Shown: piece by piece, positions 1 through 64,000 of the stretch
Layout of the letters: each line of letters opens with the position of its first letter
How positions within the stretch are numbered: position 1 is the stretch's first letter
Assembly: GCA_020632415.1 (NCBI GenBank)
Contig: JACKFO010000002.1
Coordinates: forward strand, 450,732-514,731
DNA: 64,000 nucleotides
Source: Candidatus Nomurabacteria bacterium
GTDB taxonomy: Bacteria > Patescibacteriota > Patescibacteriia > UBA1558 > GWA2-36-10
Direction of reading: 5' to 3'
The notes under the pieces: generated by a model
The model's database searches: none
Seen by the model: the letters and a program-made list of their open reading frames with translations, nothing else
What the model was told of the DNA's origin: nothing
Position numbers and translations under genes: made by a program

Positions 1-1088
1 TTACTTTCGACTCAGCAAAAAAAGCTGAATTAGAAATTAAAAAAGCTAACTTTGAATTATTAGCTGCCCAAAAAATGAGCGAAAATAACCTTGATTCTAC
101 AAAAATCCAAGAAAGATTTCAGCAAGTTTTAGAAAAATATAAAGATCAGATGGCTCAAGTAGAAGCCAGAGTCCAAAACTTAGCCAGTGATAAAAAAGAA
201 CTTCTTTTAGAAAAAATAGACGCCCAACATTTAAAACAACAGCAAATCTTGAGAGAATTAGAAAATAAACTTCCTGAACAAGTCAAAGAAAAAATAACTG
301 AAATTCGTAAAGAAAGAATTGAAGATTGGTACACAAAGCACAAAGAAAATTTAGAAAAACGTCTTGAAGCTAGTGTTGATAGCGATGCCGTCGGAACTAA
401 ATTCAAAACTTTGAATACCCTAGCCACTCTAGAAGATATGTCTGAGTTTTTACCGACAGAAGCTCAAGATGAATTAGAGACTATTGTTACAAAAACACAA
501 GAAAAACTACAAAACAATTTACAAAATTTATCTAGCGCAGAAAAAATTAGGCTGGAAAAATACTTAGAAAATATTAATTTAAGCGCAATCAAAAAAGTAC
601 AACTAATAGATAATCTAAAAGACGACACCCTCTTAGGCATTCGCGTCAAAGCAGAAGAGATCAAAAAACAAGAATTAGAAAAAATAGAATCTCGTTACCA
701 AGCTTTGGACGATGATGCTAAAGAATCATTTTTGAAAAATAATTTTACAAATAGCAACAATGGCGAAGCATCTAAAATTGAAATTCTTCGAAGATTACAA
801 CAAAATACTTCTCAAGAATTAAAAGATAAAATTCAAAAAATTAGCGCTGAAGAAGAATTAAAAATCAAAGAACAAATTCGTAATACAAGCAATCAAAAAA
901 CTTTAGATAATTTAGGAGAAAGCACTAAAGAACTGCCAGTAATACGCCGAGAAATCGAAGAACAAAAACTGGAATTACAAAAACAAGAACAAGAAAGATT
1001 AAGAGAAAGCGAAAAAAATAAACTAGAACTCTTTAAAAAACAACAAGAACAAGAAAGAGAACGCCTAAAGCAATCTCAAGAAGATTAA
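1..1088 (+). CDS. Coiled-coil E/K/Q-rich protein of unknown function, 5'-partial. The ORF-track ATG is at 75, but the frame is open back to the window start.
   Basis: 337-aa ORF dominated by charged heptad-like low-complexity sequence (EKxxLExK, QQEQER). The in-frame translation upstream of 75 has no stop. Confidence 0.5.
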   Translation, partial: TFDSAKKAELEIKKANFELLAAQKMSENNLDSTKIQERFQQVLEKYKDQMAQVEARVQNLASDKKELLLEKIDAQHLKQQQILRELENKLPEQVKEKITEIRKERIEDWYTKHKENLEKRLEASVDSDAVGTKFKTLNTLATLEDMSEFLPTEAQDELETIVTKTQEKLQNNLQNLSSAEKIRLEKYLENINLSAIKKVQLIDNLKDDTLLGIRVKAEEIKKQELEKIESRYQALDDDAKESFLKNNFTNSNNGEASKIEILRRLQQNTSQELKDKIQKISAEEELKIKEQIRNTSNQKTLDNLGESTKELPVIRREIEEQKLELQKQEQERLRESEKNKLELFKKQQEQERERLKQSQED

Positions 1089-1108
1089 TTTTAAACAAAA
1101 TATAAAAA

Positions 1109-1140
1109 ATCAACCACGTCAGACGCGGTTGATTTTTTTA
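1109..1140 (+). terminator. Rho-independent terminator after the coiled-coil gene
   Basis: Hairpin ATCAACCACGTC-AGA-CGCGGTTGAT followed by TTTTTTT. Confidence 0.6.
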
Positions 1141-1192
1141 ACAATCATTGTTAGAATAGCCAAAGTCATTTAAATATTATTATTTTTATATA

Positions 1193-2503
1193 ATGAGTAA
1201 TAAAAAATTTCACTTGATTATTTTTGGCTGTCAAATGAATCTATCAGATGCTGAAAGATTAGCAACTGCCCTAAAACAATTAGGTTACCAAGAAACAAAA
1301 TCCGAAGAAGAAGCTGACTTAATCGGCGTAGTTGCCTGCTCTGTCAAACAAACTGCTGTAGATAGAATCTATGGCAAAGTTCGTAACTGGCAACTAGTCA
1401 AAGAAAAAAGACCTTTGATCACTCTACTTTCTGGTTGTGTTTTAGAACATGATCGGGAAAAATTAAAAGACAAATTTGATATTTTTTTAGATATTAAAAA
1501 CCTTGACGGTCTAGCGGAAAGTATTCAAAAAGCTGCTCCAGAAGAAAAACTAGCTCTCCCAAGTTTTTTTGACATTCAACCAAGCTACTACTCCAAGTAT
1601 CGAGCCTACGTGCCGATCATGACTGGTTGTAATAAATTCTGTACTTATTGTGCTGTTCCATACACTCGTGGCAGAGAAGTTTCTAGAAACGGCGAAAGTA
1701 TTATTGAAGAAATAAAAAATTTAATTAACAACGGCTACAAAGAAATTGTCTTGCTAGGACAAAATGTAAATTCTTACGGTTTAGACAAAATAAAGGCCGG
1801 TGAAAAAGAACTAGATTTTCCTCAGCTATTAACAAAAATAGATCAATTGGGTGGACATTTTTGGCTAAAATTTTTAACTTCTCATCCTTATGACATGTCC
1901 GATCAGCTGATCGAAGTGATGAAAAATGGTCAGAATATTAATCCCTACTTGCACCTGCCCGTACAATCTGGCAGCGACGAAATCCTAAAAAAAATGAATC
2001 GTCACTATTCTGTCGAAAGCTACATAGAATTAATCAACAAGGTTCGTCAAGCCATTCCTCACATTGCTATTTCCACAGATATAATCGTTGGCTTCTCTGG
2101 TGAGACTGAAGAAGATTTTCAAGCCAGTAAAAAACTAGTGAGAGACCTAAAATTCAACCTATCTTTTACCTCTCAATACTCACAAAGAACTGGAACGGTT
2201 GCCGCAAAACTACATGCTGATGATATTTCGCAAGAAACTAAAAAGGAACGCTTCAATTTGATTAATAATCAAATTGGTGAAAATGCCAAGGCCTACAACC
2301 AAAAACTAATTGGCGAAACTCACGAAGTTTTAATTGACGCTGTCAACAAAAAAGAAAATAACTACATTAATATCGGCAAACTAGAAAACTACGTCGCTAT
2401 TCACCTTGCCAGTAAAGAGCCTTTGTCTATTGGTGAATTTTATCAAGTAAAAATCACACAAGCCGACTCTTGGGGTTGTCAGGCTGAAATTTTGCAAAAA
2501 TAA
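1193..2503 (+). CDS. miaB: tRNA methylthiotransferase MiaB (radical-SAM, MTTase family)
   Basis: Radical-SAM CxxxCxxC motif (CNKFCTYC), N-terminal MTTase Cys triad (GCQMN...ACSV) and a C-terminal TRAM-like domain. It lies adjacent to miaA. Confidence 0.8.
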   Translation: MSNKKFHLIIFGCQMNLSDAERLATALKQLGYQETKSEEEADLIGVVACSVKQTAVDRIYGKVRNWQLVKEKRPLITLLSGCVLEHDREKLKDKFDIFLDIKNLDGLAESIQKAAPEEKLALPSFFDIQPSYYSKYRAYVPIMTGCNKFCTYCAVPYTRGREVSRNGESIIEEIKNLINNGYKEIVLLGQNVNSYGLDKIKAGEKELDFPQLLTKIDQLGGHFWLKFLTSHPYDMSDQLIEVMKNGQNINPYLHLPVQSGSDEILKKMNRHYSVESYIELINKVRQAIPHIAISTDIIVGFSGETEEDFQASKKLVRDLKFNLSFTSQYSQRTGTVAAKLHADDISQETKKERFNLINNQIGENAKAYNQKLIGETHEVLIDAVNKKENNYINIGKLENYVAIHLASKEPLSIGEFYQVKITQADSWGCQAEILQK

Positions 2504-2556
2504 AAAAGGGCCGTCTTTGACAGACCCTTAGTGACCCACGGAAGAACAAGGCAAGC

Positions 2557-2973
2557 TCAACAAGCTCGCATCAAACGACTCGGCGCCTTCACAGACTGAC
2601 TGAGCATCGGCAAGCTCAGAGGCTTACTCAAAAATTGCACGCCAAGAGCAGCACAAGTCGTCTGTAATTCGAGTGATGGCATGCCAGTATTGAGAATCAA
2701 TACCTGAAAATGATAATCAAAATCTCGTTCTAATTTCACCAACTTGTGCAATAAGTCAATACCCAAGAACCCAGACATATTATTATCCGTGAGCACAGCA
2801 TTGATCCGCTTGACCAAAATCAACTTAATAACATCTTCTATATCATGCTGACCCCGAACCAAGACTTGATCACAATGATATACAGACTGAATCACTTCCG
2901 CGTACAATCCCAAGATAGTCGGATCATCATCCAGAACCAAAAACCTACGCGACTCTTCTATTTGCGTTGACAT
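2557..2973 (-). CDS. Stand-alone CheY-like response-regulator receiver domain protein in a GC-rich island
   Basis: Acidic pocket LVLDDDP, phospho-acceptor Asp in AVLTDNNM, conserved Thr (LNTGMP) and Lys (SKP). Strong SD (AGGAG) upstream. GC content is clearly above the flanks. Confidence 0.65.
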   Translation of the reverse strand: MSTQIEESRRFLVLDDDPTILGLYAEVIQSVYHCDQVLVRGQHDIEDVIKLILVKRINAVLTDNNMSGFLGIDLLHKLVKLERDFDYHFQVLILNTGMPSLELQTTCAALGVQFLSKPLSLPMLSQSVKAPSRLMRAC

Positions 2974-3072
2974 AAGTCGTCTCCTTCCCGCTTCCTTTTA
3001 AATGAGCTCATGCTAAACCCTAGTTAGACACTGGGGTTTACTTTTTTATTCTTATAACATACAATAGATTTA

Positions 3073-3984
3073 ATGTCAATCCAGAAAAAAGAAAAAATTA
3101 TCGTGATTTTAGGTCCAACTGCCTCTGGTAAGTCTGATTTTGCTGTAAAATTAGCCAAAAAATTTAATGGAGAAATTATTTCTGCCGACTCACGACAAAT
3201 TTATAAAAATTTAGACATTGGCTCTAACAAAATCAGCAAAGCCGAACAGCAAGGCATTAAGCATTATTTACTCGATCAAATCAAAATAGATCAAGAATTT
3301 AGTCTTTTTGACTGGCAACAAACAGCCTTTTTAGATATCAAAAAAATTATAAAAAATAAAAAACTACCGATTATTATCGGTGGTACCGGGCTCTATCTCT
3401 CCTCTATTTTACAAAACTACCAACTACCTGAAACCGACAAAGAATTAAGAGCTAAATTAAATACTTTGGAATTAAAAAAACTTAAGGCTAAGCTAGAAAA
3501 AATAGACCCTCTTGGAATTAAAAAAATCGATCTTAAAAATAAAGTCCATGTTGTTCGAGCGCTAGAATACATTATTGCTAATCAAAAAAACTTTCGCGAT
3601 GCTCAACAGACAAGCGACTGTCCTTATGATTATTTAATTTTTGGACTTACTTCAGAACGAGAAAATCTGTATCAAAAAATAAACCAACGCGTTGATCAAA
3701 TGATCGATTCCGGCTTGGTCGAAGAAGTAAAAAAAATTTATCAAAAATTCCCTAATAAAAATTTACCAGCCTTAAGCGGCATTGGTTATCAAGAAATTAT
3801 AAAATATTTAGAAAAAAAAATAAGCCTAGAAGAAGCAATAGACTTAATCAAAAAAAATACTAGACACTACGCTAAACGTCAAATGACTTGGTTTCGTCGG
3901 ATGGAAAAACAAGGACTAAAAATAATCTGGAATAAAAATTTAGAACAAGTCTCAAAATATATTGCTAAATTTTTAGAAAAATAA
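3073..3984 (+). CDS. miaA: tRNA dimethylallyltransferase MiaA
   Basis: P-loop GPTASGKS, ISADSRQIY motif, typical about 300 aa length. Confidence 0.85.
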   Translation: MSIQKKEKIIVILGPTASGKSDFAVKLAKKFNGEIISADSRQIYKNLDIGSNKISKAEQQGIKHYLLDQIKIDQEFSLFDWQQTAFLDIKKIIKNKKLPIIIGGTGLYLSSILQNYQLPETDKELRAKLNTLELKKLKAKLEKIDPLGIKKIDLKNKVHVVRALEYIIANQKNFRDAQQTSDCPYDYLIFGLTSERENLYQKINQRVDQMIDSGLVEEVKKIYQKFPNKNLPALSGIGYQEIIKYLEKKISLEEAIDLIKKNTRHYAKRQMTWFRRMEKQGLKIIWNKNLEQVSKYIAKFLEK

Positions 3985-4003
3985 AAATTTATAAACATCT
4001 CAA

Positions 4004-4031
4004 AAGACGCCGAATAATTATTCGGCGTCTT
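4004..4031. terminator. Bidirectional rho-independent terminator between the convergent miaA and gatB genes
   Basis: Perfect palindrome AAGACGCCGAATAATTATTCGGCGTCTT flanked by A/T runs. Confidence 0.7.
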
Positions 4032-4115
4032 AATTTTATCAAATCTATTTAAATGTCAAAATCGTAAACTCAGGACTCAGAATGACAGTTTAGGCCATCT
4101 TTTTTGGTGTCCAAT

Positions 4116-5609
4116 TTAAATCTTACCCTTGATAATCTCCTCTACTTTTTGTGGATTAGCCTTGCCTTTACTTTCGGCCATCACCTTACCAACAAAAAAC
4201 TTGAGGAGAGCTTCTTTTCCTTGTTTTAATTCTGCTAGCTGTTTTGGATAAAGCATTAAAACTTTAATCACCAAATCTTCTAAGGTAGCCACGTCATCTA
4301 TTTGAGCTAAATCTAATTTTTCTGCAATATTCGATGGATCTCCGCCGCTCTCAAACATGGCTTTTAAAATAGTTTGACCAGCGGAACTATTAATTTTATT
4401 TTGATAAACCAAACTGATCAACTCCGCCATATTTTCAGAACTGATTTTTAAATCAGAAAATTTAAAATTTACTGGCAATAAACCAAACAATTCATTGCTA
4501 ATCCAATTAAAAGCTAATTTAGCAAATTTTGCTTTGTGTTTTTCCCAAATAACCTCTGCCTGATCATTTCCTCCTTCAGACTTGAAAAGCCAAGAATTCA
4601 GCTCTGACATGACTTGCTCCCAAAACTCTGACCAATCTTTACTTTGAACTAAAATTTTAGCGTCACTAGCAGAGAGAGAATACTCGGTAATTAAACGAGC
4701 AATTTTTGCCTGTGGTAATTCCGGCAAAGAATTTACTATTCCTTGCAAATCCTGATCAGAAATAATAAGCGGTGGTAAATCTGGCTCCGGAAAATAACGA
4801 TAATCTGAAAATCCTTCTTTAGTTCTTTGCCCTACGGTTTCTTGTTTATCTTCATCCCAACCACGCGTCTCTGTTAAATGTGGCGGTGTATTTTTCTCCC
4901 ACAAAGCAGTTTGTCTTCTGACTTCAAATTGCAAAGCCTTTTCCACGGCTTTAAAAGAATTAAGATTTTTAACTTCTGTTTTTGGATAAAGTTTATCTTC
5001 GCCCACGGGCCGCAAAGAAATATTAGCATCACATCGCAAATGTCCTTTTTCCATTTCCGCCTCAGAAACTCCTAGATAGCGAGCAAGTAAACGTAAATTT
5101 TGCAAAAAGATTTTTGTTTCTTCTGGCTGACGAAAATCTGGACGAGTGACAATTTCAGCAAGCGGTGTTCCGGCACGATTAAAATCAACTAAAGTTTGAC
5201 CATTGAGGTGAATATTTTTACCAGCATCTTCTTCCAAATGCAAACGTTCAATGCCAATTCTTTTTGGTTGATTATTTTCCTCGATGACCAGATGTCCATC
5301 AACAGCTATCGGAATGTCAAATTGCGAAATTTGATAACCTTTTGGTAAATCTGGATAAAAATAATTTTTACGATCAAATTTTGATTTCTGATTAATCTGA
5401 CAATTCAAAGCCAAGGCCATTTTGACGCCTAAATTTACCGCTTGCTCATTGATAGTCGGTAAAGTTCCTGGATGACCCAAACAAACCGGACAAATTGTGG
5501 TATTTGGTTTTTGATTTTCTCCATCATTAGAGCAAGCACAAAACATCTTACTTTTTGTTTTGAGCTGTAAGTGTATTTCTAAACCAATAATTGTTTCCAA
5601 TTTTTGCAT
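4116..5609 (-). CDS. gatB: Asp/Glu-tRNA amidotransferase subunit B
   Basis: N-terminus IGLEIHLQL...CPVCLGHPGTLP...FDRKNYFYPDLPKGYQISQ, characteristic of GatB, with a C-terminal GatB/YqeY domain. Confidence 0.9.
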   Translation of the reverse strand: MQKLETIIGLEIHLQLKTKSKMFCACSNDGENQKPNTTICPVCLGHPGTLPTINEQAVNLGVKMALALNCQINQKSKFDRKNYFYPDLPKGYQISQFDIPIAVDGHLVIEENNQPKRIGIERLHLEEDAGKNIHLNGQTLVDFNRAGTPLAEIVTRPDFRQPEETKIFLQNLRLLARYLGVSEAEMEKGHLRCDANISLRPVGEDKLYPKTEVKNLNSFKAVEKALQFEVRRQTALWEKNTPPHLTETRGWDEDKQETVGQRTKEGFSDYRYFPEPDLPPLIISDQDLQGIVNSLPELPQAKIARLITEYSLSASDAKILVQSKDWSEFWEQVMSELNSWLFKSEGGNDQAEVIWEKHKAKFAKLAFNWISNELFGLLPVNFKFSDLKISSENMAELISLVYQNKINSSAGQTILKAMFESGGDPSNIAEKLDLAQIDDVATLEDLVIKVLMLYPKQLAELKQGKEALLKFFVGKVMAESKGKANPQKVEEIIKGKI

Positions 5610-5610
5610 T

Positions 5611-6237
5611 TTAAGAACTTAAAGTTAGACTGATTATTTTTTCAATGTTTTTAGCAACATCATCGATAGACTCCACGGCTGGAATAATATGCCAATTTCC
5701 ATTTTCTTTAACCTGCTTCAAATACCCTTCTCTCACTTTTTGATGGAATTCAGTTTTTTCTGCATCCAAACGATCTACTTTTTCAGATCTTATTCTTTCT
5801 GCTGCTTGCTCGGGCGTGATTTCAAAATAGATCACCGCGTCAGCTTCCAAATTATCTTTCGCCCAAGTATTCATTTTTTTAATCTCTTCCAAATCTAAAT
5901 TTCTAGCTGCACCCTGATAAGCAAAAGTGGATCCATCAAAACGATCACACAAGACTATTTTACCAAGCTCCAAAGCTGGCTTAACAACCTCTTCGATATG
6001 TTGAGCGCGCGCTGCCAAAAATAACAACAACTCTGTCCGTGGATGCATGGCAGTATTATTTTTATCCAAAATCAGATTACGAATTTTTTCGGCAATATCC
6101 GAACCCGTGCCCCCCGGCTCACGAGTCACTAATACCTCTAGGCCTCTATTTTCTAAAAAAATCTGCGCTTTTTCAATCTGCGTACTTTTTCCAGATTTTT
6201 CTCCGCCTTCAAAAACAATAAATTTTCCTGATTTCAT
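5611..6237 (-). CDS. tmk: Thymidylate kinase (start placed at the internal MKSGK rather than the ORF-track Met)
   Basis: FIVFEGGEKSGKST Walker A, TREPGGT motif, DRF/DR lid region. Confidence 0.85.
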   Translation of the reverse strand: MKSGKFIVFEGGEKSGKSTQIEKAQIFLENRGLEVLVTREPGGTGSDIAEKIRNLILDKNNTAMHPRTELLLFLAARAQHIEEVVKPALELGKIVLCDRFDGSTFAYQGAARNLDLEEIKKMNTWAKDNLEADAVIYFEITPEQAAERIRSEKVDRLDAEKTEFHQKVREGYLKQVKENGNWHIIPAVESIDDVAKNIEKIISLTLSS

Positions 6238-6265
6238 AGCTAAAATATAACACAATTAAAACCTT

Positions 6266-6844
6266 TTATCTATCTTTGTTAGCCTCTAAAAAACAATGCC
6301 GGCATAAGGCTTGATATTTATCTGCGCCACCAACTTCCACTGTGCCTTTGGCATCTGATAAACGATGTGTGCGAGAAGCAAGACCACCACAATTCATACA
6401 TATCGCATGTAATTTTTTCACTACCTCAGCTTCAGCTAAAAGTTCTGGTAAACCAGGAAATGGTACTGCTTCAAAGGTCTGATCTAGAGCTGCAATAATT
6501 ACCTTTTTGCCATCATTAGCCCAAATCTTTGCTAAACGCGTCAGTTCTGGCACATCAAAAAATTGCGCCTCATCAACGCCAATTATGTCCACGGAGTCAT
6601 AATCATTATCTTCTAAGTATTTAGCAATATCTGCTGAATCCTTTTTAACAATCGCCGCAATAGCATCACCATTATGACTAACTACCTTTTGATCATCATA
6701 GCGTTTATCAATCTCTGGTTTAAACAAAACCACTTTTTTCTTAGCAATCTCAAAGCGCCTTAAGGTTCTCATCAACTCTTCTGTTTTTCCAGAAAACATG
6801 CTACCGGTAATCAAAATAATAAAACCACTTTTAAAATTTTCCAT
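6266..6844 (-). CDS. tdk: Thymidine kinase
   Basis: ITGSMFSGKTEEL P-loop and a C-terminal CxxC...CxxC zinc ribbon. Confidence 0.85.
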   Translation of the reverse strand: MENFKSGFIILITGSMFSGKTEELMRTLRRFEIAKKKVVLFKPEIDKRYDDQKVVSHNGDAIAAIVKKDSADIAKYLEDNDYDSVDIIGVDEAQFFDVPELTRLAKIWANDGKKVIIAALDQTFEAVPFPGLPELLAEAEVVKKLHAICMNCGGLASRTHRLSDAKGTVEVGGADKYQALCRHCFLEANKDR

Positions 6845-6858
6845 GATTGTTTTTTAAA

Positions 6859-7281
6859 TTAATACCCCGAAGAATTAAAACCATTTTCTCCTCGATTTGT
6901 TTCTGATAATTCTTGAACTTCTTCAAAGTCTACTACTTCGATTTTTTGAATCAACATTTGTGCTACTCTATCTCCAATTTTAATCTGATAATCTTCTTTA
7001 CTCAAATTAACCATCACCACGCCAATCTCTCCGCGATAGTTACTGTCTATAATTCCAGCCAAAGTATGCAGACCGTGCTTTGCAGCCAGACCAGAACGAT
7101 CACGGATGTTGCCAACGTAATTCTCTGGGATTTCCAAAGCTAAACCAGTTGAAATAATTTTTGTTTCATTTGACTTAAGTAAAAAATTTTCACAAGATGA
7201 CAAATCAAAAGCTGCATCACCTTGACGCATCATTTGTGGTAAAACTGCCTGTTCTTTTAATTTTTTTACTTTTATTTTCAT
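6859..7281 (-). CDS. dut: dUTP diphosphatase
   Basis: Dut motifs RDRSGLAAKHGL and GIIDSNYRGEIGV. Confidence 0.85.
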   Translation of the reverse strand: MKIKVKKLKEQAVLPQMMRQGDAAFDLSSCENFLLKSNETKIISTGLALEIPENYVGNIRDRSGLAAKHGLHTLAGIIDSNYRGEIGVVMVNLSKEDYQIKIGDRVAQMLIQKIEVVDFEEVQELSETNRGENGFNSSGY

Positions 7282-7760
7282 TTTCTCATTAACTCTAAAA
7301 ATTTATAATTTAAATTTTCTTTTGTTTGATGTTTTTCTTCTCTAATTATTTTAAAATCTTGTTCATAATCTGGAAACCAAGTGTCTACTTGATATTCAGC
7401 ATCAATGATCGTTAAATAAAGTTTATCAACAATCTCAATCGCTTGTTTATAAATACTAGCTCCACCGATAAAAAATATCTCATCATCGTCCTGACTTTTT
7501 GCAAACTCCAAGGCTCGCTCTAAATCATTAAAAACTTCACAATCCTTGGCTTTAAAATTTAAATCTTTAGACAAAATAATATTCAAACGATTTGGCAACG
7601 CTTTGCCAATAGACAAAAATGTATTTTGTCCCATAATCACCGGATGTCCAGAAGTGATTTTTTTAAAATGAGCCAAGTCTTCAGGTAAATTTACTAAAAG
7701 TTTATTTTGATATCCCAAAGCTTTTTTGTTATCGATAACTGCAATTAAACTAATCATCAT
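7278..7760 (-). CDS. folA: Dihydrofolate reductase
   Basis: MISLIAVIDNKKALGYQNKLLVNLPEDLAHFKKITSGHPVIMGQNTF matches the DHFR N-terminal consensus. It overlaps dut and thyX by 4 nt. Confidence 0.85.
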   Translation of the reverse strand: MMISLIAVIDNKKALGYQNKLLVNLPEDLAHFKKITSGHPVIMGQNTFLSIGKALPNRLNIILSKDLNFKAKDCEVFNDLERALEFAKSQDDDEIFFIGGASIYKQAIEIVDKLYLTIIDAEYQVDTWFPDYEQDFKIIREEKHQTKENLNYKFLELMRK

Positions 7761-9109
7761 TTCATCACAATATCATGTTCACCACGTTTCACATCAAAAC
7801 GACCAGGGTCTTGATCTAAATGCAATTTTAAACCAAAGCTGCTAAATTCTTTTTCCAAAATTTTAGCCATTTCGATTGCTCGTTTCTGCAAAGTTGGATG
7901 AACAAAACGAGTGCCTCTCAATTCCACTAAATAAACCAAAGCTGCTAAATCCCCGGTCACTCTGTTTGGTAAATTATAACCCATTGCTAAATAATATTGA
8001 GCAAGTTCTTTGCTTAAATTTAAATTTTTGATTTTTTCTTCTTGACTTAAAACAAAGTCCTTAGCTTTTTGTCGTAAATTTTCCGGTAAAGAATTAAAAT
8101 AAAAATCCGCAAAACCATGTCGACTAGTCAAAAGCGGCATTCTTTGAATCACCGCTCGATGTCTTTGAATATCTCTAAAAGAACCAAAATCCAACATAAA
8201 GCCAAATTGCAAAGTTCCACATTCTGCAATAAATTTTGGTAACTCCGTTTTTTGCGGACGACTTTCCAAAACATTTTTATATGTTTTTAATAAGTCTTGG
8301 TTAATATTATTACACAACAAAGTGGTTTCTGGATAAGCATCGTGTTCAAAATAATAATCATTTTGCATCCAAGAATGATTATAATTTTCTGTAGTTTCAA
8401 ATAATTTGTGACTAAAAGAACTTGGATAGGCTTCTTCCAAAGCTTCTTGCATGACCGCAGCAATATTTTGCACCTCTGCTAAAGGATGGTGACGCAAAAG
8501 AGCTATTTTGTCAGCTGCTTGTCGCATATTGGTATGCCAAGCAATATTAGTCGAAGCACCGGCTGGTAAAAAACCACGCATAATATCAAAAGCTCTGGCT
8601 GCAATCGCTTTCTGATAAATTTTTTCTTCCTCGTCTTCGGCTTTAGGAAATTGCTGACGCAAATGAGTTTTTACTTCTTCCATTGAATCAAGATAAAAAC
8701 TACGCCAGCTTTCTAAAATCTCCTCTCCCTCTTTAGATTCCACTGGGTTTAAAAAAGTCTGTTGAGAGAAATCAACATAACGAGTTGACGCCTCTTGTCC
8801 ACTATACAAATGCCAATCTTGAATTGCTTTGGCTGCCAACATTGAGATTCCTTCGACAAATAAAGTGATTGTTCCGCAATCACCAATAGATTTGTGGCCA
8901 TAACCAACGTAAAAATTGGCCATAAAATTTTCAGCACCTTTTTTGGCTAAAATCTCCAAATGACTTTTAACTCCGCCAGTCGAACGAGAATGCAAAGCTT
9001 GAATCATTGCCTCTGACTCAGGATTGATTACAGCGCCAGTGTTTAAAACTAAAACCATTCCCCCGCTCTTCAAATTTTTTACCGTATGTTTTAAATCACC
9101 AATAGACAT
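7757..9109 (-). CDS. thyX: Flavin-dependent thymidylate synthase ThyX-like protein, apparently tandem-domain (about 450 aa). The first repeat has the RHR motif replaced by HLY; the second repeat has an intact QRHR...S motif.
   Basis: Repeat 1: GYGHKSIGD...QDWHLYSGQEASTRY parallels ThyX GHxSpFEH...QWxRHRxxSxxExSxRY. Repeat 2: FRDIQRHRAVIQRMPLLTSRHG plus downstream LP...LRGTR.H..Q.RA resembles the ThyX C-terminal region. It sits in a dTMP-synthesis operon. Confidence 0.55.
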   Translation of the reverse strand: MSIGDLKHTVKNLKSGGMVLVLNTGAVINPESEAMIQALHSRSTGGVKSHLEILAKKGAENFMANFYVGYGHKSIGDCGTITLFVEGISMLAAKAIQDWHLYSGQEASTRYVDFSQQTFLNPVESKEGEEILESWRSFYLDSMEEVKTHLRQQFPKAEDEEEKIYQKAIAARAFDIMRGFLPAGASTNIAWHTNMRQAADKIALLRHHPLAEVQNIAAVMQEALEEAYPSSFSHKLFETTENYNHSWMQNDYYFEHDAYPETTLLCNNINQDLLKTYKNVLESRPQKTELPKFIAECGTLQFGFMLDFGSFRDIQRHRAVIQRMPLLTSRHGFADFYFNSLPENLRQKAKDFVLSQEEKIKNLNLSKELAQYYLAMGYNLPNRVTGDLAALVYLVELRGTRFVHPTLQKRAIEMAKILEKEFSSFGLKLHLDQDPGRFDVKRGEHDIVMK

Positions 9110-9115
9110 AAAATT

Positions 9116-9658
9116 TTATTTTAATAATTGATCTAATTGTTTTTGAAACTCTTCCAAAGAACCATCGTTATTCACCACCACGTCCGCTACTTTCATTGCT
9201 GGCGGAATAGTAAGTTCTGTTTCTAAATTATGATCGGCTTGAAATTGTTCCCAAGTTTTGGTCTGATCATCAGGATTTTCACCACGTTCGAGTAAGCGTT
9301 GATAACGATTTTCCATTGTTGCTTCAATAGAGACTAATTTAAAATTAGGCAATTTTTTCAGATATTCAATATCCTCCATACGCCTAATTCCTTCTACTAC
9401 AACTAACTCCGCTTGAGAATTTTCAACATCTTTAGCCATTACTTCAGCCATCAGATCTTGCCCAAAAAATTCTCGCAAAACCGTAGAAATGCCAGACATG
9501 TTTTCACGAGTATGCTCTAAATACAAACGATCTAAAACATCTCTTAACATTGTTGAGAAACGAAAAGTTTCCGCTTGATATTTTTCTTTTAAATAACTAG
9601 CCGCCGTGCCCTTACCACAAGAGATGAGTCCGGTAAAACCTAAAATTTTTTTCTGCAT
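9116..9658 (-). CDS. P-loop nucleoside/nucleotide monophosphate kinase-like protein (CMP/dCMP-kinase-like Walker A)
   Basis: GLISCGKGTAA resembles the GxGKGT P-loop of cytidylate kinases. It is embedded between thyX and Nudix/dCMP deaminase genes. Confidence 0.4.
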   Translation of the reverse strand: MQKKILGFTGLISCGKGTAASYLKEKYQAETFRFSTMLRDVLDRLYLEHTRENMSGISTVLREFFGQDLMAEVMAKDVENSQAELVVVEGIRRMEDIEYLKKLPNFKLVSIEATMENRYQRLLERGENPDDQTKTWEQFQADHNLETELTIPPAMKVADVVVNNDGSLEEFQKQLDQLLK

Positions 9659-9661
9659 AAA

Positions 9662-10114
9662 TTACTTTACTAAATCAAGAGCCTTAATGGCCATTTGCTT
9701 AATACTATCTGGTAAATTAATTAAATTGTTTAACTCTTCTTTATTAAACCACCTAATATCACGACTTTCCAGATTCTTCGTAAAATTATCATCTTCGACT
9801 GTACCTAAATAAAACAAGCAATAATGATCGTGATCACCAACGTTATGGATATTAGCATGAAATGGAAGCGCTAATTTTTCTAGCTCATCCGGACCTTTTT
9901 CAATCTCCATGTCGCTGTATTGCAATAATTTTAAATCTAAGCCCGCCTCCTCTTTTACTTCTCGAATCACCGCCTGATCAGGAGATTCGTTTGGCTCAAT
10001 GTGCCCGCCTGGAAAAAGCCATTTATTTAATTTTGTATGTAACATCAAAAGAACTCTATTATCAAAAATTATACAAGCGCCAACTGTCAAATCTACTTTA
10101 TTTTTTTCTTCCAT
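9662..10114 (-). CDS. NUDIX hydrolase
   Basis: Canonical Nudix box GGHIEPNESPDQAVIREVKEEAGL (Gx5Ex7REUxEExGU). Confidence 0.85.
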   Translation of the reverse strand: MEEKNKVDLTVGACIIFDNRVLLMLHTKLNKWLFPGGHIEPNESPDQAVIREVKEEAGLDLKLLQYSDMEIEKGPDELEKLALPFHANIHNVGDHDHYCLFYLGTVEDDNFTKNLESRDIRWFNKEELNNLINLPDSIKQMAIKALDLVK

Positions 10115-10119
10115 TTATG

Positions 10120-10611
10120 TTATTGATTCTTATACTCCTCTACCTCTTCGTTAAAATATTCTAGTTCAATGCCAGCTTCTTTAAACATTTCCTCGCTTTC
10201 TCCTCCAGCATGGTATTTTTTCTGACAAAATACCTTTTCTATTCCACAATTAATAATCATCATTGCACAAGCACGACAAGGGGTCATTCGACAATACAAA
10301 GTAGCCCGATCCAAAGAAATCCCTAATCGCGCAGCCTGACAAATAGCATTTTGTTCAGCATGAACAGTCCTTAAACAATGTTGGCTTTGATGACCATCTT
10401 CGTGAGTGACTGTTTTCATCAAATGACCAACTTCGTCACAATGCGCAATACCACGTGGAGAACCAACGTAGCCAGTGACCAAAATTTGCTTATCTCTGGC
10501 TACTACACAACCCGAACGACCACGATCACAAGTAGCGCGCTTAGCCACAGTATCTGCTATTTCCATGAAATATTGATCCCAACTAGGACGAATGTATTTT
10601 TCTTCTACCAT
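10120..10611 (-). CDS. dCMP deaminase (ComEB-like cytidine/deoxycytidylate deaminase fold)
   Basis: Zinc-binding HAEQNAI and PCRAC motifs, about 160 aa. Confidence 0.8.
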   Translation of the reverse strand: MVEEKYIRPSWDQYFMEIADTVAKRATCDRGRSGCVVARDKQILVTGYVGSPRGIAHCDEVGHLMKTVTHEDGHQSQHCLRTVHAEQNAICQAARLGISLDRATLYCRMTPCRACAMMIINCGIEKVFCQKKYHAGGESEEMFKEAGIELEYFNEEVEEYKNQ

Positions 10612-10692
10612 AAGTTTAAAATTACTTCTCTTATTTTACCAATCTTTGGCCTCATCCGTAAACATTGACCACTACCAACAAAAATGTTCTAG

Positions 10693-11250
10693 CTAAACTT
10701 CTTTTAGTTTTTTCTCCCAAATTTTATAATCGGGTATGGTTTTAGCCACTAAAGCCCAAAATCTGACTGAATGATTCATTTCTCTTAAATGACACAATTC
10801 ATGAACTACCACGCAATCTGACAATTCCGCTGGTAATAAACAGAGGCGATAATTAAAATTAAGATTTTTTTGGCTAGAGCATGAGCCCCAACGGCTTTTT
10901 TGATTACGAATTGCCACTCGCTGATATTCAAAATTATAAAACTGATTAAAATATTTTAAACGTTCCTCTACTAATTTTCTGGTTTGTTGCTTGTATTTTT
11001 TTATTTCAGCTGCGCTGTGCTTTTCTTTAAAAATACTTTCTTTTTTCTCTAAAGCTTCGATATTTTTTTCTAGCCAATCTTTGCGACTCAACAAAAACTT
11101 TTTGATTAAAAAAAACGGATAACTTTTACCCGCTGTCACTTGCAAGCTACCATCCAAATCCAAACTCAAACGAATGTATTTAGCAAATTTTCGTCTTTTT
11201 AAAATAAACTGATATTCTTGTTGTCCGATTAGCAAAGTTTTAACTTCCAT
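10693..11250 (-). CDS. YgjP-like (DUF45/M48-related) metal-dependent hydrolase
   Basis: VVVHELCHLREMNHSVRFWALV matches the YgjP HELxHLxExNH signature. Confidence 0.65.
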   Translation of the reverse strand: MEVKTLLIGQQEYQFILKRRKFAKYIRLSLDLDGSLQVTAGKSYPFFLIKKFLLSRKDWLEKNIEALEKKESIFKEKHSAAEIKKYKQQTRKLVEERLKYFNQFYNFEYQRVAIRNQKSRWGSCSSQKNLNFNYRLCLLPAELSDCVVVHELCHLREMNHSVRFWALVAKTIPDYKIWEKKLKEV

Positions 11251-11255
11251 GAAAA

Positions 11256-11663
11256 TTAAAATTTCTGCAAATTATCTACTAAAACAGCTTGTGCGCTTTC
11301 GGTGTAGGCTCGCATCAAACCACCAACACCTAATTTTACACCGCCAAAATATCTAACTACCACAATTGCACAATCTATCGCTTCTTTTTTTTGTAATAAA
11401 AATAACAAAGGCTTTCCAGCAGAACCAGAAGGCTCTTTATCATCGGTATATTTTTCTCTTAACACACCGCTCTCCTGAAAACGATAAGCCCAAACAAAAT
11501 GTCGTGCATCTTTGTATTCTTTTTTTAAAAACGCTATTTTTTCTTTAAATTCTTCTTCTGATTTTATCACAAAACAAAAACCTAAAAATTTAGATTTTTT
11601 AATCTCTATTTTTGACTGCTTCTCGGTGATAATTTTCATGCCAAAATTATTGTTCGTCAACAA
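11256..11663 (-). CDS. yigZ: IMPACT/YigZ family protein (UPF0029 N-domain)
   Basis: TDDKEPSGSAGKPLL...VVVRYFGGVKLGVGGLMRAY signature. Confidence 0.75.
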   Translation of the reverse strand: MLTNNNFGMKIITEKQSKIEIKKSKFLGFCFVIKSEEEFKEKIAFLKKEYKDARHFVWAYRFQESGVLREKYTDDKEPSGSAGKPLLFLLQKKEAIDCAIVVVRYFGGVKLGVGGLMRAYTESAQAVLVDNLQKF

Positions 11664-11895
11664 CCTCTCTTTTTTTCTCGTTCTTTTTATCTAGACCATT
11701 CCAAAAAGAAAAACCCTTGCACCAGGCATTATGCTCATCACCACGGTTTAATAAATCCAAACCAAAAAGGATTAATAAAACCGGCAAAACATAACCCCAA
11801 AAACTACCGTTAATAATACCCATTTGTTGCAAAAGCCATAAGATGCCGATAATCACCAACATTAGGCCAACTGACATAAATTTCTTTTGTTTCAT
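11647..11895 (-). CDS. Small two-TM membrane protein, unknown function
   Basis: 82 aa with two hydrophobic helices. First gene of the minus-strand operon. Confidence 0.4.
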   Translation of the reverse strand: MKQKKFMSVGLMLVIIGILWLLQQMGIINGSFWGYVLPVLLILFGLDLLNRGDEHNAWCKGFSFWNGLDKKNEKKREVVDEQ

Positions 11896-11964
11896 ATGAT
11901 TAATTTAAATTTTAATGATTATAAAGATATTTTACTATTTAGCCTCACTTAAAGCAAGAAAAAA

Positions 11965-12071
11965 CCTGCCATCCACTGGGCTACCTGTCATGTTTGCATC
12001 TCACGGATCAATTAACAAGGAGGGGTGTTAATAATCTTAAAATGCAGACAGATAGCCCACTAAACAGCAGG
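11965..12071 (+). ncRNA. Candidate structured RNA or 5'-leader element: GC-enriched imperfect hairpin of about 107 nt (strand not established)
   Basis: 5' arm CCTGCCATCCACTGGGCTACCTGTC pairs with 3' arm GACAGATAGCCCACTAAACAGCAGG. An inner UGCAU/AUGCA pairing and an apical stem ATTAACA-[AGGAGGGG]-TGTTAAT are present. GC is well above the local intergenic background. Confidence 0.2.
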
Positions 12072-12100
12072 TCTTAGGGTCTCGTCAAAATTAAATATTT

Positions 12101-15100
12101 GTGCTAAACTCAGGAAAGTTTTCCGAAGTCTTGGGACACAAAATTATCATAAGCAAAATCGTTTGTCAAATGTGGAAAACTTACTTTGTAGCCACTCAAA
12201 CTGAGGCTACGCACCAAACTTTAGCAGCACTTTCAAGCCCCCTCAAAAATCAAAATGGGGTGACTTTGTGGTGCCTAGAAAACAATCAACAAATCAAAGC
12301 TCACGCCGATTTACTAAATTTTTGGAAAGATCTTGACCGTCATCAATTCAAAATCCTCACTTGGCCTGATCAAGAAGAGCCAAGCTTAAATCTCTTGCAA
12401 GCAATTTTTGAAAATCAAAAAGCCATTGTTTTGACTAGTATTCAAAATTTAGGCCTATCTGTTCCTGCTTGGGATTTTTTAAAAAGTAATCGCCTCAATT
12501 TAGAAACCAAAGAAAAAATCAATCTTTTTGAACTAAGTGAAAATTTAATCGCTTTGGGCCTAGAACGAACAGAAGAAGTTTGGCAAGAAAATAACTTTAG
12601 CATCAAAGGAAGCTTAATTAGTATTTATCAAAATCAAACTATTTATCGTTTCAATCTTTGGGAAGATAAAATTGAAGAAATTAATCAAATCAATCCTCAT
12701 GATCTAGATCAAGTCAAAAAAATAAATCAATTTTTTGTTTGGCCCCAAAAGATCAATAGAAAAGAACAACTTGATTTACACTTACCAAAAAATTGTCTTT
12801 TAATTACTAATGAAAAATACTCTTCAGAAATTAAAGAGCTAACTAATGACAAAATTATTTTTGATCCTTTCAAAAATAAAGCTGACTTAAATTTTGTCAC
12901 TGAAAATCTAAATTTTCAACATCTCGATACCAAGCAACGTTTAGAGTCATTAAAAGAAGAAAAAATTCAAAAAATTATCTGGTTTACTAAAAATAAAAAT
13001 TTAGCCAAAGAATTTTTAACAGAAGAAAAAATTAAGCCAAACTTTATCCAACTAGAAAAATCAGCTCCTTGGCCAGCTAGTTTTTATCTAGCAGCGGAAA
13101 AAACCATTTTGGTTAACGATAATTTATTTTTCTTAGAAAACACGGAAAAAAACTTAAGTCAACAACGACAAGCCTTCAGTCTAGACTTTCAACTTGGTGA
13201 TTTAGTGGTTCATCGTGACCATGGAATCGCACGCTTAGAAAAAACAACAACTTTAGAAGTTGATGGTTTAAATAAAGAATATTTTGTTTTAAAATATGCA
13301 CAAAATGATACTTTGTTTGTTCCTTTTGATTTGGCTGATAAACTAGAAAAATACATTGGTCCAAGCAACCCAAAAATCAATCGCCTTTCCAAAGATAACG
13401 CTTGGCCTCAAACTTTACGAAAAATAAAACAAGAAACCTGGGAGCTTGCCAATCAACTATTAATTATCGAGGCAACTAGAAAACTCCACCAAACCCCAAA
13501 AATTAAAAAATCTACTTTAACTGAAGCGGTAGCAAAAAACTTTCCTTATCAAGAAACCGCTAGCCAAAAACAAGCAATTGAAGATGTTTTTGCTGATCTT
13601 GACTCCCCTCTACCAGCCGATCGACTGATCTGTGGTGACGTTGGCTTTGGTAAAACTGAAATTGCCATTCGCGCTGCCGCGGCCACAGTTGATAATAATT
13701 TTCAAGTTGCTCTCTTGTGTCCAACGACAATTTTGGCTCAACAACACTATGATTTATTCGTCAAAAGATTAGAGAGCTTAGGAGTAAAAATAGCCTTGCT
13801 AAGTCGCTGGCAAAATGAAAAAGAAATTAAAAAAAATATTCAAGAAATCAAAGAAGGAAAGGTGGATATTATAATTGGTACGCATCGTATTTTGTCCAAA
13901 GATATTTTAATTCCGAAATTACAACTTTTGATTATCGATGAAGAACAAAATTTTGGTGTTGAAGACAAAGAAAAACTCAAAAAACACAAAAGTCAAATTA
14001 ATGTTTTAACCTTATCAGCTACACCAATTCCCCGTACCTTAAACATGGCACTGTCTTTAATTAAAGACATTTCTCTAATCACTGATCCGATTAATAACCG
14101 TCAAGACATTATTACTGAGGTCAAAATGCTTAGCGATGAAGTAATTAAAACAGCAATCGCCACAGAACTAAAGAGAAAAGGTCAGGTTTATTTTTTACAT
14201 AATCGCGTAGAGACAATTAGTCTAGCTTATAAAAAAATACAAAAACTATTCCCAAAAAATAAAATTGCCCTTGCTCATGGACAGCTAGATGATAAAACTT
14301 TAGCAACAACAATGCACGCTTTTGATTCGGGAGAAATAGACATTTTAGTTTGTTCAACGATCATTGCCAATGGCTTGGATATCGCTAACGCCAACACGCT
14401 GATTGTCACCGAAGCTGATCGCTTTGGCCTTTCTCAACTCCACCAACTACGTGGCCGAATCGGACGATCAAAACAACAAGCTTATGCTTATTTTCTTTAC
14501 AGCAAAGACAGATTAAGCGCTTTAAGCCAACAAAGACTAGCTCATCTCAAGTTAGCCAGCTCTTTAGGTGATGGCTTCAAGATTGCCAATAAAGATTTGG
14601 AATTACGTGGCGTTGGCCAAATTTTAGGTAAAGCGCAATCAGGAAAAGTAAAAAGTATCGGCTTGGGACTCTATCAACAATTAATTTCTGAAACCGTTGC
14701 CGAACTTAAAGGTCAAATTTTAAAACCATGGAAAGATTTGGAAATCAAGTTAAAAATTCCAACTGAACTACCGCGCAATTTCTTTAGTAATCCGGAAGAA
14801 AAAATATTTTTCTTTCAGAAAATCAGTCGTTTAAAAAATCTAGAAGACTTAAAAAAAGCCAAAAATAAATCAAGTGACCATCATTATCAAAATATTTTAT
14901 TTTTACAAAAATTAAAAATTTTATCTCAAGACACGAATATTATTAGCATTCAAGAGTATTCACAAAACCAAAAAGAATTCTTGAGCTTAAATTTCTTAGG
15001 AAAAATTGATCTCAAAAAAATCGTCGAATTACAAAAACAAAATTCTCATTGGCGATACAACGAGCAACAAATTAAAATCGAAAAAAATCAGCTTGGCGCC

Positions 15101-15148
15101 AATCTTCAACAAGCTTTAGAAGACTTAATCATTCTTTTAAAAAGGTAA
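12101..15148 (+). CDS. mfd: Transcription-repair coupling factor Mfd (start uncertain; the ORF track uses GTG)
   Basis: CarD/TRCF RNAP-interaction domain (LGDLVVHRDHGIARL), SF2 helicase motifs GDVGFGKTE, DEEQNFGV, LSATPIPRTL, QLRGRIGR, and a C-terminal TRCF domain. Confidence 0.8.
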   Translation: MLNSGKFSEVLGHKIIISKIVCQMWKTYFVATQTEATHQTLAALSSPLKNQNGVTLWCLENNQQIKAHADLLNFWKDLDRHQFKILTWPDQEEPSLNLLQAIFENQKAIVLTSIQNLGLSVPAWDFLKSNRLNLETKEKINLFELSENLIALGLERTEEVWQENNFSIKGSLISIYQNQTIYRFNLWEDKIEEINQINPHDLDQVKKINQFFVWPQKINRKEQLDLHLPKNCLLITNEKYSSEIKELTNDKIIFDPFKNKADLNFVTENLNFQHLDTKQRLESLKEEKIQKIIWFTKNKNLAKEFLTEEKIKPNFIQLEKSAPWPASFYLAAEKTILVNDNLFFLENTEKNLSQQRQAFSLDFQLGDLVVHRDHGIARLEKTTTLEVDGLNKEYFVLKYAQNDTLFVPFDLADKLEKYIGPSNPKINRLSKDNAWPQTLRKIKQETWELANQLLIIEATRKLHQTPKIKKSTLTEAVAKNFPYQETASQKQAIEDVFADLDSPLPADRLICGDVGFGKTEIAIRAAAATVDNNFQVALLCPTTILAQQHYDLFVKRLESLGVKIALLSRWQNEKEIKKNIQEIKEGKVDIIIGTHRILSKDILIPKLQLLIIDEEQNFGVEDKEKLKKHKSQINVLTLSATPIPRTLNMALSLIKDISLITDPINNRQDIITEVKMLSDEVIKTAIATELKRKGQVYFLHNRVETISLAYKKIQKLFPKNKIALAHGQLDDKTLATTMHAFDSGEIDILVCSTIIANGLDIANANTLIVTEADRFGLSQLHQLRGRIGRSKQQAYAYFLYSKDRLSALSQQRLAHLKLASSLGDGFKIANKDLELRGVGQILGKAQSGKVKSIGLGLYQQLISETVAELKGQILKPWKDLEIKLKIPTELPRNFFSNPEEKIFFFQKISRLKNLEDLKKAKNKSSDHHYQNILFLQKLKILSQDTNIISIQEYSQNQKEFLSLNFLGKIDLKKIVELQKQNSHWRYNEQQIKIEKNQLGANLQQALEDLIILLKR

Positions 15149-15172
15149 AGCCCGAGGTTCAGACCTCGAGCT

Positions 15173-15409
15173 TTAGTGAAACAGCGTGCCTTGAGAAGAC
15201 AAGATCTCTTCTTCAGGATCAGGAGTCCCTAACCTCTCGAAAAACAGACGACGGCTGTGGTAGTTCTGCAAAGCCTGCCAAGCAGAAAACAACACATCCG
15301 CTTTCTTTTCTCTTAGAAGAGCCTTGGTCACTCCCTTGATCCCGTGCAAACGACAGCAGTCAAGAACGTTCTGGATCAACTGATCCTTGTAAATGCCTCG
15401 ACGATACAT
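15173..15409 (-). CDS. Hypothetical 78-aa protein encoded in a GC-rich island (possible foreign fragment or non-coding)
   Basis: ORF with GC content far above the window average and use of CTG/CAG/GTG codons. No recognisable motifs. Confidence 0.3.
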   Translation of the reverse strand: MYRRGIYKDQLIQNVLDCCRLHGIKGVTKALLREKKADVLFSAWQALQNYHSRRLFFERLGTPDPEEEILSSQGTLFH

Positions 15410-15512
15410 CTGACTCCTCCGCTGTCTTGATGAACTTCTTACTCAAATCAAAACATATAACAGTCTTTTTGTCAATCTAAAAACAAAAAAGTCTTTAAAA
15501 AAAGCGTTAAAT

Positions 15513-15995
15513 GTGCTACATTACCAGTGTTCAATGAATAATATGCCAAATTTAGCTGACAACAAACAGGCCTTGTATGATTATCAAATTTTAGAAGAAT
15601 TTGAGGCTGGCTTGGTATTGTCTGGCCCAGAAGTAAAATCCGTTAAATTAGGACATTTAAGCCTCAAAGGCAGTTTTGTTTCTATTAAAGATGGCCGGGC
15701 ATACTTAAAAAACATGCATATTTCCAGCTACAAAAAGGCAAAATTAAGCCAAAGAGACTATCAAGCAGAACATGATCGTCAATTGCTGCTAAAAAAGAAA
15801 GAAGTCGATTATTTATTGGGCAAAAGCAAGGAAAAAGCCTTGACAATTGTGCCTATTTCGGTGTATACTACGCGAAGGTTAATCAAAGTAAAAATTGCCC
15901 TTGCTCGTGGCAAAAAGAAATTTGATAAACGCCAGGCGATTAAAACTCGTGATTTGAATCGAGAAATTGCTCGCAAATTGAAAACTTTATCTTAA
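15513..15995 (+). CDS. smpB: SsrA-binding protein SmpB (the true start may be an internal Met at about 15534-15543)
   Basis: ALYDYQILEEFEAGLVLSGPEVKSVK...GSFVSIKDGRAYL matches the SmpB core. The stop codon is 1 nt before the tmRNA 5' end. Confidence 0.85.
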   Translation: MLHYQCSMNNMPNLADNKQALYDYQILEEFEAGLVLSGPEVKSVKLGHLSLKGSFVSIKDGRAYLKNMHISSYKKAKLSQRDYQAEHDRQLLLKKKEVDYLLGKSKEKALTIVPISVYTTRRLIKVKIALARGKKKFDKRQAIKTRDLNREIARKLKTLS

Positions 15996-15996
15996 G

Positions 15997-16381
15997 GGGA
16001 TGTTTTATATTCGATGCTAAATGAAATAACGTGCCGCAGGTTGAGCTGATTAACTCACAAAACTGATCAAAACTAATAAGTGCAAAAAACTTATTTGCGA
16101 AAGCCAAAGAACTTTTCCAAGTTCCTCAACTTTCACCAGTTTTAGCCTAAACTGCTAAAACCGTCCTCGGCATTGAGCTTCAAGGGTGCCTAGAGGGCGT
16201 CATAAACTTGAAACTAGAAATATCTTGCGTTAGCCTAGATATTTCGAACCCAAAGCTAACTTAGGTCAATTGTTTTTTGTTGTTTTTTAAGCTTTTGATC
16301 GAATCAAAAAAAATAACTAAACTTGTAGACGTGTGTTAAGACATTTATCAGACAGGGGCGTGATTCCCCTCATCTCCACCA
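15997..16381 (+). ncRNA. ssrA: tmRNA (ssrA)
   Basis: The 5' GGGGAUG pairs with the 3' CAUCUCC-ACCA acceptor including the conserved G3:U70 wobble. T-arm-like GGGGCGUGAUUCCCCUC and a 3' CCA are present. Candidate tag reading frame ends ...LSPVLA-UAA at 16148-16150. The gene is immediately downstream of smpB. Confidence 0.85.
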
Positions 16382-16468
16382 AAAAATAAAAAATCACAGC
16401 AATAAAATTTTATCTTTACAACTTGTTAAATTCTCTAAAAGAAAAAACAAGACCAATTTTATTTAAAA

Positions 16469-17011
16469 ATTAAAAATACCGTCATTAGAACCAAAAGACA
16501 TTTCAACAAACCAAAGATAGCTGCCAAAAAATTTTGGATCAATGGCCAAATTCGTGCCGTTGAAGTGGTAGTAATTAATGAACAAGGAGATAACTTGGGG
16601 ACTTTTCCAACTCGCCAAGCAATCGACATGGCCAAAGAAAAAGACCTAGATTTAATCGAAGTCGCTCCTCTGGCCAAGCCACCGGTTTGTAAAATAATGG
16701 ATTACGGTAGATTCCAGTACCAACAAAGTCGTAGTCAACCAAAAGCTAAAAAAGTAGAAACTAAAGGTTTAAGATTATCTTTCAAGATCGGTCAACATGA
16801 CATGGAAGTTCGTCAAAAACAAACTGAAAAATTTTTTAGCCAAGGACACAAAGTAAAAATTGAACTACGCCTAAAAGGCCGTGAAAAAGCTTTTAAAGAC
16901 CGTGCCCGTGAAGTAATGGAACAATTCTTAGAAGGTTTAAGTAGCTATAAAATAGAAGCCCCCTTAAAACAACAAGGCGGAACATTAACCATAATTATCA
17001 GTAAAAAATAA
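16469..17011 (+). CDS. infC: Translation initiation factor IF-3, with non-canonical AUU start (the ORF track began at an internal GTG, 16565)
   Basis: Translation from ATT at 16469 gives IKNTVIRTKRHF...INGQIRAVEVVVINEQGDNLG...PPVCKIMDYGRF, colinear with E. coli IF-3, whose start is ATT AAA. The in-frame stop upstream is at 16436. Confidence 0.8.
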   Translation: MKNTVIRTKRHFNKPKIAAKKFWINGQIRAVEVVVINEQGDNLGTFPTRQAIDMAKEKDLDLIEVAPLAKPPVCKIMDYGRFQYQQSRSQPKAKKVETKGLRLSFKIGQHDMEVRQKQTEKFFSQGHKVKIELRLKGREKAFKDRAREVMEQFLEGLSSYKIEAPLKQQGGTLTIIISKK

Positions 17012-17015
17012 AGCA

Positions 17016-17210
17016 ATGAAGTTGAAGACTAAAAAAGCTTTAAAGAAAAGAGTAAAAATTACCGGAAGTAAAAAAGTAGTCATCCGTACTGGTGGCCAAG
17101 ATCATTTTAATTCCCGAGAAACTGGAAAGGTCAAACGTAACAAGCGCCGTGATAAAACCATATCAGAGGTCAATGTTAAAAATGTCAAACAACTTTTACC
17201 TTATTTATAA
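17016..17210 (+). CDS. rpmI: 50S ribosomal protein L35
   Basis: 64 aa, basic, MKLKTKKALKKRVKITGSKKV pattern, located between infC and rplT. Confidence 0.8.
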   Translation: MKLKTKKALKKRVKITGSKKVVIRTGGQDHFNSRETGKVKRNKRRDKTISEVNVKNVKQLLPYL

Positions 17211-17234
17211 ATTGTTAAGTAATAAACTAAAGCT

Positions 17235-17582
17235 ATGCCAAGAGTAAAAAGAGGCGTCACTCATGTCAAACATAGAAAGAATATCCTTAAAAAAACTAAG
17301 GGTTATAATTGGGGCCGTAAAAAATTAATCAAACTTGCTAAAACCGCCGTCAACAAAGCTGGTCAACATGCTTTAGCTGATCGTCGTAAAAAGAAAAGAG
17401 TTATGCGTAGATTATGGCAAACACAGCTTAATGCTGCTGTTAGAGAACTAGGCTTAAGCTACTCAAAATTCATTGATCTATTAAAGAAAAGTGGTTCAGA
17501 ATTAGACCGAAAAGTTTTGTCTCAACTAGCCCAAACAAACCCTAAGGCCTTTGCAAATCTAGTGAATGGCCTAAAGAAATAA
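17235..17582 (+). CDS. rplT: 50S ribosomal protein L20
   Basis: MPRVKRGV..HRK.ILK..KGY...R...AGQHA..DRR.KKR..R.LW matches the L20 consensus. Confidence 0.9.
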   Translation: MPRVKRGVTHVKHRKNILKKTKGYNWGRKKLIKLAKTAVNKAGQHALADRRKKKRVMRRLWQTQLNAAVRELGLSYSKFIDLLKKSGSELDRKVLSQLAQTNPKAFANLVNGLKK

Positions 17583-17600
17583 ATTTACTTTATAACACAA

Positions 17601-17628
17601 AACAGCCGAGCTAAGCTCGGCTGTTTTT
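17601..17628 (+). terminator. Rho-independent terminator after rplT
   Basis: AACAGCCGAGCT-AAGCTCGGCTGTTTTT hairpin plus T-run. Confidence 0.7.
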
Positions 17629-17640
17629 AGATTTAAAAAA

Positions 17641-18018
17641 CTAGTCAAATAAATTTTTCCGCTGCTTGATAAATAAAAATACTCCCAAAAATACTCCCAG
17701 AGAATCAATCAAAATATCAGTTGCTTGCCCTGAACGACCAATTACACTCATCTGATGAAACTCATCGGTAAAAGCATAGAAAATAATTGCAAGTACCACA
17801 AAAAGCAGGTAGTGCCTTTGCGTACTATTTAAACTTCTAGCCACCAAATAAGTCAAAATAGCAAAAACTGTCACATGAGCCAATTTACGTAAAATTAAAT
17901 CTTGCCAAGTTTCCAGGCCACTAGCTAAATTTGGTACTGACGATAAATAAAAAATGAACCCTCCCCAAATTGCTGCCGCCAATAAAAACAACAATCTTCT
18001 TTGATTAGCAGTTAACAT
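17641..18018 (-). CDS. VanZ-like family membrane protein. Start placed at the internal Met; the longer ORF-track N-terminus is just the translation of tRNA-Asp.
   Basis: Four TM helices with a conserved DEFHQ motif typical of the VanZ family. The upstream 48 codons of the track ORF overlap the tRNA gene. Confidence 0.6.
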   Translation of the reverse strand: MLTANQRRLLFLLAAAIWGGFIFYLSSVPNLASGLETWQDLILRKLAHVTVFAILTYLVARSLNSTQRHYLLFVVLAIIFYAFTDEFHQMSVIGRSGQATDILIDSLGVFLGVFLFIKQRKNLFD

Positions 18019-18076
18019 ATCATTTAGTATAACAAAAAATCGCCAAATTGGCGACTTGCTAAGTCTTATATTTGTC

Positions 18077-18153
18077 TGGCGGGATGGAAGGGACTCGAAC
18101 CCTCGACCTCCTGCGTGACAGGCAGGCGTTCTAACCAGCTGAACTACCACCCC
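18077..18153 (-). tRNA. tRNA-Asp (anticodon GUC)
   Basis: The reverse complement reads GGGGTGGTAGTTCAGCTGGTTAGAACGCCTGCCTGTCACGCAGGAGGTCGAGGGTTCGAGTCCCTTCCATCCCGCCA. It has a cloverleaf with anticodon loop CUGUCAC, a GGTTCGAGTCC T-arm and an encoded CCA. Confidence 0.9.
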
Positions 18154-18203
18154 AGCAGGCAAATATAAGACTTAAGTTATTAAAATAACAGAACTACTAT
18201 ACA

Positions 18204-19007
18204 CTATTTATTTAATTTTGGCAAGACTCTAGACTTCTTTAAAAATAAATAAAAAATAGCTACCAAAAATAAGACTAAACTAATTAGCTGCGGAAAACGC
18301 AAACCAAAAACTATTGGTGCTGGATCAATTCTTAAAAATTCCAAAGAAAAACGGATTAAACCGTAGCCAGCTAAATAAGCCCAGGTAATTACCGATCTTT
18401 GAGGTTTTTTCTTAATCAAATAAACTAAAACAAAGAACAAAAATAAATCTAAAATGGATTCATAAAAAAATGTTGGCTGAAAATGGGTAAAATTTTTAAA
18501 CCCCTCTACTCTGTTTACAGTAGCAATTGGGATGGCATACCAAGCGTCACTTGGTTTTCCAAATAATTCTTGATTAAAATAATTTCCCCAACGTCCCAAA
18601 AACTGTCCCAGAGACAAAGCTGGCGCTAACCAATCTGAAATCTGCCAAAAACTCATGTTGTTTTTCTTGGTCCAAAAGTAAACAGTCAAAACTCCGGCTA
18701 AAAGTGCTCCCTGAATCGCCAAACCTCCGTGCCAAACTTGAAATATCTCTAATAAATTATGCGAGAAATAAGTCCAAGAAAAAAAGAACACATGATACAA
18801 ACGAGCACCGAGTAAACCAAAAATTAATAAATAAAAAAATAACTCATCTAATTTATTTTGAGAAATTTGTGGTTTATTTTTTGCTTTTTTTAAAGCATAA
18901 AAAGCTGCCAACAAAATAGCTAAGACCATCAACAAACCATACCAACGAATGCTAACTGGCCCCCAAGAAAACAAAGTCGCTTGAGCTAAAAAATCTTGCC
19001 AAAACAT
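18204..19007 (-). CDS. lgt: Prolipoprotein diacylglyceryl transferase
   Basis: Polytopic membrane protein with the Lgt signature region (VWHGGLAIQGALLAGV, GARLYHVFF). Confidence 0.8.
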   Translation of the reverse strand: MFWQDFLAQATLFSWGPVSIRWYGLLMVLAILLAAFYALKKAKNKPQISQNKLDELFFYLLIFGLLGARLYHVFFFSWTYFSHNLLEIFQVWHGGLAIQGALLAGVLTVYFWTKKNNMSFWQISDWLAPALSLGQFLGRWGNYFNQELFGKPSDAWYAIPIATVNRVEGFKNFTHFQPTFFYESILDLFLFFVLVYLIKKKPQRSVITWAYLAGYGLIRFSLEFLRIDPAPIVFGLRFPQLISLVLFLVAIFYLFLKKSRVLPKLNK

Positions 19008-19012
19008 AAGCC

Positions 19013-19780
19013 TTATTGTTGCTTAATAATAAAGCCAATGATTTGCTCCCAAAGATCATAAGGAATCTCTCCGGGAACCATCTGACCATTAATAATATAA
19101 GTTGGAGTTCCTTGCGCTCCTAAATTAACGCCCTGAGCATAATCTTCTCTAATTTCTTGATTATGTTCTTCATTATCTAAACAAGCATTAAATGTATTGG
19201 TATCTAATCCGAGATTTTTAGCGTATTCTTTTAAGCTAGCCTTGGAAAAATCTCCTTGATTAGCAAACAATAGATCGTGATATTCCCAAAACTTATTTTG
19301 ATCTTGAGCGCAACCAGCTGCTAAATGAGCATCAAAAACATCGGTGTGCAAACCTTCGGTTGGAAAATCTTTAAAAACAAAACGAATAATGCTACTAAAT
19401 TTAGCTTCTAACTTTTTTAAATCCGCTTGATTACTTTGACAATACGGACAACCAAAAGATTCGTAAGCTACTATATAAACCAAAGGATCTTCAACTCCCC
19501 AAAAAGGATCATCTTCAGTCAATACTTGACTAACTTCTTTTTGATTTTCTTGATATTGTTCATAGCTAATCCAATTTGCCAATTCTGGATTAAAAATATC
19601 ACCGCGACTAATATGTAAAAAACTACTAGCAAAAATCCAAGAAAAATATAAAATAATCAAAACTACTAAAGCCAAAAAAACTAAAAATATTTTTCCACTA
19701 AGCCTTTTATACCATGGCTTAAAATAACTTTTAGCAACTGCGTTGCTGACTCTTTCTTTTATTTTTTGTTCTGTGCTCAT
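19013..19780 (-). CDS. Membrane-anchored DsbA-like thiol:disulfide oxidoreductase (thioredoxin fold)
   Basis: N-terminal TM segment, then a CPYC active site within a thioredoxin-like domain. Confidence 0.7.
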   Translation of the reverse strand: MSTEQKIKERVSNAVAKSYFKPWYKRLSGKIFLVFLALVVLIILYFSWIFASSFLHISRGDIFNPELANWISYEQYQENQKEVSQVLTEDDPFWGVEDPLVYIVAYESFGCPYCQSNQADLKKLEAKFSSIIRFVFKDFPTEGLHTDVFDAHLAAGCAQDQNKFWEYHDLLFANQGDFSKASLKEYAKNLGLDTNTFNACLDNEEHNQEIREDYAQGVNLGAQGTPTYIINGQMVPGEIPYDLWEQIIGFIIKQQ

Positions 19781-19793
19781 GATATTTAATTTG

Positions 19794-21227
19794 TTATTGA
19801 TTATTTTCTAAAAAATAGCCTAAACTTAATATTTTTTCTTCTTCAAAACTATTTGCTAAAAGCTGTAAACCAATCGGTAAATTATTTTTTGTTTTGGCAA
19901 TTGGTAGACTCAAACCACAAATGCCAGCTACGTTTGCTCCAACAGTAAAAATATCTGCTAAATACATTTGCAAAGGATCGTCAAGTTTTTCGCCTAGCTT
20001 AAAAGCTGGCGTTGGTGTAACTGGTGTTAACAAAACATCGACGTCTGCAAAAACTTTTTTAAAATCTTCTTTAATTAAAGTTCTGACTTTTTGAGCCTGT
20101 TTATAATAAGCATCATAATAACCAGCAGACAAAATATAAGTGCCAAGCATAATCCGACGTTTTACTTCGGCTGAAAAACCACCTGAACGGACTGTTTTGT
20201 ACCAATCGTCCAAGGCTAAATTTTCTTGATCAGCAAGACCATAAAGTAAACCGTCGAAACGAGCTAAATTAGAGCTCACTTCTGCTGGCATCAAAAGATA
20301 ATAAACAGCTAGAGCATATTTGGCGCTAGGCAAACTTACTTCTTTGATCTGAAAGTCATTGTTTTCTAAAAACTTTATTTTTTCCTCAATCGCTTTTTTA
20401 ATTTCTGGATCTATCTGATCAGAAAAATATTCTTTTGGTACACCAATTACCAGCTGACGAGGATCACTTTCTTTGATCAACTTTGGATAGTTTGGCACAG
20501 CTTTGTGACTGCTGGTAGCGTCTTTTTTATCAACCCCAGCCATTGCTTTTAATAAATAAGCTACATCTTCTACACTCTTAGCCATCGGGCCGATCTGATC
20601 TAGTGAAGAAGCCATGGCAATCGAGCCAAAACGAGAAATTCGACCATAACTAGGCTTTAAGCCAACAATGCCACAAAAAGCCGCTGGCTGACGAATAGAG
20701 CCTCCTGTATCGCTTCCCAAAGCAGCTGGGGCAAGACTTGCTGCCACTGCTACTGCCGAGCCACCAGAAGAACCACCAGAAACACGAGTTTGATCATGAG
20801 GATTTAGAACTGGTCCAAAGGCAGAATGCTCATTAGAAGCGCCCATGGCAAATTCATCGCAATTTGTTTTGCCAATAACCAACATCCCCTCTTTTTCCAA
20901 ACGCTCAACTACTGTTGCGGTATAAGGAGCAATATAATTTTTGAGCATCTGCGAAGCAGCGGTTGCTTTCAAATCTTTGACTAAAATAATATCTTTAACG
21001 GCCAAAGGTATGCCGTACAAAACATTATTTTTGGCCTCACCAATATTCTGATCAAGCTCTTCTGCCATTTTTAAAGCTTGCTTATTTACAGAAATAAAAG
21101 CATTTAAATTACTATGGTCAATCGCCTGCAAGTAACTCTCTGTAATCTCTTTAACTGAAAATTGCTTATTCTGCAGAGCGCGATTAATTTCGACAATATT
21201 TAATTTAGTCAATTCTTCTCTAAGCAT
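19794..21227 (-). CDS. gatA: Glu-tRNA(Gln) amidotransferase subunit A (start placed at MLREEL, 4 nt after the gatC stop)
   Basis: Amidase signature GGSSGGSAVAVAA, Ser-cisSer-Lys triad context, about 480 aa. Confidence 0.85.
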   Translation of the reverse strand: MLREELTKLNIVEINRALQNKQFSVKEITESYLQAIDHSNLNAFISVNKQALKMAEELDQNIGEAKNNVLYGIPLAVKDIILVKDLKATAASQMLKNYIAPYTATVVERLEKEGMLVIGKTNCDEFAMGASNEHSAFGPVLNPHDQTRVSGGSSGGSAVAVAASLAPAALGSDTGGSIRQPAAFCGIVGLKPSYGRISRFGSIAMASSLDQIGPMAKSVEDVAYLLKAMAGVDKKDATSSHKAVPNYPKLIKESDPRQLVIGVPKEYFSDQIDPEIKKAIEEKIKFLENNDFQIKEVSLPSAKYALAVYYLLMPAEVSSNLARFDGLLYGLADQENLALDDWYKTVRSGGFSAEVKRRIMLGTYILSAGYYDAYYKQAQKVRTLIKEDFKKVFADVDVLLTPVTPTPAFKLGEKLDDPLQMYLADIFTVGANVAGICGLSLPIAKTKNNLPIGLQLLANSFEEEKILSLGYFLENNQ

Positions 21228-21231
21228 TTTT

Positions 21232-21516
21232 TTATTTCTTGTTAAAAACCCCCGGACTGACCAAATAATCATCAGTCAACTGATAAGCCTGCCTGATGCT
21301 TTTTGGATCAGAATCTTCGACTTGATCTGTTCTCAAAACATGTTCTATCTCTTCTGCGCCGGAAATGCTCTCTGGTACTTGTTCTAAATTTAAATCTTTA
21401 ATCTGATCTAAATACGCTAAAATATCAGATAATTGTCTTAAAAAACTATCTTTTTCTGCGCTAGATAAATCTAGTTTGGCAAGATTGGCGATTTTTTTAA
21501 TTTCTTCTGCTTGCAT
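21232..21516 (-). CDS. gatC: Glu-tRNA(Gln) amidotransferase subunit C
   Basis: 94 aa with the GatC-like MQAEEIKKIANLAKLDLSSAEKDSF N-terminus, immediately upstream of gatA. Confidence 0.75.
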   Translation of the reverse strand: MQAEEIKKIANLAKLDLSSAEKDSFLRQLSDILAYLDQIKDLNLEQVPESISGAEEIEHVLRTDQVEDSDPKSIRQAYQLTDDYLVSPGVFNKK

Positions 21517-21558
21517 ATTTGATATTTTAACAACAAATCAATAAAAAAGGAACCCGGA

Positions 21559-23559
<2,001 letters not shown>

Positions 23560-23585
23560 TTAATGATTTTCTAGCGTAATAAATC

Positions 23586-24440
23586 TTAAAAACCTTTTTC
23601 TAAGTCTTGCTCTGAAAAAATTATGTAATTAAAAACATTGGAAGTCGGCGCATAAACCGGTAAACCAGCTGTAATGTGATAAATTGATTGTCGATAATGG
23701 CCACTAACTTTTACAGTTGCATAACCCGGTAAATAATCATCTCCATCTTTAGTTGGTGTAAATTTTAAGTAAGAAACATCAGAGTCTAAAGGACGGAAAG
23801 TAAAATAATAAAATTTATTATTATCAAGATCAGCGCTAACATGAGTATCGCAAGTATCCACGCCATTACTACAACCACAGGTAGTAAAAGTCTGTTTGGT
23901 ATTTGATTTTAAAGTACTACCAGACTTATACAAAGAAGTATAACTGATTTCTAAGCGATCTGAAGCATGTCCGCCTTGATAACAATCATCTATTGTCCAA
24001 TCTAATTTATAATCAGTGGGTAAATTTGTCGCTGCCGAAGGAATATCTGCTCCCGGTAAAGAAATTTCAGTTCTCACTGGGCTACTAGTAGCAATGTCAA
24101 AACTTTCAAAATAACTAGCCGTTGTTGTGGACAAAGTATTTATAAAACCTCTTTCATCGTCAATGACCACCGAATAACCATCATCAAGTTGATCAAAATA
24201 ATTAGTAAAATCTCCACTAATTTTAGAATATTTCAAATAATACAAAGCCTCTTCCATACCACTTTCCGTGACATAAAAAGCAACTATAGCATTATCAGAG
24301 TTGCGAGTCATTTTTACCTCACCAATAATCACCCTGCTTAAGGCAATCACCGAAACTGTCATTACCAGCAAAATCATTAAAGACATAAGCAAAACAACTC
24401 CTTGCTGATCTTTTAATTTTTCTTTTTCAAAAAAATACAT
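23586..24440 (-). CDS. PilX-like minor pilin or pilus-associated protein (PilX_N-type N-terminus)
   Basis: N-terminus QGVVLLMSLMILLVMTVSVIALSRVIIGEVKMTRNSDNAIVAFYVTESGMEEAL parallels the PilX N-domain consensus (membrane helix + ...R.S..EE.MAGN...). Confidence 0.5.
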   Translation of the reverse strand: MYFFEKEKLKDQQGVVLLMSLMILLVMTVSVIALSRVIIGEVKMTRNSDNAIVAFYVTESGMEEALYYLKYSKISGDFTNYFDQLDDGYSVVIDDERGFINTLSTTTASYFESFDIATSSPVRTEISLPGADIPSAATNLPTDYKLDWTIDDCYQGGHASDRLEISYTSLYKSGSTLKSNTKQTFTTCGCSNGVDTCDTHVSADLDNNKFYYFTFRPLDSDVSYLKFTPTKDGDDYLPGYATVKVSGHYRQSIYHITAGLPVYAPTSNVFNYIIFSEQDLEKGF

Positions 24441-24442
24441 TG

Positions 24443-25078
24443 TTATCTTTTATAAACTCGTGGTGAAACTGAAGTTTGCAAATTATAAGTCACTTGTTCA
24501 AAACTACGAGTGGCGTTCGTGCTTAGCTGCATTTCAATCGTTACTAATGGGTTTTGATTTCCACCGCCATCTTCTAGTGGATCAACTCCTGGTGCTGCTG
24601 GACTAACTAAAAAAAGGATGCTATCAATTACGCCTTGGTTTTGATTAATGTCAAAAATTACCCCACCCTTTGTCCAAACGCCAGCTTCTTTCACGAGATA
24701 ATTAATAACTTCTGGATTTCCACCGCCATCTGTTTCAACAGCAAAAGCCACGATAGTTCCGTCACTTTTTTCTAAAATTAAACACTGAGTAGTTTGAACA
24801 ACGGTAATCTCAGCATCACAATTAGAATAATTATAATAAACCTTATTACCCCTCACTTCCCTAGCCATACTTTCCAAAGCATACTGCGCGTCATTTAATA
24901 ACTTTTGCGCCACTTGCGTTCTGTCTTGGCTGTTTGAAAAAGCTAAATAAATACCACCGACCACTACCGACAACAATGAAAAAATAGCAACGGCGATCAA
25001 AACCTCCACCAAAGTCAAACCTGAGCTTTGATTTTTTAGTTTAAGTAATATTTTATTTTTAATCAATCTAGTTAACAT
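24443..25078 (-). CDS. Minor type IV pilin, PilW-like (class III signal, G|LTLVEVL)
   Basis: SGLTLVEVLIAVAIFSLL prepilin-type N-terminal helix with Glu at +5. Confidence 0.55.
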   Translation of the reverse strand: MLTRLIKNKILLKLKNQSSGLTLVEVLIAVAIFSLLSVVVGGIYLAFSNSQDRTQVAQKLLNDAQYALESMAREVRGNKVYYNYSNCDAEITVVQTTQCLILEKSDGTIVAFAVETDGGGNPEVINYLVKEAGVWTKGGVIFDINQNQGVIDSILFLVSPAAPGVDPLEDGGGNQNPLVTIEMQLSTNATRSFEQVTYNLQTSVSPRVYKR

Positions 25079-25691
25079 ACTCTCGCCAGTTATATAAATT
25101 TTCAATAACCTCTGTCAGGTGTCCTCTGCCTCTATCTTGCCAATAAACTTGAGAGCTAACTCTTAAACCAATCTTTTCTTCATAGTCTCCGCTACAAGTC
25201 AAAGAGCTAGAAATAAATGTCGCGCCTTGATCGTAAGAAGTAGCTACACTCTGATCAGCATCAAAACAAATTGCTTTCAAGACAATCATTCTGGCCAAAT
25301 CAAGTTCAATATCACCAGCAGCAGAATACACGGTTGGTTGACAAAGCTCATCGTCAAAACAATCCTCAATCGACATAGAACCAAAAAGTTGATTCAAGGA
25401 CGTATCATCATAATTAATAGTCGAGGTTCCATAACTCAAACCCTGGTCCCAAGTACAAGGTCCTGCGCCACAATCAATATTATTATCAATCTTTAGCCAA
25501 TTACTATCACGAATATTACGCACCAGCTCTACTCCTTCACGCGCTAAATTCGCCGCTAAAACACGATTGTAATTATCTCTAGCTGTATTTAAATTAGCCA
25601 AAGACAAAGTAAAAGCTCCCATAATTCCTATCGAAACCACAGCTAAAGCCAGAATCATCTCTAATAATGTAAATCCTTGATTATTTTTCAT
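25068..25691 (-). CDS. Minor type IV pilin, PilV-like
   Basis: MKNNQGFTLLEMILALAVVSIGIMGAF prepilin N-terminus. The helix+IGxxG pattern is typical of PilV. Confidence 0.6.
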   Translation of the reverse strand: MKNNQGFTLLEMILALAVVSIGIMGAFTLSLANLNTARDNYNRVLAANLAREGVELVRNIRDSNWLKIDNNIDCGAGPCTWDQGLSYGTSTINYDDTSLNQLFGSMSIEDCFDDELCQPTVYSAAGDIELDLARMIVLKAICFDADQSVATSYDQGATFISSSLTCSGDYEEKIGLRVSSQVYWQDRGRGHLTEVIENLYNWREYVN

Positions 25692-26339
25692 CTAATTATA
25701 TTGCACTCTAATATTCCCCCAAACATAGCCATCATCAGAAAGGTCTAAAATGTCTACCTGACTGGTCTGAAGATTGGCAGTATTTTTTAATATTATCTCT
25801 AAACTTTCATCAGCCGAATAACTAGTGGTAGCTGTATGTTCACTAGTAAAATTATAATAAAAAATATTTGTCCCTTCTCCTAAATCTTTTGGGTACACTG
25901 TAATATCATCATCGTAAAGATATTTTTTAATTTCTGCATCAGGAACAAAGTCCGGAGACGACTCACAATAGTTATTGCAATAAGCTGGACAGGTAGCAAT
26001 TAGCCCTTCGCAACCATAATCTTGATAACCAGCATGACCATTGTCAGCATAAATAGTATAAGAGCTCGGACTACTAGCATCATCAAAAAAAATACCATAA
26101 CCACCAATTGGAAAAGAATTGTTCTCATTGATTACTCGAGAGATTGTCAAATTCCTTAACTGCTTCAAATCAGCTGCGGTTTGTTCAGTTGCTTGATGTA
26201 ATTTTTCGGCATCGCTCAACCTGACTTGCACCACAAAAATACTAGTCATAATACCAATAATCGCAACAGCTACTAATAGCTCAATCAAAGTTGTGCCTAA
26301 ATGATTTCTTCTAAAGTCTACCATTTCCAAAAACTCCAA
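25692..26339 (-). CDS. Minor type IV pilin, FimT/FimU/GspH-like
   Basis: LGTTLIELLVAVAIIGIMTSIFVV prepilin-type N-terminus. First gene of the four-gene minor-pilin set. Confidence 0.5.
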   Translation of the reverse strand: MEFLEMVDFRRNHLGTTLIELLVAVAIIGIMTSIFVVQVRLSDAEKLHQATEQTAADLKQLRNLTISRVINENNSFPIGGYGIFFDDASSPSSYTIYADNGHAGYQDYGCEGLIATCPAYCNNYCESSPDFVPDAEIKKYLYDDDITVYPKDLGEGTNIFYYNFTSEHTATTSYSADESLEIILKNTANLQTSQVDILDLSDDGYVWGNIRVQYN

Positions 26340-27109
26340 TAAAAATTGATTAAAGTCTCTCCATAAAGCAAGACAATAAAAGTCGCTAAAGTCAAAAAAG
26401 TGCCAAAAGGCAATTTATCTCCCCAGTGTTTTTTCTTAAAAATTAACAAGCCAGAAGCAAACAGTCCGCCTAAAACATAAGCTAAAAATAAAGCAGTCAA
26501 CACCTGTGGCCAACCTAAAATCATGCCCATCAACAAACCAATGCGAACATCTCCTCCGCCAATCCATTTTCCATTTGACAAAACAAACTGTAACAAGAAA
26601 AATCCTCCACCAACTGCGGCAGCTAATAATAAATTTAACCAACTAAAACCAAAAAATAAATTTACCACAAAAGCAAAAGCAATGGCCGGTAAACTGACTT
26701 TATCTAAAATTAAATAATATTTTAAATCATAAACAAAAATTAACAACAAGAAAGCGAAGATAATCCACCAAAAAATTAAATGCGCAAAAATGCTTAGATT
26801 AGCCAGCTGAAAAATGGCAAGCTCATTGGTCTGAAAAATTTTCCAAAAGATCAAGACAAAGCCAATGGCTGTGGCTAGTTCTACCAAAAAATATTGCCAA
26901 GAAATTTTTGTCTTACAATAACGACATTTTCCTTTTAAAAAAACAAAACTAAACAACGGCACTAAATCTTGCGGAAAAAGACGATGTCCACAAAAAAGAC
27001 ATTTAGAAAATCCTTTAACAAAAGATTCAGCCCGATGAAGACGATAGATTACGACATTTAAAAAACTACCGACAAATAAGCCTAAAATAAAGACAAAAGC
27101 TACTAACAT
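26318..27109 (-). CDS. pilD: Prepilin leader peptidase / N-methyltransferase (A24 family)
   Basis: N-terminal tetracysteine motif (CLFCGH...CRYCKTKISWQY), eight TM segments, and GGGDVRIGLLMG containing the catalytic Asp. Confidence 0.85.
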   Translation of the reverse strand: MLVAFVFILGLFVGSFLNVVIYRLHRAESFVKGFSKCLFCGHRLFPQDLVPLFSFVFLKGKCRYCKTKISWQYFLVELATAIGFVLIFWKIFQTNELAIFQLANLSIFAHLIFWWIIFAFLLLIFVYDLKYYLILDKVSLPAIAFAFVVNLFFGFSWLNLLLAAAVGGGFFLLQFVLSNGKWIGGGDVRIGLLMGMILGWPQVLTALFLAYVLGGLFASGLLIFKKKHWGDKLPFGTFLTLATFIVLLYGETLINFYWSFWKW

Positions 27110-27157
27110 AGTAGCTTTATTATAACATTTTTAATAACAAAAGAAAAATAATCACAT

Positions 27158-27586
27158 CTAAACGCAACCGTCGATATTACAACTTATAATTTCCGAACCA
27201 TTAGTAGCCATTAAGGTCCAAGTATTTGTCTGAGGATTACTGGGATCACATTCTAAATAGCTAAAACCATTTTGCGCAATATTCGGCCAAGTGGTTACGC
27301 TACCATTACAAATAGCATGCCCAGACCATGGTATGTAATTATCATTACAATAACAAATACCTCCAGGACAAGCTCCAGTAAATCTAGCTGTCAACTCTTG
27401 ATCATCGTCATAGCACAAAAGAATCGCCGAAGATAAAGATGCTAAACTGTATTTAACAGCTGCTGTTTTAGCATTGTTTCTAGCTGAACTTAAATTAACT
27501 ACCGCCACTGACGATAAAATACCAATAATCGCAATTACGACTAACAACTCAACTAAAGTAAAACCTAAATTATTTATTTTTTTCAT
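27158..27586 (-). CDS. Type IV major pilin paralog 1
   Basis: MKKINNLG|FTLVELLVVIAIIGILSSVAVVNL class III signal, then a Cys-containing C-terminal globular region. Confidence 0.8.
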   Translation of the reverse strand: MKKINNLGFTLVELLVVIAIIGILSSVAVVNLSSARNNAKTAAVKYSLASLSSAILLCYDDDQELTARFTGACPGGICYCNDNYIPWSGHAICNGSVTTWPNIAQNGFSYLECDPSNPQTNTWTLMATNGSEIISCNIDGCV

Positions 27587-27598
27587 CGTAAATAATTA

Positions 27599-28039
27599 TT
27601 AAGACTGACAGCTCAGGGCTAAATTACTAAGCATGCGACATTCTCCTCCTCGCCAAGAATCCAGGCCCCACAATCCCCACTTATTTTTTAAATTAAACTT
27701 CAAAGTATAATGATTACCAGAACTCAAAAAACTGACTGGTCTTTTGAAATTTTCAACTTTCTGATAATAAGTCACCTCTCCTTTTTGGTTTAAGCCATTT
27801 TCTGTTAAAAAAGAAATAGTTTCTAAGTTTATTTCTTTGCTCTCTGGATAAATTTGAAATTTATCATAATATTTTTCCAAAGCTGTTGCAAAAACTTTGA
27901 CTTGTTCTACCAACTCTAAATCTTTAACTCGACTACGATCAAAAACTAATAAAGTGATTGTCGAAAAAACTAACAATAACAATATTGCCAATAAAATAAC
28001 TTTTACTTTTTTACTATAATTAAATAAGCTCATATTCAT
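27599..28039 (-). CDS. Bitopic membrane protein of unknown function, encoded between pilin paralogs
   Basis: N-terminal hydrophobic helix (ILLAILLLLVFSTITLLVF). No prepilin motif. Confidence 0.35.
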   Translation of the reverse strand: MNMSLFNYSKKVKVILLAILLLLVFSTITLLVFDRSRVKDLELVEQVKVFATALEKYYDKFQIYPESKEINLETISFLTENGLNQKGEVTYYQKVENFKRPVSFLSSGNHYTLKFNLKNKWGLWGLDSWRGGECRMLSNLALSCQS

Positions 28040-28053
28040 ATTATAGCAAAATT

Positions 28054-28083
28054 AAAAAACACCAGCTAGTGCTGGCGTTTTTA
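28054..28083 (-). terminator. Rho-independent terminator downstream of pilin paralog 2
   Basis: On the minus strand: ACGCCAGC-ACTA-GCTGGTGT followed by TTTTTT. Confidence 0.6.
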
Positions 28084-28094
28084 GGATACTCAAC

Positions 28095-28535
28095 TTAAGA
28101 AGTTGTACAACCAATTTGATCACAAATAATATTATTTGTTCCGTCAGTAGCCGCGTACTCCCAAACACCAGATATGTAATCAGAATTGCAATCTCCGGTA
28201 AAAGCCCAACCGCTAACTATATTTTCCAAAATTGGCCACCTAACATCTACACCACTTGCCTCGCAGACTAATTGACCACTAACCGGCGCTCCGCTTAATC
28301 CATCGCAATAAGTCGGACCAGATTCTTCAACGAGAAGATTATAATCTTCGTTAAAACACAATGAAACCAATGGCCTAAAAGAAGCCATGGTCTGTTCAAT
28401 TGCTGCTATTTTAGCCTTATCACGCGCAGAGTTTAAATTAACTACGGCAACTGATGATAAAATACCAATAATCGCAATAACGACCAGCAACTCAACTAAA
28501 GTAAAACCATTTTTTGTTAAATTTTTAATCTTCAT
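28095..28535 (-). CDS. Type IV major pilin paralog 2
   Basis: MKIKNLTKNG|FTLVELLVVIAIIGILSSVAVVNLNSAR. The N-terminus is near-identical to paralogs 1 and 3 at both protein and DNA level. Confidence 0.8.
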   Translation of the reverse strand: MKIKNLTKNGFTLVELLVVIAIIGILSSVAVVNLNSARDKAKIAAIEQTMASFRPLVSLCFNEDYNLLVEESGPTYCDGLSGAPVSGQLVCEASGVDVRWPILENIVSGWAFTGDCNSDYISGVWEYAATDGTNNIICDQIGCTTS

Positions 28536-28590
28536 TCTAAAATTTTAATTCTTACAAAATTATTATAACACAAAACTCCAAATTAGTTAA

Positions 28591-29151
28591 CTATTTTTTG
28601 GCAAATACAAAATTGTTACAAGCAAATTGAAAATAACTCACCTTTGCTTTGCTTAAATCAAAATGCGCAATTTTTAACATTTCCTTCAATTCTTTGTTCC
28701 AAAAATATCTTTGATGATCTTCTATTTCTCGTCGGTCAACAATTTTTAATCTGTAAGACAAAAATTCTAAAATAGGTTTTGCTACCCACGATGGCGTAGT
28801 CAACAACAAAATTCCCCCTGGCTTAAGCACTCTATAAGCTTCATTTAATAACTCTTGTGGTTTTAAGACGTGCTCTAAAACCGCCAAACAAATCACCACA
28901 TCAACACTATTATCCTCTAAATTTACACGCTGATTTAAATTTGCTTGTTGCAAAATTATTTTTTCTGAAATCTTTCTATTAGATACTCGGCCATCGAAGC
29001 CAATTGCTCGCTGATAATAATTAGCTAAATCTTGCAAAACTCCCGCTTCTTCACCACAACCAAAATCAACTAATAGCTCTACTTTTTTTGGTAAATTTTT
29101 TGTGATTCTAGAAATCCTCAATTTCCTTAAAATTGGCTCTAAAATATACAT
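28591..29151 (-). CDS. Class I SAM-dependent methyltransferase
   Basis: Motif I LVDFGCGEEAG and post-I/II motifs (VVICLAVLEHV, VLKPGGILLL). Confidence 0.7.
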   Translation of the reverse strand: MYILEPILRKLRISRITKNLPKKVELLVDFGCGEEAGVLQDLANYYQRAIGFDGRVSNRKISEKIILQQANLNQRVNLEDNSVDVVICLAVLEHVLKPQELLNEAYRVLKPGGILLLTTPSWVAKPILEFLSYRLKIVDRREIEDHQRYFWNKELKEMLKIAHFDLSKAKVSYFQFACNNFVFAKK

Positions 29152-29849
29152 TATGAAAATAAATTAAAACGTATTATGTGCCAAAAAGCAGCTAGACCAT
29201 CTTTCCAATTAATTTTCTTACCATCTTTATATGTTCTGCCATAATAAGAAATCCCAACCTCATAAATAACAATCTCTTTTTTGGCTATTCTCGCTGTAAT
29301 TTCTGGCTCAAAACCAAATCGGGTAGATTTTAACTTGGGGATAATATCAGCAATAACTTCTTTTTTAAAAAGCTTATAGCAAGTCTCCATATCTGTCAGA
29401 TTAATGTTGGTCAACATATTAGAAAACAAGGTTAAAATCCGATTTCCTAAAGAATGCCAAAAAAATAAAACTCGATGTGGACCTTTACCTAAAAAACGCG
29501 AACCATAAACAACGTCGGCCCCGTGCCTTAAAACTGGTTCCAAAAGAACTTGATAATCATTTGGATCGTATTCTAAATCAGCATCTTGGATTAACAAAAA
29601 ATCTCCGCTAGCCAGCTCCAATCCTTTTCTAACTGCTGCGCCTTTACCTTGATTTTTTTCTTGAATAAAAATCCTATATTTATCTTTTAAATTTTCTAAA
29701 ATTTCTCGAGTACCGTCAGTTGAGGCGTCGTCAATAATTAAAATTTCTTTTTCAATATCATCCAAAAAAACTGCCTCTATTTTTTCTAATAATAGTGGCA
29801 AAGTCTTAGCCTCATTAAAAACTGGAATAACAATTGATAATTTTTTCAT
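29151..29849 (-). CDS. Family 2 glycosyltransferase (dolichyl/polyprenyl-phosphate hexosyltransferase-like). Start placed at MKKLS; the longer track ORF runs into the upstream terminator.
   Basis: LSIVIPVFNE, IIDDASTDGT and the DADLEYDP DxD motif. Confidence 0.75.
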   Translation of the reverse strand: MKKLSIVIPVFNEAKTLPLLLEKIEAVFLDDIEKEILIIDDASTDGTREILENLKDKYRIFIQEKNQGKGAAVRKGLELASGDFLLIQDADLEYDPNDYQVLLEPVLRHGADVVYGSRFLGKGPHRVLFFWHSLGNRILTLFSNMLTNINLTDMETCYKLFKKEVIADIIPKLKSTRFGFEPEITARIAKKEIVIYEVGISYYGRTYKDGKKINWKDGLAAFWHIIRFNLFS

Positions 29850-29883
29850 CTCATAAATCATAGCAAAAAAGCAAATTTTAGAC

Positions 29884-29913
29884 AACAAAAAATCTCCCCA
29901 AATTGAGGAGATT
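29884..29913 (-). terminator. Rho-independent terminator downstream of pilin paralog 3
   Basis: On the minus strand: AAATCTCC-TCAATTTG-GGGAGATTT followed by TTTTTTG. Confidence 0.6.
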
Positions 29914-29934
29914 TTGTTTACATTATTTCTAAAA

Positions 29935-30336
29935 TTATGGACAAGCATTACCAGAAGCAGCGGTGCTACCAGAGCCTGTACTAGAAATACAATAATCATT
30001 ACCAGATTCTCCAGCATTATCAAGAGCAGCACTAACTGCCCAAGCATCAGCATTTCCGGTACAAGTGATATCAGCATTAACTAAACCACTTGTCGCCTGT
30101 GCTGAAGAAGTAGCACTAGAAACTGCTGAATCAGCGCAGAAACCAGTATAGTTGTTATGATCATTATAATAAATTTCACCAGCAGCAGCTAGTCCTGCCA
30201 AAGAGCCCTTTACGGCAGCAACCTTGGCCTTTGAACGAGCAGAGTTTAAATTAACTACGGCAACTGATGATAAAATACCAATAATAGCGATTACGACTAA
30301 CAACTCGACTAAAGTAAAACCTTTTTGATTTTTCAT
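29935..30336 (-). CDS. Type IV major pilin paralog 3 with a Ser/Thr/Ala/Gly-rich C-terminal region
   Basis: MKNQKG|FTLVELLVVIAIIGILSSVAVVNLNSAR. Strong SD GGAGGTG 6 nt upstream. The C-terminal half is low-complexity S/T/A/G-rich with a Cys pair. Confidence 0.8.
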   Translation of the reverse strand: MKNQKGFTLVELLVVIAIIGILSSVAVVNLNSARSKAKVAAVKGSLAGLAAAGEIYYNDHNNYTGFCADSAVSSATSSAQATSGLVNADITCTGNADAWAVSAALDNAGESGNDYCISSTGSGSTAASGNACP

Positions 30337-30372
30337 TGTTACACCTCCCCTCTTGGGTCAAACAATTAAAGT

Positions 30373-30406
30373 TTAAAGCTTGAGATCTCAAAGCTCTAAA
30401 GCTTTA
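30373..30406. promoter_or_regulatory. Imperfect palindrome/operator-like element upstream of pilin paralog 3, in the divergent intergenic region
   Basis: AAAGCTTGAGATCTCAAAGCTCTAAAGCTT: an inverted repeat centred on GAGATCTC, with three AAAGCT hexamers. Confidence 0.2.
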
Positions 30407-30473
30407 TTTAATTGTCTGGGATCTTAATTATTAAAGACAGAATTATTATAGCACTTTTTCTAAAAATTGACTA

Positions 30474-32741
30474 TTGTTGAAAAGGAAAAAATGCATTAAA
30501 CTAAGTATATCATATTTTATGACTCACATAAACACACTTATGAAAAAAATAATTTATCAAATTTTATTAATTATTTTTATTATTTTTCTTTTGCTTATTT
30601 CTTTTAGAAAAATATTTAGTAACGATTTTTGGTGGCACTTAAAGCTCGGCCAACTAGCCTGGGAAAACAAAGAATGGATCACTAAAGAAATGTTTTCTTT
30701 CACTAGATATAATATTGATTGGTTTAATAACACTCAAATATTTGATGTCAGTATTTGGCTAATCTATAAGCATTTTTCTTATTTAGGGCTCTTTATCTTT
30801 AAATTTTTATGTTATTTAACAACGTTTTTTCTACTCTGGAAAACGATAAAGTTAAAAAATAATAACTCTGGACTCTTATTTTTTGCATTTTTTTCAATCC
30901 TCTCTTTATTATTATTTAGGTCTCTCTATCGCCCAGAAATATTCACTTATCTTTATACGGCTTTTTATCTCTACGCTTTATACAAATATAAATATACTGG
31001 GGGAAAATTATTATACTTAATCCCATTAATTCAAATCCTCTGGGTCAACACTCATTTGAGTTTTGTCACCGGTCTAGCTTTGGTCGGTGTTTTCTTTGGT
31101 GGAGAATTAATCCGACATTTATTGAAAAATAAAAATTTAAAATTTTTAAAAAATAAATACCTTAAAACTTACTTTGTTATTTTAATTTTAACAATAATTG
31201 CAAATTTTATTAGTCCTTATGGCCTAAAAACTATTTCTTGGTTTTGGTGGATTTTTTCTTCGCAAGAAAGCTTAAAAAATGTCAGTGAGTGGAATACTCC
31301 AGCTAAAGATAGGCTTTTTAATTTGGCAGACATCGCTAGTCTACCATACATTATAATCACTTGGCTTACTTTATTTGTTTTAATCAAAAAAATAAAAAAT
31401 TTGATCAACAAAAAATACAGCTCCTTTTCAGCTTACCAAAATATTCCCTGGGAAGACCTTTTTTTGTTTCTGCTATTTTTATACCAAAGTCTAGTTGCCC
31501 TGCGATTTGCTTTGATTAGCACTATAATTTTTTCTATTATTTTAATCAAAAATTGGCCAAAAAATCAAAAAAATCATTGGCTAACAAAAATGCTCCCTGT
31601 TACAGCTTTGATTATTTTTATGCTCAATCTCAGTTATTTTGATCGAGCTCAATTTGGTTTAGGATACTTAGATCATCGATACCCAGAAAATGCTGTTAAA
31701 TTTATCAAAGAAAACAAAATTCCTGGAAATATGGCTAATGATTATAATAATGGCGGTTATTATATTTGGTCACTCTACCCTGAAAAAAAAATCTTCATGG
31801 ACGGCCGTACGCCAAATGTTTATGATGATTATTTTTACTGGCAATGGAGAAATCTTGCAAACGATAATCTTAGAACTCAAATAGTCGAAGACTACCAAAT
31901 TAATTTCTGGCTTTGGCCAAATAATACCTCTCTACCAACAACTTTATGGAATGATGAAAATTGGCAATTGATTTATTTTGATGATTTATCGACGATTTAT
32001 ATCAAAAATACGGAAGATAACCAAGAAATTATTGAAAAATTTTCTTACAAAAACTTCGCGCCTTATTTCAATGAAAAAAACATCACCGATATTTGCCAGG
32101 AAGAAAATCTCAAAGAAAATCCAGATCTAAAAAATAACTTAATCAGTGAATTAGAAAAAGGATTAACGATCAATCCTCAAAATTGGTTGCAATACAAAAA
32201 TTTAGCCCTAGTTTATCAAAACTGTCAATTTAACCCAGAAGATCAAACAAAAATCGTCGAAAACCTTAGCCAAGCTTTAAAAATAAATCCAAAAAATCAA
32301 CATTTATACTATTTATTAGGATTCTATTATTTGCAAAATAATCAAGATCAATTGGCTTTTGAAAATTTTAAAAAAGCTGGGAAAACTCAAGCACCGTACT
32401 TAATAGGCTTAGGGACAGCTCAATACAATTTAGGGCAAAACCGACAAGCTCTTAAAACTTTATTAAAAGCACGAAAAACTGCTGGACAAATAGACACTAA
32501 ATACTACCAAACTTTAGCTCGCGTTTACTACACCCTGGATAAATACAAGATGGCAATCGAATTTCACAATCGCTATCTTGACTTAAGTCAAGATTATTCA
32601 GCCGAAAGCTACACTGATTTAGCTCAAAGTTATTTTTATGATAATCAGACCGAAAAAGCACAGGAGTATCTAGATAAAGCTTTGGAACTCGATCCTGATT
32701 ATCCTTTGGCCTTAGAAATGCAAAAAGAATTAAACAAATAG
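30474..32741 (+). CDS. Polytopic membrane protein (about 12 TM) with a C-terminal TPR-repeat domain. Candidate GT-C-fold glycosyltransferase or O-oligosaccharyltransferase. The start is uncertain (possible Met at 30519 or 30540).
   Basis: N-terminal about 400 aa is highly hydrophobic with many predicted helices. The C-terminal about 250 aa has TPR-like repeats (LALVYQNCQ..., YYLLGFYYLQNNQDQLAFENFKKAG, YTDLAQSYFYDNQTEKAQEYLDKALELDPDY). It is encoded divergently from a pilin gene. Confidence 0.4.
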   Translation: MLKRKKCIKLSISYFMTHINTLMKKIIYQILLIIFIIFLLLISFRKIFSNDFWWHLKLGQLAWENKEWITKEMFSFTRYNIDWFNNTQIFDVSIWLIYKHFSYLGLFIFKFLCYLTTFFLLWKTIKLKNNNSGLLFFAFFSILSLLLFRSLYRPEIFTYLYTAFYLYALYKYKYTGGKLLYLIPLIQILWVNTHLSFVTGLALVGVFFGGELIRHLLKNKNLKFLKNKYLKTYFVILILTIIANFISPYGLKTISWFWWIFSSQESLKNVSEWNTPAKDRLFNLADIASLPYIIITWLTLFVLIKKIKNLINKKYSSFSAYQNIPWEDLFLFLLFLYQSLVALRFALISTIIFSIILIKNWPKNQKNHWLTKMLPVTALIIFMLNLSYFDRAQFGLGYLDHRYPENAVKFIKENKIPGNMANDYNNGGYYIWSLYPEKKIFMDGRTPNVYDDYFYWQWRNLANDNLRTQIVEDYQINFWLWPNNTSLPTTLWNDENWQLIYFDDLSTIYIKNTEDNQEIIEKFSYKNFAPYFNEKNITDICQEENLKENPDLKNNLISELEKGLTINPQNWLQYKNLALVYQNCQFNPEDQTKIVENLSQALKINPKNQHLYYLLGFYYLQNNQDQLAFENFKKAGKTQAPYLIGLGTAQYNLGQNRQALKTLLKARKTAGQIDTKYYQTLARVYYTLDKYKMAIEFHNRYLDLSQDYSAESYTDLAQSYFYDNQTEKAQEYLDKALELDPDYPLALEMQKELNK

Positions 32742-32745
32742 AACA

Positions 32746-32776
32746 AAAACCCCGTCAAAAGACGGGATTTTTATTT
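32746..32776. terminator. Bidirectional terminator between the convergent TPR-membrane gene and pilC
   Basis: AAAACCCCGTC-AAAA-GACGGGATTTTTATTT. Confidence 0.6.
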
Positions 32777-32791
32777 GGATAAATATTTATT

Positions 32792-34006
32792 TTAACTAAT
32801 ACTTTGAGCAACTTTAAACATCGGTAACATAATAGCTGCCACCATCCCACCAACGCCGACGCCCATGACCATCAAAATCATCGGCTCTATCAAGGCTGTT
32901 AAACCATTAACCAAACTATCAATTTCCCGAGTATAAAAATCAGAAAGTTTTTCTAAAATTGAGTCCAACTTACCGGTCTGCTCACCAATACTCATCATTT
33001 GAGACAACATTTTTGGCATTAAATCAGATTTAGAAAAAACAGTGACAACAGAATTTCCATCTTCTACTTCCTTGATTGTCCCTAAGATTAAAGCACGATA
33101 AGCTTCGTTATCCACCACTTCAGCAGTAATTCTCAAGGCAGCTGAAACTGGCACGCCACCTCTGATCAAAGTCGAAAAACCACGAGCAAAACGAACGATA
33201 TAAATTTTCTGAAACAATGGCCCAAAAATAGGAACTTTTACTTTGGCAGTATCCCAAGCAATCTTACCACCGCCAGTTTTAGTCCAAGCTTTGAAAGCAA
33301 CAAACAAACCTACTGCCGTCCCGACAATTAACCACCAAAAGCTTTGCATAAAACTAGAAACGCCAATTAAAATTCTAGTTAAAAAAGGTAATTCTGCTCC
33401 CGAATCAATTAACATCTGAGTCATGTTTGGCACCACAAAAATCATCATCAAAAATCCCACCAAAATCATACCAGAAATAATAAAAACTGGATAAATCATC
33501 GCACCTTTAATTCGAGAGACCAAATCATAATCTTTTTCCATCTGATCGGCTAAATATTGCAAAACCTCATCCAATTTACCAGATGTTTCACCAGATTTAA
33601 CCATCGCCACATAAAAACGACTAAAGACTTTTGGATGTTTACCAAGAGCTGATGATAATTTCATACCACCATCAACGTCATTGGCCATCTCCATGATGTC
33701 TTCAATAAAAATAGGATTGACAGTCTGCTGAGCTAAAATTTTTAAAGCCTGAACAATCGGGACAGTAGAAGAAACCATTACTGACAATTGACGAGAAAAA
33801 ATAACAATATCTTTATTTTTAACTCGACCAATATTGATATTAAAACCTTTTTTGGCCTTTGATCCTCCTTCTTGCAAAGACAAAACAATCAGACCCTTGT
33901 CTTCTAACAATTCAATTGCCGATGATTCTGAAACAGCCTCGACATTTCCAGTTGTCACCGAGCCAGATTGTCCTCTGGCTCGATATTTAAAAGTAGGCAT
34001 AGCCAA
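32792..34006 (-). CDS. pilC: Type IV pilus assembly platform protein PilC (GspF family)
   Basis: Two T2SS-F domains and three TM segments. Typical about 400 aa length. Confidence 0.85.
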   Translation of the reverse strand: MAMPTFKYRARGQSGSVTTGNVEAVSESSAIELLEDKGLIVLSLQEGGSKAKKGFNINIGRVKNKDIVIFSRQLSVMVSSTVPIVQALKILAQQTVNPIFIEDIMEMANDVDGGMKLSSALGKHPKVFSRFYVAMVKSGETSGKLDEVLQYLADQMEKDYDLVSRIKGAMIYPVFIISGMILVGFLMMIFVVPNMTQMLIDSGAELPFLTRILIGVSSFMQSFWWLIVGTAVGLFVAFKAWTKTGGGKIAWDTAKVKVPIFGPLFQKIYIVRFARGFSTLIRGGVPVSAALRITAEVVDNEAYRALILGTIKEVEDGNSVVTVFSKSDLMPKMLSQMMSIGEQTGKLDSILEKLSDFYTREIDSLVNGLTALIEPMILMVMGVGVGGMVAAIMLPMFKVAQSIS

Positions 34007-34035
34007 TTTTAAAGTTTAAAAATTATCTAAAAATT

Positions 34036-35106
34036 TTATTTAAAATTTCTTCTAAAACTATCTGCGTCTGATGCTTGTAAAATAGCATCATTAGCACTAA
34101 TTTCCCCAACTTTGACTAACTCTAGCAAAGATTTGTCTAAATTAATCATTCCTTCTTCTTTGGAAGTCTGCATAATACTATTTAGCTGATAGAGACGATT
34201 ATCTTTAATAATCGCTTGAACAGCTGAGGTCATAGTCAAAACTTCATAAGCCAAGCTCAAACCACCACCAATTTTTGGTAATAATCTTTGAGCTACTACT
34301 CCCAATAAAACTTGCGACAAAACATCTTGGCCCCAAATCTTTTTTTCTGGAGATAAATTACTAATAAATCTTTCTAAAGCTGAGATCACTGTGTCGGCAT
34401 CCATCACGGCAATTACTAATTTTCCACTCTCTGCTGTTTGTAACAACATTTCCTCTAAGCCATCTTCTGACAACATGCCAACTACCACAACATCAACGTC
34501 TTCATCTAAGGTATCTTCTAGGCCCTTTAAAAAGCTACCGGTATCTTTTCCGATCTCTCTTTGTTCAATAATGCATTGGTTATTAGCTAGTAAATACTCT
34601 ATTGGTTTTTCTAAAGTCTGAACATGCAAACCTTTGTTACGATTTAAAGTCTCTAGCAAGGAAGCAACCGAGGTTGTTCTTCCGCTCCCAAAAGGACCAG
34701 TGATAATTATCAAGCCTCTTTCTTTGGTAATTAGTTGTGTCAAAACTTGAGGCAAACCAAGATCTTTTGGCGAACGAATCAACTGAGGAATAATTCTTAA
34801 AGAAATAGCAACATAACCTTTTTGATAAAAAACCCTAGCTCTAAATCTAACTCGATTTGCCCAAGAATAAACAGTCACTACTTCTCGAGATGCTTCCAAA
34901 TTTTTTTTATCTGTTTCCGAAAGAAAACCATCTACCATGGCCAACAAAAAATCTGGTGTCAAAACCTGCTCTTCCGTTAAAGTAACCAATTTACCATCAA
35001 TACGCAAAACAGGATAATTACCAGCCGTTAAATGAACGTCAGTTGCTCGACGTTCAGCTGCTAAATTTAAAATTTTATTTACCAATAAAGTTTCAGTAGT
35101 AGACAT
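34036..35106 (-). CDS. PilT-family hexameric ATPase paralog with degenerate catalytic motifs (likely pseudo-ATPase)
   Basis: PilT-like N-domain (ATDVHLTAGNYPVLRIDG...) and core. Walker A is GPFGSGRTTS (Arg replaces the canonical Lys). The Asp box/Walker B is DVVVVGMLSED instead of DVILVGEMRD (catalytic Glu lost). The His box is VMDAD instead of TLHT. Confidence 0.7.
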   Translation of the reverse strand: MSTTETLLVNKILNLAAERRATDVHLTAGNYPVLRIDGKLVTLTEEQVLTPDFLLAMVDGFLSETDKKNLEASREVVTVYSWANRVRFRARVFYQKGYVAISLRIIPQLIRSPKDLGLPQVLTQLITKERGLIIITGPFGSGRTTSVASLLETLNRNKGLHVQTLEKPIEYLLANNQCIIEQREIGKDTGSFLKGLEDTLDEDVDVVVVGMLSEDGLEEMLLQTAESGKLVIAVMDADTVISALERFISNLSPEKKIWGQDVLSQVLLGVVAQRLLPKIGGGLSLAYEVLTMTSAVQAIIKDNRLYQLNSIMQTSKEEGMINLDKSLLELVKVGEISANDAILQASDADSFRRNFK

Positions 35107-35118
35107 TAAAAAAAATAA

Positions 35119-35493
35119 TTACTTACTTAAGATGCCTTTGATTTTAGCGACAACTTCACTCGGCACAAAATGAGCTTTGATTAAATAATCTTCCGCTCCA
35201 AGATCCAAACATTTATCAATATGTTCTTTTTGAGAAAAGTTAGTCAAAATCAAAACTGGAATATTTTTGGTTTTCTCATCGGCTTTTAGATTTCTCAAAA
35301 CCTCAAAACCGTCCATTTCTGGCAAATTTAAATCCAATAAAATAAAATCTGGTAACTCTTTTTGAGCTAACTTCAAACCAGCTGTGCCGGTCATGGCTGT
35401 CAAAACATTAAAATCTTCCAATTCTAATTTGGCAGCATACATTTGAGACAAAAAGTCATCATCCTCCACAATAAGTACTCTTACTTGATCCAT
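35119..35493 (-). CDS. Single-domain CheY/PilH-like response regulator embedded in the pilus ATPase operon
   Basis: VLIVEDDD, LLDLNLPEMDG (phospho-acceptor Asp), ILT (Thr) and KAHF (Lys) receiver signatures. 124 aa. Confidence 0.75.
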   Translation of the reverse strand: MDQVRVLIVEDDDFLSQMYAAKLELEDFNVLTAMTGTAGLKLAQKELPDFILLDLNLPEMDGFEVLRNLKADEKTKNIPVLILTNFSQKEHIDKCLDLGAEDYLIKAHFVPSEVVAKIKGILSK

Positions 35494-35497
35494 AATT

Positions 35498-37240
35498 TTA
35501 TCCTTTACTTACACGTAAAATTTCTTCTACCGTTGTTAAACCTAAGGCAGCTTTGATTACGCCATCTTGATCCATTGTGATAAAGTTTTGTTTGGCCAGC
35601 TCTGCCTCCACTGCTTGACGATCAAAACCCTTGGCGACAATGTCTTTCATTTCTTTGGTGATGTCAATGGCCTCAACAATCGCCAAACGACCCTTGTAGC
35701 CAGTTCCACCACACTGAGCGCAACCTTCGCCACGATAAAAAGTATATTTTCCTTTTTTGGAACCACCATAAAAAGAAGATTCTGGAATTGTTTCCATAGT
35801 TTGTTTAATCTCAGCTAAAACATTATCTGGTAATTTTTCTTCCTTTTTACATTTTTCACAAATTTTTCTTACTAAACGTTGAGCAATTACCACATTTAAA
35901 GTACTGGCCAACAAAAATGGCTCAATATGCATATCAAACATACGAGGAATAGCACCAAGAGCATCGTTGGTATGCAAAGTAGATAAAACAAAGTGACCAG
36001 TAAGACCAGCATGAATGGAAAGTTCCGCTGTTTCATTATCACGAATCTCTCCGACCATGATGATATCTGGGTCTTGTCGAAGTAATGCTCTTAAACCACT
36101 AGCAAAAGTAAATCCTACTTCTGGCCTAACTTGAGACTGGTTAACTCCCGGAACATAATACTCAACCGGATCTTCCAAAGTTGCAATATTAACCCCTTCT
36201 TGATTCAAAGAGCTTAAGGCCGCAAATAAAGTCGTTGATTTACCAGAACCAGTCGGGCCAGTTACCAAAAACATGCCATTTGGTTTTTGAATATTCTTCA
36301 TTGCCCTTTTGCCACTTTCACCCATAAAACCAAGCTCTTCAAAAGTTGGCGCTTTTTCTGGAGTTTCCAAAATACGCATTACCACCTTTTCGTTGCCCAT
36401 CAAAGGAATAGTGGAAATACGGAAATCGACGTCTTTGTTGTGAATTTTGATTCGAATACGACCATCCTGTGGAATACGAGTTTCATCAATTTTCAAATTA
36501 GACATAACCTTAATACGCGAAACCAAAGCTGAATGAACATAAATTGGTAAAACTATCGTTGTGTGCAAAACACCGTCAATACGATAACGAATTTTACTTT
36601 GGTTACCAACTGGCTCAATATGAATATCCGAGGCCCTTCCTTCAATCGCATGCCTTAAAACCACTGAAACAATCTTAGAAACTGGAGCAGATTTAATAAC
36701 TTCCGTAAAACCTTTTCCATCATCATCATCAATAGTTTCATCTTTGGGCGCAAAAATTGCCTCAGCAGTATCTAGAGCTGCTCCCACCTCTTCACCTAAA
36801 GTCTCGTATTGTTTTAAAGCTGCACGATAACTATCTTCAGAAATAATATAAAATTTTATATTGTACTGATTTTTTCTAGCCAAAAAATTTAAAGCTTCCA
36901 TGGCTTTTAAATTTCCTGGATCGACTAAACCAGCTTCGATTTTCTTACCATCTTTATTAAAAACGACCATGCGGTAATTTTCAGCTAAATCTTGTGGTAA
37001 GATATTTAAAATTTCTGAATTAATAACTTTACCAGAAAGATTGATATATTCCATATCAAAAAAAACCGCCTTGGCTTGCGTCCAATCTTCATCAGAAACT
37101 AAAATTTTGCGCCTCAAATCTTTTTCTAATTCAGAAAAAGAACTGGCTTTGTTATTTAATAATTCTTGATATTGTTGGTCATTAATGAGTCTTTTTTCTT
37201 GTAAAAAACTCAATAATTTAAGTATTTCTTTTTTTGTCAT
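35498..37240 (-). CDS. pilB: Type IV pilus extension ATPase PilB (GspE family)
   Basis: N-terminal GSPII_E domain and canonical Walker A VTGPTGSGKSTT. Asp box DPDIIMVGEIRD, His box STLHTND, tetracysteine motif CEKC...CAQC. Confidence 0.9.
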   Translation of the reverse strand: MTKKEILKLLSFLQEKRLINDQQYQELLNNKASSFSELEKDLRRKILVSDEDWTQAKAVFFDMEYINLSGKVINSEILNILPQDLAENYRMVVFNKDGKKIEAGLVDPGNLKAMEALNFLARKNQYNIKFYIISEDSYRAALKQYETLGEEVGAALDTAEAIFAPKDETIDDDDGKGFTEVIKSAPVSKIVSVVLRHAIEGRASDIHIEPVGNQSKIRYRIDGVLHTTIVLPIYVHSALVSRIKVMSNLKIDETRIPQDGRIRIKIHNKDVDFRISTIPLMGNEKVVMRILETPEKAPTFEELGFMGESGKRAMKNIQKPNGMFLVTGPTGSGKSTTLFAALSSLNQEGVNIATLEDPVEYYVPGVNQSQVRPEVGFTFASGLRALLRQDPDIIMVGEIRDNETAELSIHAGLTGHFVLSTLHTNDALGAIPRMFDMHIEPFLLASTLNVVIAQRLVRKICEKCKKEEKLPDNVLAEIKQTMETIPESSFYGGSKKGKYTFYRGEGCAQCGGTGYKGRLAIVEAIDITKEMKDIVAKGFDRQAVEAELAKQNFITMDQDGVIKAALGLTTVEEILRVSKG

Positions 37241-37246
37241 AAAAAA

Positions 37247-37615
37247 TTATTTTTGCACCTCTGCCTCTGGATTAGCAAAAGGATAAGAATTACCCAAATT
37301 AGTTTTGGTGTTAATAAAAGTATTTATTTCTAAATCCAAACCCTGATATTGAGGATCATCTTTTACTTTTTCCAAAATACTTTTGGCTGTGCTCTCTAAA
37401 GGAAAGTACTCCAAATTTTTTTCAGCTAAAAGTTTGATTCTTCTTATTTTAGCTTCTTGAATAATTTCGTCATTGCTTAAGGGCGCTATTTCTTTATTAT
37501 TTAATAAAGAAAAAACAAACCATGCACCAAAAATCAAAAGCACAGCAATGATTATAACGATTAAAAGATTAGATTTTTTTTCACCTTTTTCCATAATAAA
37601 ATTATTTTGCGACAA
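37247..37615 (-). CDS. Bitopic membrane protein, unknown (possible pilus assembly accessory, PilP-position)
   Basis: N-terminal TM helix then a soluble domain, between pilO-like and pilB. Confidence 0.3.
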   Translation of the reverse strand: MSQNNFIMEKGEKKSNLLIVIIIAVLLIFGAWFVFSLLNNKEIAPLSNDEIIQEAKIRRIKLLAEKNLEYFPLESTAKSILEKVKDDPQYQGLDLEINTFINTKTNLGNSYPFANPEAEVQK

Positions 37616-38276
37616 AATAAGTTTTGATTGTAAAATCCATTGTCAAAGAAGATTCGCCTCCTTCGACTCCTGAGAAATTAACCGACTCTACATCCATCAA
37701 ACGTAAATTGCTCTCCAAATCATTTAAGTATTCTTTAAAAAGATCGTAAGGATTTTTGTTAGAAGTATCAATTAGCTCGCTATCTTGAGCAACGGACATG
37801 TTGATGCTAATCGAGTTCAAAGAGCTCCCGCTTTCTAAAGTACCTTCAGCTTCAGCCGAATCAGTTTTCGCTAGCGCCACTTCTTCTTGTGAAAAATCTA
37901 CTCCCTGCAAAATCAAACCTCGATTGATTGCCAAACGTTCTGCCAAAACAAAAAGCTCAGCGATCTCTGGATTTTGTGGAATAATTTTTTCTAGTCTTCT
38001 TAAGTCATTATTTCTTTGAGTTTTAACTGAATTAAATTGATATTCCAAGTCAGTCACTTTCTGAATCAAAGCCTTAACTTCAGCTTCTTTGGCTTGCACC
38101 TCTTCGACGCCTTGACTAGCCTCTGTAATCGCGCTAATCCGCGGTCTGAGTAGAAAAAAATAGCCAAAAGACAAGGTGGTCAAAACAATCAATAATAAAA
38201 CCAACCACAAATTTTTATTAGCCAATAACAAAGATGCTGATGGTTGCTCAAATTTTATTTCCGATTTTTCTGCCAT
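37602..38276 (-). CDS. PilO-like type IV pilus assembly protein
   Basis: Short N-terminus, TM helix, coiled-coil, then an alpha/beta domain. Position is immediately after pilN. Confidence 0.5.
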   Translation of the reverse strand: MAEKSEIKFEQPSASLLLANKNLWLVLLLIVLTTLSFGYFFLLRPRISAITEASQGVEEVQAKEAEVKALIQKVTDLEYQFNSVKTQRNNDLRRLEKIIPQNPEIAELFVLAERLAINRGLILQGVDFSQEEVALAKTDSAEAEGTLESGSSLNSISINMSVAQDSELIDTSNKNPYDLFKEYLNDLESNLRLMDVESVNFSGVEGGESSLTMDFTIKTYFVAK

Positions 38277-38279
38277 ATC

Positions 38280-39266
38280 TTATTTTGCTTGTTGATAATA
38301 AAATAAATTTGGATTCAAAGTTAAAGAAATGTTGAAACTAACACTAGCATCAGTCAAAGCTGCAGCAGAAATATCCACGTCTGTGACGAATTCTTGAGCC
38401 TGCTCTTCTTGCAAAACCTTAAGCTGTTTGGCGACTGTGTAATAGTCAGGAGCAACAGCGTCTAAGGTCAAAGCACCATTATTAACTGCCGCAAAACCAG
38501 TATAAGACACGTCATTTAAAGTGTATTTTTCTAACAAAGCAAAAAAGTTAGTCCAGTAAATATGCTGAGTCAAAGCCTCATAAACCAAGCTAATTTCTTT
38601 ACCAGTTTGGTTAATCTCTTTGCTAATATCTTCAAATTCTAACAATTTAGCTTCTATCTGAGCAATATTATTTGCTTTGTTGACTTGATTACTGCTCAAA
38701 TTAGTACTAGTTGCCAAAAGACCAAAGTAAAGAACCACCAAAATACCTAAAGAGGCAACAAAGGCTGTGATAACTAAAGTGCTAATTTGTTTCCAACTCT
38801 TAATCTTGGCTGAAGTAGGCACCAAATCAACACCTTCGGCTGAATCAATAAATCTTGCTCTGATATTTTTTTCTGGTTGATGAAATTTACCCTCTACTTT
38901 TTCCTCTGCTACTTCATTTAATTCAAAACCACTTGTTCTAATTGGTCTATCTTCTGAGCTTGAAATTTCTGGTTTCGGAGTATTATCAATTGGCGCTGGA
39001 ATAGTATTTTCTTGAGGTTTTTCTTCTACTGGCAAAGGCTTAAAATTATTTTCTTCAATTTCTGGTTTTTCTTTTTGCTTATTGTTCAAACGATTGGCAA
39101 AATTAGCCATCCATGATCCATGGCTACCACTTTCTTCTCCTGTGACAGTTGACTCTTGTTTTTTTGGAATATTTAAATCAGGCGCTTGTTCAGCGCTAAG
39201 ATTATTCGCCTTCATTTCTTTCTGGCGTAAATCTTCTGGCATTAAATTTATATTTTCTTCAGCCAT
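38280..39266 (-). CDS. PilN-like protein with a long low-complexity cytoplasmic insertion
   Basis: The extreme N-terminus MAEENINLMPED matches the conserved PilN INLLP PilM-binding motif. A single TM follows at about residue 175-197, then a periplasmic domain. Confidence 0.65.
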   Translation of the reverse strand: MAEENINLMPEDLRQKEMKANNLSAEQAPDLNIPKKQESTVTGEESGSHGSWMANFANRLNNKQKEKPEIEENNFKPLPVEEKPQENTIPAPIDNTPKPEISSSEDRPIRTSGFELNEVAEEKVEGKFHQPEKNIRARFIDSAEGVDLVPTSAKIKSWKQISTLVITAFVASLGILVVLYFGLLATSTNLSSNQVNKANNIAQIEAKLLEFEDISKEINQTGKEISLVYEALTQHIYWTNFFALLEKYTLNDVSYTGFAAVNNGALTLDAVAPDYYTVAKQLKVLQEEQAQEFVTDVDISAAALTDASVSFNISLTLNPNLFYYQQAK

Positions 39267-39276
39267 TTATTTTTGT

Positions 39277-40479
39277 TTAAATATCACGCATTGCTAGACC
39301 AATAGAAGCGGCCATTCTTGGCCCAATTTCTTGGAGCACTGGCTTTAAATCCAAAGGATAAACTATCCTGTCCCAAGGATCACCGATGATCACGGGTAAA
39401 CCTAATAACTCTGATAAATATTTTGGTAAATTTGGTAAAAAAGAACTGCCACCAGCTAGAATAATTTTTTCAATCTGTGACTCACCTTGTCTTTGATAAA
39501 GATCAAAAACGTACTTAATTTCATTAATAATTGGGTTTAAAGAATTTTGGATTGTATTTGGCACCGAACGATTTCCTACTGTTGTTAAGCCAAAATCTCT
39601 TTTGAATTGCTCTGCTCGATCGACATTAACATTCATGCTATTCATGATCGATTTAGTGATCAGATTTCCGCCAGTATCAATGCCCCTGTTTAAAATCGGC
39701 ACGCCCTCTTCAATGACACAAACATCGGTATTATTTGCGCCGATATCAACAATCATTACGCTAGACATGTCATTGCCCATCAAAGAACGAGAAAGGGCAA
39801 AGGCTTCGGTTTCCAAACTTAATAAATTTAAATTTGTACGTTTAAAAATATCTAGATATCTAGCCACTAAATTTTTTGGAGCAGCTGTTAACAAAATTCG
39901 ATAATTTTTTGCCCCTAAAACTCCACGATTAACCACTTCCTCTACTGGACCATTTTTTTCTGCTTCTTTTTTTGCTGTCTCTTCAGCCTCTGAATCTTCC
40001 TCTGAAGAATCTTCATCTTTTGTTTTTTTACTAAAAATGCTTCCTAATTTTCCAGTTAAATCAGCGCTTGCCTTTGGATCGTTAGCGACTTCTTTTTTAT
40101 TCAAAATTTTCCAGTCCAAAATCATTTCTTCAATTGGCAAAGGAATAAATTTTTTGGCTTCCCACTTGATCGCTGAAGACAGGTCTTTTTTTGGCATGGG
40201 TGGCAAAGAAATGATCGAAGTAAAAACAGAAAAAGTTGGCAAGGCAGCAATAGCTTGTCGTGATTCAATTCTAGCTTTTTTAACAATATGCTTAATATAA
40301 TCAGCAATTAACTGATTATTTTTCTCTGTTGCAGCGGATAAAATATTAGTATTAATATCAGCGTAGCCATAGGTCTTTAGCTTTGCTTGGCCTTTATAAC
40401 TTTCTAGCTCAACAATTTTAACACTGGTTGTCCCAATATCTACACCCAAATAGCTATTTACCGTAGAAAATAATTGCAT
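39277..40479 (-). CDS. pilM: Type IV pilus assembly ATPase-fold protein PilM (actin-like), with an acidic low-complexity insertion
   Basis: LGVDIGTTSVKIVEL phosphate-1 motif, actin-like fold motifs, and an inserted DEDSSEEDSEAEETAKKEAEK segment. Confidence 0.8.
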   Translation of the reverse strand: MQLFSTVNSYLGVDIGTTSVKIVELESYKGQAKLKTYGYADINTNILSAATEKNNQLIADYIKHIVKKARIESRQAIAALPTFSVFTSIISLPPMPKKDLSSAIKWEAKKFIPLPIEEMILDWKILNKKEVANDPKASADLTGKLGSIFSKKTKDEDSSEEDSEAEETAKKEAEKNGPVEEVVNRGVLGAKNYRILLTAAPKNLVARYLDIFKRTNLNLLSLETEAFALSRSLMGNDMSSVMIVDIGANNTDVCVIEEGVPILNRGIDTGGNLITKSIMNSMNVNVDRAEQFKRDFGLTTVGNRSVPNTIQNSLNPIINEIKYVFDLYQRQGESQIEKIILAGGSSFLPNLPKYLSELLGLPVIIGDPWDRIVYPLDLKPVLQEIGPRMAASIGLAMRDI

Positions 40480-40554
40480 AAAAAACTGTTTTCTTCTTTC
40501 AATAATCCTGTTCTTATTATAACATATTTTATTCTTCGCAACAAATACTTAAGC

Positions 40555-40586
40555 AACAAAAAATCCTCACCATTAAGGTGAGGATA
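40555..40586 (-). terminator. Rho-independent terminator between the Cys-rich secreted protein gene and pilM
   Basis: Perfect 9-bp stem ATCCTCACC-ATTA-GGTGAGGAT, followed on the minus strand by TTTTTTG. Confidence 0.65.
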
Positions 40587-40599
40587 AAAATTTAAAAAA

Positions 40600-42567
40600 T
40601 TAGTAAGGAGTATAATCAAATTGCGGTAAGGAATCCGCAAAATTCTGCAAACCAGCTGGTGGATTGACCTGCAAACGACCGTCGTTGATAAATTTTTCTG
40701 CTGGTTCATTGTCTGTGTTATAAGTTCTTTCTAAAACAAATTTTTTAGCAATTACTGTGCCGTTGATTTTTAACTGACTATCAATTGGCGAATCATAAGA
40801 AGAAATAAAACGACCACAATTCCATTCATCAACCGCGCAGTCTGTTCCGTCAGCTCCTAAAACAATAAATGTTCCGGAAATTTCACTTACATTACGATCA
40901 ACCCACAAATCTCCCTTGATAACCCAGACTACCGAGCCGATGTCTTTTAGTCTATCAATACTTGAAACGTCTGAAGAATAAACAATATTATTAGCAATCA
41001 ACACCGGGCCACCCCCAAAAACAACCACCCCAGAACCATTTTCTTTATTAACCGCATTATCAATTATTAAACTACTAGGAAAACCATTGAAAATCCTTGG
41101 CATGGGACTATAATAAACTGTATTATTTAATTCTATTTTACCACCATTATCAATCAAAGTACTCCAACCAGAAGACCCTGGTGGCAAAAGATCAAGTGTG
41201 GAACCATACTTATTTTTGCCAGTTGAACCAACTTCTGTAATCAAACCATCATAATCAATTTTACCCAAAGCATTGACGTATTTTCCAGCTCCATTGGAAC
41301 TTGGAAAATTAATCAAAGGACGATTTTGCAAATAACTCAAGCCATCTTTAGAGCTAGAAGCATTAAGCTGGAAAATATCACCACCTGCTTCAATAATGTA
41401 AGCATTGTAAATATCTGGTGCTAAAATATAATTTGATCTGATTTTGCCCTTAGAATAAATATCTCCTGCGTCTACTTGAAAATAAGGATTATTGCCAGCA
41501 GTAATCCTTGGCGAAAACTGAATCCACCCTACGCCATTACCAGAACCAGAGTCTTGATTCCAGGCCCAACCGCACATATAGCCAGCGCCGTCATTAGTTG
41601 CTGTCGCATAATCTACCAACAAACCTGGAATGTCATAATAATTTACGCAACTTGAACAAGTGTTTTGGTTATTTTGATAAGCATTTTCTGTACAACGAGT
41701 ATCCACGCCATCAGGACCATTAAATAAACAATCTGAACATTGATAGCCAGCAACAGAGCTAGCTAAACTACCGTCAACATTGTAAGTATATTCTAAACAA
41801 TTATCACAAGTGCGATTAACATCGCAAGTGCTGCCAGGAGACAAAGCATCACATTCTGCATCAGCAGTACAAGAAATCCCTGAATCATGGCTACAAGTTT
41901 TAGTTTCTTGACAATTAAAACAACTTTCTAAAGAGCCTGAAGGAGCTCCAATGGCGTCAATCGGAAAACCTAATTCATTTGTCCAATCTGTTTCTCCTTC
42001 CAAAATCACAATACTAGCATGACCGTTGCTATCTTGACTACCCCAAGTTCCTCCTCCATGATATAGAGCATTAGGAACTAAACTTGCTGCCGGACTCAAA
42101 CCGCTTGGCGAGTCATTTGGCCAATAATAATCATTTAAATAAACTCCATAATCAGGCGCTAAAGTACTGCCAGCTAAGCCAGGGTCATCAAAACAAATCC
42201 ACCAACCAACGCTATCAGCCCAAGCACAACCACCGACAGCGCGGACGCTTTCATCGGCTGATGCGTCTAAATATAAACCAAAATCTACTGCACCTAAGCC
42301 AGGATGCCCATCACGAACACTAGCGCAATAATTATCAGCCGCTGTTAACTCACCATCTCCATCAAAATCATTATAACAATTTAAGGTCAACCAACCGATG
42401 TTTGGCGACCAAGCCCAACCATGAAACTGAAAATCTTCTTGATTCAATCCTCCGCCTCCGGTATTTGCTTTGATTGTTTTTTGATAAATAAAGAAAACAA
42501 AAGAGATTGCCAAAATAGCAAATAAAAATATTCTGAGATAAAAATGAAAATGAAAATGCTTTTTCAT
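40600..42567 (-). CDS. Large secreted/membrane-anchored Cys-, Trp-, Asp- and Gly-rich protein with repeated GWAW...GW motifs (unknown function)
   Basis: N-terminal hydrophobic signal/anchor, Gly run, two GWAW(S/N)...GW(L/I) motifs, a roughly 100-aa region with over 20 Cys, and a C-terminal beta-rich segment. Confidence 0.45.
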   Translation of the reverse strand: MKKHFHFHFYLRIFLFAILAISFVFFIYQKTIKANTGGGGLNQEDFQFHGWAWSPNIGWLTLNCYNDFDGDGELTAADNYCASVRDGHPGLGAVDFGLYLDASADESVRAVGGCAWADSVGWWICFDDPGLAGSTLAPDYGVYLNDYYWPNDSPSGLSPAASLVPNALYHGGGTWGSQDSNGHASIVILEGETDWTNELGFPIDAIGAPSGSLESCFNCQETKTCSHDSGISCTADAECDALSPGSTCDVNRTCDNCLEYTYNVDGSLASSVAGYQCSDCLFNGPDGVDTRCTENAYQNNQNTCSSCVNYYDIPGLLVDYATATNDGAGYMCGWAWNQDSGSGNGVGWIQFSPRITAGNNPYFQVDAGDIYSKGKIRSNYILAPDIYNAYIIEAGGDIFQLNASSSKDGLSYLQNRPLINFPSSNGAGKYVNALGKIDYDGLITEVGSTGKNKYGSTLDLLPPGSSGWSTLIDNGGKIELNNTVYYSPMPRIFNGFPSSLIIDNAVNKENGSGVVVFGGGPVLIANNIVYSSDVSSIDRLKDIGSVVWVIKGDLWVDRNVSEISGTFIVLGADGTDCAVDEWNCGRFISSYDSPIDSQLKINGTVIAKKFVLERTYNTDNEPAEKFINDGRLQVNPPAGLQNFADSLPQFDYTPY

Positions 42568-42611
42568 TAAAAATAAATCTTAATTTGTTTTATTATAACA
42601 TGTTTGTTAAC

Positions 42612-42644
42612 AAAATAAAAACAACCGCGTCAGACGCGGTTGTT
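42612..42644 (-). terminator. Rho-independent terminator (palindrome CAACCGCGTCAGACGCGGTTG, also present at 1111-1131)
   Basis: ACAACCGCGTC-AGA-CGCGGTTGT flanked by an A-run (a U-run on the minus strand). Confidence 0.65.
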
Positions 42645-42658
42645 TAAATTAAGTAAAT

Positions 42659-44635
42659 TTATTTTGGAGTATACGTAATATTGGTGCAATAACCACTGTC
42701 TGTGACACTATTCATCAAAGACTGCCATCCAGTTCCATTACAGACACACAAAGCGTTATATAGAGAGAAATAATACACCATTCCTGTATTAGAAATACTA
42801 CAAGTAGGCCCCGCTGTACCGCCACCATCAAAATCTAATACTTTTGGACTACCCAAAACAACGTGACCAGAACTATTGATAGTTAAACGAGCTGCGCTAT
42901 TAGTAACCAAAGCAATATTATCATTGGCTGGAAAGTACATACCAGTATTTTCATCTGCTCGGTGAGCAAGTGAAGTATTGGCTAAAGTTCCGTCAGCTAA
43001 TTTTACAGTATTCGTAAATCTTGCTATGCCATTAACTACAAACAAATCTGTCGGCGCAGTTGTACCAACACCAACGCGATTATTAGCAGCGTCAACATAA
43101 AAATTATTAACTGTTAAATTACCGTCTTTGTCTAATTTTAATTTATCAGCTCCAGCTGTCTGTAATTTAAGTAAACTAGCACCGCTGACAGCAGAAGCAG
43201 CATTGGCATAAATCAAATTTTCTCCAGCTGCCGCTAAAGAATCATTGATCTGTACTGAACCGCCTTTAAGATAAACATCGCCAGCAAAAAAACCAGCATA
43301 GTTATTTTTGCCACCTGCATCCTGACAATAAAGATAATAATCTCCGCCCGCAAGATCTGCTTCTCTGGCTTTTTCACCAGACAAAGCACAAAGTCCTAAA
43401 CCAGCACGACCAAAACCACCACTATAAGTCCAGCCGCCAGCAGCAACTATTCCTAAAGGACCAGGGGTTTCTACCCCAGCTAAAGTTTTGTCTAGGCCAA
43501 ACAACTTACTAATCACAGTCCCGTCTGGAGGTATTTCGCCGCCAGCACCTTCTCCGCCAGGAGGAGGACTCCAACCAGTAGCGGTAGCACCTTTAAAAAT
43601 ACCCGCATAGCCAGGAGAATCAGCAAAAACACCCACTAAACTACCATTAGCGTATACTCCGGTTGTGCCAATGCCTTCAACGCCAGCATTGGTATCATAA
43701 TTTTCACCATCAGCAATTCCAACAATCGCGCTATAAAGGCTGACTGGCGAAGCATCAACTCTTAAAATTCCTTCAACGCTAGCACCATTGTCTATGGTGA
43801 CAAAACCTTCCATATAAGTAGTTCCAGTAACAATCAAATTACCAGTAAGTTCTTGATTAGCAGCATTTATATTCTGAGAAACGTTTAAATTTCCACCCGA
43901 GACGTTTAAATTTCCACCGGCAACAGTAAAGCTACTTCCAGTCACATCAGCTTCTACTCCACCCAAAACTCCCAAAGCTAAACCACCGCCAGAATTATCA
44001 AAATATCCCCCATAGCCATTAACATAAGCCGAAGACCCTCTAACACCAACAGCATTATCTGAAGCAGCGTATCCTAAAACACCAGTACCACCTTTATTGT
44101 TCGCTAAACCATAAACTCCGTAACTAGGATTAGTTTCTGAAGCAGCGTTAGTCTGTCCCCACAAACCAAAGGTATAAGCTTTATTAATGCTATTCTTTGC
44201 AGCAGTAGCCTCTACCCCTCCACACTGATCACCATCTTTAGTTGGTGCACAACTTTGTAACTCTATGACGCCATATTTACCATCTCCAGACAAATCAGCG
44301 GTCAAAGGGTTATCTAAACCTCCTCCGCCGGTCAAAAATTCTGCCACCGTATGTCCATCAATGGTATTTACATCCAAATTTCCAGAAAAGCTACCATTGG
44401 CTCCGCTAATCGTATTAACATTGATTACCGAGGCTGTAGAGCTAGAGTTACTTAAATTCCATCCATTTAAATCTAAGCTAGCACTAAGAGGATTTGTAAT
44501 TGGCGGATTAACACCGCTTGACCCCGGACCAGTGCCTGGGCCAATCCATTGGGCAAATACTTGTCTTTGTACAAAGGCAAAACCTAAAACTAAAATTAGC
44601 ACAGCCAATAGATAAAGTTGTTTCTTATTAAACAT
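42659..44635 (-). CDS. Secreted Gly/Asn/Ser-rich fibre/adhesin-like protein, paralog A (658 aa)
   Basis: Signal peptide, ...AQW, and an NP..x..DLNGWNLSN motif. Gly-rich repeats follow. A conserved block AGLGLCALSGEKA...YCQDAGGKNNYAGFFAGDVYLKGGS is shared with paralog B. The C-terminal module is CSISNTGMVYYFSLYNALCVCNGTGWQSL. Confidence 0.55.
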   Translation of the reverse strand: MFNKKQLYLLAVLILVLGFAFVQRQVFAQWIGPGTGPGSSGVNPPITNPLSASLDLNGWNLSNSSSTASVINVNTISGANGSFSGNLDVNTIDGHTVAEFLTGGGGLDNPLTADLSGDGKYGVIELQSCAPTKDGDQCGGVEATAAKNSINKAYTFGLWGQTNAASETNPSYGVYGLANNKGGTGVLGYAASDNAVGVRGSSAYVNGYGGYFDNSGGGLALGVLGGVEADVTGSSFTVAGGNLNVSGGNLNVSQNINAANQELTGNLIVTGTTYMEGFVTIDNGASVEGILRVDASPVSLYSAIVGIADGENYDTNAGVEGIGTTGVYANGSLVGVFADSPGYAGIFKGATATGWSPPPGGEGAGGEIPPDGTVISKLFGLDKTLAGVETPGPLGIVAAGGWTYSGGFGRAGLGLCALSGEKAREADLAGGDYYLYCQDAGGKNNYAGFFAGDVYLKGGSVQINDSLAAAGENLIYANAASAVSGASLLKLQTAGADKLKLDKDGNLTVNNFYVDAANNRVGVGTTAPTDLFVVNGIARFTNTVKLADGTLANTSLAHRADENTGMYFPANDNIALVTNSAARLTINSSGHVVLGSPKVLDFDGGGTAGPTCSISNTGMVYYFSLYNALCVCNGTGWQSLMNSVTDSGYCTNITYTPK

Positions 44636-44742
44636 ATTTTTTATTTTTCAATAATCTCTTTTTATTATACTAAAATTTAGCAAAAATAACAAATCCAGAC
44701 AAAATAAATTACCTGGATTGTTAAAAAAATTTAAAATTTTAT

Positions 44743-46266
44743 CTAGCTAGGAAAATAAGTGCCGTTGGTACACATGCCATTAGGAAGTCCAGGAACTAAA
44801 TTCGCCCAACCGCTAGCCCCTCGACACAGACATAAAGAATTATAATTACTAAAATAATAAACAATTCCCTCTTCTCCTGCTTTACAGGATGGCGCGGAAA
44901 TTCCTCCCCTAAAATCTATGTAACTAGCATCACTATTTAAAAACAAACTGCCATCAGCATTAAGATCACTAGCGCTAAGACTAGAAGCAAAGTACCCTGC
45001 ACCATCTTTAGATACTCTAAATTTATCAAGGCCATTATTTTGCAACTTAATCAAATGTGAACCAGCGGCAGCTGAAGAAGCGTTGCCATAAATCAAATTT
45101 TCATTAGCAGCTGTTAGGCTACCACGAATTTGCAAAGAACCGTCTTTAAGATAAACATCACCTGCAAAAAAACCAGCGTAGTTATTTTTACCATTTGTAT
45201 CCTGACAATAATTATAATAGTTTGGAGAATCTCCCAAAGCAAAATCTTTGGCTCCAGACAAAGCACACAAACCAAGTCCTGCGTGAGTCAAGGTACCACC
45301 GCCATTAGAGCCGCCAGCAGCAATCAAACCGATAGTATAGGGAGTGTAATTCCCAACCGCAGCTTGAACATGGTTTGCTCCAAGTAAACTAATCACCACC
45401 CCATTTTCTATTGGCTCCTCATTAAACTCACCTCCTGGTGGCGGAATAATTGAAATTGTTCTAGCTCCTTTTGCTAAGACTCCTTGTTCACCGTAGCCAT
45501 AGACCCCAACAACATCTCCTCCGCCATAAATACCAACGTTGCCATAGCCTTGTACTCCAGCATTAACGCCATCATAGCTTGCTACACCAACAATTGGACT
45601 TAAATCATTTTCAGTTTCCACATACAATTGACCACCATTTGCTAGTAACACCATGCCGTCAAAATACCCAGCATAATCACCTGTTCCGGCGTGTCCATAA
45701 ACACCAGCTCCGCCTGGTTTATTGCTCTGACCAAAAACACCATTGCTGCCCAAGCCAAAAACTCCAGGCGTACTCAAAGTATTTGCTGTTTCGCCATAGA
45801 CCGCATAACCATTGTTAGCTTTACCATAAACTGCAATTCCGCCAGCATTATTTGCTTCAGCAAAAACCGCATAGCTTGGATTGCTACCACTATTAGTAAT
45901 CGTCTTGGAATACAAGCCGTAAGTACGCGCATTCACAGACGAATTAACCTTGCTTGCTGTCGCGCCAAAAGCCCATTTGGTTTCATTGGCATTTGCCGGA
46001 GAGCTGGTAATATCCAAAGAACCAGCGTTCATAATCAAACGATTAGCATGAATATCATTAGCATTATTAAGATTAAAACCACTAAGATCCAAATCTTCAG
46101 TTAAAGGATTTTCTAAAAAATTTAAGTCGACATTGCCTCCTGGTGGTGGAGTATCCGGATCATTATAAGTCTGCGCTAAAACTCCGGTTGATACCGCCCA
46201 AATTGTTGTCATTAACACAAAAGCCAAGGCCAAAAACAAAGCGAATATTTTTTTATCTTTTAACAT
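44743..46266 (-). CDS. Secreted Gly-rich fibre/adhesin-like protein, paralog B (start placed at MLKDKK, the signal-peptide Met)
   Basis: Signal peptide, ...AQTY, DLSGFNLNNAN motif. HAGLGLCALSGAKD...YCQDTNGKNNYAGFFAGDVYLKDGS matches paralog A. The C-terminal module is CKAGEEGIVYYFSNYNSLCLCRGASGWANL. The hairpin at 46317-46346 would sit inside the longer track ORF. Confidence 0.55.
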   Translation of the reverse strand: MLKDKKIFALFLALAFVLMTTIWAVSTGVLAQTYNDPDTPPPGGNVDLNFLENPLTEDLDLSGFNLNNANDIHANRLIMNAGSLDITSSPANANETKWAFGATASKVNSSVNARTYGLYSKTITNSGSNPSYAVFAEANNAGGIAVYGKANNGYAVYGETANTLSTPGVFGLGSNGVFGQSNKPGGAGVYGHAGTGDYAGYFDGMVLLANGGQLYVETENDLSPIVGVASYDGVNAGVQGYGNVGIYGGGDVVGVYGYGEQGVLAKGARTISIIPPPGGEFNEEPIENGVVISLLGANHVQAAVGNYTPYTIGLIAAGGSNGGGTLTHAGLGLCALSGAKDFALGDSPNYYNYCQDTNGKNNYAGFFAGDVYLKDGSLQIRGSLTAANENLIYGNASSAAAGSHLIKLQNNGLDKFRVSKDGAGYFASSLSASDLNADGSLFLNSDASYIDFRGGISAPSCKAGEEGIVYYFSNYNSLCLCRGASGWANLVPGLPNGMCTNGTYFPS

Positions 46267-46310
46267 AATTTTATTTTTATTAACTATATTATAACACAAA
46301 ACTCTCTGAA

Positions 46311-46346
46311 TAAAAAACACCGCAACTTAAATCAGTTGCGGTGTTT
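46311..46346 (-). terminator. Rho-independent terminator downstream of fibre paralog C
   Basis: Perfect 12-bp stem AACACCGCAACT-TAAATC-AGTTGCGGTGTT with a flanking A-run. Confidence 0.65.
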
Positions 46347-46362
46347 TAAAATTTAAATTATT

Positions 46363-47772
46363 TTATTTTGATGCACAAAGAGAATCTGCTTTACCATTAA
46401 CCATCGAAATCCAAGATGAACCATCGCAATAACACAAAACTTTATTTGTCTCAAAATTATAAACAATTCCATCACTTCCTGATTTACAAGCTGGCGCCTT
46501 AGAATCATCGTCGTCATTAAAATCAAAATAACTACCGTTGCTACTGCTAAAAGTAACAGGGGCTCCGCTCTTCAAGGCAATACTACCTCCTGCTGTCAAA
46601 CCAGAATTAAAAGTACTAGCGCCAGCAACAACTCCTGAAGTAAATGTTCCTTGAGTTGCTGAAATTGTGCTAGCAAAAACACCAGCACCCAAAGCAGTCA
46701 CTCTAAATTTATCTGTGCCATTATTCTGTAATCTTAATAAATGCGCAGAGTTAGAGCTTCCTGAGGGAGCATTGGCATAAATGATATTTTCACTAGAAAG
46801 CAAAGCTGTCGTTGGCTGAATTTGCATCATTCCGTCTTGATAATAATCTCCAAGCAAATGTAATTTATAACTAGGATCAACGCCAATCCCAACATCACCG
46901 CCCATGATTGCCAAAACATTATTACCCCAAATCGACGAATTAACCGAATCAGACAAGCCAATTCCAACTGAATGACTACCAGCTACTGTTAACTTGTTAC
47001 CAAAGCCAGAAGAATAATCTCCTTCTACAACAACATCATCGCCGCCTAAGGCGACCGAATAAGCTCCAGTGCCCTTAGCAGCATAGCCAAAAGAAAAAGC
47101 ATAATCTCCATCAGCAGTAGCATTTTGACCACCAGCAAAAGAATAGGCACCATTAGCATTGTTATTATTACCGATTGCTAAAGCGCCAGCAATGCCAACA
47201 GGACCAGAAAAATAACCAGCCCAACCAGAATTTCCTAAGCCATAAATTGCAGTTCCTCCAGCGTTATTAGAAACTCCAGCTACAGCATAACTACTCGCTA
47301 CTCCGCTACCCGCCACAGTTGAGGCATAAAGCCCATAAGAAGCTTGTCCTGAACCAACTACTCCTGCTGTAAAAGTCCCAGCCGAACTAGAACCAAGCGG
47401 TCCGGTAATACTTAAAGTGCTATCATCCGCTGTAATATCGATCGTCCCGTATCCAACGCCAGGAGTATGTGGCATTGTCAATGTGTTTATTTCTACACCC
47501 GAAGCATTAAAAATTCCTAAAACCTCCAAAGAAGTCGTAGCGGTTAAAGTATTCACTCTTAAATCATCAACATTGATAATATTATTATCCTCTAAATCAA
47601 CATTACCAGTTTGATCAGGAATCAAAGGAGTATTAACTCCACTATTATCCCCTGGATCTGTTGAAGGAGCTTGCCAGGCAGCCAAAACATAATTTTGAAT
47701 TAAGATTAAACTCAAAACTGAAGCTGCTAAAACTAACAAACTTAAATGCCAATTGGCTAAAACTTTTTTCAT
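46363..47772 (-). CDS. Secreted fibre/adhesin-like protein, paralog C, with YadA-head-like (Hep_Hag-type) Gly/Ala/Ser repeats. Start placed at MKKVLANW.
   Basis: Signal peptide, ...AAWQAP, DLEDNNIINVDDL motif. Repeats of the form GAYSFAGGQNATADGDYAFSFGYAAKGTGAYSVALGG resemble trimeric-autotransporter/phage-fibre head repeats. The C-terminal module is CKSGSDGIVYNFETNKVLCYCDGSSWISM. Confidence 0.55.
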   Translation of the reverse strand: MKKVLANWHLSLLVLAASVLSLILIQNYVLAAWQAPSTDPGDNSGVNTPLIPDQTGNVDLEDNNIINVDDLRVNTLTATTSLEVLGIFNASGVEINTLTMPHTPGVGYGTIDITADDSTLSITGPLGSSSAGTFTAGVVGSGQASYGLYASTVAGSGVASSYAVAGVSNNAGGTAIYGLGNSGWAGYFSGPVGIAGALAIGNNNNANGAYSFAGGQNATADGDYAFSFGYAAKGTGAYSVALGGDDVVVEGDYSSGFGNKLTVAGSHSVGIGLSDSVNSSIWGNNVLAIMGGDVGIGVDPSYKLHLLGDYYQDGMMQIQPTTALLSSENIIYANAPSGSSNSAHLLRLQNNGTDKFRVTALGAGVFASTISATQGTFTSGVVAGASTFNSGLTAGGSIALKSGAPVTFSSSNGSYFDFNDDDDSKAPACKSGSDGIVYNFETNKVLCYCDGSSWISMVNGKADSLCASK

Positions 47773-47911
47773 AATATTTTTTATCGCTAATTTAAAAACA
47801 TTAATATTATAACATAAAATAAGAAAAACTAAAATCGTGTTGCTTTTAATTAAGAAATTCACTATAATTAAAGCAGAAAAAATATAGTAAATAGCATTTA
47901 AAAATAAAAAT

Positions 47912-48433
47912 ATGTATAAAAAGATACTTTTCATTACCCTTGCTTTAGTGATCATTTTTGCTGGCATCAGTGGAATTTTGGGTTATCTCTGGCAAAATGA
48001 AAATCGAATTACAGATAACGAAACTTTCAAACTACCACCTCGACCTGATTATCTAAATCAAAAAGGAGAAAATGAACTAAAAGTCCCCGCTCTTCCTCCG
48101 GTCCCAGAACAACAAATTATTAATAACTACAGTGGTCAAATCATTGAAATTGCCGCTAACAAACTCATTCTTTCCACAAACTACGGAAATAAAACCGTTA
48201 ACTTTGATGGTCAAACTATTTTTGAAAAATTATTTGCTCCCCGAGTCCCTCAGTTACCACCTTTGCCTGGACAAACAATAGTCGAGGAAAACTCCATTCC
48301 TAACCCAGAAAAAATTACTTTAAATGATTTGCAATCTGGACAAAAAATAGAAGTTTACTCTGAAGAAAATTTAAAAAACAAAGAAGAATTTGTTGCTGAC
48401 AAAATTAGTTTAGTCATTAAATTAAATAATTAA
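47912..48433 (+). CDS. Membrane-anchored Pro-rich protein with an internal duplicated about 35-aa segment (unknown)
   Basis: N-terminal TM helix, PPRP/PPVP/PPLP motifs, and repeats SGQIIEIAANKLIL... / SGQKIEVYSEENL.... Confidence 0.35.
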   Translation: MYKKILFITLALVIIFAGISGILGYLWQNENRITDNETFKLPPRPDYLNQKGENELKVPALPPVPEQQIINNYSGQIIEIAANKLILSTNYGNKTVNFDGQTIFEKLFAPRVPQLPPLPGQTIVEENSIPNPEKITLNDLQSGQKIEVYSEENLKNKEEFVADKISLVIKLNN

Positions 48434-48451
48434 TCCGCTAAAGATAAAAAT

Positions 48452-49006
48452 ATGAACTGGTACTACATTTTACTTATTGTTGTTGTCGTTATCATTGCTT
48501 GGCTAATTTCTGTTTATAACGGTTTGATCCGTTTAAAAAACAGGGTTTCCGAAGCTTGGTCCGACATCGATGTCCAACTAAAAAGACGTTATGACTTGAT
48601 TCCAAACTTAATGGAAACAGTCAAAGGCTACATGAAACATGAAGAAGGCGTTTTGACCAAAGTAACTCAAGCTCGTGCCAATGCTATGAACGCTACCGGT
48701 ACTGAAGCCAAGGCTAAAGCAGAAAATATGCTTTCTGAAACTTTAAAAAGTTTATTTGCTGTTGCTGAAAGCTATCCAGACTTAAAAGCCTCTCAAAACT
48801 TTTTACAATTACAAGACGAAATCTCTGACACTGAAAATAAAATTCAAGCCTCTCGCCGTTTCTACAACGGACAAGTTCGAGACTTTAATACCAAGACTCA
48901 AGTTTTCCCAAATAACATAATCGCTAACATGCTTGGCTTCAAAGACTTTGAATTCTTTGAAATTGGTGATGAAAAAGAAAGAGAAAACGTTCACGTCAAA
49001 TTTTAA
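48452..49006 (+). CDS. lemA: LemA family protein
   Basis: N-terminal TM helix then the LemA signature ([31 protein letters not shown]...). Confidence 0.8.
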
Positions 49007-49017
49007 ATTAAGCCCTT

Positions 49018-49048
49018 AAAAAGCCTCGGGTTTTCCCGAGGCTTTTTT
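49018..49048 (+). terminator. Rho-independent terminator after lemA
   Basis: AAAGCCTCGGG-TTTTC-CCGAGGCTTTTTT. Confidence 0.7.
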
Positions 49049-49122
49049 ATTTACTATCTTCCTAATTAGATTGACACAAAGGCCTAATTATTGTTATATT
49101 AAACTGAAATTAAATAAAAAAC

Positions 49123-49998
49123 ATGTATAAACAAATTACTCAAAATAAAAGAAAAAGCTTTTTATTAATGCTTATTTTTATTGCTGTTATTGCTGCCCTA
49201 GCTTGGATTTGGGGTCAATACGCCGGCAATAATTCTATCGTAGTAATTGCTATTGTTTTCGCCTCTTTAATGAGCTTATTTAGCTTTTATGCTGGTGACA
49301 AAATAGCTCTAAGTCAATCTGGGGCCAAAGAAATTAAAAAAGAAGACAATCCTTATGTTTGGCGCTTAGTTGAAAACTTGAGCATTACCGCTGGATTGCC
49401 AATGCCCAAAGTTTATCTCATTCAAGATAAAAATATGAATGCCTTTGCTACTGGTCGTGATCCAGAACACGCTTCCGTTGCCTTAACCACTGGCATTATC
49501 GAAGGCTTAGAGAATGAAGAATTAGAAGGCGTGATTGCTCACGAATTATCTCACGTCAAAAATTATGATATTCGTTTAATGATGGTGGTGATTATTTGTA
49601 TCGGCGTTATTACTTTGCTCTCTGATTGGCTTTTGCGCAGTTTTATCTGGCGGGGATCTTCTCGTGATGAAAACAAAGGCGGCGGTATTGTCATTATCAT
49701 TGGTTTAATCTTGGCCGTTCTTTCCCCTCTTTTTGCAAAATTGATTCAGCTAGCCGTATCTCGCAAAAGAGAATTTTTAGCCGACGCTTCTGGCGCCTTG
49801 CTAACTCGCTATCCAGAAGGGCTAGCCAAAGCTTTGGAAAAAATATCTAATAACAATCAAGAAAATCCTCTTCGTCGTGGCAATAAAGCCACTGCTCATT
49901 TATATTTTTCAAATCCTTTTGGAAATAAAAATGTCAAAAAATTATTTTCCACTCACCCACCGGTTGAAGAAAGAATCGCTGCTTTAAGAACAATGTAA
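49123..49998 (+). CDS. htpX: HtpX-like M48 zinc metalloprotease
   Basis: HELSHV HExxH motif, four TM segments, and the conserved C-terminal E...AD region. The LemA-HtpX pairing is a common conserved gene pair. Confidence 0.8.
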   Translation: MYKQITQNKRKSFLLMLIFIAVIAALAWIWGQYAGNNSIVVIAIVFASLMSLFSFYAGDKIALSQSGAKEIKKEDNPYVWRLVENLSITAGLPMPKVYLIQDKNMNAFATGRDPEHASVALTTGIIEGLENEELEGVIAHELSHVKNYDIRLMMVVIICIGVITLLSDWLLRSFIWRGSSRDENKGGGIVIIIGLILAVLSPLFAKLIQLAVSRKREFLADASGALLTRYPEGLAKALEKISNNNQENPLRRGNKATAHLYFSNPFGNKNVKKLFSTHPPVEERIAALRTM

Positions 49999-50002
49999 AA
50001 TT

Positions 50003-52468
50003 ATGGAAGAACTAGACAATATTTTAAATAAATTCACTTATCATTTTAAAAAAGTTTTGATTAGCTCTCAAAATTTAGCTTTTGCTAAAAAACATTCTGA
50101 AATTGAAGCTTTAGATCTTTTGATTTCTTTGGTTAGTACTAAAGGCGCTTTGGGTTCAGAAATTTTAAATAAAAAAAATATTCAAAAAATTATTAATGCT
50201 GAAAATAATTTAACAACAAATATTTTAAATCAAGACCCAAGCCTACTTCCTCAACCATCAGCTGATGTTCAAAAAATTATCGAAAAAGCCGTGGTTGCTG
50301 CTTTCAAACATCAACATAAATACGTCGGAACCGAACATTTGCTTTGGGGTTTATCTGAAAGTGAAAATCCAAAAATCAAAGAAATTTGGCAAAAAATAGA
50401 CAGCTCTTCAAAAAACATTCAACAACATTTAGAATTAGTTCTGAAAGGTACTTCCAAATTTGGCGATCTAGCTGAAAATATTGAAAAAAAAAACGAATTA
50501 GAATCAATCTTGGAAAATGAAAATCTTAATAGCTTTCTAGAAAGTTTTGCTATTGATTTGACGAACCAAGAAATTCAAAATGATATTGACCCCGTAATCG
50601 GTCGACAAAATGAGATCGATCGTTTGATCCAAATCTTATCTCGTCGAACAAAAAATAACCCCGTGCTCTTAGGTGACGCCGGCGTTGGCAAAACAGCGAT
50701 CATTGAAGGTCTAGCCAAAAGAATCACTCTTGGTCAAGTACCAGATATTTTATTAAACAAAAAAATCTTAAGCTTAGACTTGTCTAGCATCATCGCTGGT
50801 ACAATGTATCGAGGAGAATTTGAATCTCGCTTAAAACAAATCATTGATGAAGCAAAAAAAGACAAAAATATTATTATCTTCATCGATGAGTTACACAACA
50901 TCATGGGCGCTGGCTCAACTGGCGGCTCACTAGACGCAGCCAATATCTTAAAACCAGCTCTTGCTCGCGGACAATTACGCTGTATCGGCGCAACTACTTT
51001 TGAAGAATACAAAAAATACATCGAAAGCGACAAAGCCTTAGAAAGACGTTTTCAGGCCATTGCTATTAATGAACCAAGTGAAATAGAAACTTACCAAATT
51101 TTACAAGGACTAAAAGAAAATTATGAAAAATTCCATAAAGTCCAAATTAGCGAAGAAGCTTTGCAGGCTGCGATTGAATTAAGTCAAAAATTTTTGCCAG
51201 ACAAAAAACTTCCAGACAAAGCAATTGACCTAATAGATGAAGCAGCTGCTAAATTTAAACTAAAAACTACCAAGAATTCTTTGATCAAAAAAATCAAAGA
51301 TCTAGAAAGCGAAATAAATCTCTGCCAAAAAAATAAGCAAGAAGCAATTTATGATGAAAATTATCTACAGGCGATTGATTACAAAAATAAAGAAGAAATT
51401 TTGATAGACAAGCTATTAAAACTCAAAGCCGTAAGCGACAAAAGTAAATATCTTTTGCAAGGCGAAATCAATGCTCAGGAAATCAAAGAAGTTGTTGCCA
51501 AAATTACCGGCATTCCTCTGTCGACAGTTTCAACTTCTGATAAAAATAAATTAATCCAACTGGAGAATAATTTGGGCAAGACTATTTTTGGGCAAGAAAA
51601 AGCAACTACTATTATTGCCAGCACTATCCGCAAATCAAAGGCTGGACTACACGACGAAAATAAACCACTCGCCTCTTTTATGTTCTTGGGACCTAGTGGT
51701 GTCGGTAAAACTGAAATGGCCAAACAACTTGCCAAAAATATTTTTGGCAGTAGCCATAATCTTTTACGGATCGATATGTCTGAGTTTGCCGAGAGCTTTA
51801 ATATTTCCAAGCTGATCGGCGCTCCTGCTGGCTATGTTGGCTACAAAGAAAGCAACAAGCTAAGTGATGTAGTTAAAAATCGTCCACATACTTTGATTTT
51901 ATTTGATGAAATTGAAAAAGCTCACAGTGACGTCTTCAATCTTTTGCTACCAATTTTAGAAGAAGGCGAATTGACCGATGCTACTGGCCGCGTTGTTAAT
52001 TTTCGTAACTGCATTATTGTCATGACTTCCAATGTCGGCTTAAACGAGTTTAATCAGCAAGCAGAAATGGGGTTTGAATCCTCTGGCTCAAAACAAGAAG
52101 AAGACTTTGTTAAAACCAGTCAAAAAATCTTGGAAACCTTACCTGACTATTTTCCACCAGAATTTTTGAATCGAATTGATAACATTGTCGTCTTTGAACC
52201 GATCGATAAACTAGCCGCTCAGAAAATTATCAAAAGAGAAATTGAATCATTGCGTCAAAAGTTACTAGTTCAAAATATCAATCTAGAGCTTGATCCAAAA
52301 ATTATCAAATATTTATTAAGCAAACAAAATTCTCTAGAAGATGGTGCACGAGCTTTGAAAAAACTAGTTGACACCGAAGTGACCAATAATATCGCCTCGG
52401 CAATTCTCAAAGCCTCTCGTCGAAAATTAAGCGTCACGCTCAATCGAGATAAAATTGTCATCAAATAA
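50003..52468 (+). CDS. ClpC/ClpB-family class I AAA+ chaperone (two NBDs)
   Basis: Clp_N repeats ([10 protein letters not shown]), NBD1 Walker [11 protein letters not shown] and Walker [12 protein letters not shown]2 Walker [13 protein letters not shown] and [11 protein letters not shown], and a short middle domain (ClpC-like length, 821 aa). Confidence 0.8.
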
Positions 52469-52504
52469 ACTCTCAACAAGCAAAGCTTATGAAGAAAGCG
52501 ATTT

Positions 52505-53152
52505 ATGAAGATTTTAAAAAACATCCTAGATTATATCTGGCCACAATTTTGCCTACTTTGTAAAAAAGAAGGCTTTTTGTGTTGCCCTGATTGTCAAAAT
52601 AGTTTAAAATTTTTGCCTTTAGATTATCAGGCTTGGCCAGAAGAAGACTTTACTTTTGAGCATTGTTATGTTTGTTTAGATTATCATCAAGAATTAACAC
52701 AAAAATTAATCAAAACTTTTAAGTACCAATACCTCCAAAATATCTCCGAAATTTTAATCAAGATTTTAGCTCAGCAAATCAGTCGAATCCAGTTACCGAA
52801 AAATACCCTGATCACCAATGTCCCTTTGCATAAAAAGAAAAAGCGCCAACGTGGTTTTGATCAAACAGAAATTTTGGCTCAAGGTCTAGCTAAAAAAATA
52901 AATCTCCCCTATTTAAAATTATTAAAACGACAAAAATTTACTAGCCCCCAAGCGCAGTTATCTAAAACAGAAAGACAAAAAAACGTCAGTGACGCTTTTG
53001 TGATCAATAAAAATCTAAATTTTGAGACCAATAGCACTATAATATTAATCGATGATGTAGCCACAACCGGCGCTACTTTAAACCAAGCAGCGAAAGTGTT
53101 GAAAGATAATGGTTTTCAGAAAATTATTGCCCTGACTTTGGCAAAAAATTAA
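52505..53152 (+). CDS. comFC: ComF family protein (ComFC-like phosphoribosyltransferase-domain competence protein)
   Basis: N-terminal Cys4 zinc finger (CLLCKKEGFLCCPDCQ) and a C-terminal PRTase motif ILIDDVATTGATL. Confidence 0.8.
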   Translation: MKILKNILDYIWPQFCLLCKKEGFLCCPDCQNSLKFLPLDYQAWPEEDFTFEHCYVCLDYHQELTQKLIKTFKYQYLQNISEILIKILAQQISRIQLPKNTLITNVPLHKKKKRQRGFDQTEILAQGLAKKINLPYLKLLKRQKFTSPQAQLSKTERQKNVSDAFVINKNLNFETNSTIILIDDVATTGATLNQAAKVLKDNGFQKIIALTLAKN

Positions 53153-53177
53153 AAACACGACTAAATGTCGTGAATTC

Positions 53178-53269
<92 letters not shown>

Positions 53270-53283
53270 AAATATAAATTTTA

Positions 53284-53359
53284 TGGTGTCCCCGGCAGGA
53301 GTCGAACCTGCGACCTTTTGGACCGCAACCAAACGCTCTATCCACTGAGCTACGAGGAC
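53284..53359 (-). tRNA. tRNA-Arg; anticodon reads GCG by manual folding (needs tRNAscan confirmation)
   Basis: The reverse complement reads GTCCTCGTAGCTCAGTGGATAGAGCGTTTGGTTGCGGTCCAAAAGGTCGCAGGTTCGACTCCTGCCGGGGACACCA. Anticodon stem is TTTGG/CCAAA with loop UUGCGGU. Confidence 0.75.
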
Positions 53360-53368
53360 CTATTTATC

Positions 53369-53458
53369 TGGCGGAGAGTGAGGGATTCGAACCCCCGGTC
53401 CCTTGCAGGACAACAGTTTTCAAGACTGTCGCATTCGACCACTCTGCCAACTCTCCGC
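53369..53458 (-). tRNA. tRNA-Ser (anticodon UGA), long variable arm
   Basis: The reverse complement reads GCGGAGAGTTGGCAGAGTGGTCGAATGCGACAGTCTTGAAAACTGTTGTCCTGCAAGGGACCGGGGGTTCGAATCCCTCACTCTCCGCCA. Anticodon loop is CUUGAAA. Confidence 0.85.
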
Positions 53459-53474
53459 ATCGATAACAGGCTCT

Positions 53475-53503
53475 ATAATAGTATAATTTTCACTTTTTGA
53501 CAA
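53475..53503 (-). promoter_or_regulatory. Candidate sigma70-type promoter for the tRNA cluster
   Basis: On the minus strand: TTGTCA, a 17-nt spacer, then TATTAT, ending about 16 nt upstream of the first tRNA 5' end. Confidence 0.35.
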
Positions 53504-53590
53504 GGCTTGCTTGAAAATAATCGACTTTCTGCCAATATGTTCCTTTTTTTGGAAAAACATTGTATAATAAAGACATAAGCTGAAAAAAAT

Positions 53591-54127
53591 ATGGATAAAT
53601 CAAAAGAAAAATACGAGGATCAAGAATTAGAAAATTTACCAGAAGAAGGTTCTGATTTTGGTGAAATTTTAGCAACTTGGCAAATTCCTGAATTTAGCAA
53701 AACAGAAAAATCAAAAAAATGGTACATCTACTTCATTTTAATCTTGATCGCTTTATTGGTTTACTCTTATTTTGATAAAAATCCTCTTTTTGCTATTATC
53801 TTAGTCTTTTTTAGTTTGATCTATTGGCTAAATGAAAAAAGAGATCCTGAAAAACTTGACTTCGCAATCACCGAAGACGGTCTAATTATCGGAAAAAAAT
53901 TCATTGAATACAAAAATTTTAAAGATTTTTATCTGATCTATCAACCACCAAAAATCAAAAATCTTTATTTCCAACCACGCAATACTTTCAAACCACTGGT
54001 CACTATCCCCTTACTTGATCAAAATCCTGTAGAAATCCGTAAAATATTATTAGAATTTATGACTGAAGATTTAGAAAAAGAAGAAATTCCAGGTTTAGAA
54101 AGTATCGGCGAAATATTTAAATTATAG
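53591..54127 (+). CDS. Two-TM membrane protein of unknown function (acidic N-terminus)
   Basis: An extended -10 (TGTATAAT) lies about 25 nt upstream. Two hydrophobic helices at residues about 45-90. Confidence 0.4.
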   Translation: MDKSKEKYEDQELENLPEEGSDFGEILATWQIPEFSKTEKSKKWYIYFILILIALLVYSYFDKNPLFAIILVFFSLIYWLNEKRDPEKLDFAITEDGLIIGKKFIEYKNFKDFYLIYQPPKIKNLYFQPRNTFKPLVTIPLLDQNPVEIRKILLEFMTEDLEKEEIPGLESIGEIFKL

Positions 54128-54209
54128 ACTAAAGTTTTACAAAATATTCCAGAAAAACTGAACATTGCTTGTTCAGTTTTCTTATGCTAATTTTAAGGAA
54201 AACAAAGCC

Positions 54210-56306
54210 ATGTTGAAATTAGAAGACGAAGTCTCTATCTTGCATAAAATAGCCAAAGAAAAGAAAAAGGATTTGGCAAAAATGGACATCAAAACAATTG
54301 GTGATTTATTGTGGCACTTTCCTTTCCGCTACGATGATTTAAGTGAAGTCAAAAAAATCTCCGAGCTAGAAGCCGGCGTTTTAGCGACAGTCAAAGTGAC
54401 AGTGACCAAAATCAGAGTTTTGCGTTCTTGGAAGAAGAAAATGATGATTACCGAAATTAATGCCACAGACAACGAAGGAGAATTGCAGGCAATCTGGTTT
54501 CGTCAAAAATACGTCAGTCAGATCTTGAAAGTTGGCGATCAAATTTATCTCAATGGCAAGCCAGAAATAAAAAATAATACTTGGCTATTTAGTAGTCCAA
54601 ATTACGAAAAGGTAAAAGCCGTCAACATTCACAGCGCTCGTTTGGTGCCGATTTATCACACTAGCGGAAAATTGAGTCAAAAACAATTGAGATTTTTGAT
54701 TAATTTAGCTTTAAAACAAACCGGTGAAATTGACGATCCTCTGCCGGTCGATCTCTTAAATAAGGAAGACTATCCTTGGCTTTATCAAGCTTTGCAAAGC
54801 ATTCACTTTCCAGAAGACCAAAATGATTTCGCAATCGCTACTCAACGTCTAAAATTTCAAGAATTATTTTATTTGCAATGTAAGTATCAATTAGCCAAAA
54901 AATCATATGTGCAATATGATACTTGGCCAATGAATATTCAAGAAAAGACTTTGCAGCAGATTATGAAATCTTTACCCTTCAAACTCAGCAATGACCAAAT
55001 AAAAGTCTTGAAAGAAATTTTATTGGATCTAGAACGTGAACAGCCAATGAATCGTCTTGTTGAAGGAGATGTCGGTTCTGGTAAAACTATCGTCGCTATT
55101 TTAGCAGCTTTAAACACTATTTCCCAAAAAGAAAAACTCCAAGTTGCCTTCATGGCCCCTACCGAAATTTTAGCTTGGCAACATTTTGAAAATATTAAAA
55201 AATTACTCCCCGAAAAATATTTAGAAAAAATCGCCTTTTTAAGTAAAGACCGACAATATTTTGGCCATGACTTGATCACCAAACAAGAAGCTTTGGCAAA
55301 TATCAAATCTGCTAAGGCACAGATTGTCATCGGCACACATAGTTTGATTCAAGAAAAAATAAATTTTAAAAAATTAGCTTTGGTAATTATCGACGAACAA
55401 CACCGCTTTGGCGTCAAACAACGCCAAGCTTTAAAACAATCATCCACAGGCAGATCCGCCTCTGGCGGAAAAAATACTAGCCGGGTTCCACATCTTTTAT
55501 CTTTGACTGCTACGCCGATTCCTCGTACTTTAGCGCTAACTTTATATGGCGATTTAGACATTTCCTTGATTCAAGAAAAACCTCAAGGAAGAAAAGATGT
55601 AAAAACTTTGCTGGTTCCTGAAAGAAAACGTTTGGCTGCTTACAAATTTATTCAAGAAAAAATTGATCAAAAACAACAAGTTTTTATTATCTGTCCTTTG
55701 ATCGATGAAAGCGATAAACTTGGCTATAAGTCTGTTCAAGCTGAACACAAAAAACTAAACGAAAAAATTTTTCCTGACTTAGAGATCGGCTTATTACATG
55801 GCAAGCTAAAATCTGCTGAAAAAGAAGATCTAATGAAGCGCTTTAAAAATAACCAATTTCCAATCTTGGTTGCAACTTCAGTGATTGAAGTTGGCGTTGA
55901 TATTCCTAATGCCACGATTATGATGATCGAAAGCGCTGAACGTTTTGGTCTTTCTCAGTTACATCAATTTCGTGGTCGAGTTGGCCGAAACTCTTTGGCT
56001 AGCTGGTGCTTATTGTTTACTACTGATGACAGTCACTTAAACAAAGAAAGGCTCAAAGCTTTGGAGAAAACTAACAATGGCTTTGAGCTAGCTGAACTCG
56101 ATCTCCAATTACGCGGTAGTGGAGAAATTTTTGGCACTAAACAAACTGGCTTGTTAAAGCTAAAAATTGCTAATCTCCATGACACTAAGCTAATCAAAAA
56201 GGCCCAAGATTGGGCCAAAAAGATTGTTTATCAAGAAAAATATTTATCTAACCACCAACTCCAAAAACTACTCCTAGACTTAAAAACGGAAATGCATTTG
56301 GAATAA
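54210..56306 (+). CDS. recG: ATP-dependent DNA helicase RecG (start placed at MLKLEDE with AAGGA upstream)
   Basis: N-terminal wedge/OB region. Helicase motifs GDVGSGKTIVA, IIDEQHRFGV, LSLTATPIPRTL, QFRGRVGR. About 700 aa. Confidence 0.85.
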   Translation: MLKLEDEVSILHKIAKEKKKDLAKMDIKTIGDLLWHFPFRYDDLSEVKKISELEAGVLATVKVTVTKIRVLRSWKKKMMITEINATDNEGELQAIWFRQKYVSQILKVGDQIYLNGKPEIKNNTWLFSSPNYEKVKAVNIHSARLVPIYHTSGKLSQKQLRFLINLALKQTGEIDDPLPVDLLNKEDYPWLYQALQSIHFPEDQNDFAIATQRLKFQELFYLQCKYQLAKKSYVQYDTWPMNIQEKTLQQIMKSLPFKLSNDQIKVLKEILLDLEREQPMNRLVEGDVGSGKTIVAILAALNTISQKEKLQVAFMAPTEILAWQHFENIKKLLPEKYLEKIAFLSKDRQYFGHDLITKQEALANIKSAKAQIVIGTHSLIQEKINFKKLALVIIDEQHRFGVKQRQALKQSSTGRSASGGKNTSRVPHLLSLTATPIPRTLALTLYGDLDISLIQEKPQGRKDVKTLLVPERKRLAAYKFIQEKIDQKQQVFIICPLIDESDKLGYKSVQAEHKKLNEKIFPDLEIGLLHGKLKSAEKEDLMKRFKNNQFPILVATSVIEVGVDIPNATIMMIESAERFGLSQLHQFRGRVGRNSLASWCLLFTTDDSHLNKERLKALEKTNNGFELAELDLQLRGSGEIFGTKQTGLLKLKIANLHDTKLIKKAQDWAKKIVYQEKYLSNHQLQKLLLDLKTEMHLE

Positions 56307-56307
56307 A

Positions 56308-57327
56308 CTAATTATAACATCGATGACCATCATTTTCACTCACCCAGGTTTTTAGCTCGCACTCATCGACACCATAATCTTCATTATCGCAACAATACTC
56401 TGATACGCCATCACCATTTGTATCCAACAAACATTCGCTGTTACTGCTACAATTTTTACCCTCTAAATCTGAATTTGCTGCTGGCAAACAAACATTTGCT
56501 CGCGACAAACCACATATGCTACTAAAGGTTTCTCCATTGGCCATTACTCGATTATAACAACTATTAAGTGCGCAGGCTTCCTGATCTTGAAACCGATTAT
56601 ATTCAGAGCAATTATCCAGTGTCAACTCTTGACAAGGAATCTGTCTCGCACAACTACAAGTAACATTTTCGTTGATATCAATAGCGCTCGGGCACTCTCC
56701 TATTCTATTAGATCTTTCATCATACTCCCAACATTTTGATCCAGAGGGACAACTATTATCCACACATTGCACAAAGCCAACACTAGTACTAGTTGCGTAG
56801 ACAGAGCCACAACTGTCTACAGAGCCAAATTCATTATTATTCAATGCTGCGATACACATATCCTTAGCCATGTACTTTGTCCCAATTTCTGAAATATTTA
56901 ATTTTTCAAAATTAACTAAATTACTAGAAATGCTGTTCAAAAGCAAATAACCACCAAATAGCAAAGCTAAACCAATCAAAGCTCCTCTAATCGTATCTTT
57001 AGCATTATCGATTTTTCCAGCATTACCAGAAGCAATAATCCATTGCCAAGAAGCAAAAACGATCATAAACATTGCTACGGCTCCAGCAGCTGAAGCGCCA
57101 TAGTTATATAAAGCATTAACGTAATTTCCGACTGAGTAACCATTTATTTCATAACTAACAATTTCTTTGCCAGAAGCATCTAAAACTGTTGGTGTACATT
57201 TTTTAAAAAAAGCGCTCATTCCCGGGATCTCAATGCTCGGTTTAAAACAAATCGCCGCTGAAGCTGTCGAAACAAAACCAGTAAATAAGAAAGTGGCAAA
57301 GATAATGATAAAAATTTTCTTTTTCAT
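56308..57327 (-). CDS. Secreted protein with a pilin-like (VirB2/TrbC-like) two-helix topology fused to a C-terminal Cys-rich domain
   Basis: Signal peptide (MKKKIFIIIFATFLFTGFVSTASA). Two hydrophobic helices are separated by a short polar loop (AGAVAMFMIVFASWQWIIASGNAGKIDNAKDTIRGALIGLALLFGGYLLL), then a roughly 190-aa domain with about 28 Cys. It is the last gene of the T4SS-like cluster. Confidence 0.35.
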   Translation of the reverse strand: MKKKIFIIIFATFLFTGFVSTASAAICFKPSIEIPGMSAFFKKCTPTVLDASGKEIVSYEINGYSVGNYVNALYNYGASAAGAVAMFMIVFASWQWIIASGNAGKIDNAKDTIRGALIGLALLFGGYLLLNSISSNLVNFEKLNISEIGTKYMAKDMCIAALNNNEFGSVDSCGSVYATSTSVGFVQCVDNSCPSGSKCWEYDERSNRIGECPSAIDINENVTCSCARQIPCQELTLDNCSEYNRFQDQEACALNSCYNRVMANGETFSSICGLSRANVCLPAANSDLEGKNCSSNSECLLDTNGDGVSEYCCDNEDYGVDECELKTWVSENDGHRCYN

Positions 57328-57383
57328 AACCCTATTGGAAATTTAATTAATATATTTTTTATTTACCAAAAATTTAAATTAGT

Positions 57384-58610
57384 TTATTTTAAACGAATAC
57401 TTTGTAAACTGCCGGTGTTTTGATCTGTGAAATATAAAACCGAGCCATCGGCAGAAACCTGTAAATTATAAGCTGCATAGCCTCCACTTTCTCCAACCGG
57501 ACTTGCTAACAATGTTTTGGTCCCAGTGTTTAAATCAATGTAATAAAAATTATCGGTGTAGGTATCGGCAATTTCCGGATAAAGACCAACTCCCCTTGGT
57601 AATCCCTGAGGCACTGCGCAATATAGACTATTTTCTCCACCAAAAGAGCATTTGTCAGGCCAAGTAGCTAAATTCAAGGATACTTTCAAATCTCCTAAAG
57701 CGCTGGTTTTACCACCAGTAACCCACAAATTTGGCAAATAATCTGTAGTCTCGCTATAAACACTATAAAGTAAACTATTTCCTTCTGGAGACCAAGTACT
57801 TTCAAAACCGCTACCTTGAACCACAAAAGACCTTAAATTTTCTCCGTGTAAGCCAATTGGAAAAACTTCTTGTCTTTGTAAATCATAACTTTTACGATAT
57901 AAAGCTGCTACTTGTCCGTCTGGCGAAAAACCCACTTGGACATCAGCCACTTGATCGCCCAAAGGCTCTACTAGGCTCAATCCTGAACCATCGTCATTAG
58001 CAACAACTAGCCAATTATCCTCTGCTTGCGAACCGATCCAAGCGGCGGTAATTTCCTGTCCTGATGGAGAAAAACTAAATTTTTCTAGCTCAGCTGGCAA
58101 AGTCACTTGCTTGCCAGTTCTAAAATTATACAAAACATTCATGCCGTCAGGATATTCCAAAATCGCCTTGTCGTCATTTGGAGCCCACAAAACATTTTTG
58201 ACTTGAAAAAACTTTTTATCAGTAATCAGCTCTGGCTCACCTTGAGCGTTAACTCGAAAAAACTGCTGTTTAGTTTCGTCGTAATATTTAAGTCCCTTGT
58301 CAGTCAAGTCTAAACCACCGACACTTCCTGTGCTTAATTTAGTTACTTTGGTCAAACCACCATTGGCAACATCGGAAATTTTATCAGTAAAAATATCTTG
58401 CCAACCTAATCCTTGATTAGAGTTAGTGTTTTGATTAACGATATTTGGACCCTGTTGATTAGTACCTGGTATTACTCCTCCGTTATAGTTGGTATTGTCA
58501 TTCACTAATCCTGGATCATTTGTTTTGAAAAAAACAAAATACAAAGCAAAGCCCAAGAGCAAAACTAAGATCAAAAAACTAATGACTAATAATATTTTTT
58601 TAAAATTCAT
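57384..58610 (-). CDS. Membrane-anchored beta-propeller protein (TolB/PD40-like repeats)
   Basis: N-terminal TM helix and repeated SPDG/SPSG/SPEG blade motifs (FSPSGQEITAAW, GFSPDGQVAALY, WSPEGNSLLY, VSADGSVLYF). Confidence 0.5.
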   Translation of the reverse strand: MNFKKILLVISFLILVLLLGFALYFVFFKTNDPGLVNDNTNYNGGVIPGTNQQGPNIVNQNTNSNQGLGWQDIFTDKISDVANGGLTKVTKLSTGSVGGLDLTDKGLKYYDETKQQFFRVNAQGEPELITDKKFFQVKNVLWAPNDDKAILEYPDGMNVLYNFRTGKQVTLPAELEKFSFSPSGQEITAAWIGSQAEDNWLVVANDDGSGLSLVEPLGDQVADVQVGFSPDGQVAALYRKSYDLQRQEVFPIGLHGENLRSFVVQGSGFESTWSPEGNSLLYSVYSETTDYLPNLWVTGGKTSALGDLKVSLNLATWPDKCSFGGENSLYCAVPQGLPRGVGLYPEIADTYTDNFYYIDLNTGTKTLLASPVGESGGYAAYNLQVSADGSVLYFTDQNTGSLQSIRLK

Positions 58611-58637
58611 TCCGTTAAAAATTACACATAAAAATAT

Positions 58638-59045
58638 CTATTTACCGAATAACCAATTGCTAATCACTTCCCAGCCAGCCAAAGTTACTTGCCAAGGGTC
58701 TGACAAAAAAGCAATTAAGGTGAAGAAAATCAGCATGACCAAGATAAGTAAAATTGTCAAAAAGGCCCAAATCATCACTTCCCAGCTCTCTAGCTTGATT
58801 AGCTCATTGCCCATCAAATTACCGGCAAAAAGCTGAACGCTCATAATCAAATAAGCAACAATAATCCCTACTAAAGTAGCTGCAAAAGCTGCATTAATTG
58901 TTCTAAGAATGGCTTGCTTACTTTTTTTGATTACTTCTTTCTTCAATTTATCCTTTGCTTGAGCTGCTGCCTGGGCTTTCAAGCTTTGTAAACGATCATT
59001 TTGTAAGCTTCGACTATTTTGTTGTTCTAAAGCTAACTCCGCCAT
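58638..59045 (-). CDS. Small polytopic membrane protein (2-3 TM) in the T4SS-like cluster, unknown
   Basis: N-terminal basic/coiled region followed by two or three hydrophobic helices. Confidence 0.35.
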   Translation of the reverse strand: MAELALEQQNSRSLQNDRLQSLKAQAAAQAKDKLKKEVIKKSKQAILRTINAAFAATLVGIIVAYLIMSVQLFAGNLMGNELIKLESWEVMIWAFLTILLILVMLIFFTLIAFLSDPWQVTLAGWEVISNWLFGK

Positions 59046-59048
59046 AAG

Positions 59049-59627
59049 TTATTCTTGCCAATCAACTTGATTAACTAACCATTTTTGATTTGAATTAACT
59101 AAATAAACTAAAACATCCTGATAATAAATTTTTTCTACAAGATTATTATCTGTCTCCACTCTTTGAGTGTGGACCAAAATCTTTGCTTGGCCATTTTCCT
59201 CATCTAAACTTTCTACTTCTGCTGAAAGACTCTTGGTGCTAACACCATAAAAATCTTCTCTTTGATAATTTATCTCAATACTATTAATATAGTTTTTCAT
59301 GCTATTAGTAGCTAGGGATAATAGTTGTTGTAAATTTTCTCCTTGATTATCAGTTGACCAGCTACCAAAACGAGCAACAAAAGTTTTGGCCAAATTTGCT
59401 ACTGTAAATTCAGTACTTGCTTCTTGACTCGGCGAAATTAATTCTAATTTTGGACTATCGGATTCAAAAACTGGCTGATTGTCGACAGTGTATGGGTCGT
59501 TCTTAAGGTTTTGCTGACTTTTTTGTAAGCTAAAAATTAACCACAAAATTCCAATTAAAACCAAAACTATAATGCTAATTAAAATCAATTTTTGTTTTTT
59601 ACTCAGCGAGCTAAACTTATTATTCAT
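59049..59627 (-). CDS. Bitopic membrane protein, VirB8-like topology (N-in TM plus about 160-aa extracytoplasmic domain)
   Basis: Short cytoplasmic tail, one TM (LILISIIVLVLIGILWLIF), and a C-terminal soluble domain. It lies immediately downstream of the VirB4-like ATPase. Confidence 0.3.
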   Translation of the reverse strand: MNNKFSSLSKKQKLILISIIVLVLIGILWLIFSLQKSQQNLKNDPYTVDNQPVFESDSPKLELISPSQEASTEFTVANLAKTFVARFGSWSTDNQGENLQQLLSLATNSMKNYINSIEINYQREDFYGVSTKSLSAEVESLDEENGQAKILVHTQRVETDNNLVEKIYYQDVLVYLVNSNQKWLVNQVDWQE

Positions 59628-59636
59628 AAAATTTTA

Positions 59637-61505
59637 TTATAATTCTTTTTCTAACATTGCTTCTTCAAACTCTTTTTTAGCATCCTCAATCTCTAACAAC
59701 TGTCTTGGATCGGAAGTAATGATTTGATGCTCAGCATAAGAAGCTTGTACTTTGATCGCTGCGTGTTTTGAACCAGCGAAAAATATACCCTCTCCCACTC
59801 CCGATTCTAACAATAAATATTTCTCACCATCAGTCAACATAAAAGTTTGTTGGACTAGATTGATTGACGCTGGCGATTGTTTTAATAGCAACTGCAAAGA
59901 AGAGTTGGTCACAATCGCCGATCCATATGGAGAAGTCAAAAAGTCATTAACATCCTGTGTGATGGTCGTGATGCCCAAATAATATTTACGACAACGTTTA
60001 ACCAAAGCGTACATAAACTTAGCACTATCCTCATAACGCATCATGATCCAAGCTTCGTCAACAACCAAAATTCTCTTTTTCATTTCGCTCCGAATAATAT
60101 TCCAGATGTAATTCATGATCACATACATAGCAATCGGCCTTAACTCATCTTCCAAATCACGAATACTAAAAACGACTAATTGATTATTGAGCTTGATATT
60201 GGTCGGATTGTTAAATAAGCCAGCAAAAGTACCTTCGGTGTATTTCTTGATTCTAAGTGCCATATCTTCTCCGCCTTCCATGCCTAACAAAATTTCTTCC
60301 AAATCAGACATCAATGGTGGCTCAATGGTCGAAAGATCAGAGCTAGAAGTAATGTCTTTTTTAGCATAAGTTTCAAGTAATGCCCGATCTAACAAAGAAT
60401 CCTCCGCGTGAGTTAATTCGCCAATCATCAAACGAACTAAACCTTTTAGAGTAATCACAGCACTACGCAAAATATCCTCTGCCTTGCTATCTCCAGAAAT
60501 TCCTCGTGGTAAATCAAAAGGATTTAACTTGCTTTCAGAGTTCAAAGAAACATTGATATAAGTCCCGCCAACAGCTTCGGCTAAATGCTCATATTCATTT
60601 TCTGGATCAATAATAATCACATCAGTGCCAAGCATCAAAGATCTTAAAACCTCTAGTTTAATCGCATAACTTTTTCCCGCACCAGAGGTAGCAAAAACTA
60701 CCGCATTAGCATTTTGCAAACTAAAACGATCAAACAAGATCAAGCTATTGTTATGACGATTGATTCCAAATAAAATTCCCTGATCAGAAGTCAGCTCACT
60801 TGAGACAAAAGGGAAAGATGAAGCAATTGGTGAACTATTCATGTTCGTTGCAATCATTAATTCATCGTTGCCAAGTGGTAAAGTAGAATTAAATCCTTGC
60901 TCAGTTTGAAAAAATGCTTTTCGAGAATAAATCAATTGCGTACCAAGTAGATTTTCTACTCTGTCCGTTGCTAGTTCCAGCTCATCTTTGTCTTTGCCAT
61001 AAATTGTAATATACAAACCAAATTGGAAAAATTTTTCTGTACCTTGAGATAAGCCATCTCGCAAAGCTTCGATGTCTTGTAAAGCAGTTTCGACAATCGG
61101 ATCACGCGGGGCTCCTTTTTCATGATCAGCAACGATTTGCGCTTCCATTGTACCGACTTTATTACGAAGCTGTTTTAAAACCATCGGAATATCCATTGGG
61201 TAGAAAAACATCGAAATATCCAAAACCAAACTTTCATTGATAATCGGCGCAAACCAACCGACCGAAACATAACGAGGATAAGTCATCACAAACAGAGTTC
61301 GTAAATAAAGATTATTTAAGCGCAGCAAATTACTATCTATTTCCAAAGCAGCTGGCGCGATAATATCACGCACCGAAACAACGCCTTCACGAAAAACCTT
61401 TTCCGCTTCAAGCAAAGACTTGTCCTGGGCTACTATCTTTGGGTCAATTTCCTTTTTCTTTGGCTGAGTTTGGCTATTTTGTTTTATTTTGTTAGTTTCA
61501 AACAT
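59637..61505 (-). CDS. VirB4/TrbE/CagE-family type IV secretion ATPase
   Basis: Walker A FATSGAGKSYAI. Walker B is VirB4-specific, RILVVDEAWIMM (DEAW). TQ motif GITTITQDVNDF. 622 aa. Confidence 0.8.
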   Translation of the reverse strand: MFETNKIKQNSQTQPKKKEIDPKIVAQDKSLLEAEKVFREGVVSVRDIIAPAALEIDSNLLRLNNLYLRTLFVMTYPRYVSVGWFAPIINESLVLDISMFFYPMDIPMVLKQLRNKVGTMEAQIVADHEKGAPRDPIVETALQDIEALRDGLSQGTEKFFQFGLYITIYGKDKDELELATDRVENLLGTQLIYSRKAFFQTEQGFNSTLPLGNDELMIATNMNSSPIASSFPFVSSELTSDQGILFGINRHNNSLILFDRFSLQNANAVVFATSGAGKSYAIKLEVLRSLMLGTDVIIIDPENEYEHLAEAVGGTYINVSLNSESKLNPFDLPRGISGDSKAEDILRSAVITLKGLVRLMIGELTHAEDSLLDRALLETYAKKDITSSSDLSTIEPPLMSDLEEILLGMEGGEDMALRIKKYTEGTFAGLFNNPTNIKLNNQLVVFSIRDLEDELRPIAMYVIMNYIWNIIRSEMKKRILVVDEAWIMMRYEDSAKFMYALVKRCRKYYLGITTITQDVNDFLTSPYGSAIVTNSSLQLLLKQSPASINLVQQTFMLTDGEKYLLLESGVGEGIFFAGSKHAAIKVQASYAEHQIITSDPRQLLEIEDAKKEFEEAMLEKEL

Positions 61506-62184
61506 CAGTTTCCACTTTTAATTTATTTATATCCTCCAAAGGTTGTTTTTGAAACAAATCTGGATTGTAACTATTGTAATAAAGCTCAATCAAAGCCTGT
61601 GTGTCTAAACGTTGTGAACTAAGTCCCAGAGAAGAAAGTCCAGCTTCAATAAAACTACAACGTTTATCTAATTCTGCAGCTGACTCAGCAAATCTTTTGC
61701 GACTTAATTTAATCACTTTGGCTGTTGAAAATACTGAAGATAATCTGGTCGCAAAATTTTTCTTTTTATTTCCTGCTTCACTATAAGGAACGGTAATAAA
61801 AAATTTCTTACTCATGATTTTTTCCAAGGTCAACAATTCAGAAATAAACTGCTGATAATCAGCAATCTGCATTCTTAATAATTCGTTGGTCTGTTCTTTT
61901 TCTGATTTTTTTAATTTCTCTAAATAATCATCAATATTCAACGGTCGAGATTGAACTACGACTTGTAAAGGATAATCTAAAGTATTTAAAAACCCAACAT
62001 AAGCACCAATAATAGCTTTTTGTTCATCTTCTGATTTTAAGTCAAAATTAATCGAAGAAATCAACAAAACGCCCCTAACTGTACCATCGTTCAAAATCAC
62101 CACATCATCTTGAATAGCGGCAATATCTAGATACTTTTGACTAGAATTCGCTGGCTTTGAACCGGCTAATTTTTTATTCTTCAT
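61498..62184 (-). CDS. Hypothetical 228-aa soluble protein translationally coupled to the VirB4-like gene (8-nt overlap). Possibly a detached VirB4 N-terminal domain.
   Basis: The stop TGA overlaps the downstream ATG (ATGTTTGA). No TM segments and no identifiable motif. Confidence 0.4.
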   Translation of the reverse strand: MKNKKLAGSKPANSSQKYLDIAAIQDDVVILNDGTVRGVLLISSINFDLKSEDEQKAIIGAYVGFLNTLDYPLQVVVQSRPLNIDDYLEKLKKSEKEQTNELLRMQIADYQQFISELLTLEKIMSKKFFITVPYSEAGNKKKNFATRLSSVFSTAKVIKLSRKRFAESAAELDKRCSFIEAGLSSLGLSSQRLDTQALIELYYNSYNPDLFQKQPLEDINKLKVETDV

Positions 62185-62187
62185 AAA

Positions 62188-62646
62188 CTATTTATAATTA
62201 ACCTTATTTACTCGGTTAGCAAGCTTCTCACCTTTATAGACGCCTCCAGTATCAATAATCAAAGATAATTCTGAAAGTTTGCTACTAGGCAATAATCTTT
62301 TTGGTTTAATATAAACATCTCTTTGATTTTCATTTTTTGATTTGAACTCTTCAGTTCTGATGTTTTGTTTCTGCCAAATTCTAATTTTTGGTCTTAAGGC
62401 GCTGTTTAAAAAATTAACAAAAAATAAATGAAAAGGCGCGCCATTAACTTTGACAAAAGCAAACAACAAAGTGAAAGCGACGATTAAAAAAGCCTCTAAA
62501 ATAAATAAAGTAAAATCTGCTAATTTATAAGCTGCAAAAATAAACAAAGCGCCAACGACCACAATGATAAATTGCCTGACTGTTACTGGTCCAAAGATTT
62601 TATCTTCGGCGTCAATAAATTGTGGAACAATAAAACGCTGATCCAT
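62188..62646 (-). CDS. Small two-TM membrane protein with a basic C-terminus (VirB3-like position upstream of VirB4)
   Basis: 152 aa with two adjacent hydrophobic helices (FIIVVVGALFIFAAY..., FTLFILEAFLIVAFTLLFAF). Confidence 0.35.
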   Translation of the reverse strand: MDQRFIVPQFIDAEDKIFGPVTVRQFIIVVVGALFIFAAYKLADFTLFILEAFLIVAFTLLFAFVKVNGAPFHLFFVNFLNSALRPKIRIWQKQNIRTEEFKSKNENQRDVYIKPKRLLPSSKLSELSLIIDTGGVYKGEKLANRVNKVNYK

Positions 62647-62647
62647 A

Positions 62648-64000
62648 TTAAAACCTTAAATTCTTATTCAGATCAGAAATTGCTGAAAACTCTTCGACTG
62701 TTAATGTTTCTTGATTACTATCAAGTTTATTTTTGATAATTGAAGCTACTTCTTTTCCTTGAGCCAAACTCTCTTCTCCTAAAGATAAATAATGACCGTA
62801 AACAGGACTATTACGCCAAGCCTCTATCCCTTGAGCTTTCTTGGTCACCGAATCTTTTTCCAAAAGATTAATCTTAGAAAAAAGTTTAGCAATTTGCTCT
62901 GAAGGAGAATTTCCTAAATGACGAAAATTTTCTAAACTTAAATTTTGCAATTCTTCAATCGGTCCGGTTAAATTTACCTGGCGTTTTGGTGGAACAGGCA
63001 TTGACAAGTCTGCTTCGTTTGTTTGAGCATTTTCTTTGCTAGTCACATCGCTTAATTGTTTTTTGGCCAGATTTGCTTTTGGTCGAAAAACTTTTGGTAA
63101 AGACTCTAGTTCTACTGGTGCCTCTTCTTTTTCAATCGGCAAATCCTCTGCCTTCTGTTTTTCTGGCTCCTTTATTTCTTCTTCTGAGCTCTTATTTGCC
63201 TTGTCATCTTGAGCCTCACTAACAGGAGCTTCCATGTTTGGAGAAGCAATTTCTTCAGCTGAATCGTCTTCAACTTCATCTTTTTTTTCTTCTTGGCCTT
63301 GATTTAAATCAGACAAAATATTTTCAATTTCTCCTTGCGTTGCTTCAACGCCTATTTTTTCTTCCTCATCTTTTTCTGGATTTTCTTCTGAAATTTCTGC
63401 GTTTAACTCTTTTTCTAATTCTTCAACTGGACTAGTTGGTAAACCAGAATGTAAATCTGCAACCGCTTTTGATAGATCTTCAGCTAACTCTGGTTGTTCT
63501 GCTTGAACATCGTTATTTTTCTGCGCAGCTTTCAAATCCTCTGCTTTGACTACCAGACCGCCGGCTTGATCAATGTCATTTTTAATCGTCTTGATAATCG
63601 AAACTAGACTATTTACAGTTTCTTCTGACAAAACTTTTTCTCCTTCAAAAACATTTTCTGATAAATTTTCTCGAACAATAATAGCATTTTTACGATTCCT
63701 AAAAAAATCAAAAATAATCTGAGAAAACTTGGCCTTCATTGCTAAATCCAATTTTAACTTATGACCTGAGATTAATTTGTCAATAATTTTCTCCAAACTA
63801 TACTTTTTGCTATCGTCCTGTGGTAAATTTTTAGCCAAAAGCTCAACTTCTTTTTGGTCATCCGGATGAAAAGAAAAGTGAGCCAAATCTTGATCATTGT
63901 GATCAGAATTTTGCTCTGCGGCTAAAAAATGATCATCTTCGGGCACTTTTGCCTCTTGGGCCACCTGACTTGCTGGTTTAACTATCGAAGTATCAAAAAT
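62648..64000 (-). CDS. Acidic, E/K/D-rich low-complexity protein, N-terminally partial (frame open to the window end)
   Basis: The 438+ aa ORF continues without a stop to position 64000. It is highly charged and probably disordered or coiled. Confidence 0.4.
   Translation of the reverse strand: MFDTSIVKPASQVAQEAKVPEDDHFLAAEQNSDHNDQDLAHFSFHPDDQKEVELLAKNLPQDDSKKYSLEKIIDKLISGHKLKLDLAMKAKFSQIIFDFFRNRKNAIIVRENLSENVFEGEKVLSEETVNSLVSIIKTIKNDIDQAGGLVVKAEDLKAAQKNNDVQAEQPELAEDLSKAVADLHSGLPTSPVEELEKELNAEISEENPEKDEEEKIGVEATQGEIENILSDLNQGQEEKKDEVEDDSAEEIASPNMEAPVSEAQDDKANKSSEEEIKEPEKQKAEDLPIEKEEAPVELESLPKVFRPKANLAKKQLSDVTSKENAQTNEADLSMPVPPKRQVNLTGPIEELQNLSLENFRHLGNSPSEQIAKLFSKINLLEKDSVTKKAQGIEAWRNSPVYGHYLSLGEESLAQGKEVASIIKNKLDSNQETLTVEEFSAISDLNKNLRF

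Follow-up and report, generated by a model that had tools for sequence, protein, structure and literature searches.

Canonical flavin-dependent thymidylate synthases (ThyX; PF02511/TIGR02170), such as TM0449 of Thermotoga maritima, Rv2754c of Mycobacterium tuberculosis (Mtb) and A674R of PBCV-1, are homotetramers in which several subunits contribute to one active site. In Mtb ThyX, the RHR motif and R199 come from subunit A, S105, R107 and Y108 from subunit C, and S71 and R190 from subunit B (PMC6514825); in PBCV-1 ThyX, monomer B provides S88 and monomer A provides R182 (PMC3498832). PolB, a single-domain ThyX paralog that has the flavin and folate use of the family in common, C5-methylates UMP in polyoxin biosynthesis (PMC7226160); unlike the gene described below, which takes the position of thyA in an operon leading from dUMP to dTDP, it belongs to a secondary-metabolite cluster. 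Tandem ThyX is itself already known: a duplicated form from Chloroflexi was noted, and called uncharacterised, in 2009 (Valas & Bourne; PMC3224940), and no biochemical or structural characterisation of any tandem ThyX was found in the literature. The Chloroflexi form was compared by description only; the CPR family considered here is very large and also reaches into phages and mobile elements. Chlamydial ThyX is perhaps also double-length. Chlamydial sequences are too divergent for inclusion in ThyX phylogenies (PMC6171736). In gene content, Chlamydia (ThyX+, ThyA-, FolA+; PMC4913046 Table 1; PMC1971073 Table 2) resembles the present case, another reduced and host-dependent bacterium in which, as far as the 64 kb of its 842-kb genome show, ThyX and FolA occur and ThyA does not; unlike in the operon described here, no adjacency or co-translation of thyX and folA has been described there (PMC4913046, PMC1971073).

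The window, a 64-kb stretch out of an 842-kb contig of Candidatus Nomurabacteria (CPR/Patescibacteria), contains a block of 12 co-directional minus-strand genes in its ORF list, spanning 11895→4116 (Table 1). A preliminary description had placed twelve mostly 4-nt-overlapping genes in 5611-11895; co-directionality and coordinates stand, but 11 genes lie inside that interval and gatB outside it, and 4-nt overlaps occur at only two of the 11 junctions (ThyX/DHFR and DHFR/dUTPase). The others comprise gaps of 1-14 nt, one 81-nt gap and one 17-nt overlap that rests on a doubtful TTG start and would be abolished by an alternative ATG eight codons downstream of the IMPACT/YigZ TTG; for dTMP kinase (TMK), start context likewise points to an ATG six codons downstream as the likely start. 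Its family calls for the genes inside 5611-11895 were all recovered in Pfam/NCBIfam, save that the kinase labelled CMP-kinase-like proved to be UPF0200/AdkA-like (PDB 3lw7, 3h0k). The GatB assignment is taken from syntenic GatB_N/GatB_Yqey genes of relatives (Pfam), to which it has 72-79% tblastn identity.

Table 1. Coordinates of the minus-strand gene block and associated elements in the window
Feature	Position	Strand	Evidence and remarks
Small membrane protein, LiaI/LiaF-like TM domain (82 aa)	11647..11895	-	PF18917/PF22570 E 8e-9; first gene of block
IMPACT/YigZ N-domain protein (135 aa from TTG)	11256..11663	-	PF01205 E 5e-36; TIGR00257 E 7e-41, below cutoff
YgjP-like metal-dependent hydrolase (185 aa)	10693..11250	-	PF01863 E 4e-42
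Promoter-like hexamers TTTACG-18-TAAAAT, TG-extended	10633..10662	-	in the 81-nt gap, the sole sizeable intergenic gap
dCMP deaminase (163 aa), dCMP -> dUMP	10120..10611	-	PF00383 E 6e-24; ComEB-type TIGR02571 E 7e-34
Nudix hydrolase (150 aa), candidate (d)NTP pyrophosphatase	9662..10114	-	PF00293 E 1e-18
UPF0200/AdkA-like P-loop kinase (180 aa), substrate unassigned	9116..9658	-	AAA_17/AAA_18/DNMK; PDB 3lw7, 3h0k E 1e-14
Tandem-domain ThyX (450 aa), predicted flavin-dependent thymidylate synthase	7757..9109	-	PF02511 82.6 bits, two stretches
N-terminal ThyX domain, residues 1-244	8378..9109	-	profile match to Mtb ThyX E 3e-6; hhalign to T. maritima ThyX
C-terminal ThyX domain, residues 245-450	7757..8377	-	AF2 + Foldseek; PBCV-1 ThyX profile match
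Dihydrofolate reductase FolA (160 aa)	7278..7760	-	PF00186 E 3e-52, full length
dUTPase (140 aa), dUTP -> dUMP	6859..7281	-	TIGR00576 155 bits, above cutoff; 4-nt overlap with folA
Thymidine kinase TK (192 aa)	6266..6844	-	NF003296 212 bits, above cutoff; PF00265 E 6e-56
dTMP kinase TMK (214 aa from TTG)	5611..6255	-	TIGR00041 179.5 bits, above cutoff
GatB (497 aa)	4116..5609	-	ORF; last gene of block; 1-nt gap from tmk
12-bp GC-rich palindromic hairpin	4004..4031	.	between convergent gatB and miaA

These gene families bear out the earlier reading of the block as a thymidylate/dNTP interconversion operon leading from dCMP, dUTP or thymidine to dTDP. As a housekeeping operon, it would direct pyrimidine deoxynucleotides from salvage towards dTDP: dUMP would be made by dCMP deaminase and dUTPase, with probable input from the Nudix enzyme, the 450-aa ThyX would methylate it to dTMP, TK would salvage thymidine and TMK would make dTDP. 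For the Nudix hydrolase, MutT and pyrimidine dNTP diphosphatase models match weakly, all below cutoff, and MazG or HD genes are present in the corresponding operons of relatives. The explanation that, taken as a whole, we consider very probable combines this housekeeping role with a composite-site tandem ThyX, in which an ancient internal duplication turned two domains into complementary half-enzymes, and with a folA gene kept after a swap in the synthase slot.

The ThyX protein is, as had been noted, about twice the usual length (450 aa vs 220 aa in T. maritima ThyX), and a 100% identical protein bears the NCBI name 'FAD-dependent thymidylate synthase'; like the canonical enzymes it falls under PF02511, but its score with the TIGR02170 equivalog model is below the cutoff (44.2 vs 87.9 bits). 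Its full-length AF2 model (pLDDT 94.8, pTM 0.91) has significant PDB fold matches to ThyX only. The N-half aligns with Mtb ThyX in a sequence profile search (E 3e-6) and with T. maritima ThyX in a global hhalign comparison (E 8e-5). The C-half matches the PBCV-1 ThyX profile (E 2e-4); folded alone by AF2 (pLDDT 90), it yields 156 Foldseek matches in the PDB at E<=1e-3, the top ones all being ThyX (E 1e-7, TM 0.52-0.60). One polypeptide thus contains two ThyX folds, in line with the internal duplication, or pseudo-dimer, proposed earlier. The case for duplication rests on the fold and on the separate ThyX match of each half, and not on direct similarity between the halves, which is marginal (BLASTP E 0.15; hhalign E 0.017).

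How do two such divergent halves relate to a tetrameric enzyme? Residue counts from a column alignment of 60 diverse tandem relatives (33-77% identity), with 19 invariant columns, reveal that the catalytic residues are partitioned between them. The N-half contains H72, S74, Q105, E106, S108, R110, Y111, R178 and R196, with GQEASTRY at nt 8777-8800; S108, R110, Y111 and R178 correspond to T. maritima S88, R90, Y91 and R147, and conservation is complete (60/60) for S74, Q105, S108 and R110, and nearly so for Y111 (58/60) and R178 (56/60). It has neither an R174 equivalent nor the RHR motif, the columns of which hold D in 49 of the 60 sequences, a variable residue, and P in 35; the T. maritima ThyX alignment places D98-W99-H100 there, not the H100-L101-Y102 (HLY) previously proposed. 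The C-half, conversely, has R312, D313, R316-H317-R318 (nt 8156-8164), R398 (nt 7916-7918) and H404, with R316, R318, R398 and H404 present in 60/60 sequences and H317 in 54/60; R398 is the equivalent of T. maritima R174 and falls on R182 in the PBCV-1 ThyX alignment. This half lacks equivalents of S88, R90, Y91, R147, H53 and R165, of which S88 is replaced by L326, R90 by T328 and R147 by Q371 (59/60), and the Y91 column is variable, so that of the motif formerly described as intact in repeat 2 only RHR survives, and the downstream Ser/Arg/Tyr does not. Distant members, phage and proteobacterial ones among them, show the same partition.

The dUMP- and FAD-contacting residues of solved ThyX structures are nevertheless all kept somewhere in the tandem protein, as are the H53, RHR, S88, R90, Y91, R147, R165 and R174 equivalents, and the split between its halves matches the subunit contributions published for the Mtb and PBCV-1 tetramers. 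By analogy, the C-domain would act as subunit 'A', offering RHR, to hold FAD and the phosphate of dUMP, together with the Arg that activates uracil (T. maritima R174), and the N-domain as both 'C' (Ser/Arg/Tyr, T. maritima S88/R90/Y91) and 'B' (Ser74, Arg196). Two tandem chains may accordingly be envisaged as pairing into a ThyX-like pseudo-tetramer in which, unlike in canonical ThyX, only composite C-half/N-half sites would be complete, giving two FAD/dUMP sites and not four. The predicted reaction is that of canonical ThyX, i.e. ordinary flavin-dependent synthesis with CH2-THF and NADPH, yielding THF.

Why, then, is the gene followed directly by folA, as in the thyA-folA pair of the classical thymidylate cycle, when ThyX, unlike ThyA, generates no DHF? 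The answer probably lies in the slot itself, which in an otherwise identical frame is filled by thyA-folA in some close relatives and by tandem thyX in others. In three sister CPR contigs (L096, L125, L095), a classical ThyA of 293-298 aa sits upstream of folA, with flanks 58-85% identical overall (kinase 75-78%, DHFR 75-85%, TK 76%, TMK 75%, GatB 79%), and ThyA likewise replaces tandem ThyX in L092-L094. The UPF0200/AdkA-like kinase is conserved directly upstream of the slot, also where ThyA fills it (L092-L094, L096, L125), and lies <=6 kb from tandem ThyX in 33/80 species-level loci. The closest homologs of FolA (DHFR_1 score 176.9 bits) are all CPR DHFRs, typically downstream of thyA: among the 57 DHFR-relative loci with >=1 kb of upstream sequence, the upstream partner is thyA in 44, tandem thyX in four and neither in nine. 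The thyX-folA pairing, in which the stop of ThyX and the start of folA share 4 nt (ATGA), is best read as a relic of in-situ thyA/thyX displacement with folA kept; as to direction, thyA would have been displaced, or thyX inserted, with folA staying. Non-orthologous displacement between thyA and thyX by lateral transfer is a known phenomenon. Since ThyX generates no DHF, folA appears to have been kept for folate reduction or salvage and not for recycling, and would still reduce salvaged folate or DHF to THF for ThyX and other one-carbon enzymes. Intact-folate salvage needs DHFR irrespective of ThyA (PMC1971073), and an E. coli ΔfolA defect is complemented by three folA genes from CPR bacteria (PMC11974145).

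Could the unusual architecture signal a different chemistry? The preliminary description took the folA-thyX pairing as a hint of a different folate role or of an altered chemistry, such as hydroxymethyl or other base modification. The enzyme could then be a hydroxymethylase, a PolB-like dCMP/UMP methylase or another base-modifying enzyme, with DHFR serving a different folate cycle. The sub-threshold TIGR02170 score, the lack of a contiguous canonical motif in either domain and the UMP methylation by PolB (PMC7226160) would be in keeping with this, as would relatives in jumbo Vibrio phages, a cyanophage and proteobacterial genomic islands beside dCTP-deaminase-like genes, settings in which nucleotide modification is frequent. 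The proposal is nonetheless very improbable, given that the dUMP/FAD-contacting and catalytic residues are all kept in trans across the halves, that thyX is located between dUMP-producing enzymes and TMK, in the exact slot of classical ThyA in sister genomes, and that DHFR lies <=6 kb from tandem ThyX in only 3/80 loci, an adjacency that the slot's descent from thyA-folA accounts for. Moreover, dCMP deaminase, found <=6 kb from tandem ThyX in 31/80 loci, is fused to it in one protein (P0385/L088), which implies dUMP as the substrate. Even less credible is a tandem ThyX with the chemistry of ThyA, in which CH2-THF is the reductant and DHF the folate product, making the co-translated DHFR mechanistically required. 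The ATGA overlaps coupling thyX, folA and dut, and the known functional pairing of thyA with folA (cited in PMC11974145), could be read in this way; however, canonical ThyX yields THF (PMC4913046), the FAD-binding RHR motif is preserved in the C-half, 77/80 tandem-ThyX loci have no DHFR nearby, an HD-domain gene occupies the folA position in the closest relatives (L001-L003), and tandem ThyX is widespread although folA is found in 54.8% of 4,581 CPR genomes and missing from some 45% (PMC11974145).

The loss of part of the motif in each half, together with their very low mutual similarity, might also suggest that one half alone is catalytic and the other a degenerate scaffold or regulatory pseudo-domain giving no active-site residues. 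This, too, is very improbable: neither half has the full residue set, S108, R110, R316, R318 and R398 are invariant to an extent unexpected for a mere scaffold, and the kept residues fit trans-subunit contributions in solved structures. Least plausible of all is that thyX is a decaying remnant and dTMP arises through thymidine kinase salvage. Although the operon contains TK and CPR bacteria are salvage-dependent symbionts (PMC11974145), the thyX ORF is intact, the protein is 60-77% identical across CPR orders and retains the invariant columns noted above, and TK occurs <=6 kb from tandem ThyX in only 4/80 loci.

The composite tandem ThyX belongs to a large family, dominant in CPR: homologs number >4,000, those at E<1e-30 fall into 498 clusters at 50% identity, and the family is present in at least 588 species-level genomes. 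It also occurs in jumbo phages and proteobacterial mobile elements, where a non-housekeeping role is conceivable. As to the borders of the block, the LiaI/LiaF-like gene holds an equivalent position in relatives (L001, L003, L093, L096), and gatB comes after tmk in most of them. Across the window, neither promoter-consensus sites (33 vs 26.8±4.5 expected) nor terminator-like sites (7 vs 5.9±2.2 expected) exceed chance. Judged by sequence, the promoter-like hexamers in the 81-nt gap may be an internal start of the nucleotide sub-operon, and the hairpin beyond gatB likely marks where the transcription unit ends.

The 450-aa ThyX is a genuine tandem, in which each half (N-half, residues 1-244; C-half, residues 245-450) is ThyX-like by itself. 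The protein is 100% identical to the NCBI entry 'FAD-dependent thymidylate synthase [Candidatus Nomurabacteria bacterium]' on an 842,326-bp contig, which places the window in a CPR/Patescibacteria genome, and matches Thy1 (PF02511) at 82.6 bits (gathering cutoff 24.8) in two stretches, the better one covering residues 44-229; the cutoff of the NCBIfam equivalog TIGR02170 was not reached (44.2 vs 87.9 bits), the match being confined to the N-half (69-232). How, then, can a duplication be recognized? Direct self-similarity is negligible: pairwise BLASTP of the two halves gave nothing significant (E 0.15), and when the family profiles of the halves were compared with hhalign, no more than 51 columns matched, and weakly (E 0.017, probability 2.7%). 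It was the fold that revealed the duplication. An AlphaFold model of the full-length chain (pLDDT 94.8, pTM 0.91) found only ThyX among its significant PDB matches (E <= 0.001; E 9e-6, TMt 0.63). The C-half modelled alone (pLDDT 90) gave 156 PDB matches at E <= 1e-3, the best of which were all ThyX (E ~1e-7, TM 0.52-0.60) and spanned almost the whole ThyX chains. With the 60-sequence family profile A1, the N-half matched M. tuberculosis ThyX (E 3e-6) and the C-half PBCV-1 ThyX (E 2e-4); for the latter region a C-half-only profile was marginal against the PDB (E 0.46 vs E 2e-4 with the full-length profile), and global hhalign of the C-half with the single T. maritima ThyX sequence was unsuccessful. 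The preliminary description had proposed a pseudo-dimeric ThyX while allowing that the N-terminal half might be an unrelated domain; since the N-half does align to ThyX in profile searches, the proposal gains support and can be sharpened, both halves being ThyX-like and their residues complementary.

The complementarity emerges when the N-half is aligned globally to T. maritima ThyX (a reference sequence identical to PDB 1KQ4/1O26) and conservation is counted in alignment columns across 60 sequences of 33-77% identity.

Active-site positions of T. maritima ThyX (M. tuberculosis equivalents, Mtb, in brackets) in the two halves of the tandem protein, with counts in 60 sequences
T. maritima residue	N-half	C-half
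H53	H72 (57/60)	lost (P291)
T55 (Mtb S71)	S74 (60/60)	lost (variable)
R78-H79-R80 (RHR)	lost: D98 (49), variable, P/H100 (P 35)	R316 (60), H317 (54), R318 (60)
N85, E86	Q105 (60), E106 (57)	variable
S88	S108 (60)	L326
R90	R110 (60)	T328
Y91	Y111 (58)	variable
R147	R178 (56)	Q371 (59/60)
R165 (Mtb R190)	R196 (49)	lost (variable)
R174	alignment gap	R398 (60), aligned to PBCV-1 R182
H178	H208 (54)	H404 (60)

The contiguous RHRxxS...S-x-R-Y motif is absent as a single-domain motif from both halves: the N-half reads D-W-H...S108-T-R110-Y111, the C-half R316-H317-R318...L326-L-T328. Combined, they present the full set of dUMP- and FAD-contacting residues, near-invariant in the 60 sequences. What had been said of the first repeat, that it keeps the scaffold and lacks the RHR, was thus roughly right, with the RHR position two residues off; the motif called intact in the second repeat is not so, as its RHR is kept but the residues at S88 and R90 are replaced and the Y91 position is variable. 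In canonical ThyX three subunits contribute to the active site (PMC3498832). In the M. tuberculosis enzyme, subunit A supplies the RHR motif, which binds the phosphates, ribityl and isoalloxazine of FAD as well as dUMP, together with Arg199 (R174 of T. maritima); subunit B supplies Ser71 and Arg190, and subunit C Ser105, Arg107 and Tyr108 (S88, R90 and Y91) (PMC6514825). PBCV-1 ThyX agrees, its Ser88 and Arg182 coming from different monomers (PMC3498832). The C-half keeps exactly the A-role residues and the N-half exactly the B- and C-role residues, counting R147, whose subunit we infer.

Because the residue split matches the A versus B/C subunit roles, we infer that the protein works as a dimer, holds FAD and dUMP at two sites and carries out ordinary ThyX chemistry. 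Two tandem chains would form a 222 pseudo-tetramer, in which the sites with the C-half in the A-role would be complete and the two with the N-half in the A-role would be without RHR and R174. One could go further and envisage an obligately asymmetric flavoenzyme, a pseudo-tetrameric dimer in which just two of the original four sites hold FAD and dUMP, while the vestigial ones (N-half in the A-role) are free for a new role, e.g. binding of NADPH at a site of its own or of a regulatory nucleotide, and perhaps with a changed product in its phage and mobile-element members; we consider this scenario improbable. ThyX is an antibacterial target whose multi-subunit active site is hard to dissect, and a natural covalent heterodimer that parts A-role from B/C-role residues would suit the study of site assembly and half-site behaviour. 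As the expected biochemistry is unchanged, the practical impact is modest.

Does the folA gene lying directly against thyX speak for another chemistry, as the preliminary description had hinted? Within 6 kb of 80 tandem-ThyX loci (tblastn E 1e-5; all counts are lower bounds), DHFR is counted at only 3, compared with 42 for TMK, 33 for the kinase, 31 for dCMP deaminase, 27 for GatB, 24 for dUTPase and 4 for TK. Seen from the DHFR side, the gene next upstream encodes ThyA at 44 loci, a tandem ThyX at 4 and neither of the two at 9, out of 57 DHFR-relative loci with 1 kb or more of upstream sequence. On these two counts a conserved thyX-folA functional module was rejected. The window DHFR falls in a CPR DHFR group; its relatives share the operon frame but sit 3' of a classical ThyA (PF00303, 298 aa); the order at locus L092 is IMPACT-YgjP-...-dCMP deaminase-kinase-ThyA-DHFR-...-dUTPase-TMK-GatB, and L093 and L094 are similar. 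Locus L096 has the window's order and closely related genes (identity 72% for LiaF, 73% IMPACT, 78% kinase, 75% DHFR, 76% TK, 75% TMK, 79% GatB), but a 293-aa ThyA replaces the 450-aa ThyX; ThyA also occupies the slot at L125 (dCMP deaminase 84%, Nudix 73%, kinase 75%, DHFR 85% identical to the window). Four loci equally related to the window (L097-L100) have a tandem ThyX of 74-75% identity, and the closest ThyX relatives (71-77%) carry an HD-domain gene where the window has folA. The HD-domain protein, of 181-184 aa, is a candidate phosphohydrolase of dNTPs or dNMPs.

A single slot in a conserved operon thus alternates between thyA-folA, thyX-folA and thyX-HD, which is in-situ non-orthologous displacement (thyA<->thyX) and explains the folA adjacency without new chemistry; the hint of altered chemistry is not borne out. 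Replacement of ThyA in the same slot of sister operons is, of the evidence available, the strongest sign that tandem ThyX and ThyA are isofunctional, and lends indirect support to the predicted activity, in which dUMP would be turned into dTMP with FAD and NADPH and THF would be released. The series within one operon frame captures such displacement with unusual clarity and also shows the later loss of DHFR dependence.

The window FolA itself is a full-length DHFR_1 (PF00186; 176.9 bits, residues 2-158 on profile positions 1-158/159), from which reduction of DHF or folate with NADPH is predicted; its LPEDL motif retains the Asp that we take to be the equivalent of E. coli D27. Reduction of salvaged folate or DHF requires DHFR whichever thymidylate synthase is present (PMC1971073), and Chlamydia is a known ThyX+, ThyA-, FolA+ case (PMC4913046). 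Among 4,581 CPR genomes folA is found in 54.8%, glyA in 81.3% and folD in 79.7%, and three CPR folA genes, the window gene not among them, complement E. coli ΔfolA (PMC11974145). ThyA (PF00303), glyA and folD were not found among the Pfam-scanned ORFs of the window (64 kb of 842 kb), a scan that took in all except GatB, TMK (searched against NCBIfam alone) and the final ORF.

Griffin et al. are said to have reported in 2005 that C. trachomatis ThyX is likewise about double the usual length and enzymatically active; should this be true, the refutation that the preliminary description had itself named, that long tandem ThyX proteins with the same substitution are already known as ordinary thymidylate synthases, would hold. 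Chlamydial ThyX sequences are too divergent for inclusion in phylogenies (PMC6171736). In a literature search of incomplete coverage, neither a complementary residue partition nor biochemistry of a tandem, fused or duplicated ThyX was found beyond a remark on duplicated ThyX in Chloroflexi, there called uncharacterised (Valas & Bourne 2009, PMC3224940). The protein belongs to a ThyX variant that had been noticed before but is uncharacterised, and its setting is an ordinary salvage operon. The earlier account was largely correct, its pathway reading standing and its folA inference not; the points of some value are the clean complementary active-site split and the slot series.

Tandem ThyX homologs are numerous (>4,000 word-index matches; 2,041 clusters at 50% identity with E <= 1e-3 and 498 with E <= 1e-30, mostly 430-480 aa) and occur in at least 588 species-representative genomes; the best 80 are all CPR by title or context. 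The tandem form appears to be the main ThyX of CPR/Patescibacteria, a vast radiation whose members are mostly uncultured. In the 60-sequence alignment the window ThyX shows the features of the clade, namely a length of ~430-480 aa, two ThyX domains, an N-half 'LYsGQExSTRY' without RHR, and a C-half 'DFGSFRDLQRHR' with 'ELRS..VHP'. A 10-sequence alignment places the same partition in phage BONAISHI ORF269 and in proteins of Asticcacaulis and Arenicella, two cultured Proteobacteria with tandem ThyX on apparent mobile elements. A Euzebya pacifica megaplasmid has a 516-aa form near dcd. Vibrio phages of ~290 kb carry tandem ThyX (31% identity across 93% of the query), and among viral fold models (BFVD) A0A6B7EUB9 matches with TMq 0.90, while Microcystis phage LMM01 contributes a 491-aa protein with TMq 0.72; tandem-type proteins of 460-490 aa are seen in jumbo Vibrio phages (BONAISHI, vB_VmeM-Yong) and in cyanophage LMM01, the surrounding phage genes being all hypothetical. 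In a Candidatus Moranbacteria operon (L005) two tandem-ThyX paralogs lie together, the second being a highly divergent 451-aa Thy1-family protein that is split likewise (N-half 'DQRSGRY' without RHR, C-half 'QRHR'). At L088 a dCMP deaminase is fused in frame with a tandem ThyX (P0385, 625 aa), which points to dUMP as substrate; a UPF0200-like kinase, a 275-aa weak Thy1-like ORF, TMK, TK and GatB follow 3'.

The putative operon comprises twelve co-directional ORFs (window GC ~0.35), with a gene order kept across many CPR loci. Pfam and NCBIfam confirm each gene family named earlier: a LiaF-type small membrane protein, IMPACT_N, YgjP-like hydrolase, dCMP deaminase, Nudix, P-loop kinase, Thy1/ThyX and DHFR, together with dUTPase, thymidine kinase and dTMP kinase, all three of which exceed NCBIfam cutoffs. 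For the kinase, UPF0200/AdkA-like is the most fitting label (PDB 3lw7, 3h0k, E 1e-14). We call the twelfth ORF, itself unscanned, GatB because syntenic orthologs 72-79% identical carry GatB_N/GatB_Yqey; it belongs to the co-directional block as proposed, but lies outside the interval first assigned to the operon. The junctions are tight, yet not mostly 4-nt overlaps: an ATGA overlap occurs only at ThyX/DHFR and DHFR/dUTPase, and elsewhere the genes lie 1-14 nt apart, except for YgjP and dCMP deaminase, which are separated by 81 nt, and for a 17-nt overlap that hinges on a doubtful TTG start. The listed TTG starts of IMPACT and TMK are probably too far 5', in-frame ATGs lying 8 ('MKIITEK') and 6 ('MKSGKF') codons downstream, respectively; with IMPACT moved to its ATG, the 17-nt overlap with the LiaF-like gene disappears. 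Scans for promoters and terminators gave no more sites than expected from shuffled sequence. The kinase and the dCMP deaminase both give sub-threshold matches to the NCBIfam 'anti-phage dCTP deaminase' NF041025, and this housekeeping pair resembles a split version of the fused defence protein.

Coordinates of features in the window and at relatives' loci (L)
Feature	Position	Strand	Remark
Putative operon	11895-4116	-	
IMPACT	11256-11663	-	
dCMP deaminase	10120-10611	-	NF041025 E 5e-16, profile 332-384
UPF0200-like kinase	9116-9658	-	NF041025 E 1e-7, profile 98-206
Tandem ThyX	7757-9109	-	
TMK	5611-6255	-	
Promoter-like site			within 81-nt YgjP/dCMP deaminase gap; one of two notable scan features
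12-bp hairpin	4004-4031		3' of gatB; the other notable scan feature
Type IV pilus cluster	23586-40479	-	
Four large ORFs	40600-47967	-	
Conjugation-like genes	59637-62646	-	
Last ORF	62648-63964		
HD-domain protein	L001:9357-9911		folA slot
HD-domain protein	L002:7504-8058		folA slot
HD-domain protein	L003:9357-9902		folA slot
Moranbacteria tandem ThyX	L005:7001-8350		
Second Thy1-family protein	L005:8494-9849		directly downstream
Asticcacaulis benevestitus	L086:4681-7905		tandem ThyX beside phage integrase and dCTP-deaminase-like gene
Arenicella sp.	L087:1-7311		tandem ThyX beside MobA/TraG relaxase/coupling, radical-SAM and AAA_28 genes
P0385	L088:5436-7313		
BONAISHI ORF269	L089:5902-7344		

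Elsewhere in the window, four large consecutive ORFs (655, 658, 525 and 534 aa) without a Pfam match at E<=1e-6 occupy a stretch of GC 0.40 (vs ~0.35). The type IV secretion/conjugation-like genes encode a TraG/VirB4-type P-loop ATPase (622 aa) and a PrgI-family protein, among unannotated ORFs. The type IV pilus cluster holds PilX_N, several N_methyl pilins, a prepilin peptidase A24, T2SSF, two T2SSE ATPases and PilM, with a response regulator embedded within it.

Follow-up and report, generated by a model that had tools for sequence, protein, structure and literature searches.

An uncultured, ultra-small member of Candidatus Nomurabacteria has a type IV pilus locus where three complete pilin genes are interleaved with genes for a GT2 glycosyltransferase, a methyltransferase and a membrane/TPR protein, the last most likely being, as judged from its modelled structure, a previously unrecognised membrane glycosyltransferase that decorates pilus subunits with sugar, as TfpW does in Pseudomonas. 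Within the window, i.e. the whole 64-kb stretch of DNA analysed, the segment from pilD to pilC is, on balance, probably a variable pilin-plus-glycosylation island of the pilus locus, where a two-enzyme lipid-linked-sugar pathway would glycosylate the pilins; gene content, GT-C fold prediction, GT2 subtype, a GT2/GT-C fusion protein and conserved synteny are shown, and from these we infer the lipid donor, the pilin as acceptor, the target of methylation and the type of linkage. The original prediction had combined pilin glycosylation with gene conversion among pilin copies; all the features it named are present at its coordinates, and its glycosylation half is supported computationally, whereas its gene-conversion half is poorly sustained.

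Gene content of the pilD-pilC segment

The island and its flanks comprise the following features:

26318-27109, minus strand: prepilin peptidase PilD, island flank (A24_N_bact E 1e-31, plus Peptidase_A24)
27158-27586, minus strand: pilin 1, 142 aa, type IVa prepilin (N_methyl E 7e-8; 8 Cys in the mature protein)
27599-28039, minus strand: ORF146, conserved protein with one N-terminal TM helix, constantly within the pilin block
28095-28535, minus strand: pilin 2, 146 aa (N_methyl E 5e-8)
28591-29151, minus strand: class I SAM-dependent methyltransferase, 186 aa (Methyltransf_11 E 1e-16)
29151-29852, minus strand: GT2 glycosyltransferase without TM helix, 233 aa, of the polyprenyl-phosphate sugar synthase type and resembling Dpm1/AglJ (Pfam PF00535, Glycos_transf_2, E 5e-35)
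29935-30336, minus strand: pilin 3, 133 aa (N_methyl E 2e-11; GAST 0.50)
30191-30343, no strand assigned: conserved pilin 5' block of 153 nt, whose copies form repeat family D1 and are 71-77% identical (other copies 27435-27587 and 28378-28530)
30540-31640, plus strand: GT-C-fold membrane domain of the membrane/TPR protein, residues 1-366, about 11 TM helices (AF2 model, Foldseek PDB)
31648-32054, plus strand: extracytoplasmic alpha/beta domain of the same protein, residues 370-505 (secondary structure of the model)
32073-32741, plus strand: its C-terminal TPR domain, residues 512-733 (Pfam TPR_2, TPR_8 and TPR_12; TPR fold matches)
32792-34006, minus strand: PilC platform protein, island flank (83-84% identity to T2SSF-domain proteins at the same position in loci L001 and L011)

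Beyond PilC lie PilT, a receiver protein, PilB and PilM (PilM_2 match for 39277-40479). ORF146 is without match in Pfam, NCBIfam or PDB, and its homologues (48-56% identity) adjoin pilD in L001 and L011. At 42659-47967, 10 kb off, three large secreted Gly/Ala/Ser/Thr-rich paralogues are encoded, which are possible alternative acceptors.

The three type IVa pilin genes are all intact, and each product bears the N_methyl prepilin motif (Pfam PF07963, E 2e-11 to 7e-8). Their C-terminal halves had been described as completely different, which holds for pilin 3 alone, diverging after about residue 65; a full-length comparison of pilins 1 and 2 gives 42% identity and a common Cys pattern. Likewise, the Ser/Thr/Ala/Gly-rich part ascribed to pilin 3 does exist, with 4 Cys, but makes up the whole globular part instead of a tail. 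The promoter and terminator scan gave pilin 2 its own promoter-like site (28590-28562) and terminator-like hairpin (28082-28055). The expression signals of pilin 3 are the strongest of the three, with a promoter-like site bearing TG-TATAAT (30473-30445), a GGGGAGG ribosome-binding site and a terminator hairpin (29915-29889), and its PDB sequence matches are major pilins, namely Geobacter PilA, Thermus PilA4, Myxococcus PilA and Neisseria PilE. Co-expression of multiple pilins, as proposed originally, is plausible.

The membrane/TPR protein

The membrane protein with TPR repeats, divergent from pilin 3, is found at 30474-32741 as predicted, except that ATG 30540 is its probable start, giving 733 aa as in the NCBI annotation (P0001), and that its model has about 11 TM helices instead of the roughly 12 claimed. 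The AlphaFold (AF2) model has a pLDDT of 92.7 and a pTM of 0.92, and Foldseek matches of the membrane domain in the PDB are STT3, DPY19 (TM-score to query 0.60), PglB, AftA, ArnT, ALG9, AftB and EmbB. With a model of the TM part only, the best 18 PDB fold matches are all GT-C (E 1.5e-6 to 0.13; TM-score to query 0.40-0.60), lower-ranked matches to other membrane proteins (receptors, transporters) having a probability below 0.15 each. The protein thus models confidently as GT-C and not as a transporter or protease. Its membrane part is without Pfam match, nor do the sequence models of known GT-C families fit it. Taken at the level of the predicted fold, it is most likely a GT-C glycosyltransferase of an unannotated family. 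As to the suggested likeness to PMT/ArnT or to pilin oligosaccharyltransferases, the protein is neither of the PglL/TfpO (Wzy_C) type nor a PMT/ArnT member at the sequence level.

Asp29, just after TM1, is invariant in 35 divergent homologues and is placed outside the membrane by the positive-inside pattern; other conserved residues of the membrane domain are R131, N170, H172, P226, E250 and R322. In the alpha/beta domain, G405, P414, D421, R423, W475 and D481 are conserved; its fold weakly matches that of the C-terminal domain of AglB (3vu0, E 0.16). Given an odd number of TM helices and an N-terminus inside, the C-terminus falls outside, and the TPR domain is predicted to be exposed out of the cell.

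Proposed donor synthesis and mechanism

The GT2 enzyme reported between the pilins displays the DDASTDGT and DADLEYD motifs. Its initial call as an ORF at 29151-30077 overlapped pilin 3 by upstream extension only, ATG 29852 being the most likely start. The best NCBIfam matches are AglJ (4e-31), PgfS, ArnC, Dol-P-hexose transferase and PpgS, with scores far under the curated cut-offs of every named equivalog, and the best PDB matches are Pyrococcus DPMS (5mlz, 5e-18), ArnC and GtrB; by sequence, it is closest to the polyprenyl-phosphate sugar synthases (DPMS, AglJ, ArnC). At the same position, the GT2 of the relatives is a full-length ArnC/PgfS-like enzyme (E 5e-64). The SAM methyltransferase, also confirmed between the pilins, has its start overlapping the GT2 stop (TAATG), the two genes being translationally coupled, and methyltransferases are present in the L001 and L011 islands too.

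In the proposed mechanism, the three complete pilin genes would yield prepilins, those of pilins 1 and 2 mutually related and that of pilin 3 distinct and with the strongest expression signals, which PilD, encoded next to them, would process. The 233-aa GT2, acting at the cytoplasmic face, would load a sugar from a nucleotide sugar onto polyprenyl phosphate, and the coupled methyltransferase might methylate this lipid-linked sugar. Once moved outward by a flippase, for which no candidate was found in the 64-kb window, the sugar would be transferred to the pilins outside the membrane by the divergent 733-aa GT-C protein, whose outward-facing TPR domain may hold the protein substrate.

Conserved gene context and alternative readings

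In support of a link to pilins, four related loci and one from Levybacteria show the pilin/GT2/GT-C arrangement again. The GT-C/TPR gene has a pilin gene as its immediate neighbour in the window, in L001, L010, L011 and L019, and in L020 of Levybacteria, the last also with PglD/DegT sugar-modification genes. Between genomes, core pilus proteins are 79-85% identical, pilins 39-49% and GT-C proteins 44-49%, and pilins, GT-C and GT2 type vary together; the GT-C-adjacent pilins of related genomes are 47-49% identical to pilin 2. Besides, a functional coupling of GT2 and GT-C is suggested by a natural fusion (P0250) that joins the GT2 type, the GT-C membrane family and TPR, the window GT2 being 35% identical to its GT2 domain (E 4e-44), and by family members elsewhere that adjoin GT2, PMT_2, GT4 or WecA-like genes. 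The family as a whole is much broader, its representative clusters numbering about 22,000 at E<=1e-30; many members are without TPR, and most of those sampled are not beside pilus genes.

This breadth lends some credit to a different, rather unlikely reading, where the GT2 and GT-C pair would glycosylate another envelope target, for instance a cell-wall polymer, a lipoglycan or surface proteins other than pilins; the pair would then lie in the pilus locus because it is co-regulated or has hitch-hiked with a variable surface island. Most sampled distant members have no pilins around them and occur among general glycan genes or in unrelated surroundings, polysaccharides are the classical targets of three-component GT-C systems (PMC11127046), and the secreted paralogues 10 kb away offer other surface proteins. 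Against it, TPR-bearing members directly adjoin a pilin gene in six loci, one of them from another CPR lineage at 33% identity, and the GT-C gene is tucked in between the pilins and pilC, with its divergent promoter region in common with pilin 3. The TPR domain also fits a protein substrate, as in TMTC enzymes. The same holds for TfpW (10.1101/2020.04.19.049825).

Improbable is the idea, put forward originally, that the conserved 5' block serves as a recombination or gene-conversion substrate generating pilin variation among the three cassettes. The block itself is real: the mature N-terminus is identical over 28 residues in all three pilins, the identical GFTLVELLVVIAIIGILSSVAVVNL is common to pilins 1, 2 and 3, the conserved DNA extends over about 90 nt, and the near-identity reported over about 75 nt corresponds to pairwise differences at 6/75 nt. 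In favour of gene conversion, pilins 2 and 3 have a 47-nt exact run in common (28426-28472 = 30239-30285), such a run arising in 0/100 shuffles, and identical residues of the first 28 codons use the same codon in 62/82 cases in the window vs. 235/412 between species (Fisher p=0.002, the pairs not being independent), a fraction falling to 11/32 in codons 29-55. However, protein-level constraint explains most of the 5' conservation, since the same 28 residues occur in 8/8 pilins of 4 genomes; the between-species codon identity of the block (0.57) is at the level of core genes (0.50-0.59), the within-window value of 0.76 against 0.57 is a modest excess, and this excess is small inside L001 (17/27) and L011 (17/28). 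Moreover, a single homology block is found among the pilin genes, with none at the 3' end, and none of the three genes is truncated, start codon and leader peptide being present in each and promoter-like and terminator-like sites of their own in two. As the copies are complete direct repeats, a crossover at the block would not swap variable parts but remove the genes for the GT2 and the methyltransferase.

Highly improbable, finally, is a role without enzymatic activity, in which a PilW/PilF/TadD-like TPR protein on a polytopic membrane anchor would serve the assembly or stability of the pilus: the TPR region matches the NCBIfam PilW model (E 6e-13, below cut-off) and JGI names one family member 'Flp pilus assembly protein TadD', but such matches cover generic TPR repeats only, the membrane domain matches GT-C enzymes only and has invariant charged residues, and this domain occurs without TPR in many members and fused to GT2 in P0250.

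Comparison with known systems

As regards the favoured reading of pilin glycosylation by a GT-C protein, TfpW, the pilin arabinosyltransferase of Pseudomonas aeruginosa group IV strains (Pa5196, PA7), is the closest known analogue, albeit from a different GT-C family. This GT-C enzyme, whose gene adjoins pilA, has 11 TM helices, carries its TPR domain in the periplasm and glycosylates pilin (10.1101/2020.04.19.049825; PMC11841053). Compared by description, both are polytopic GT-C-type proteins of about 11 TM helices whose first outward loop bears a conserved Asp, with a C-terminal outward TPR domain, a gene directly beside a (major) pilin gene and a polyprenyl-phosphate-linked monosaccharide donor, putative in the window. 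Unlike TfpW, the window protein reads S-N-D where the DDX motif, as written, would be expected, and is without the Emb-like YX6PFX7P motif; its gene is divergent from the pilin rather than downstream, the candidate donor synthase is inside the island vs. an unlinked D-Araf pathway, and the host is a CPR bacterium.

In three-component systems, a GT2 polyprenyl-phosphate sugar synthase is paired with a GT-C transferase (PMC11127046). The window GT2 resembles those of GtrA/GtrB/Gtr*, ArnC/ArnEF/ArnT, PgfS/PgfM and Ppm1/Pmt by its matches to ArnC, GtrB, PgfS and DPMS; unlike them, the window is without flippase gene, its GT-C is outside the Pfam-modelled families, and the proposed acceptor is a pilin instead of a polysaccharide or lipid A.

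The best structural matches of the membrane domain are STT3/PglB/AglB and the C-mannosyltransferase DPY19 (E 1.5e-6 to 4e-5; TM-score to query 0.52-0.60), which glycosylate proteins, as proposed for the window GT-C. Sequence identity in the structural alignments is only 10-13%, the WWDxG motif is lacking, and the partner is a monosaccharide-type GT2 and not an oligosaccharide assembly pathway. The eukaryotic O-mannosyltransferases TMTC1-4 consist of an N-terminal GT-C membrane domain followed by non-cytoplasmic C-terminal TPR repeats; they and bacterial PMT_2+TPR proteins, one of which is seen in L009, have the same GT-C-then-TPR architecture as the window protein, for which Pfam gave no hit to PMT, PMT_2 or DUF1736 with the threshold relaxed to E<=10.

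As for the pilins, Neisseria pilE/pilS likewise has several copies of pilin-coding sequence in which conserved parts stand beside variable ones; unlike there, the window copies are all complete with their 5' end kept, none being a promoterless, 5'-truncated silent cassette, and the variable part is not flanked by homology on both sides. Another likeness is with Streptococcus sanguinis PilE1/PilE2 and Thermus PilA4/PilA5, where several complete major-pilin paralogues with near-identical N-termini lie at one locus, S. sanguinis PilE1 and Thermus PilA4 being among the PDB matches of pilin 3.

Organisation of the pilus locus

The three pilins and the glycosylation-type genes around them are part of a complete minus-strand type IV pilus locus, in a window of about 35% GC. 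The features of this locus are as follows.

Features of the type IV pilus locus, in coordinate order
Beyond PilD in locus order: three minor pilins and a PilX-like protein, then LigA
26318-27109, minus strand: PilD prepilin peptidase (A24_N_bact, E 1e-31), on the other flank of the island from PilC
27158-27586, minus strand: pilin 1
27599-28039, minus strand: ORF146
28095-28535, minus strand: pilin 2
28591-29151, minus strand: methyltransferase
29151-29852, minus strand: GT2 glycosyltransferase
29935-30336, minus strand: pilin 3
30540-32741, plus strand: membrane protein with C-terminal TPR repeats (733 aa)
32742-32775: strong bidirectional terminator-like hairpin (15 pairs) separating the convergent 3' ends of the membrane/TPR gene and pilC
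32792-34006, minus strand: PilC, on the PilM/PilT side of the island
Between the receiver gene and PilC, minus strand: PilT
35119-35493, minus strand: receiver-only response regulator (124 aa), between pilB and pilT
35498-37240, minus strand: PilB
39277-40479, minus strand: PilM (PilM_2, E 1e-45)
40600-42567, minus strand: Cys-rich 655-aa protein adjoining the secreted paralogues
42659-47967, minus strand: three paralogous secreted proteins (525-658 aa), rich in Gly/Ala/Ser/Thr/Asn and having a common C-terminal module

The receiver-only regulator is 79-84% identical to its counterpart at the equivalent position in two related pilus loci (L001 and L011), and a receiver gene is also found there in a third (L019). 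Just upstream of pilM, where the GC content rises to 0.40, the secreted paralogues and the 655-aa protein have no significant Pfam match, one of them reaching a sub-threshold YadA_head match; they may serve as adhesins or as other targets of glycosylation. In L001 and L019, a protein of 643-645 aa without Pfam match, similar in size to the 655-aa protein, occupies the corresponding position upstream of pilM.

Pilins and the question of recombination

All three pilins match N_methyl (E 7e-8 to 2e-11) and carry a short leader with Gly at -1, Phe at +1 and Glu at +5 (KGFTLVE, LGFTLVE or NGFTLVE), which, with the hydrophobic alpha1-N helix and the presence of PilD in the locus, qualifies each of them as a type IVa major pilin. 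The near-identity of their 5' ends put forward in the original prediction is borne out, as the 25 residues from the Gly onward (GFTLVELLVVIAIIGILSSVAVVNL) are the same in all three, the 75 nt coding for them differ at six positions in every pair, and pilins 2 and 3 have a 47-nt exact run in common. The completely different C-terminal halves described at the same time hold for pilin 3, which is unrelated to the other two past about residue 65 and consists of 50% Gly/Ala/Ser/Thr with four Cys, but not for pilins 1 and 2, which are homologous from end to end (42% identity) with a common Cys pattern. Of the promoter-like sites, the best (TAGTCA-17-TG-TATAAT) belongs to pilin 3, which in addition has a GGGGAGG ribosome-binding site and a terminator hairpin of its own; pilin 2 likewise comes with a promoter-like site and a terminator, and all three genes, each complete and with a start codon, look expressible. 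ORF146 encodes 146 aa with a single N-terminal TM helix followed by a pilin-like stretch (ALEKYYDKFQIYP), and a TATAAT touches its ATG; it lacks the prepilin cleavage motif and has no match in Pfam, NCBIfam or PDB, while homologues with 48-56% identity occur within the pilin block beside pilD in L001 and L011.

The use of several major pilins, jointly or alternatively, appears the more natural reading of this arrangement, as in S. sanguinis and Thermus, to whose several major pilins the three of the window can be likened. The proposal that the conserved 5' block serves as a recombination or gene-conversion substrate for pilin variation retains part of its footing at the codon level. When identical codons are counted as a fraction of identical residues, core genes compared between species give 0.50-0.59 and the pilin block between species 0.57 (235/412), while the block gives 0.76 (62/82) among the three paralogues of the window and the sequence just downstream of it 0.34 (11/32). 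The excess within the genome (Fisher p=0.002, for pairs that are not independent) is real but modest and would fit either a duplication of more recent date or homogenisation from time to time; in L001 (17/27) and L011 (17/28) it is less marked. At the protein level, the 28-residue N-terminus is shared by all eight pilins of four genomes, save for an S-to-A change in one of them, which indicates a strong constraint on the block. Besides, a search for a second homology block among the pilin copies found the 5' block only, and these copies are complete genes in direct orientation, so that a crossover would delete the intervening genes rather than reshuffle variable domains. In the Neisseria pilE/pilS system, the donor copies are silent, promoterless and 5'-truncated, with homology flanking the variable region; the window pilins have none of these properties, all possessing start codons, and pilins 2 and 3 promoter-like and terminator-like sites. 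Pilin variation by recombination at this block is thus considered very improbable.

A predicted GT-C fold in the membrane/TPR protein

In its 733-aa form, the membrane/TPR protein has a 100% identical counterpart at NCBI, encoded on an 842-kb contig of Candidatus Nomurabacteria and annotated only as 'tetratricopeptide repeat protein', and sequence comparison goes little further: Pfam and NCBIfam matches are confined to the TPR repeats, a profile search of PDB sequences retrieves TPR proteins only, and the membrane domain has no Pfam match at E<=10 in any of the 10 family members scanned. The AlphaFold2 model is of high confidence (pLDDT 90.1 at full length; pLDDT 92.7 and pTM 0.92 for residues 1-505) and comprises about 11 TM helices, an alpha/beta domain at 370-505 and TPR repeats at 512-733, which agrees with the membrane-plus-TPR architecture proposed earlier while placing the helix count one below the 12 or so suggested. 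While the fold search with the full-length model is dominated by TPR matches, the membrane part compared with PDB by Foldseek has GT-C enzymes for all of its best 18 matches (best E 1.5e-6), namely STT3 (6ftg_5, 1.5e-6; 8pn9), DPY19 (7zlg, TM-score to query 0.60), PglB, AftA, ArnT, ALG9, AftB and EmbB. Next in rank come a weak match to the C-terminal domain of AglB (3vu0, E 0.16), then receptors and transporters at probability <0.15. A transporter or protease fold, which would have spoken against a glycosyltransferase, did not emerge, and the membrane domain very probably adopts a GT-C fold, as judged from the predicted structure.

Among 35 homologues (20-49% identity), D29, R131, N170, P226 and E250 are invariant and W168, H172 and R322 nearly so, and a conserved extracytoplasmic block comprises G405, P414, D421, R423, W475 and D481. 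Asp29 stands directly after TM1. The distribution of Lys/Arg-rich short loops would put the N-terminus inside and Asp29, E250 and the C-terminal domains outside, and on this charge distribution Asp29 would occupy the first extracytoplasmic loop.

The GT2 enzyme and its probable partnership with the GT-C protein

Regarding the GT2 gene, the long open reading frame first called overlaps pilin 3 solely through an upstream extension; ATG 29852 is the sensible start, giving 233 aa, and the stop overlaps the methyltransferase start (TAATG). A GT2 glycosyltransferase had been recognised between the pilins, and the GT-A catalytic domain with its DxD motif (PF00535, E 5e-35) confirms it. The best NCBIfam matches are AglJ (4e-31, residues 5-228), PgfS, ArnC, the haloarchaeal Dol-P-hexose transferase and PpgS, all named equivalog cut-offs in NCBIfam lying above the scores obtained (best 108 bits vs. 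325 for AglJ), and the best PDB matches are the Pyrococcus dolichol-phosphate mannose synthase (DPMS; 5mlz, 5e-18), ArnC and GtrB. The protein likely belongs to the polyprenyl-phosphate sugar synthase subgroup (Dpm1/DPMS, AglJ, GtrB, ArnC, PgfS, PpgS), whose members are the customary partners of GT-C enzymes (PMC11127046).

A natural fusion speaks to this partnership. P0250, a protein of 881 aa from a Logan contig of 5.8 kb, joins a Dpm1-like GT2, a GT-C-like membrane domain that retains Asp29, and a C-terminal TPR domain; its GT2 domain is 35% identical to the window GT2 (E 4e-44), and its membrane and TPR part matches the window family at E 1e-24 by BLASTP and 4.9e-87 by profile. The fusion provides Rosetta-stone evidence that GT2 and GT-C act together, and a partnership between them is considered probable. 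Both the adjacent Dpm1/AglJ-like GT2 and the GT2 fusion also point, indirectly, to a polyprenyl-phosphate-linked sugar as the putative donor of the GT-C enzyme.

Related loci and family distribution

The membrane/TPR gene and pilin 3 are transcribed divergently from start codons 203 bp apart, and the adjacency to a pilin is repeated in L001, L010, L011, L019 and L020. In four close relatives (L001/L002/L003, L010, L011, L019), the GT-C protein is 43-49% identical and its gene, flanked by pilC and pilD as in the window, lies divergently from a pilin. A GT2 is present as well in the longer loci (L001, L011, L019), two of which, L001 and L011, further contain ORF146, another pilin and one or two methyltransferases. 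The GT2 of these relatives is of another subtype, full-length ArnC/PgfS-like (E 5e-64), and L001 has an extra AsnB-like amidotransferase. Between genomes, identity is 79-85% for PilB, PilT, PilC and PilM, as opposed to 39-49% for the pilins and 44-49% for the GT-C protein. When 26318-34006 is compared with L001 and L011, the pilins, the GT-C protein and the content of the island are either 29-49% identical or replaced, the GT2 subtype, the methyltransferase number, the AsnB-like gene and the pilin number all varying. Given a core at 79-85% against pilins and GT-C at about 39-49%, the island is the fast-evolving part of the pilus locus. An apparent strain-level difference in the pilins of L001 and L002 was discarded, since the two are identical apart from the called start.

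A second, independent pilin-plus-glycan arrangement is found in Candidatus Levybacteria (L020:179-6985, GCA_016204435.1), where the TPR-bearing family member P0230 (33% identity) adjoins an N_methyl pilin gene; the surrounding block also encodes a PglD-like acetyltransferase, a DegT aminotransferase, a GT4 and an LPG_synthase_TM protein. Distant members, mostly without recognised TPR, neighbour GT2, PMT_2, GT4 or WecA-like genes; one adjoins a PilB-like ATPase and others occur in unrelated contexts. In Doudnabacteria and Parcubacteria (L023:7001-10992, L024:7001-10034), TPR-less members lie immediately upstream of PMT_2, a recognised GT-C, which suggests tandem GT-C pairs, and in L023 a 226-aa GT2 is also present downstream of PMT_2. 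A scan of genome contigs with the single membrane/TPR protein gave no matches and one with a three-sequence alignment gave distant members only, while a metagenome scan gave two useful loci. Among 1.84 billion representatives, the family has 22,021 matches at E<=1e-30, and the names found are only 'hypothetical', 'TPR repeat protein' and a TPR-driven 'TadD' label.

A possible route of pilin glycosylation

These elements can be assembled into a model in which the GT2, going by its family, would load a sugar onto polyprenyl phosphate, the coupled methyltransferase might, more speculatively, alter that sugar, and some flippase would export the lipid-linked product. A crude hydropathy screen of the window, covering ORFs with three or more hydrophobic segments and a length of 80 aa or more, gave no GtrA-, SMR- or MATE-like flippase. 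The GT-C enzyme would then move the sugar onto an acceptor outside the membrane, with Asp29 putatively serving in catalysis or metal binding and the TPR domain presumably binding the substrate. The pilins are the most parsimonious acceptors because of the repeated adjacency and the precedent of TfpW, and we lean towards the model as a whole, pilin acceptor included.

Nearly all CPR/Patescibacteria possess type IV pili, which in cultivated Saccharibacteria mediate host binding. Pilin glycosylation in CPR has hitherto been predicted only, via a site-prediction program (PMC11623550). The locus offers a concrete enzymatic route, namely a GT2 lipid-sugar synthase and a GT-C/TPR transferase adjoining the pilins, as well as a first functional handle on a membrane-protein family of about 22,000 clusters (E<=1e-30). 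The conserved motor, as opposed to the divergent pilins and GT-C and the swapped GT2 types, points to surface diversification, which bears on host range and phage pressure. It may tentatively be proposed, though the combination is rather doubtful, that the 733-aa protein belongs to a very large GT-C family, that its TPR branch is a dedicated CPR pilin glycosyltransferase, and that the island is a fast-evolving specificity cassette by which these episymbionts adjust the chemistry of the pilus surface so as to attach to hosts or evade phages.

Comparison with known glycosyltransferase systems

The closest likeness is to TfpW, a 646-aa GT-C enzyme that has 11 TM helices and carries a TPR domain in the periplasm, encoded beside pilA and needed for pilin arabinosylation (10.1101/2020.04.19.049825; PMC11841053). 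As compared with these published features, no match among the homologues found being named TfpW, the window protein likewise combines a predicted GT-C domain of about 11 TM helices with a C-terminal TPR domain that would face outward, and its gene directly adjoins a major pilin gene, that of pilin 3. It differs in the motifs described for TfpW, namely DDX in periplasmic loop 1 and an Emb-like YX6PFX7P in loop 4 (10.1101/2020.04.19.049825): S-N-D29 stands in place of the former (family consensus DxD), and the latter has no match in the protein, even when relaxed. The PMT/ArnT likeness suggested in the original prediction survives as similarity of fold (ArnT 5f15, E 2.6e-4, 9% identity) but not of sequence, PMT, PMT_2 and related Pfam models (GT39, GT83) giving no match at E<=10. 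Membership of the OST-type N-glycosylation family was rejected since WWDxG, the motif of STT3/PglB/AglB (GT66), is absent, the only WW pairs being WWH at 31 and WWI at 236; lacking WWDxG, DDX and the Emb/TfpW proline motif, the protein is not assignable to OST or TfpW by motif. The PglL/TfpO (PilO) type that had also been suggested was discarded, with no Wzy_C or other Pfam match to the membrane domain at E<=10 in 10 members and no WaaL/ligase-type structure among the fold matches. Pilin-adjacent GT-C/TPR glycosyltransferases and GT2 plus GT-C lipid-sugar pathways are therefore known in kind; what is new is a GT-C protein that fails the TfpW and OST motif tests, from a large family without Pfam model, without NCBIfam model matching the 733-aa protein and without characterised member found, and the location of such a system in a CPR pilus locus.

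What the first reader, a model, noticed from the sequence alone, without database searches (positions are those of the whole stretch)
34036..35106. The only PilT-family retraction ATPase in the pilus operon has all three catalytic signatures degenerate
The protein has a PilT-type N-domain and is PilT-sized at 356 aa. Three motifs are degenerate:
- Walker A is GPFGSGRTTS. The invariant Lys is replaced by Arg.
- The Asp box/Walker B is DVVVVGMLSED in place of D(V/I)ILVGEMRD. The catalytic Glu is lost.
- The His box is VMDAD in place of TLHT.

The neighbouring PilB (35498-37240) retains every canonical motif, so the divergence is specific to this paralog and is not compositional drift. This looks like a pseudo-ATPase, possibly a regulatory or structural PilT/PilU-like subunit. 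If the genome has no other PilT, the pilus may be non-retractile or retracted by another mechanism.
Basis: seen in the sequence. Interest (0 to 1): 0.65.

Follow-up and report, generated by a model that had tools for sequence, protein, structure and literature searches.

The report
Catalytically degenerate PilT in CPR pilus operon
The only PilT-type "retraction motor" gene in this Candidatus Nomurabacteria pilus operon has lost the residues PilT uses to burn ATP. It is nevertheless a well-conserved protein shared by many ultrasmall (CPR/Patescibacteria) bacteria, so their pili probably retract, or are regulated, in a non-standard way.

Summary
ORF 34036-35106 (-) is a full-length PilT homologue: A. 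aeolicus PilT E 8e-72, and an AF2 model with TM 0.84-0.91 to PilT4.

Every residue tied to hydrolysis is replaced (P. aeruginosa numbering to window numbering):
- K136 to R143
- T132 to F139
- D160 to K167
- E204 to M211
- H222 to K229
- H229 to D236

This is neither an error nor decay:
- The identical protein occurs in three assemblies.
- dN/dS is 0.06-0.09, the same as for pilB and pilC.
- All 120 closest homologues, down to 47% identity, share GSGR, ESGK and MDADS-type motifs.

In other CPR lineages a canonical PilT sits in the same pilMNO-pilB-CheY-pilT-pilC slot. The window gene is therefore the positional counterpart of PilT, not an extra paralogue. Nucleotide-binding residues are kept: the P-loop glycines and Ser/Thr, E159/E163, Q175/R176, and the N-domain arginines.

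Best reading: a nucleotide-binding PilT that hydrolyses ATP poorly or not at all, and acts as a non-motor retraction or switch subunit. I could not test whether the 842-kb genome holds another PilT. None lies in the 64-kb window or within 10 kb of 32 related loci. I found no description of this clade in the literature. I class it as a new variant of a known kind.

The parts
34036..35106 (-). pilT-like gene (356 aa), catalytically degenerate PilT orthologue; NCBI MCB9802861.1
   Evidence: ORF. PDB phmmer: PilT 2ewv E 8e-72. TIGR01420 scores 303.9 bits, below the cut-off of 319.1. AF2 pLDDT 92, Foldseek TM 0.84-0.91 to PilT4. dN/dS 0.06-0.09.
34669..34698 (-). Walker A GPFGSGRTTS: Arg143 in place of Lys136, Phe139 in place of Thr132
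   Evidence: Arg is present in 120/120 closest homologues. Phe/Tyr is present in 116/116 aligned single-domain members.
34594..34617 (-). Asp box TLEKPIEY: D160 replaced by K167; E159 and E163 retained
34462..34500 (-). Walker B DVDVVVVGMLSED: catalytic E204 replaced by M211; this position is variable across the family
34390..34434 (-). His box AESGKLVIAVMDADT: H222 replaced by K229, H229 by D236, T220 by S227
35119..35493 (-). single-domain CheY-like response regulator between pilB and pilT-like; D11-13, D54, T84 and K106 are intact
   Evidence: Pfam Response_reg 88 bits; residues. An RR-sized gene lies between pilB and pilT in 28/31 degenerate-type loci and 11/33 canonical CPR loci.
35498..37240 (-). 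pilB extension ATPase with canonical motifs and an MshEN domain
32792..34006 (-). pilC platform protein (T2SSF x2)
37247..40479 (-). pilM (39277-40479), pilN-like (38280-39266), pilO-like (37602-38276) and a small ORF (37247-37615)
   Evidence: The same gene order is seen in L001, L006-L008 and L099.
23586..28535 (-). Pilin/pseudopilin genes (N_methyl motif; the 27599-28039 ORF has no Pfam hit and is included by position only), prepilin peptidase pilD (26318-27109) and a PilX_N protein; followed by ligA (21559-23547) and gatA

Best explanation
The gene encodes a folded PilT-type protein, probably hexameric, that occupies the retraction-ATPase position of the type IV pilus machine.

It keeps the nucleotide-binding scaffold and the N-domain arginines. 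It has lost the canonical hydrolysis apparatus: the Walker A Lys, the Walker B catalytic Glu, both His-box histidines, and the P-loop and T220 threonines.

It therefore most likely binds nucleotide but hydrolyses it very slowly or not at all. It would work as a non-motor subunit that docks on PilC/PilM in competition with PilB. That docking would stop extension and allow slow, low-force, motor-independent pilus disassembly, or gate the machine.

The always-adjacent CheY-like response regulator plausibly sets which ATPase-like ring is engaged.

Shown here:
- homology and fold
- residue replacements
- family-wide conservation and purifying selection
- placement in the operon slot

Inferred, not shown:
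- hexamer formation
- nucleotide binding without hydrolysis
- competition with PilB
- coupling to the response regulator
For: 1. PilT identity. Full-length match to solved PilTs (E 8e-72). AF2 model with pLDDT 92 and TM up to 0.91 to G. metallireducens PilT4.

2. The hydrolysis residues are all replaced. E204A and H229A abolish twitching in P. aeruginosa, and E204, H230, T221 and T133 are the proposed catalytic/proton-relay set (PMC6858323). Walker A Lys, Walker B Glu, Asp-box and His-box residues are described as essential for PilT activity (PMC5065972).

3. Functional rather than decaying. dN/dS is 0.063-0.087, equal to pilB, pilC and the RR. Intact orthologues reach down to 47% identity, all with GSGR.

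4. Of 84 near-invariant canonical positions, 45 are kept, including G130, G135, E159, E163, Q175, R176, D181, D196, D198 and R80/R82/R97. T138 is kept in 76% of the family, including the window protein. Many of the lost positions are replaced by new conserved residues: R143 100%, F/Y139 100%, W258 98%, S102 97%, E214 94%, K229 90%.

5. Same slot as canonical PilT. The order pilMNO-pilB-RR-pilT-pilC-pilins-pilD-ligA is seen with a canonical PilT in L003 and with a degenerate PilT in the window and in L006-L008, L018-L031 and others.

6. An RR gene lies between pilB and pilT in 28/31 degenerate-type loci against 11/33 canonical CPR loci.

7. Precedent. ATPase-dead PilT (K136A/E204A) still has a structural role in V. 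cholerae, and delta-pilT cells still retract slowly (PMC6821130). PilT-independent low-force retraction occurs in gonococci (bioRxiv 10.1101/497933, abstract).
Against: - No biochemical data exist. Arg can in principle contact phosphates.
- The family keeps a carboxylate at either position 204 or position 229 in 77% of members. That could mean a rewired active site rather than a dead one.
- In V. cholerae, ATPase-dead PilT without PilU behaves like a pilT deletion. A dead PilT is therefore not known to promote retraction on its own.
- The RR association is not corrected for phylogeny.
- The rest of the genome could not be searched, so a canonical partner ATPase may exist.
- PilT-like evolves about 1.7 times faster relative to PilB than canonical CPR PilT does. 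Some constraint has been relaxed.
Confidence: 0.45

Rival explanations
1. Rewired but active ATPase. Arg143 substitutes for the Walker A Lys, and a relocated carboxylate (D236 at the His-box position, spatially next to the lost E204) acts as general base or Mg ligand. The protein would still power retraction, perhaps slowly.
For: - The replacements are conserved, not random: R143 100%, D/E at position 229 in most members.
- An acidic residue sits at exactly one of positions 204 and 229 in 141/183 degenerate sequences. There are many independent changes on the tree, and Fisher p = 6e-4 on maximal clades.
- H230 is described as adjacent to E204 in the structure (PMC6858323).
- Mg/nucleotide ligands E163, T144 and D203 are kept.
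Against: - Five or six separate catalytic or relay residues are changed at once.
- To my knowledge, K-to-R in Walker A abolishes hydrolysis in P-loop ATPases generally, and no active natural GxxGxGR[ST] secretion ATPase is known. Literature searches found none.
- 15% of the clade has no acid at either position.
- The same pattern fits an R143-carboxylate salt bridge that simply fills the gamma-phosphate pocket.
Confidence: 0.2
2. Adaptor for another motor. The degenerate PilT docks on the machine and recruits a canonical PilT/PilU-type ATPase encoded elsewhere in the genome, as ATPase-dead PilT does for PilU in V. cholerae.
For: - PilU drives retraction through catalytically dead PilT but not without PilT (PMC6821130).
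- Natural tandem proteins exist with a degenerate N-terminal PilT domain fused to a canonical C-terminal one (P0133, P0183).
- Only 64 kb of the 842-kb genome could be inspected.
Against: - No second T2SSE ATPase in the 64-kb window, nor within 10 kb of 32 GTDB degenerate-type loci or of L006-L008.
- Where the contig allowed a check, every canonical CPR PilT locus had pilB and/or pilC next to it (all GTDB ones; 18/18 metagenome ones). No orphan canonical pilT was seen.
- No contig is shared between the 120 degenerate clusters and the 240 canonical clusters listed. This is a weak test.
- The tandem-protein N-domains are not members of this clade.
Confidence: 0.2
3. A decaying gene or an assembly artefact with no function.
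For: Loss of motifs regarded as invariant. Pfam T2SSE score is only 80 bits.
Against: - dN/dS is 0.06-0.09, like its neighbours.
- Identical sequence in three assemblies.
- Intact full-length orthologues across many candidate phyla.
- High-confidence fold.
Confidence: 0.02

Closest known systems
Canonical PilT retraction ATPase (P. aeruginosa PilT, A. aeolicus PilT, G. metallireducens PilT4; NCBIfam TIGR01420)
   Same: Same length, two-domain fold and hexamer-type architecture. Same operon slot between pilB and pilC. Keeps the N-domain arginines, P-loop glycines, E159/E163, the QRE motif and the Walker B aspartates.
   Different: Lacks K136, E204, H222, H229, D160 and T132, and T220 is changed to Ser. 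AIRNLIRE reads AVQAIIKD. Scores below the TIGR01420 cut-off. Evolves faster relative to PilB.
Engineered ATPase-dead PilT (K136A, E204A) of V. cholerae / A. baylyi
   Same: PilT protein without hydrolysis residues that still has a role at the machine (PMC6821130).
   Different: Those mutants work only through PilU, and no PilU is seen here. The window protein is a natural, selected state with compensating conserved residues.
PilU (PilT-dependent accessory retraction ATPase)
   Same: PilT-like fold. PilU structures are among the Foldseek hits (9n32).
   Different: PilU keeps canonical Walker A/B and needs a PilT. The window protein has neither feature and sits in the PilT slot.
Motor-independent or single-motor pilus retraction (delta-pilT gonococci and V. 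cholerae; the bifunctional CpaF of Tad pili is cited from my own knowledge)
   Same: Shows that pili can retract without a hydrolysing PilT.
   Different: In those systems the PilT slot is empty or absent. Here it is filled by a conserved non-canonical PilT.

Membership tests
PilT/PilU family type IVa pilus ATPase (TIGR01420) | Full-length PilT architecture and fold (N-terminal PAS-like domain plus RecA-like ATPase domain, about 350 aa) | tested here: met
   phmmer to PDB PilTs over residues 7-352, E 8e-72. AF2 pLDDT 92; Foldseek TM 0.84-0.91 to PilT4.
PilT/PilU family type IVa pilus ATPase (TIGR01420) | Score at or above the curated model cut-off | tested here: not met
   303.9 bits against a cut-off of 319.1. 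Canonical CPR PilTs score 427-443 bits.
PilT/PilU family type IVa pilus ATPase (TIGR01420) | Walker A GxxGxGK[ST] with the invariant Lys | tested here: not met
   GPFGSGRTTS. Arg in 120/120 closest homologues.
PilT/PilU family type IVa pilus ATPase (TIGR01420) | Walker B with catalytic Glu (GEMRD) | tested here: not met
   GMLSED, with E204 replaced by M211. The position is variable in the family.
PilT/PilU family type IVa pilus ATPase (TIGR01420) | Asp box acidic residues (E-D-P-I-E) | tested here: inconclusive
   E159 and E163 are kept and invariant. D160 is replaced by K/R/Q and other residues.
PilT/PilU family type IVa pilus ATPase (TIGR01420) | His box with two histidines (H222, H229) | tested here: not met
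   K229 and D236. The canonical His is at 0% in the family at both positions.
PilT/PilU family type IVa pilus ATPase (TIGR01420) | AIRNLIRE helix (PilT-specific) | tested here: inconclusive
   AVQAIIKD. A288 and I293 are kept; R294 and E295 are changed conservatively to K and D.
PilT/PilU family type IVa pilus ATPase (TIGR01420) | Encoded with pilB and pilC in a type IV pilus locus | tested here: met
   pilM-N-O-pilB-RR-pilT*-pilC. The same slot holds canonical PilT in L003.
PilT/PilU family type IVa pilus ATPase (TIGR01420) | ATP hydrolysis that powers pilus retraction | not testable with these tools
   Needs purified protein and in vivo assays.
Pseudoenzyme (pseudo-ATPase) | Homologue of an active enzyme that lacks the catalytic residues | tested here: met
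Pseudoenzyme (pseudo-ATPase) | Maintained by purifying selection (not a pseudogene) | tested here: met
   dN/dS 0.06-0.09. Family conserved to 47% identity and beyond.
Pseudoenzyme (pseudo-ATPase) | Demonstrated lack of catalytic activity | not testable with these tools
   No biochemical data. Literature searches found no study of this clade.

The most novel reading that the evidence does not exclude
A large part of the Patescibacteria (Nomura-, Komeili-, Buchanan-, Jackson-, Falkow-, Uhrbacteria and relatives) runs its only type IV pilus without any hydrolysing retraction motor. The PilT slot is filled by a nucleotide-sensing, non-hydrolysing PilT ring. Under control of the adjacent CheY-like regulator, this ring displaces PilB and triggers motor-independent retraction. 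That would be a naturally evolved 'clutch' version of the T4P machine.
Probability: 0.3. Interest if true: 0.8.

Novelty: new variant of a known kind. Interest (0 to 1): 0.62.

Why it matters
Type IV pili are thought to be central to the episymbiotic lifestyle and DNA uptake of CPR bacteria. PilT is routinely annotated in their genomes as proof of retraction and twitching (for example PMC5220378, PMC11809585).

If a major CPR clade carries only a hydrolysis-incompetent PilT, three things follow:
- Those metabolic reconstructions over-read the annotation.
- Retraction in these organisms must be passive, PilB-driven or absent.
- The protein is a natural experiment on what PilT does apart from burning ATP: docking, PilB displacement and signalling. 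That question is currently approached only with engineered Walker mutants.

The finding also gives a simple sequence rule for splitting CPR 'PilT' annotations into two functional classes: GSGR plus ESG[KR] plus M[DN]xxS.

Tried and rejected
1. Looking for a second PilT in the same genome.
- The 842-kb contig is not retrievable. The look-up of encoding contigs returned only 21.7-kb and 2.9-kb Logan contigs.
- The GTDB scan used patterns that match only 2/120 canonical CPR PilTs, so it was not a valid test.
- Comparing 'longest_contig' values between the degenerate list and the canonical lists gave no overlap. Only 240 of more than 8000 canonical clusters were visible.

2. Tandem double-PilT proteins as Rosetta-stone evidence for a degenerate-plus-canonical partnership. 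Their degenerate N-domains are no closer to this clade than to canonical PilT, so they are independent events.

3. Single origin of the clade. The NJ tree of PilT puts 91/97 degenerate sequences in one clade, sister to canonical CPR PilT. The LigA tree from the same loci interleaves the two types at depth. Origin is left unresolved among a single origin with operon transfer, ancient paralogy, and long-branch attraction.

4. The model coordinates are not exposed, so the R143-D236 distance could not be measured.

5. No histidine kinase partner for the RR was found among the window ORFs scanned.

Full report
**The observation**

The ORF at 34036-35106 on the minus strand is real and encodes 356 aa. 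It lies in a type IV pilus operon read on the minus strand:
- pilM, 39277-40479
- a pilN-like gene, 38280-39266
- a pilO-like gene, 37602-38276
- a small ORF, 37247-37615
- pilB, 35498-37240
- a CheY-like receiver, 35119-35493
- the PilT-like gene
- pilC, 32792-34006
- further downstream: pilins, pilD, more pilins, a PilX_N protein, ligA and gatA

A sequence search of solved structures gives PilT as the best match over the whole length (A. aeolicus PilT, E 8e-72). An AlphaFold2 model built on 92 homologues has mean pLDDT 92.2. It superposes on G. metallireducens PilT4 with TM 0.84-0.91, followed by T. thermophilus PilT2, PilU, and A. aeolicus and P. aeruginosa PilT. It is a PilT-fold protein.

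**The motifs**

I aligned the protein to P. aeruginosa PilT. I wrote that reference sequence from memory. It reproduces the published numbering K136, E163, E204, H222 and H229, and the result agrees with the tool's own alignment to 2ewv. The changes are:
- K136 to R143
- P-loop T132 to F139
- D160 to K167
- E204 to M211
- R206 to S213
- D207 to E214
- T220 to S227
- H222 to K229
- H229 to D236

AIRNLIRE reads AVQAIIKD.

The literature establishes the importance of these residues. E204 is the catalytic glutamate and H229 the gamma-phosphate histidine. E204A and H229A abolish twitching. E204, H230, T221 and T133 (G. metallireducens numbering) are the proposed proton relay (PMC6858323). Walker A Lys, Walker B Glu and the Asp/His-box residues are described as essential for PilT activity (PMC5065972).

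PilB next door is fully canonical. No other T2SSE-type ATPase is in the 64-kb window.

**Not an error and not decay**

- The identical protein is found in NCBI (MCB9802861.1, Candidatus Nomurabacteria bacterium, contig of 842,326 bp) and on two independent Logan assemblies.
- Against two orthologous loci at 85-88% protein identity, dN/dS of the PilT-like gene is 0.063-0.087. That is indistinguishable from pilB (0.068-0.083), pilC (0.053-0.076) and the response regulator. dS is about 1-1.7, so the values are approximate.
- All 120 closest homologues, down to 47% identity, carry GSGR in Walker A, E-x-P-I-E-Y, ESG[KR]L and M[DN]xxS.

**The family**

An exhaustive search of 1.84 billion representatives shows many 50%-identity clusters of proteins of about 355 aa with degenerate motifs. 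Canonical PilTs appear at about 35-39% identity.

In an NJ tree, 91 of 97 degenerate sequences form one clade. Its sister is the canonical CPR PilT clade.

I examined 84 positions that are near-invariant in canonical PilT.
- 45 are kept in the family. These include the P-loop glycines, E159, E163, Q175, R176, D181, D196, D198, E219, G221 and the N-domain arginines R80/R82/R97. T138 is kept in 76% of the family, including the window protein.
- 39 are lost, clustered between Walker B and the region after the His box.
- Many lost positions are replaced by new conserved residues: R143 100%, F/Y139 100%, W258 98%, S102 97%, E214 94%, S242 92%, S227 91%, K229 90%.

The pattern is binding scaffold kept, hydrolysis set replaced, new constraints gained. 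That is what one expects of a re-purposed nucleotide-binding protein, not of a relic.

Relative to PilB in the same loci, the degenerate PilT diverges 1.24 times as fast. Canonical CPR PilT diverges 0.72 times as fast as PilB. Constraint is relaxed about 1.7-fold but remains strong.

**Position in the genome**

Canonical PilT in other Parcubacteria-group genomes sits in exactly the same slot: pilMNO-x-pilB-RR-pilT-pilC-pilin-pilD-pilins-ligA-gatCA (L003). Degenerate-type loci have the same order (L006-L008; L098-L099).

The GTDB scan shows the distribution by lineage:
- Degenerate type: records labelled Parcubacteria, Komeilibacteria, Buchananbacteria, Jacksonbacteria, Falkowbacteria and Uhrbacteria.
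- Canonical type: Moraniibacteriota, Saccharibacteria and Microgenomates.

TM7x PilT is reported to have conserved Walker boxes (PMC11623550). The window gene is thus the positional counterpart of PilT, not an extra paralogue.

By a LigA tree from the same loci, the window organism belongs to a clade of nine genomes that all have the degenerate type. Deeper in the tree the two types interleave, so the origin of the clade is unresolved.

**Is there another PilT?**

This could not be tested directly, because only 64 kb of the 842-kb contig is available. The indirect evidence is:
- None in the window.
- None within 10 kb of 32 GTDB degenerate-type loci or of L006-L008.
- Where the contig allowed a check, every canonical CPR PilT locus had pilB and/or pilC next to it (GTDB; 18/18 metagenome loci). 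No orphan canonical pilT was seen that could accompany a degenerate-type operon.
- No contig is shared between the listed degenerate and canonical clusters.

The GTDB scan itself was insensitive to canonical CPR PilT, since its patterns matched 2/120 of them. These are weak negatives.

**Mechanism**

I commit to a nucleotide-binding, hydrolysis-deficient PilT. It still docks at the base of the machine and acts as a non-motor retraction or switch subunit.

Precedents:
- ATPase-dead PilT retains a structural role in V. cholerae.
- Delta-pilT cells still retract slowly (PMC6821130).
- Gonococci retract without PilT at about 5 pN (10.1101/497933).

A CheY-like receiver with an intact phospho-acceptor site lies between pilB and the PilT-like gene. 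Such a gene is present in 28/31 degenerate-type loci against 11/33 canonical CPR loci (not corrected for phylogeny). This suggests that it controls which ring engages.

An intriguing detail: 77% of degenerate sequences carry an acidic residue at exactly one of positions 204 and 229. There are many independent switches on the tree. Two readings fit:
- A relocated catalytic carboxylate, which is the rival 'rewired but active enzyme'.
- A salt bridge with R143 that fills the gamma-phosphate pocket.

The third rival is an adaptor for an unseen canonical PilT/PilU.

**Comparison with known families and novelty**

The protein fails four sequence hallmarks of the PilT/PilU family: Walker A Lys, Walker B Glu, the His-box histidines and the curated TIGR01420 cut-off (303.9 against 319.1 bits). 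That explains why PGAP names it generically as 'TadA'. It meets the fold, size and operon criteria.

It is best described as a pseudo-ATPase-like variant of PilT. Four literature searches found no description of a naturally degenerate PilT clade or of this feature in CPR. CPR papers simply list 'PilT' as the retraction ATPase.

I rate it a new variant of a known kind, of moderate-to-high interest. The main open point is whether these genomes lack any hydrolysing retraction motor.

Noticed in passing
proteins P0122, P0124, P0127-P0130, P0133, P0146, P0183 (no locus fetched): Tandem 'double PilT' proteins of about 700-1000 aa with two PilT modules. In P0133 and P0183 the N-terminal module is degenerate (GSGR, His box lost). 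The C-terminal module is canonical in P0133 and half-degenerate in P0183. The N-domains are not members of the CPR degenerate clade.
   Followed up: partly
L060 10001-12139; also L032, L033, L034 around 10001-11074: A different degenerate PilT-like subfamily. It keeps Walker A Lys and E204, with H222 changed to R and H229 to E. It is not next to pilB or pilC in any of the four loci. In L060 (Pfam-checked) it is paired with a pilM gene, between der-pth and mfd-dprA; L034 shows a similar ORF layout.
   Followed up: partly
window 35119-35493: A single-domain CheY-like receiver is wedged between pilB and pilT in 28/31 degenerate-type CPR loci but only 11/33 canonical-type CPR loci. No histidine kinase was found among the window ORFs scanned.
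   Followed up: partly
window 40600-47967: Four consecutive large ORFs (655, 658, 525 and 534 aa) directly upstream of pilM have no Pfam match. Similarly large unannotated genes precede pilM in L001, L006 and L099. They may be pilus-associated surface proteins.
   Followed up: no
window 28591-32741: A 755-aa TPR protein on the opposite strand, plus a GT2 glycosyltransferase and a SAM methyltransferase, are inserted between pilC and the pilin genes. L098 and L007 have similar inserts; L006 and L099 do not. Possibly pilin glycosylation or modification.
   Followed up: no
window 59637-61505: A TraG/VirB4-like P-loop ATPase (P-loop_TraG, AAA_10, DUF87) flanked by ORFs without Pfam matches.
   Followed up: no
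L009-L017 (IMG/VR contigs): Canonical PilT genes, some next to pilB, occur on contigs catalogued as viral. These are probably cellular fragments or prophage-adjacent regions.
   Followed up: no
L019, L022, L024, L027, L029, L033, L035, L044, L049-L052, L054, L056, L057: GTDB records titled 'uncultured Gammaproteobacteria' or 'uncultured Bdellovibrionales' carry CPR-type pilus loci with CPR-type PilT. The titles of these TPA_asm MAGs look wrong.
   Followed up: no
window 5611-9658: A cluster of nucleotide-salvage genes: thymidylate kinase, thymidine kinase, a 450-aa ThyX-domain protein and a dNMP-kinase-like P-loop protein. This is typical of CPR dependence on scavenged nucleotides.
   Followed up: no
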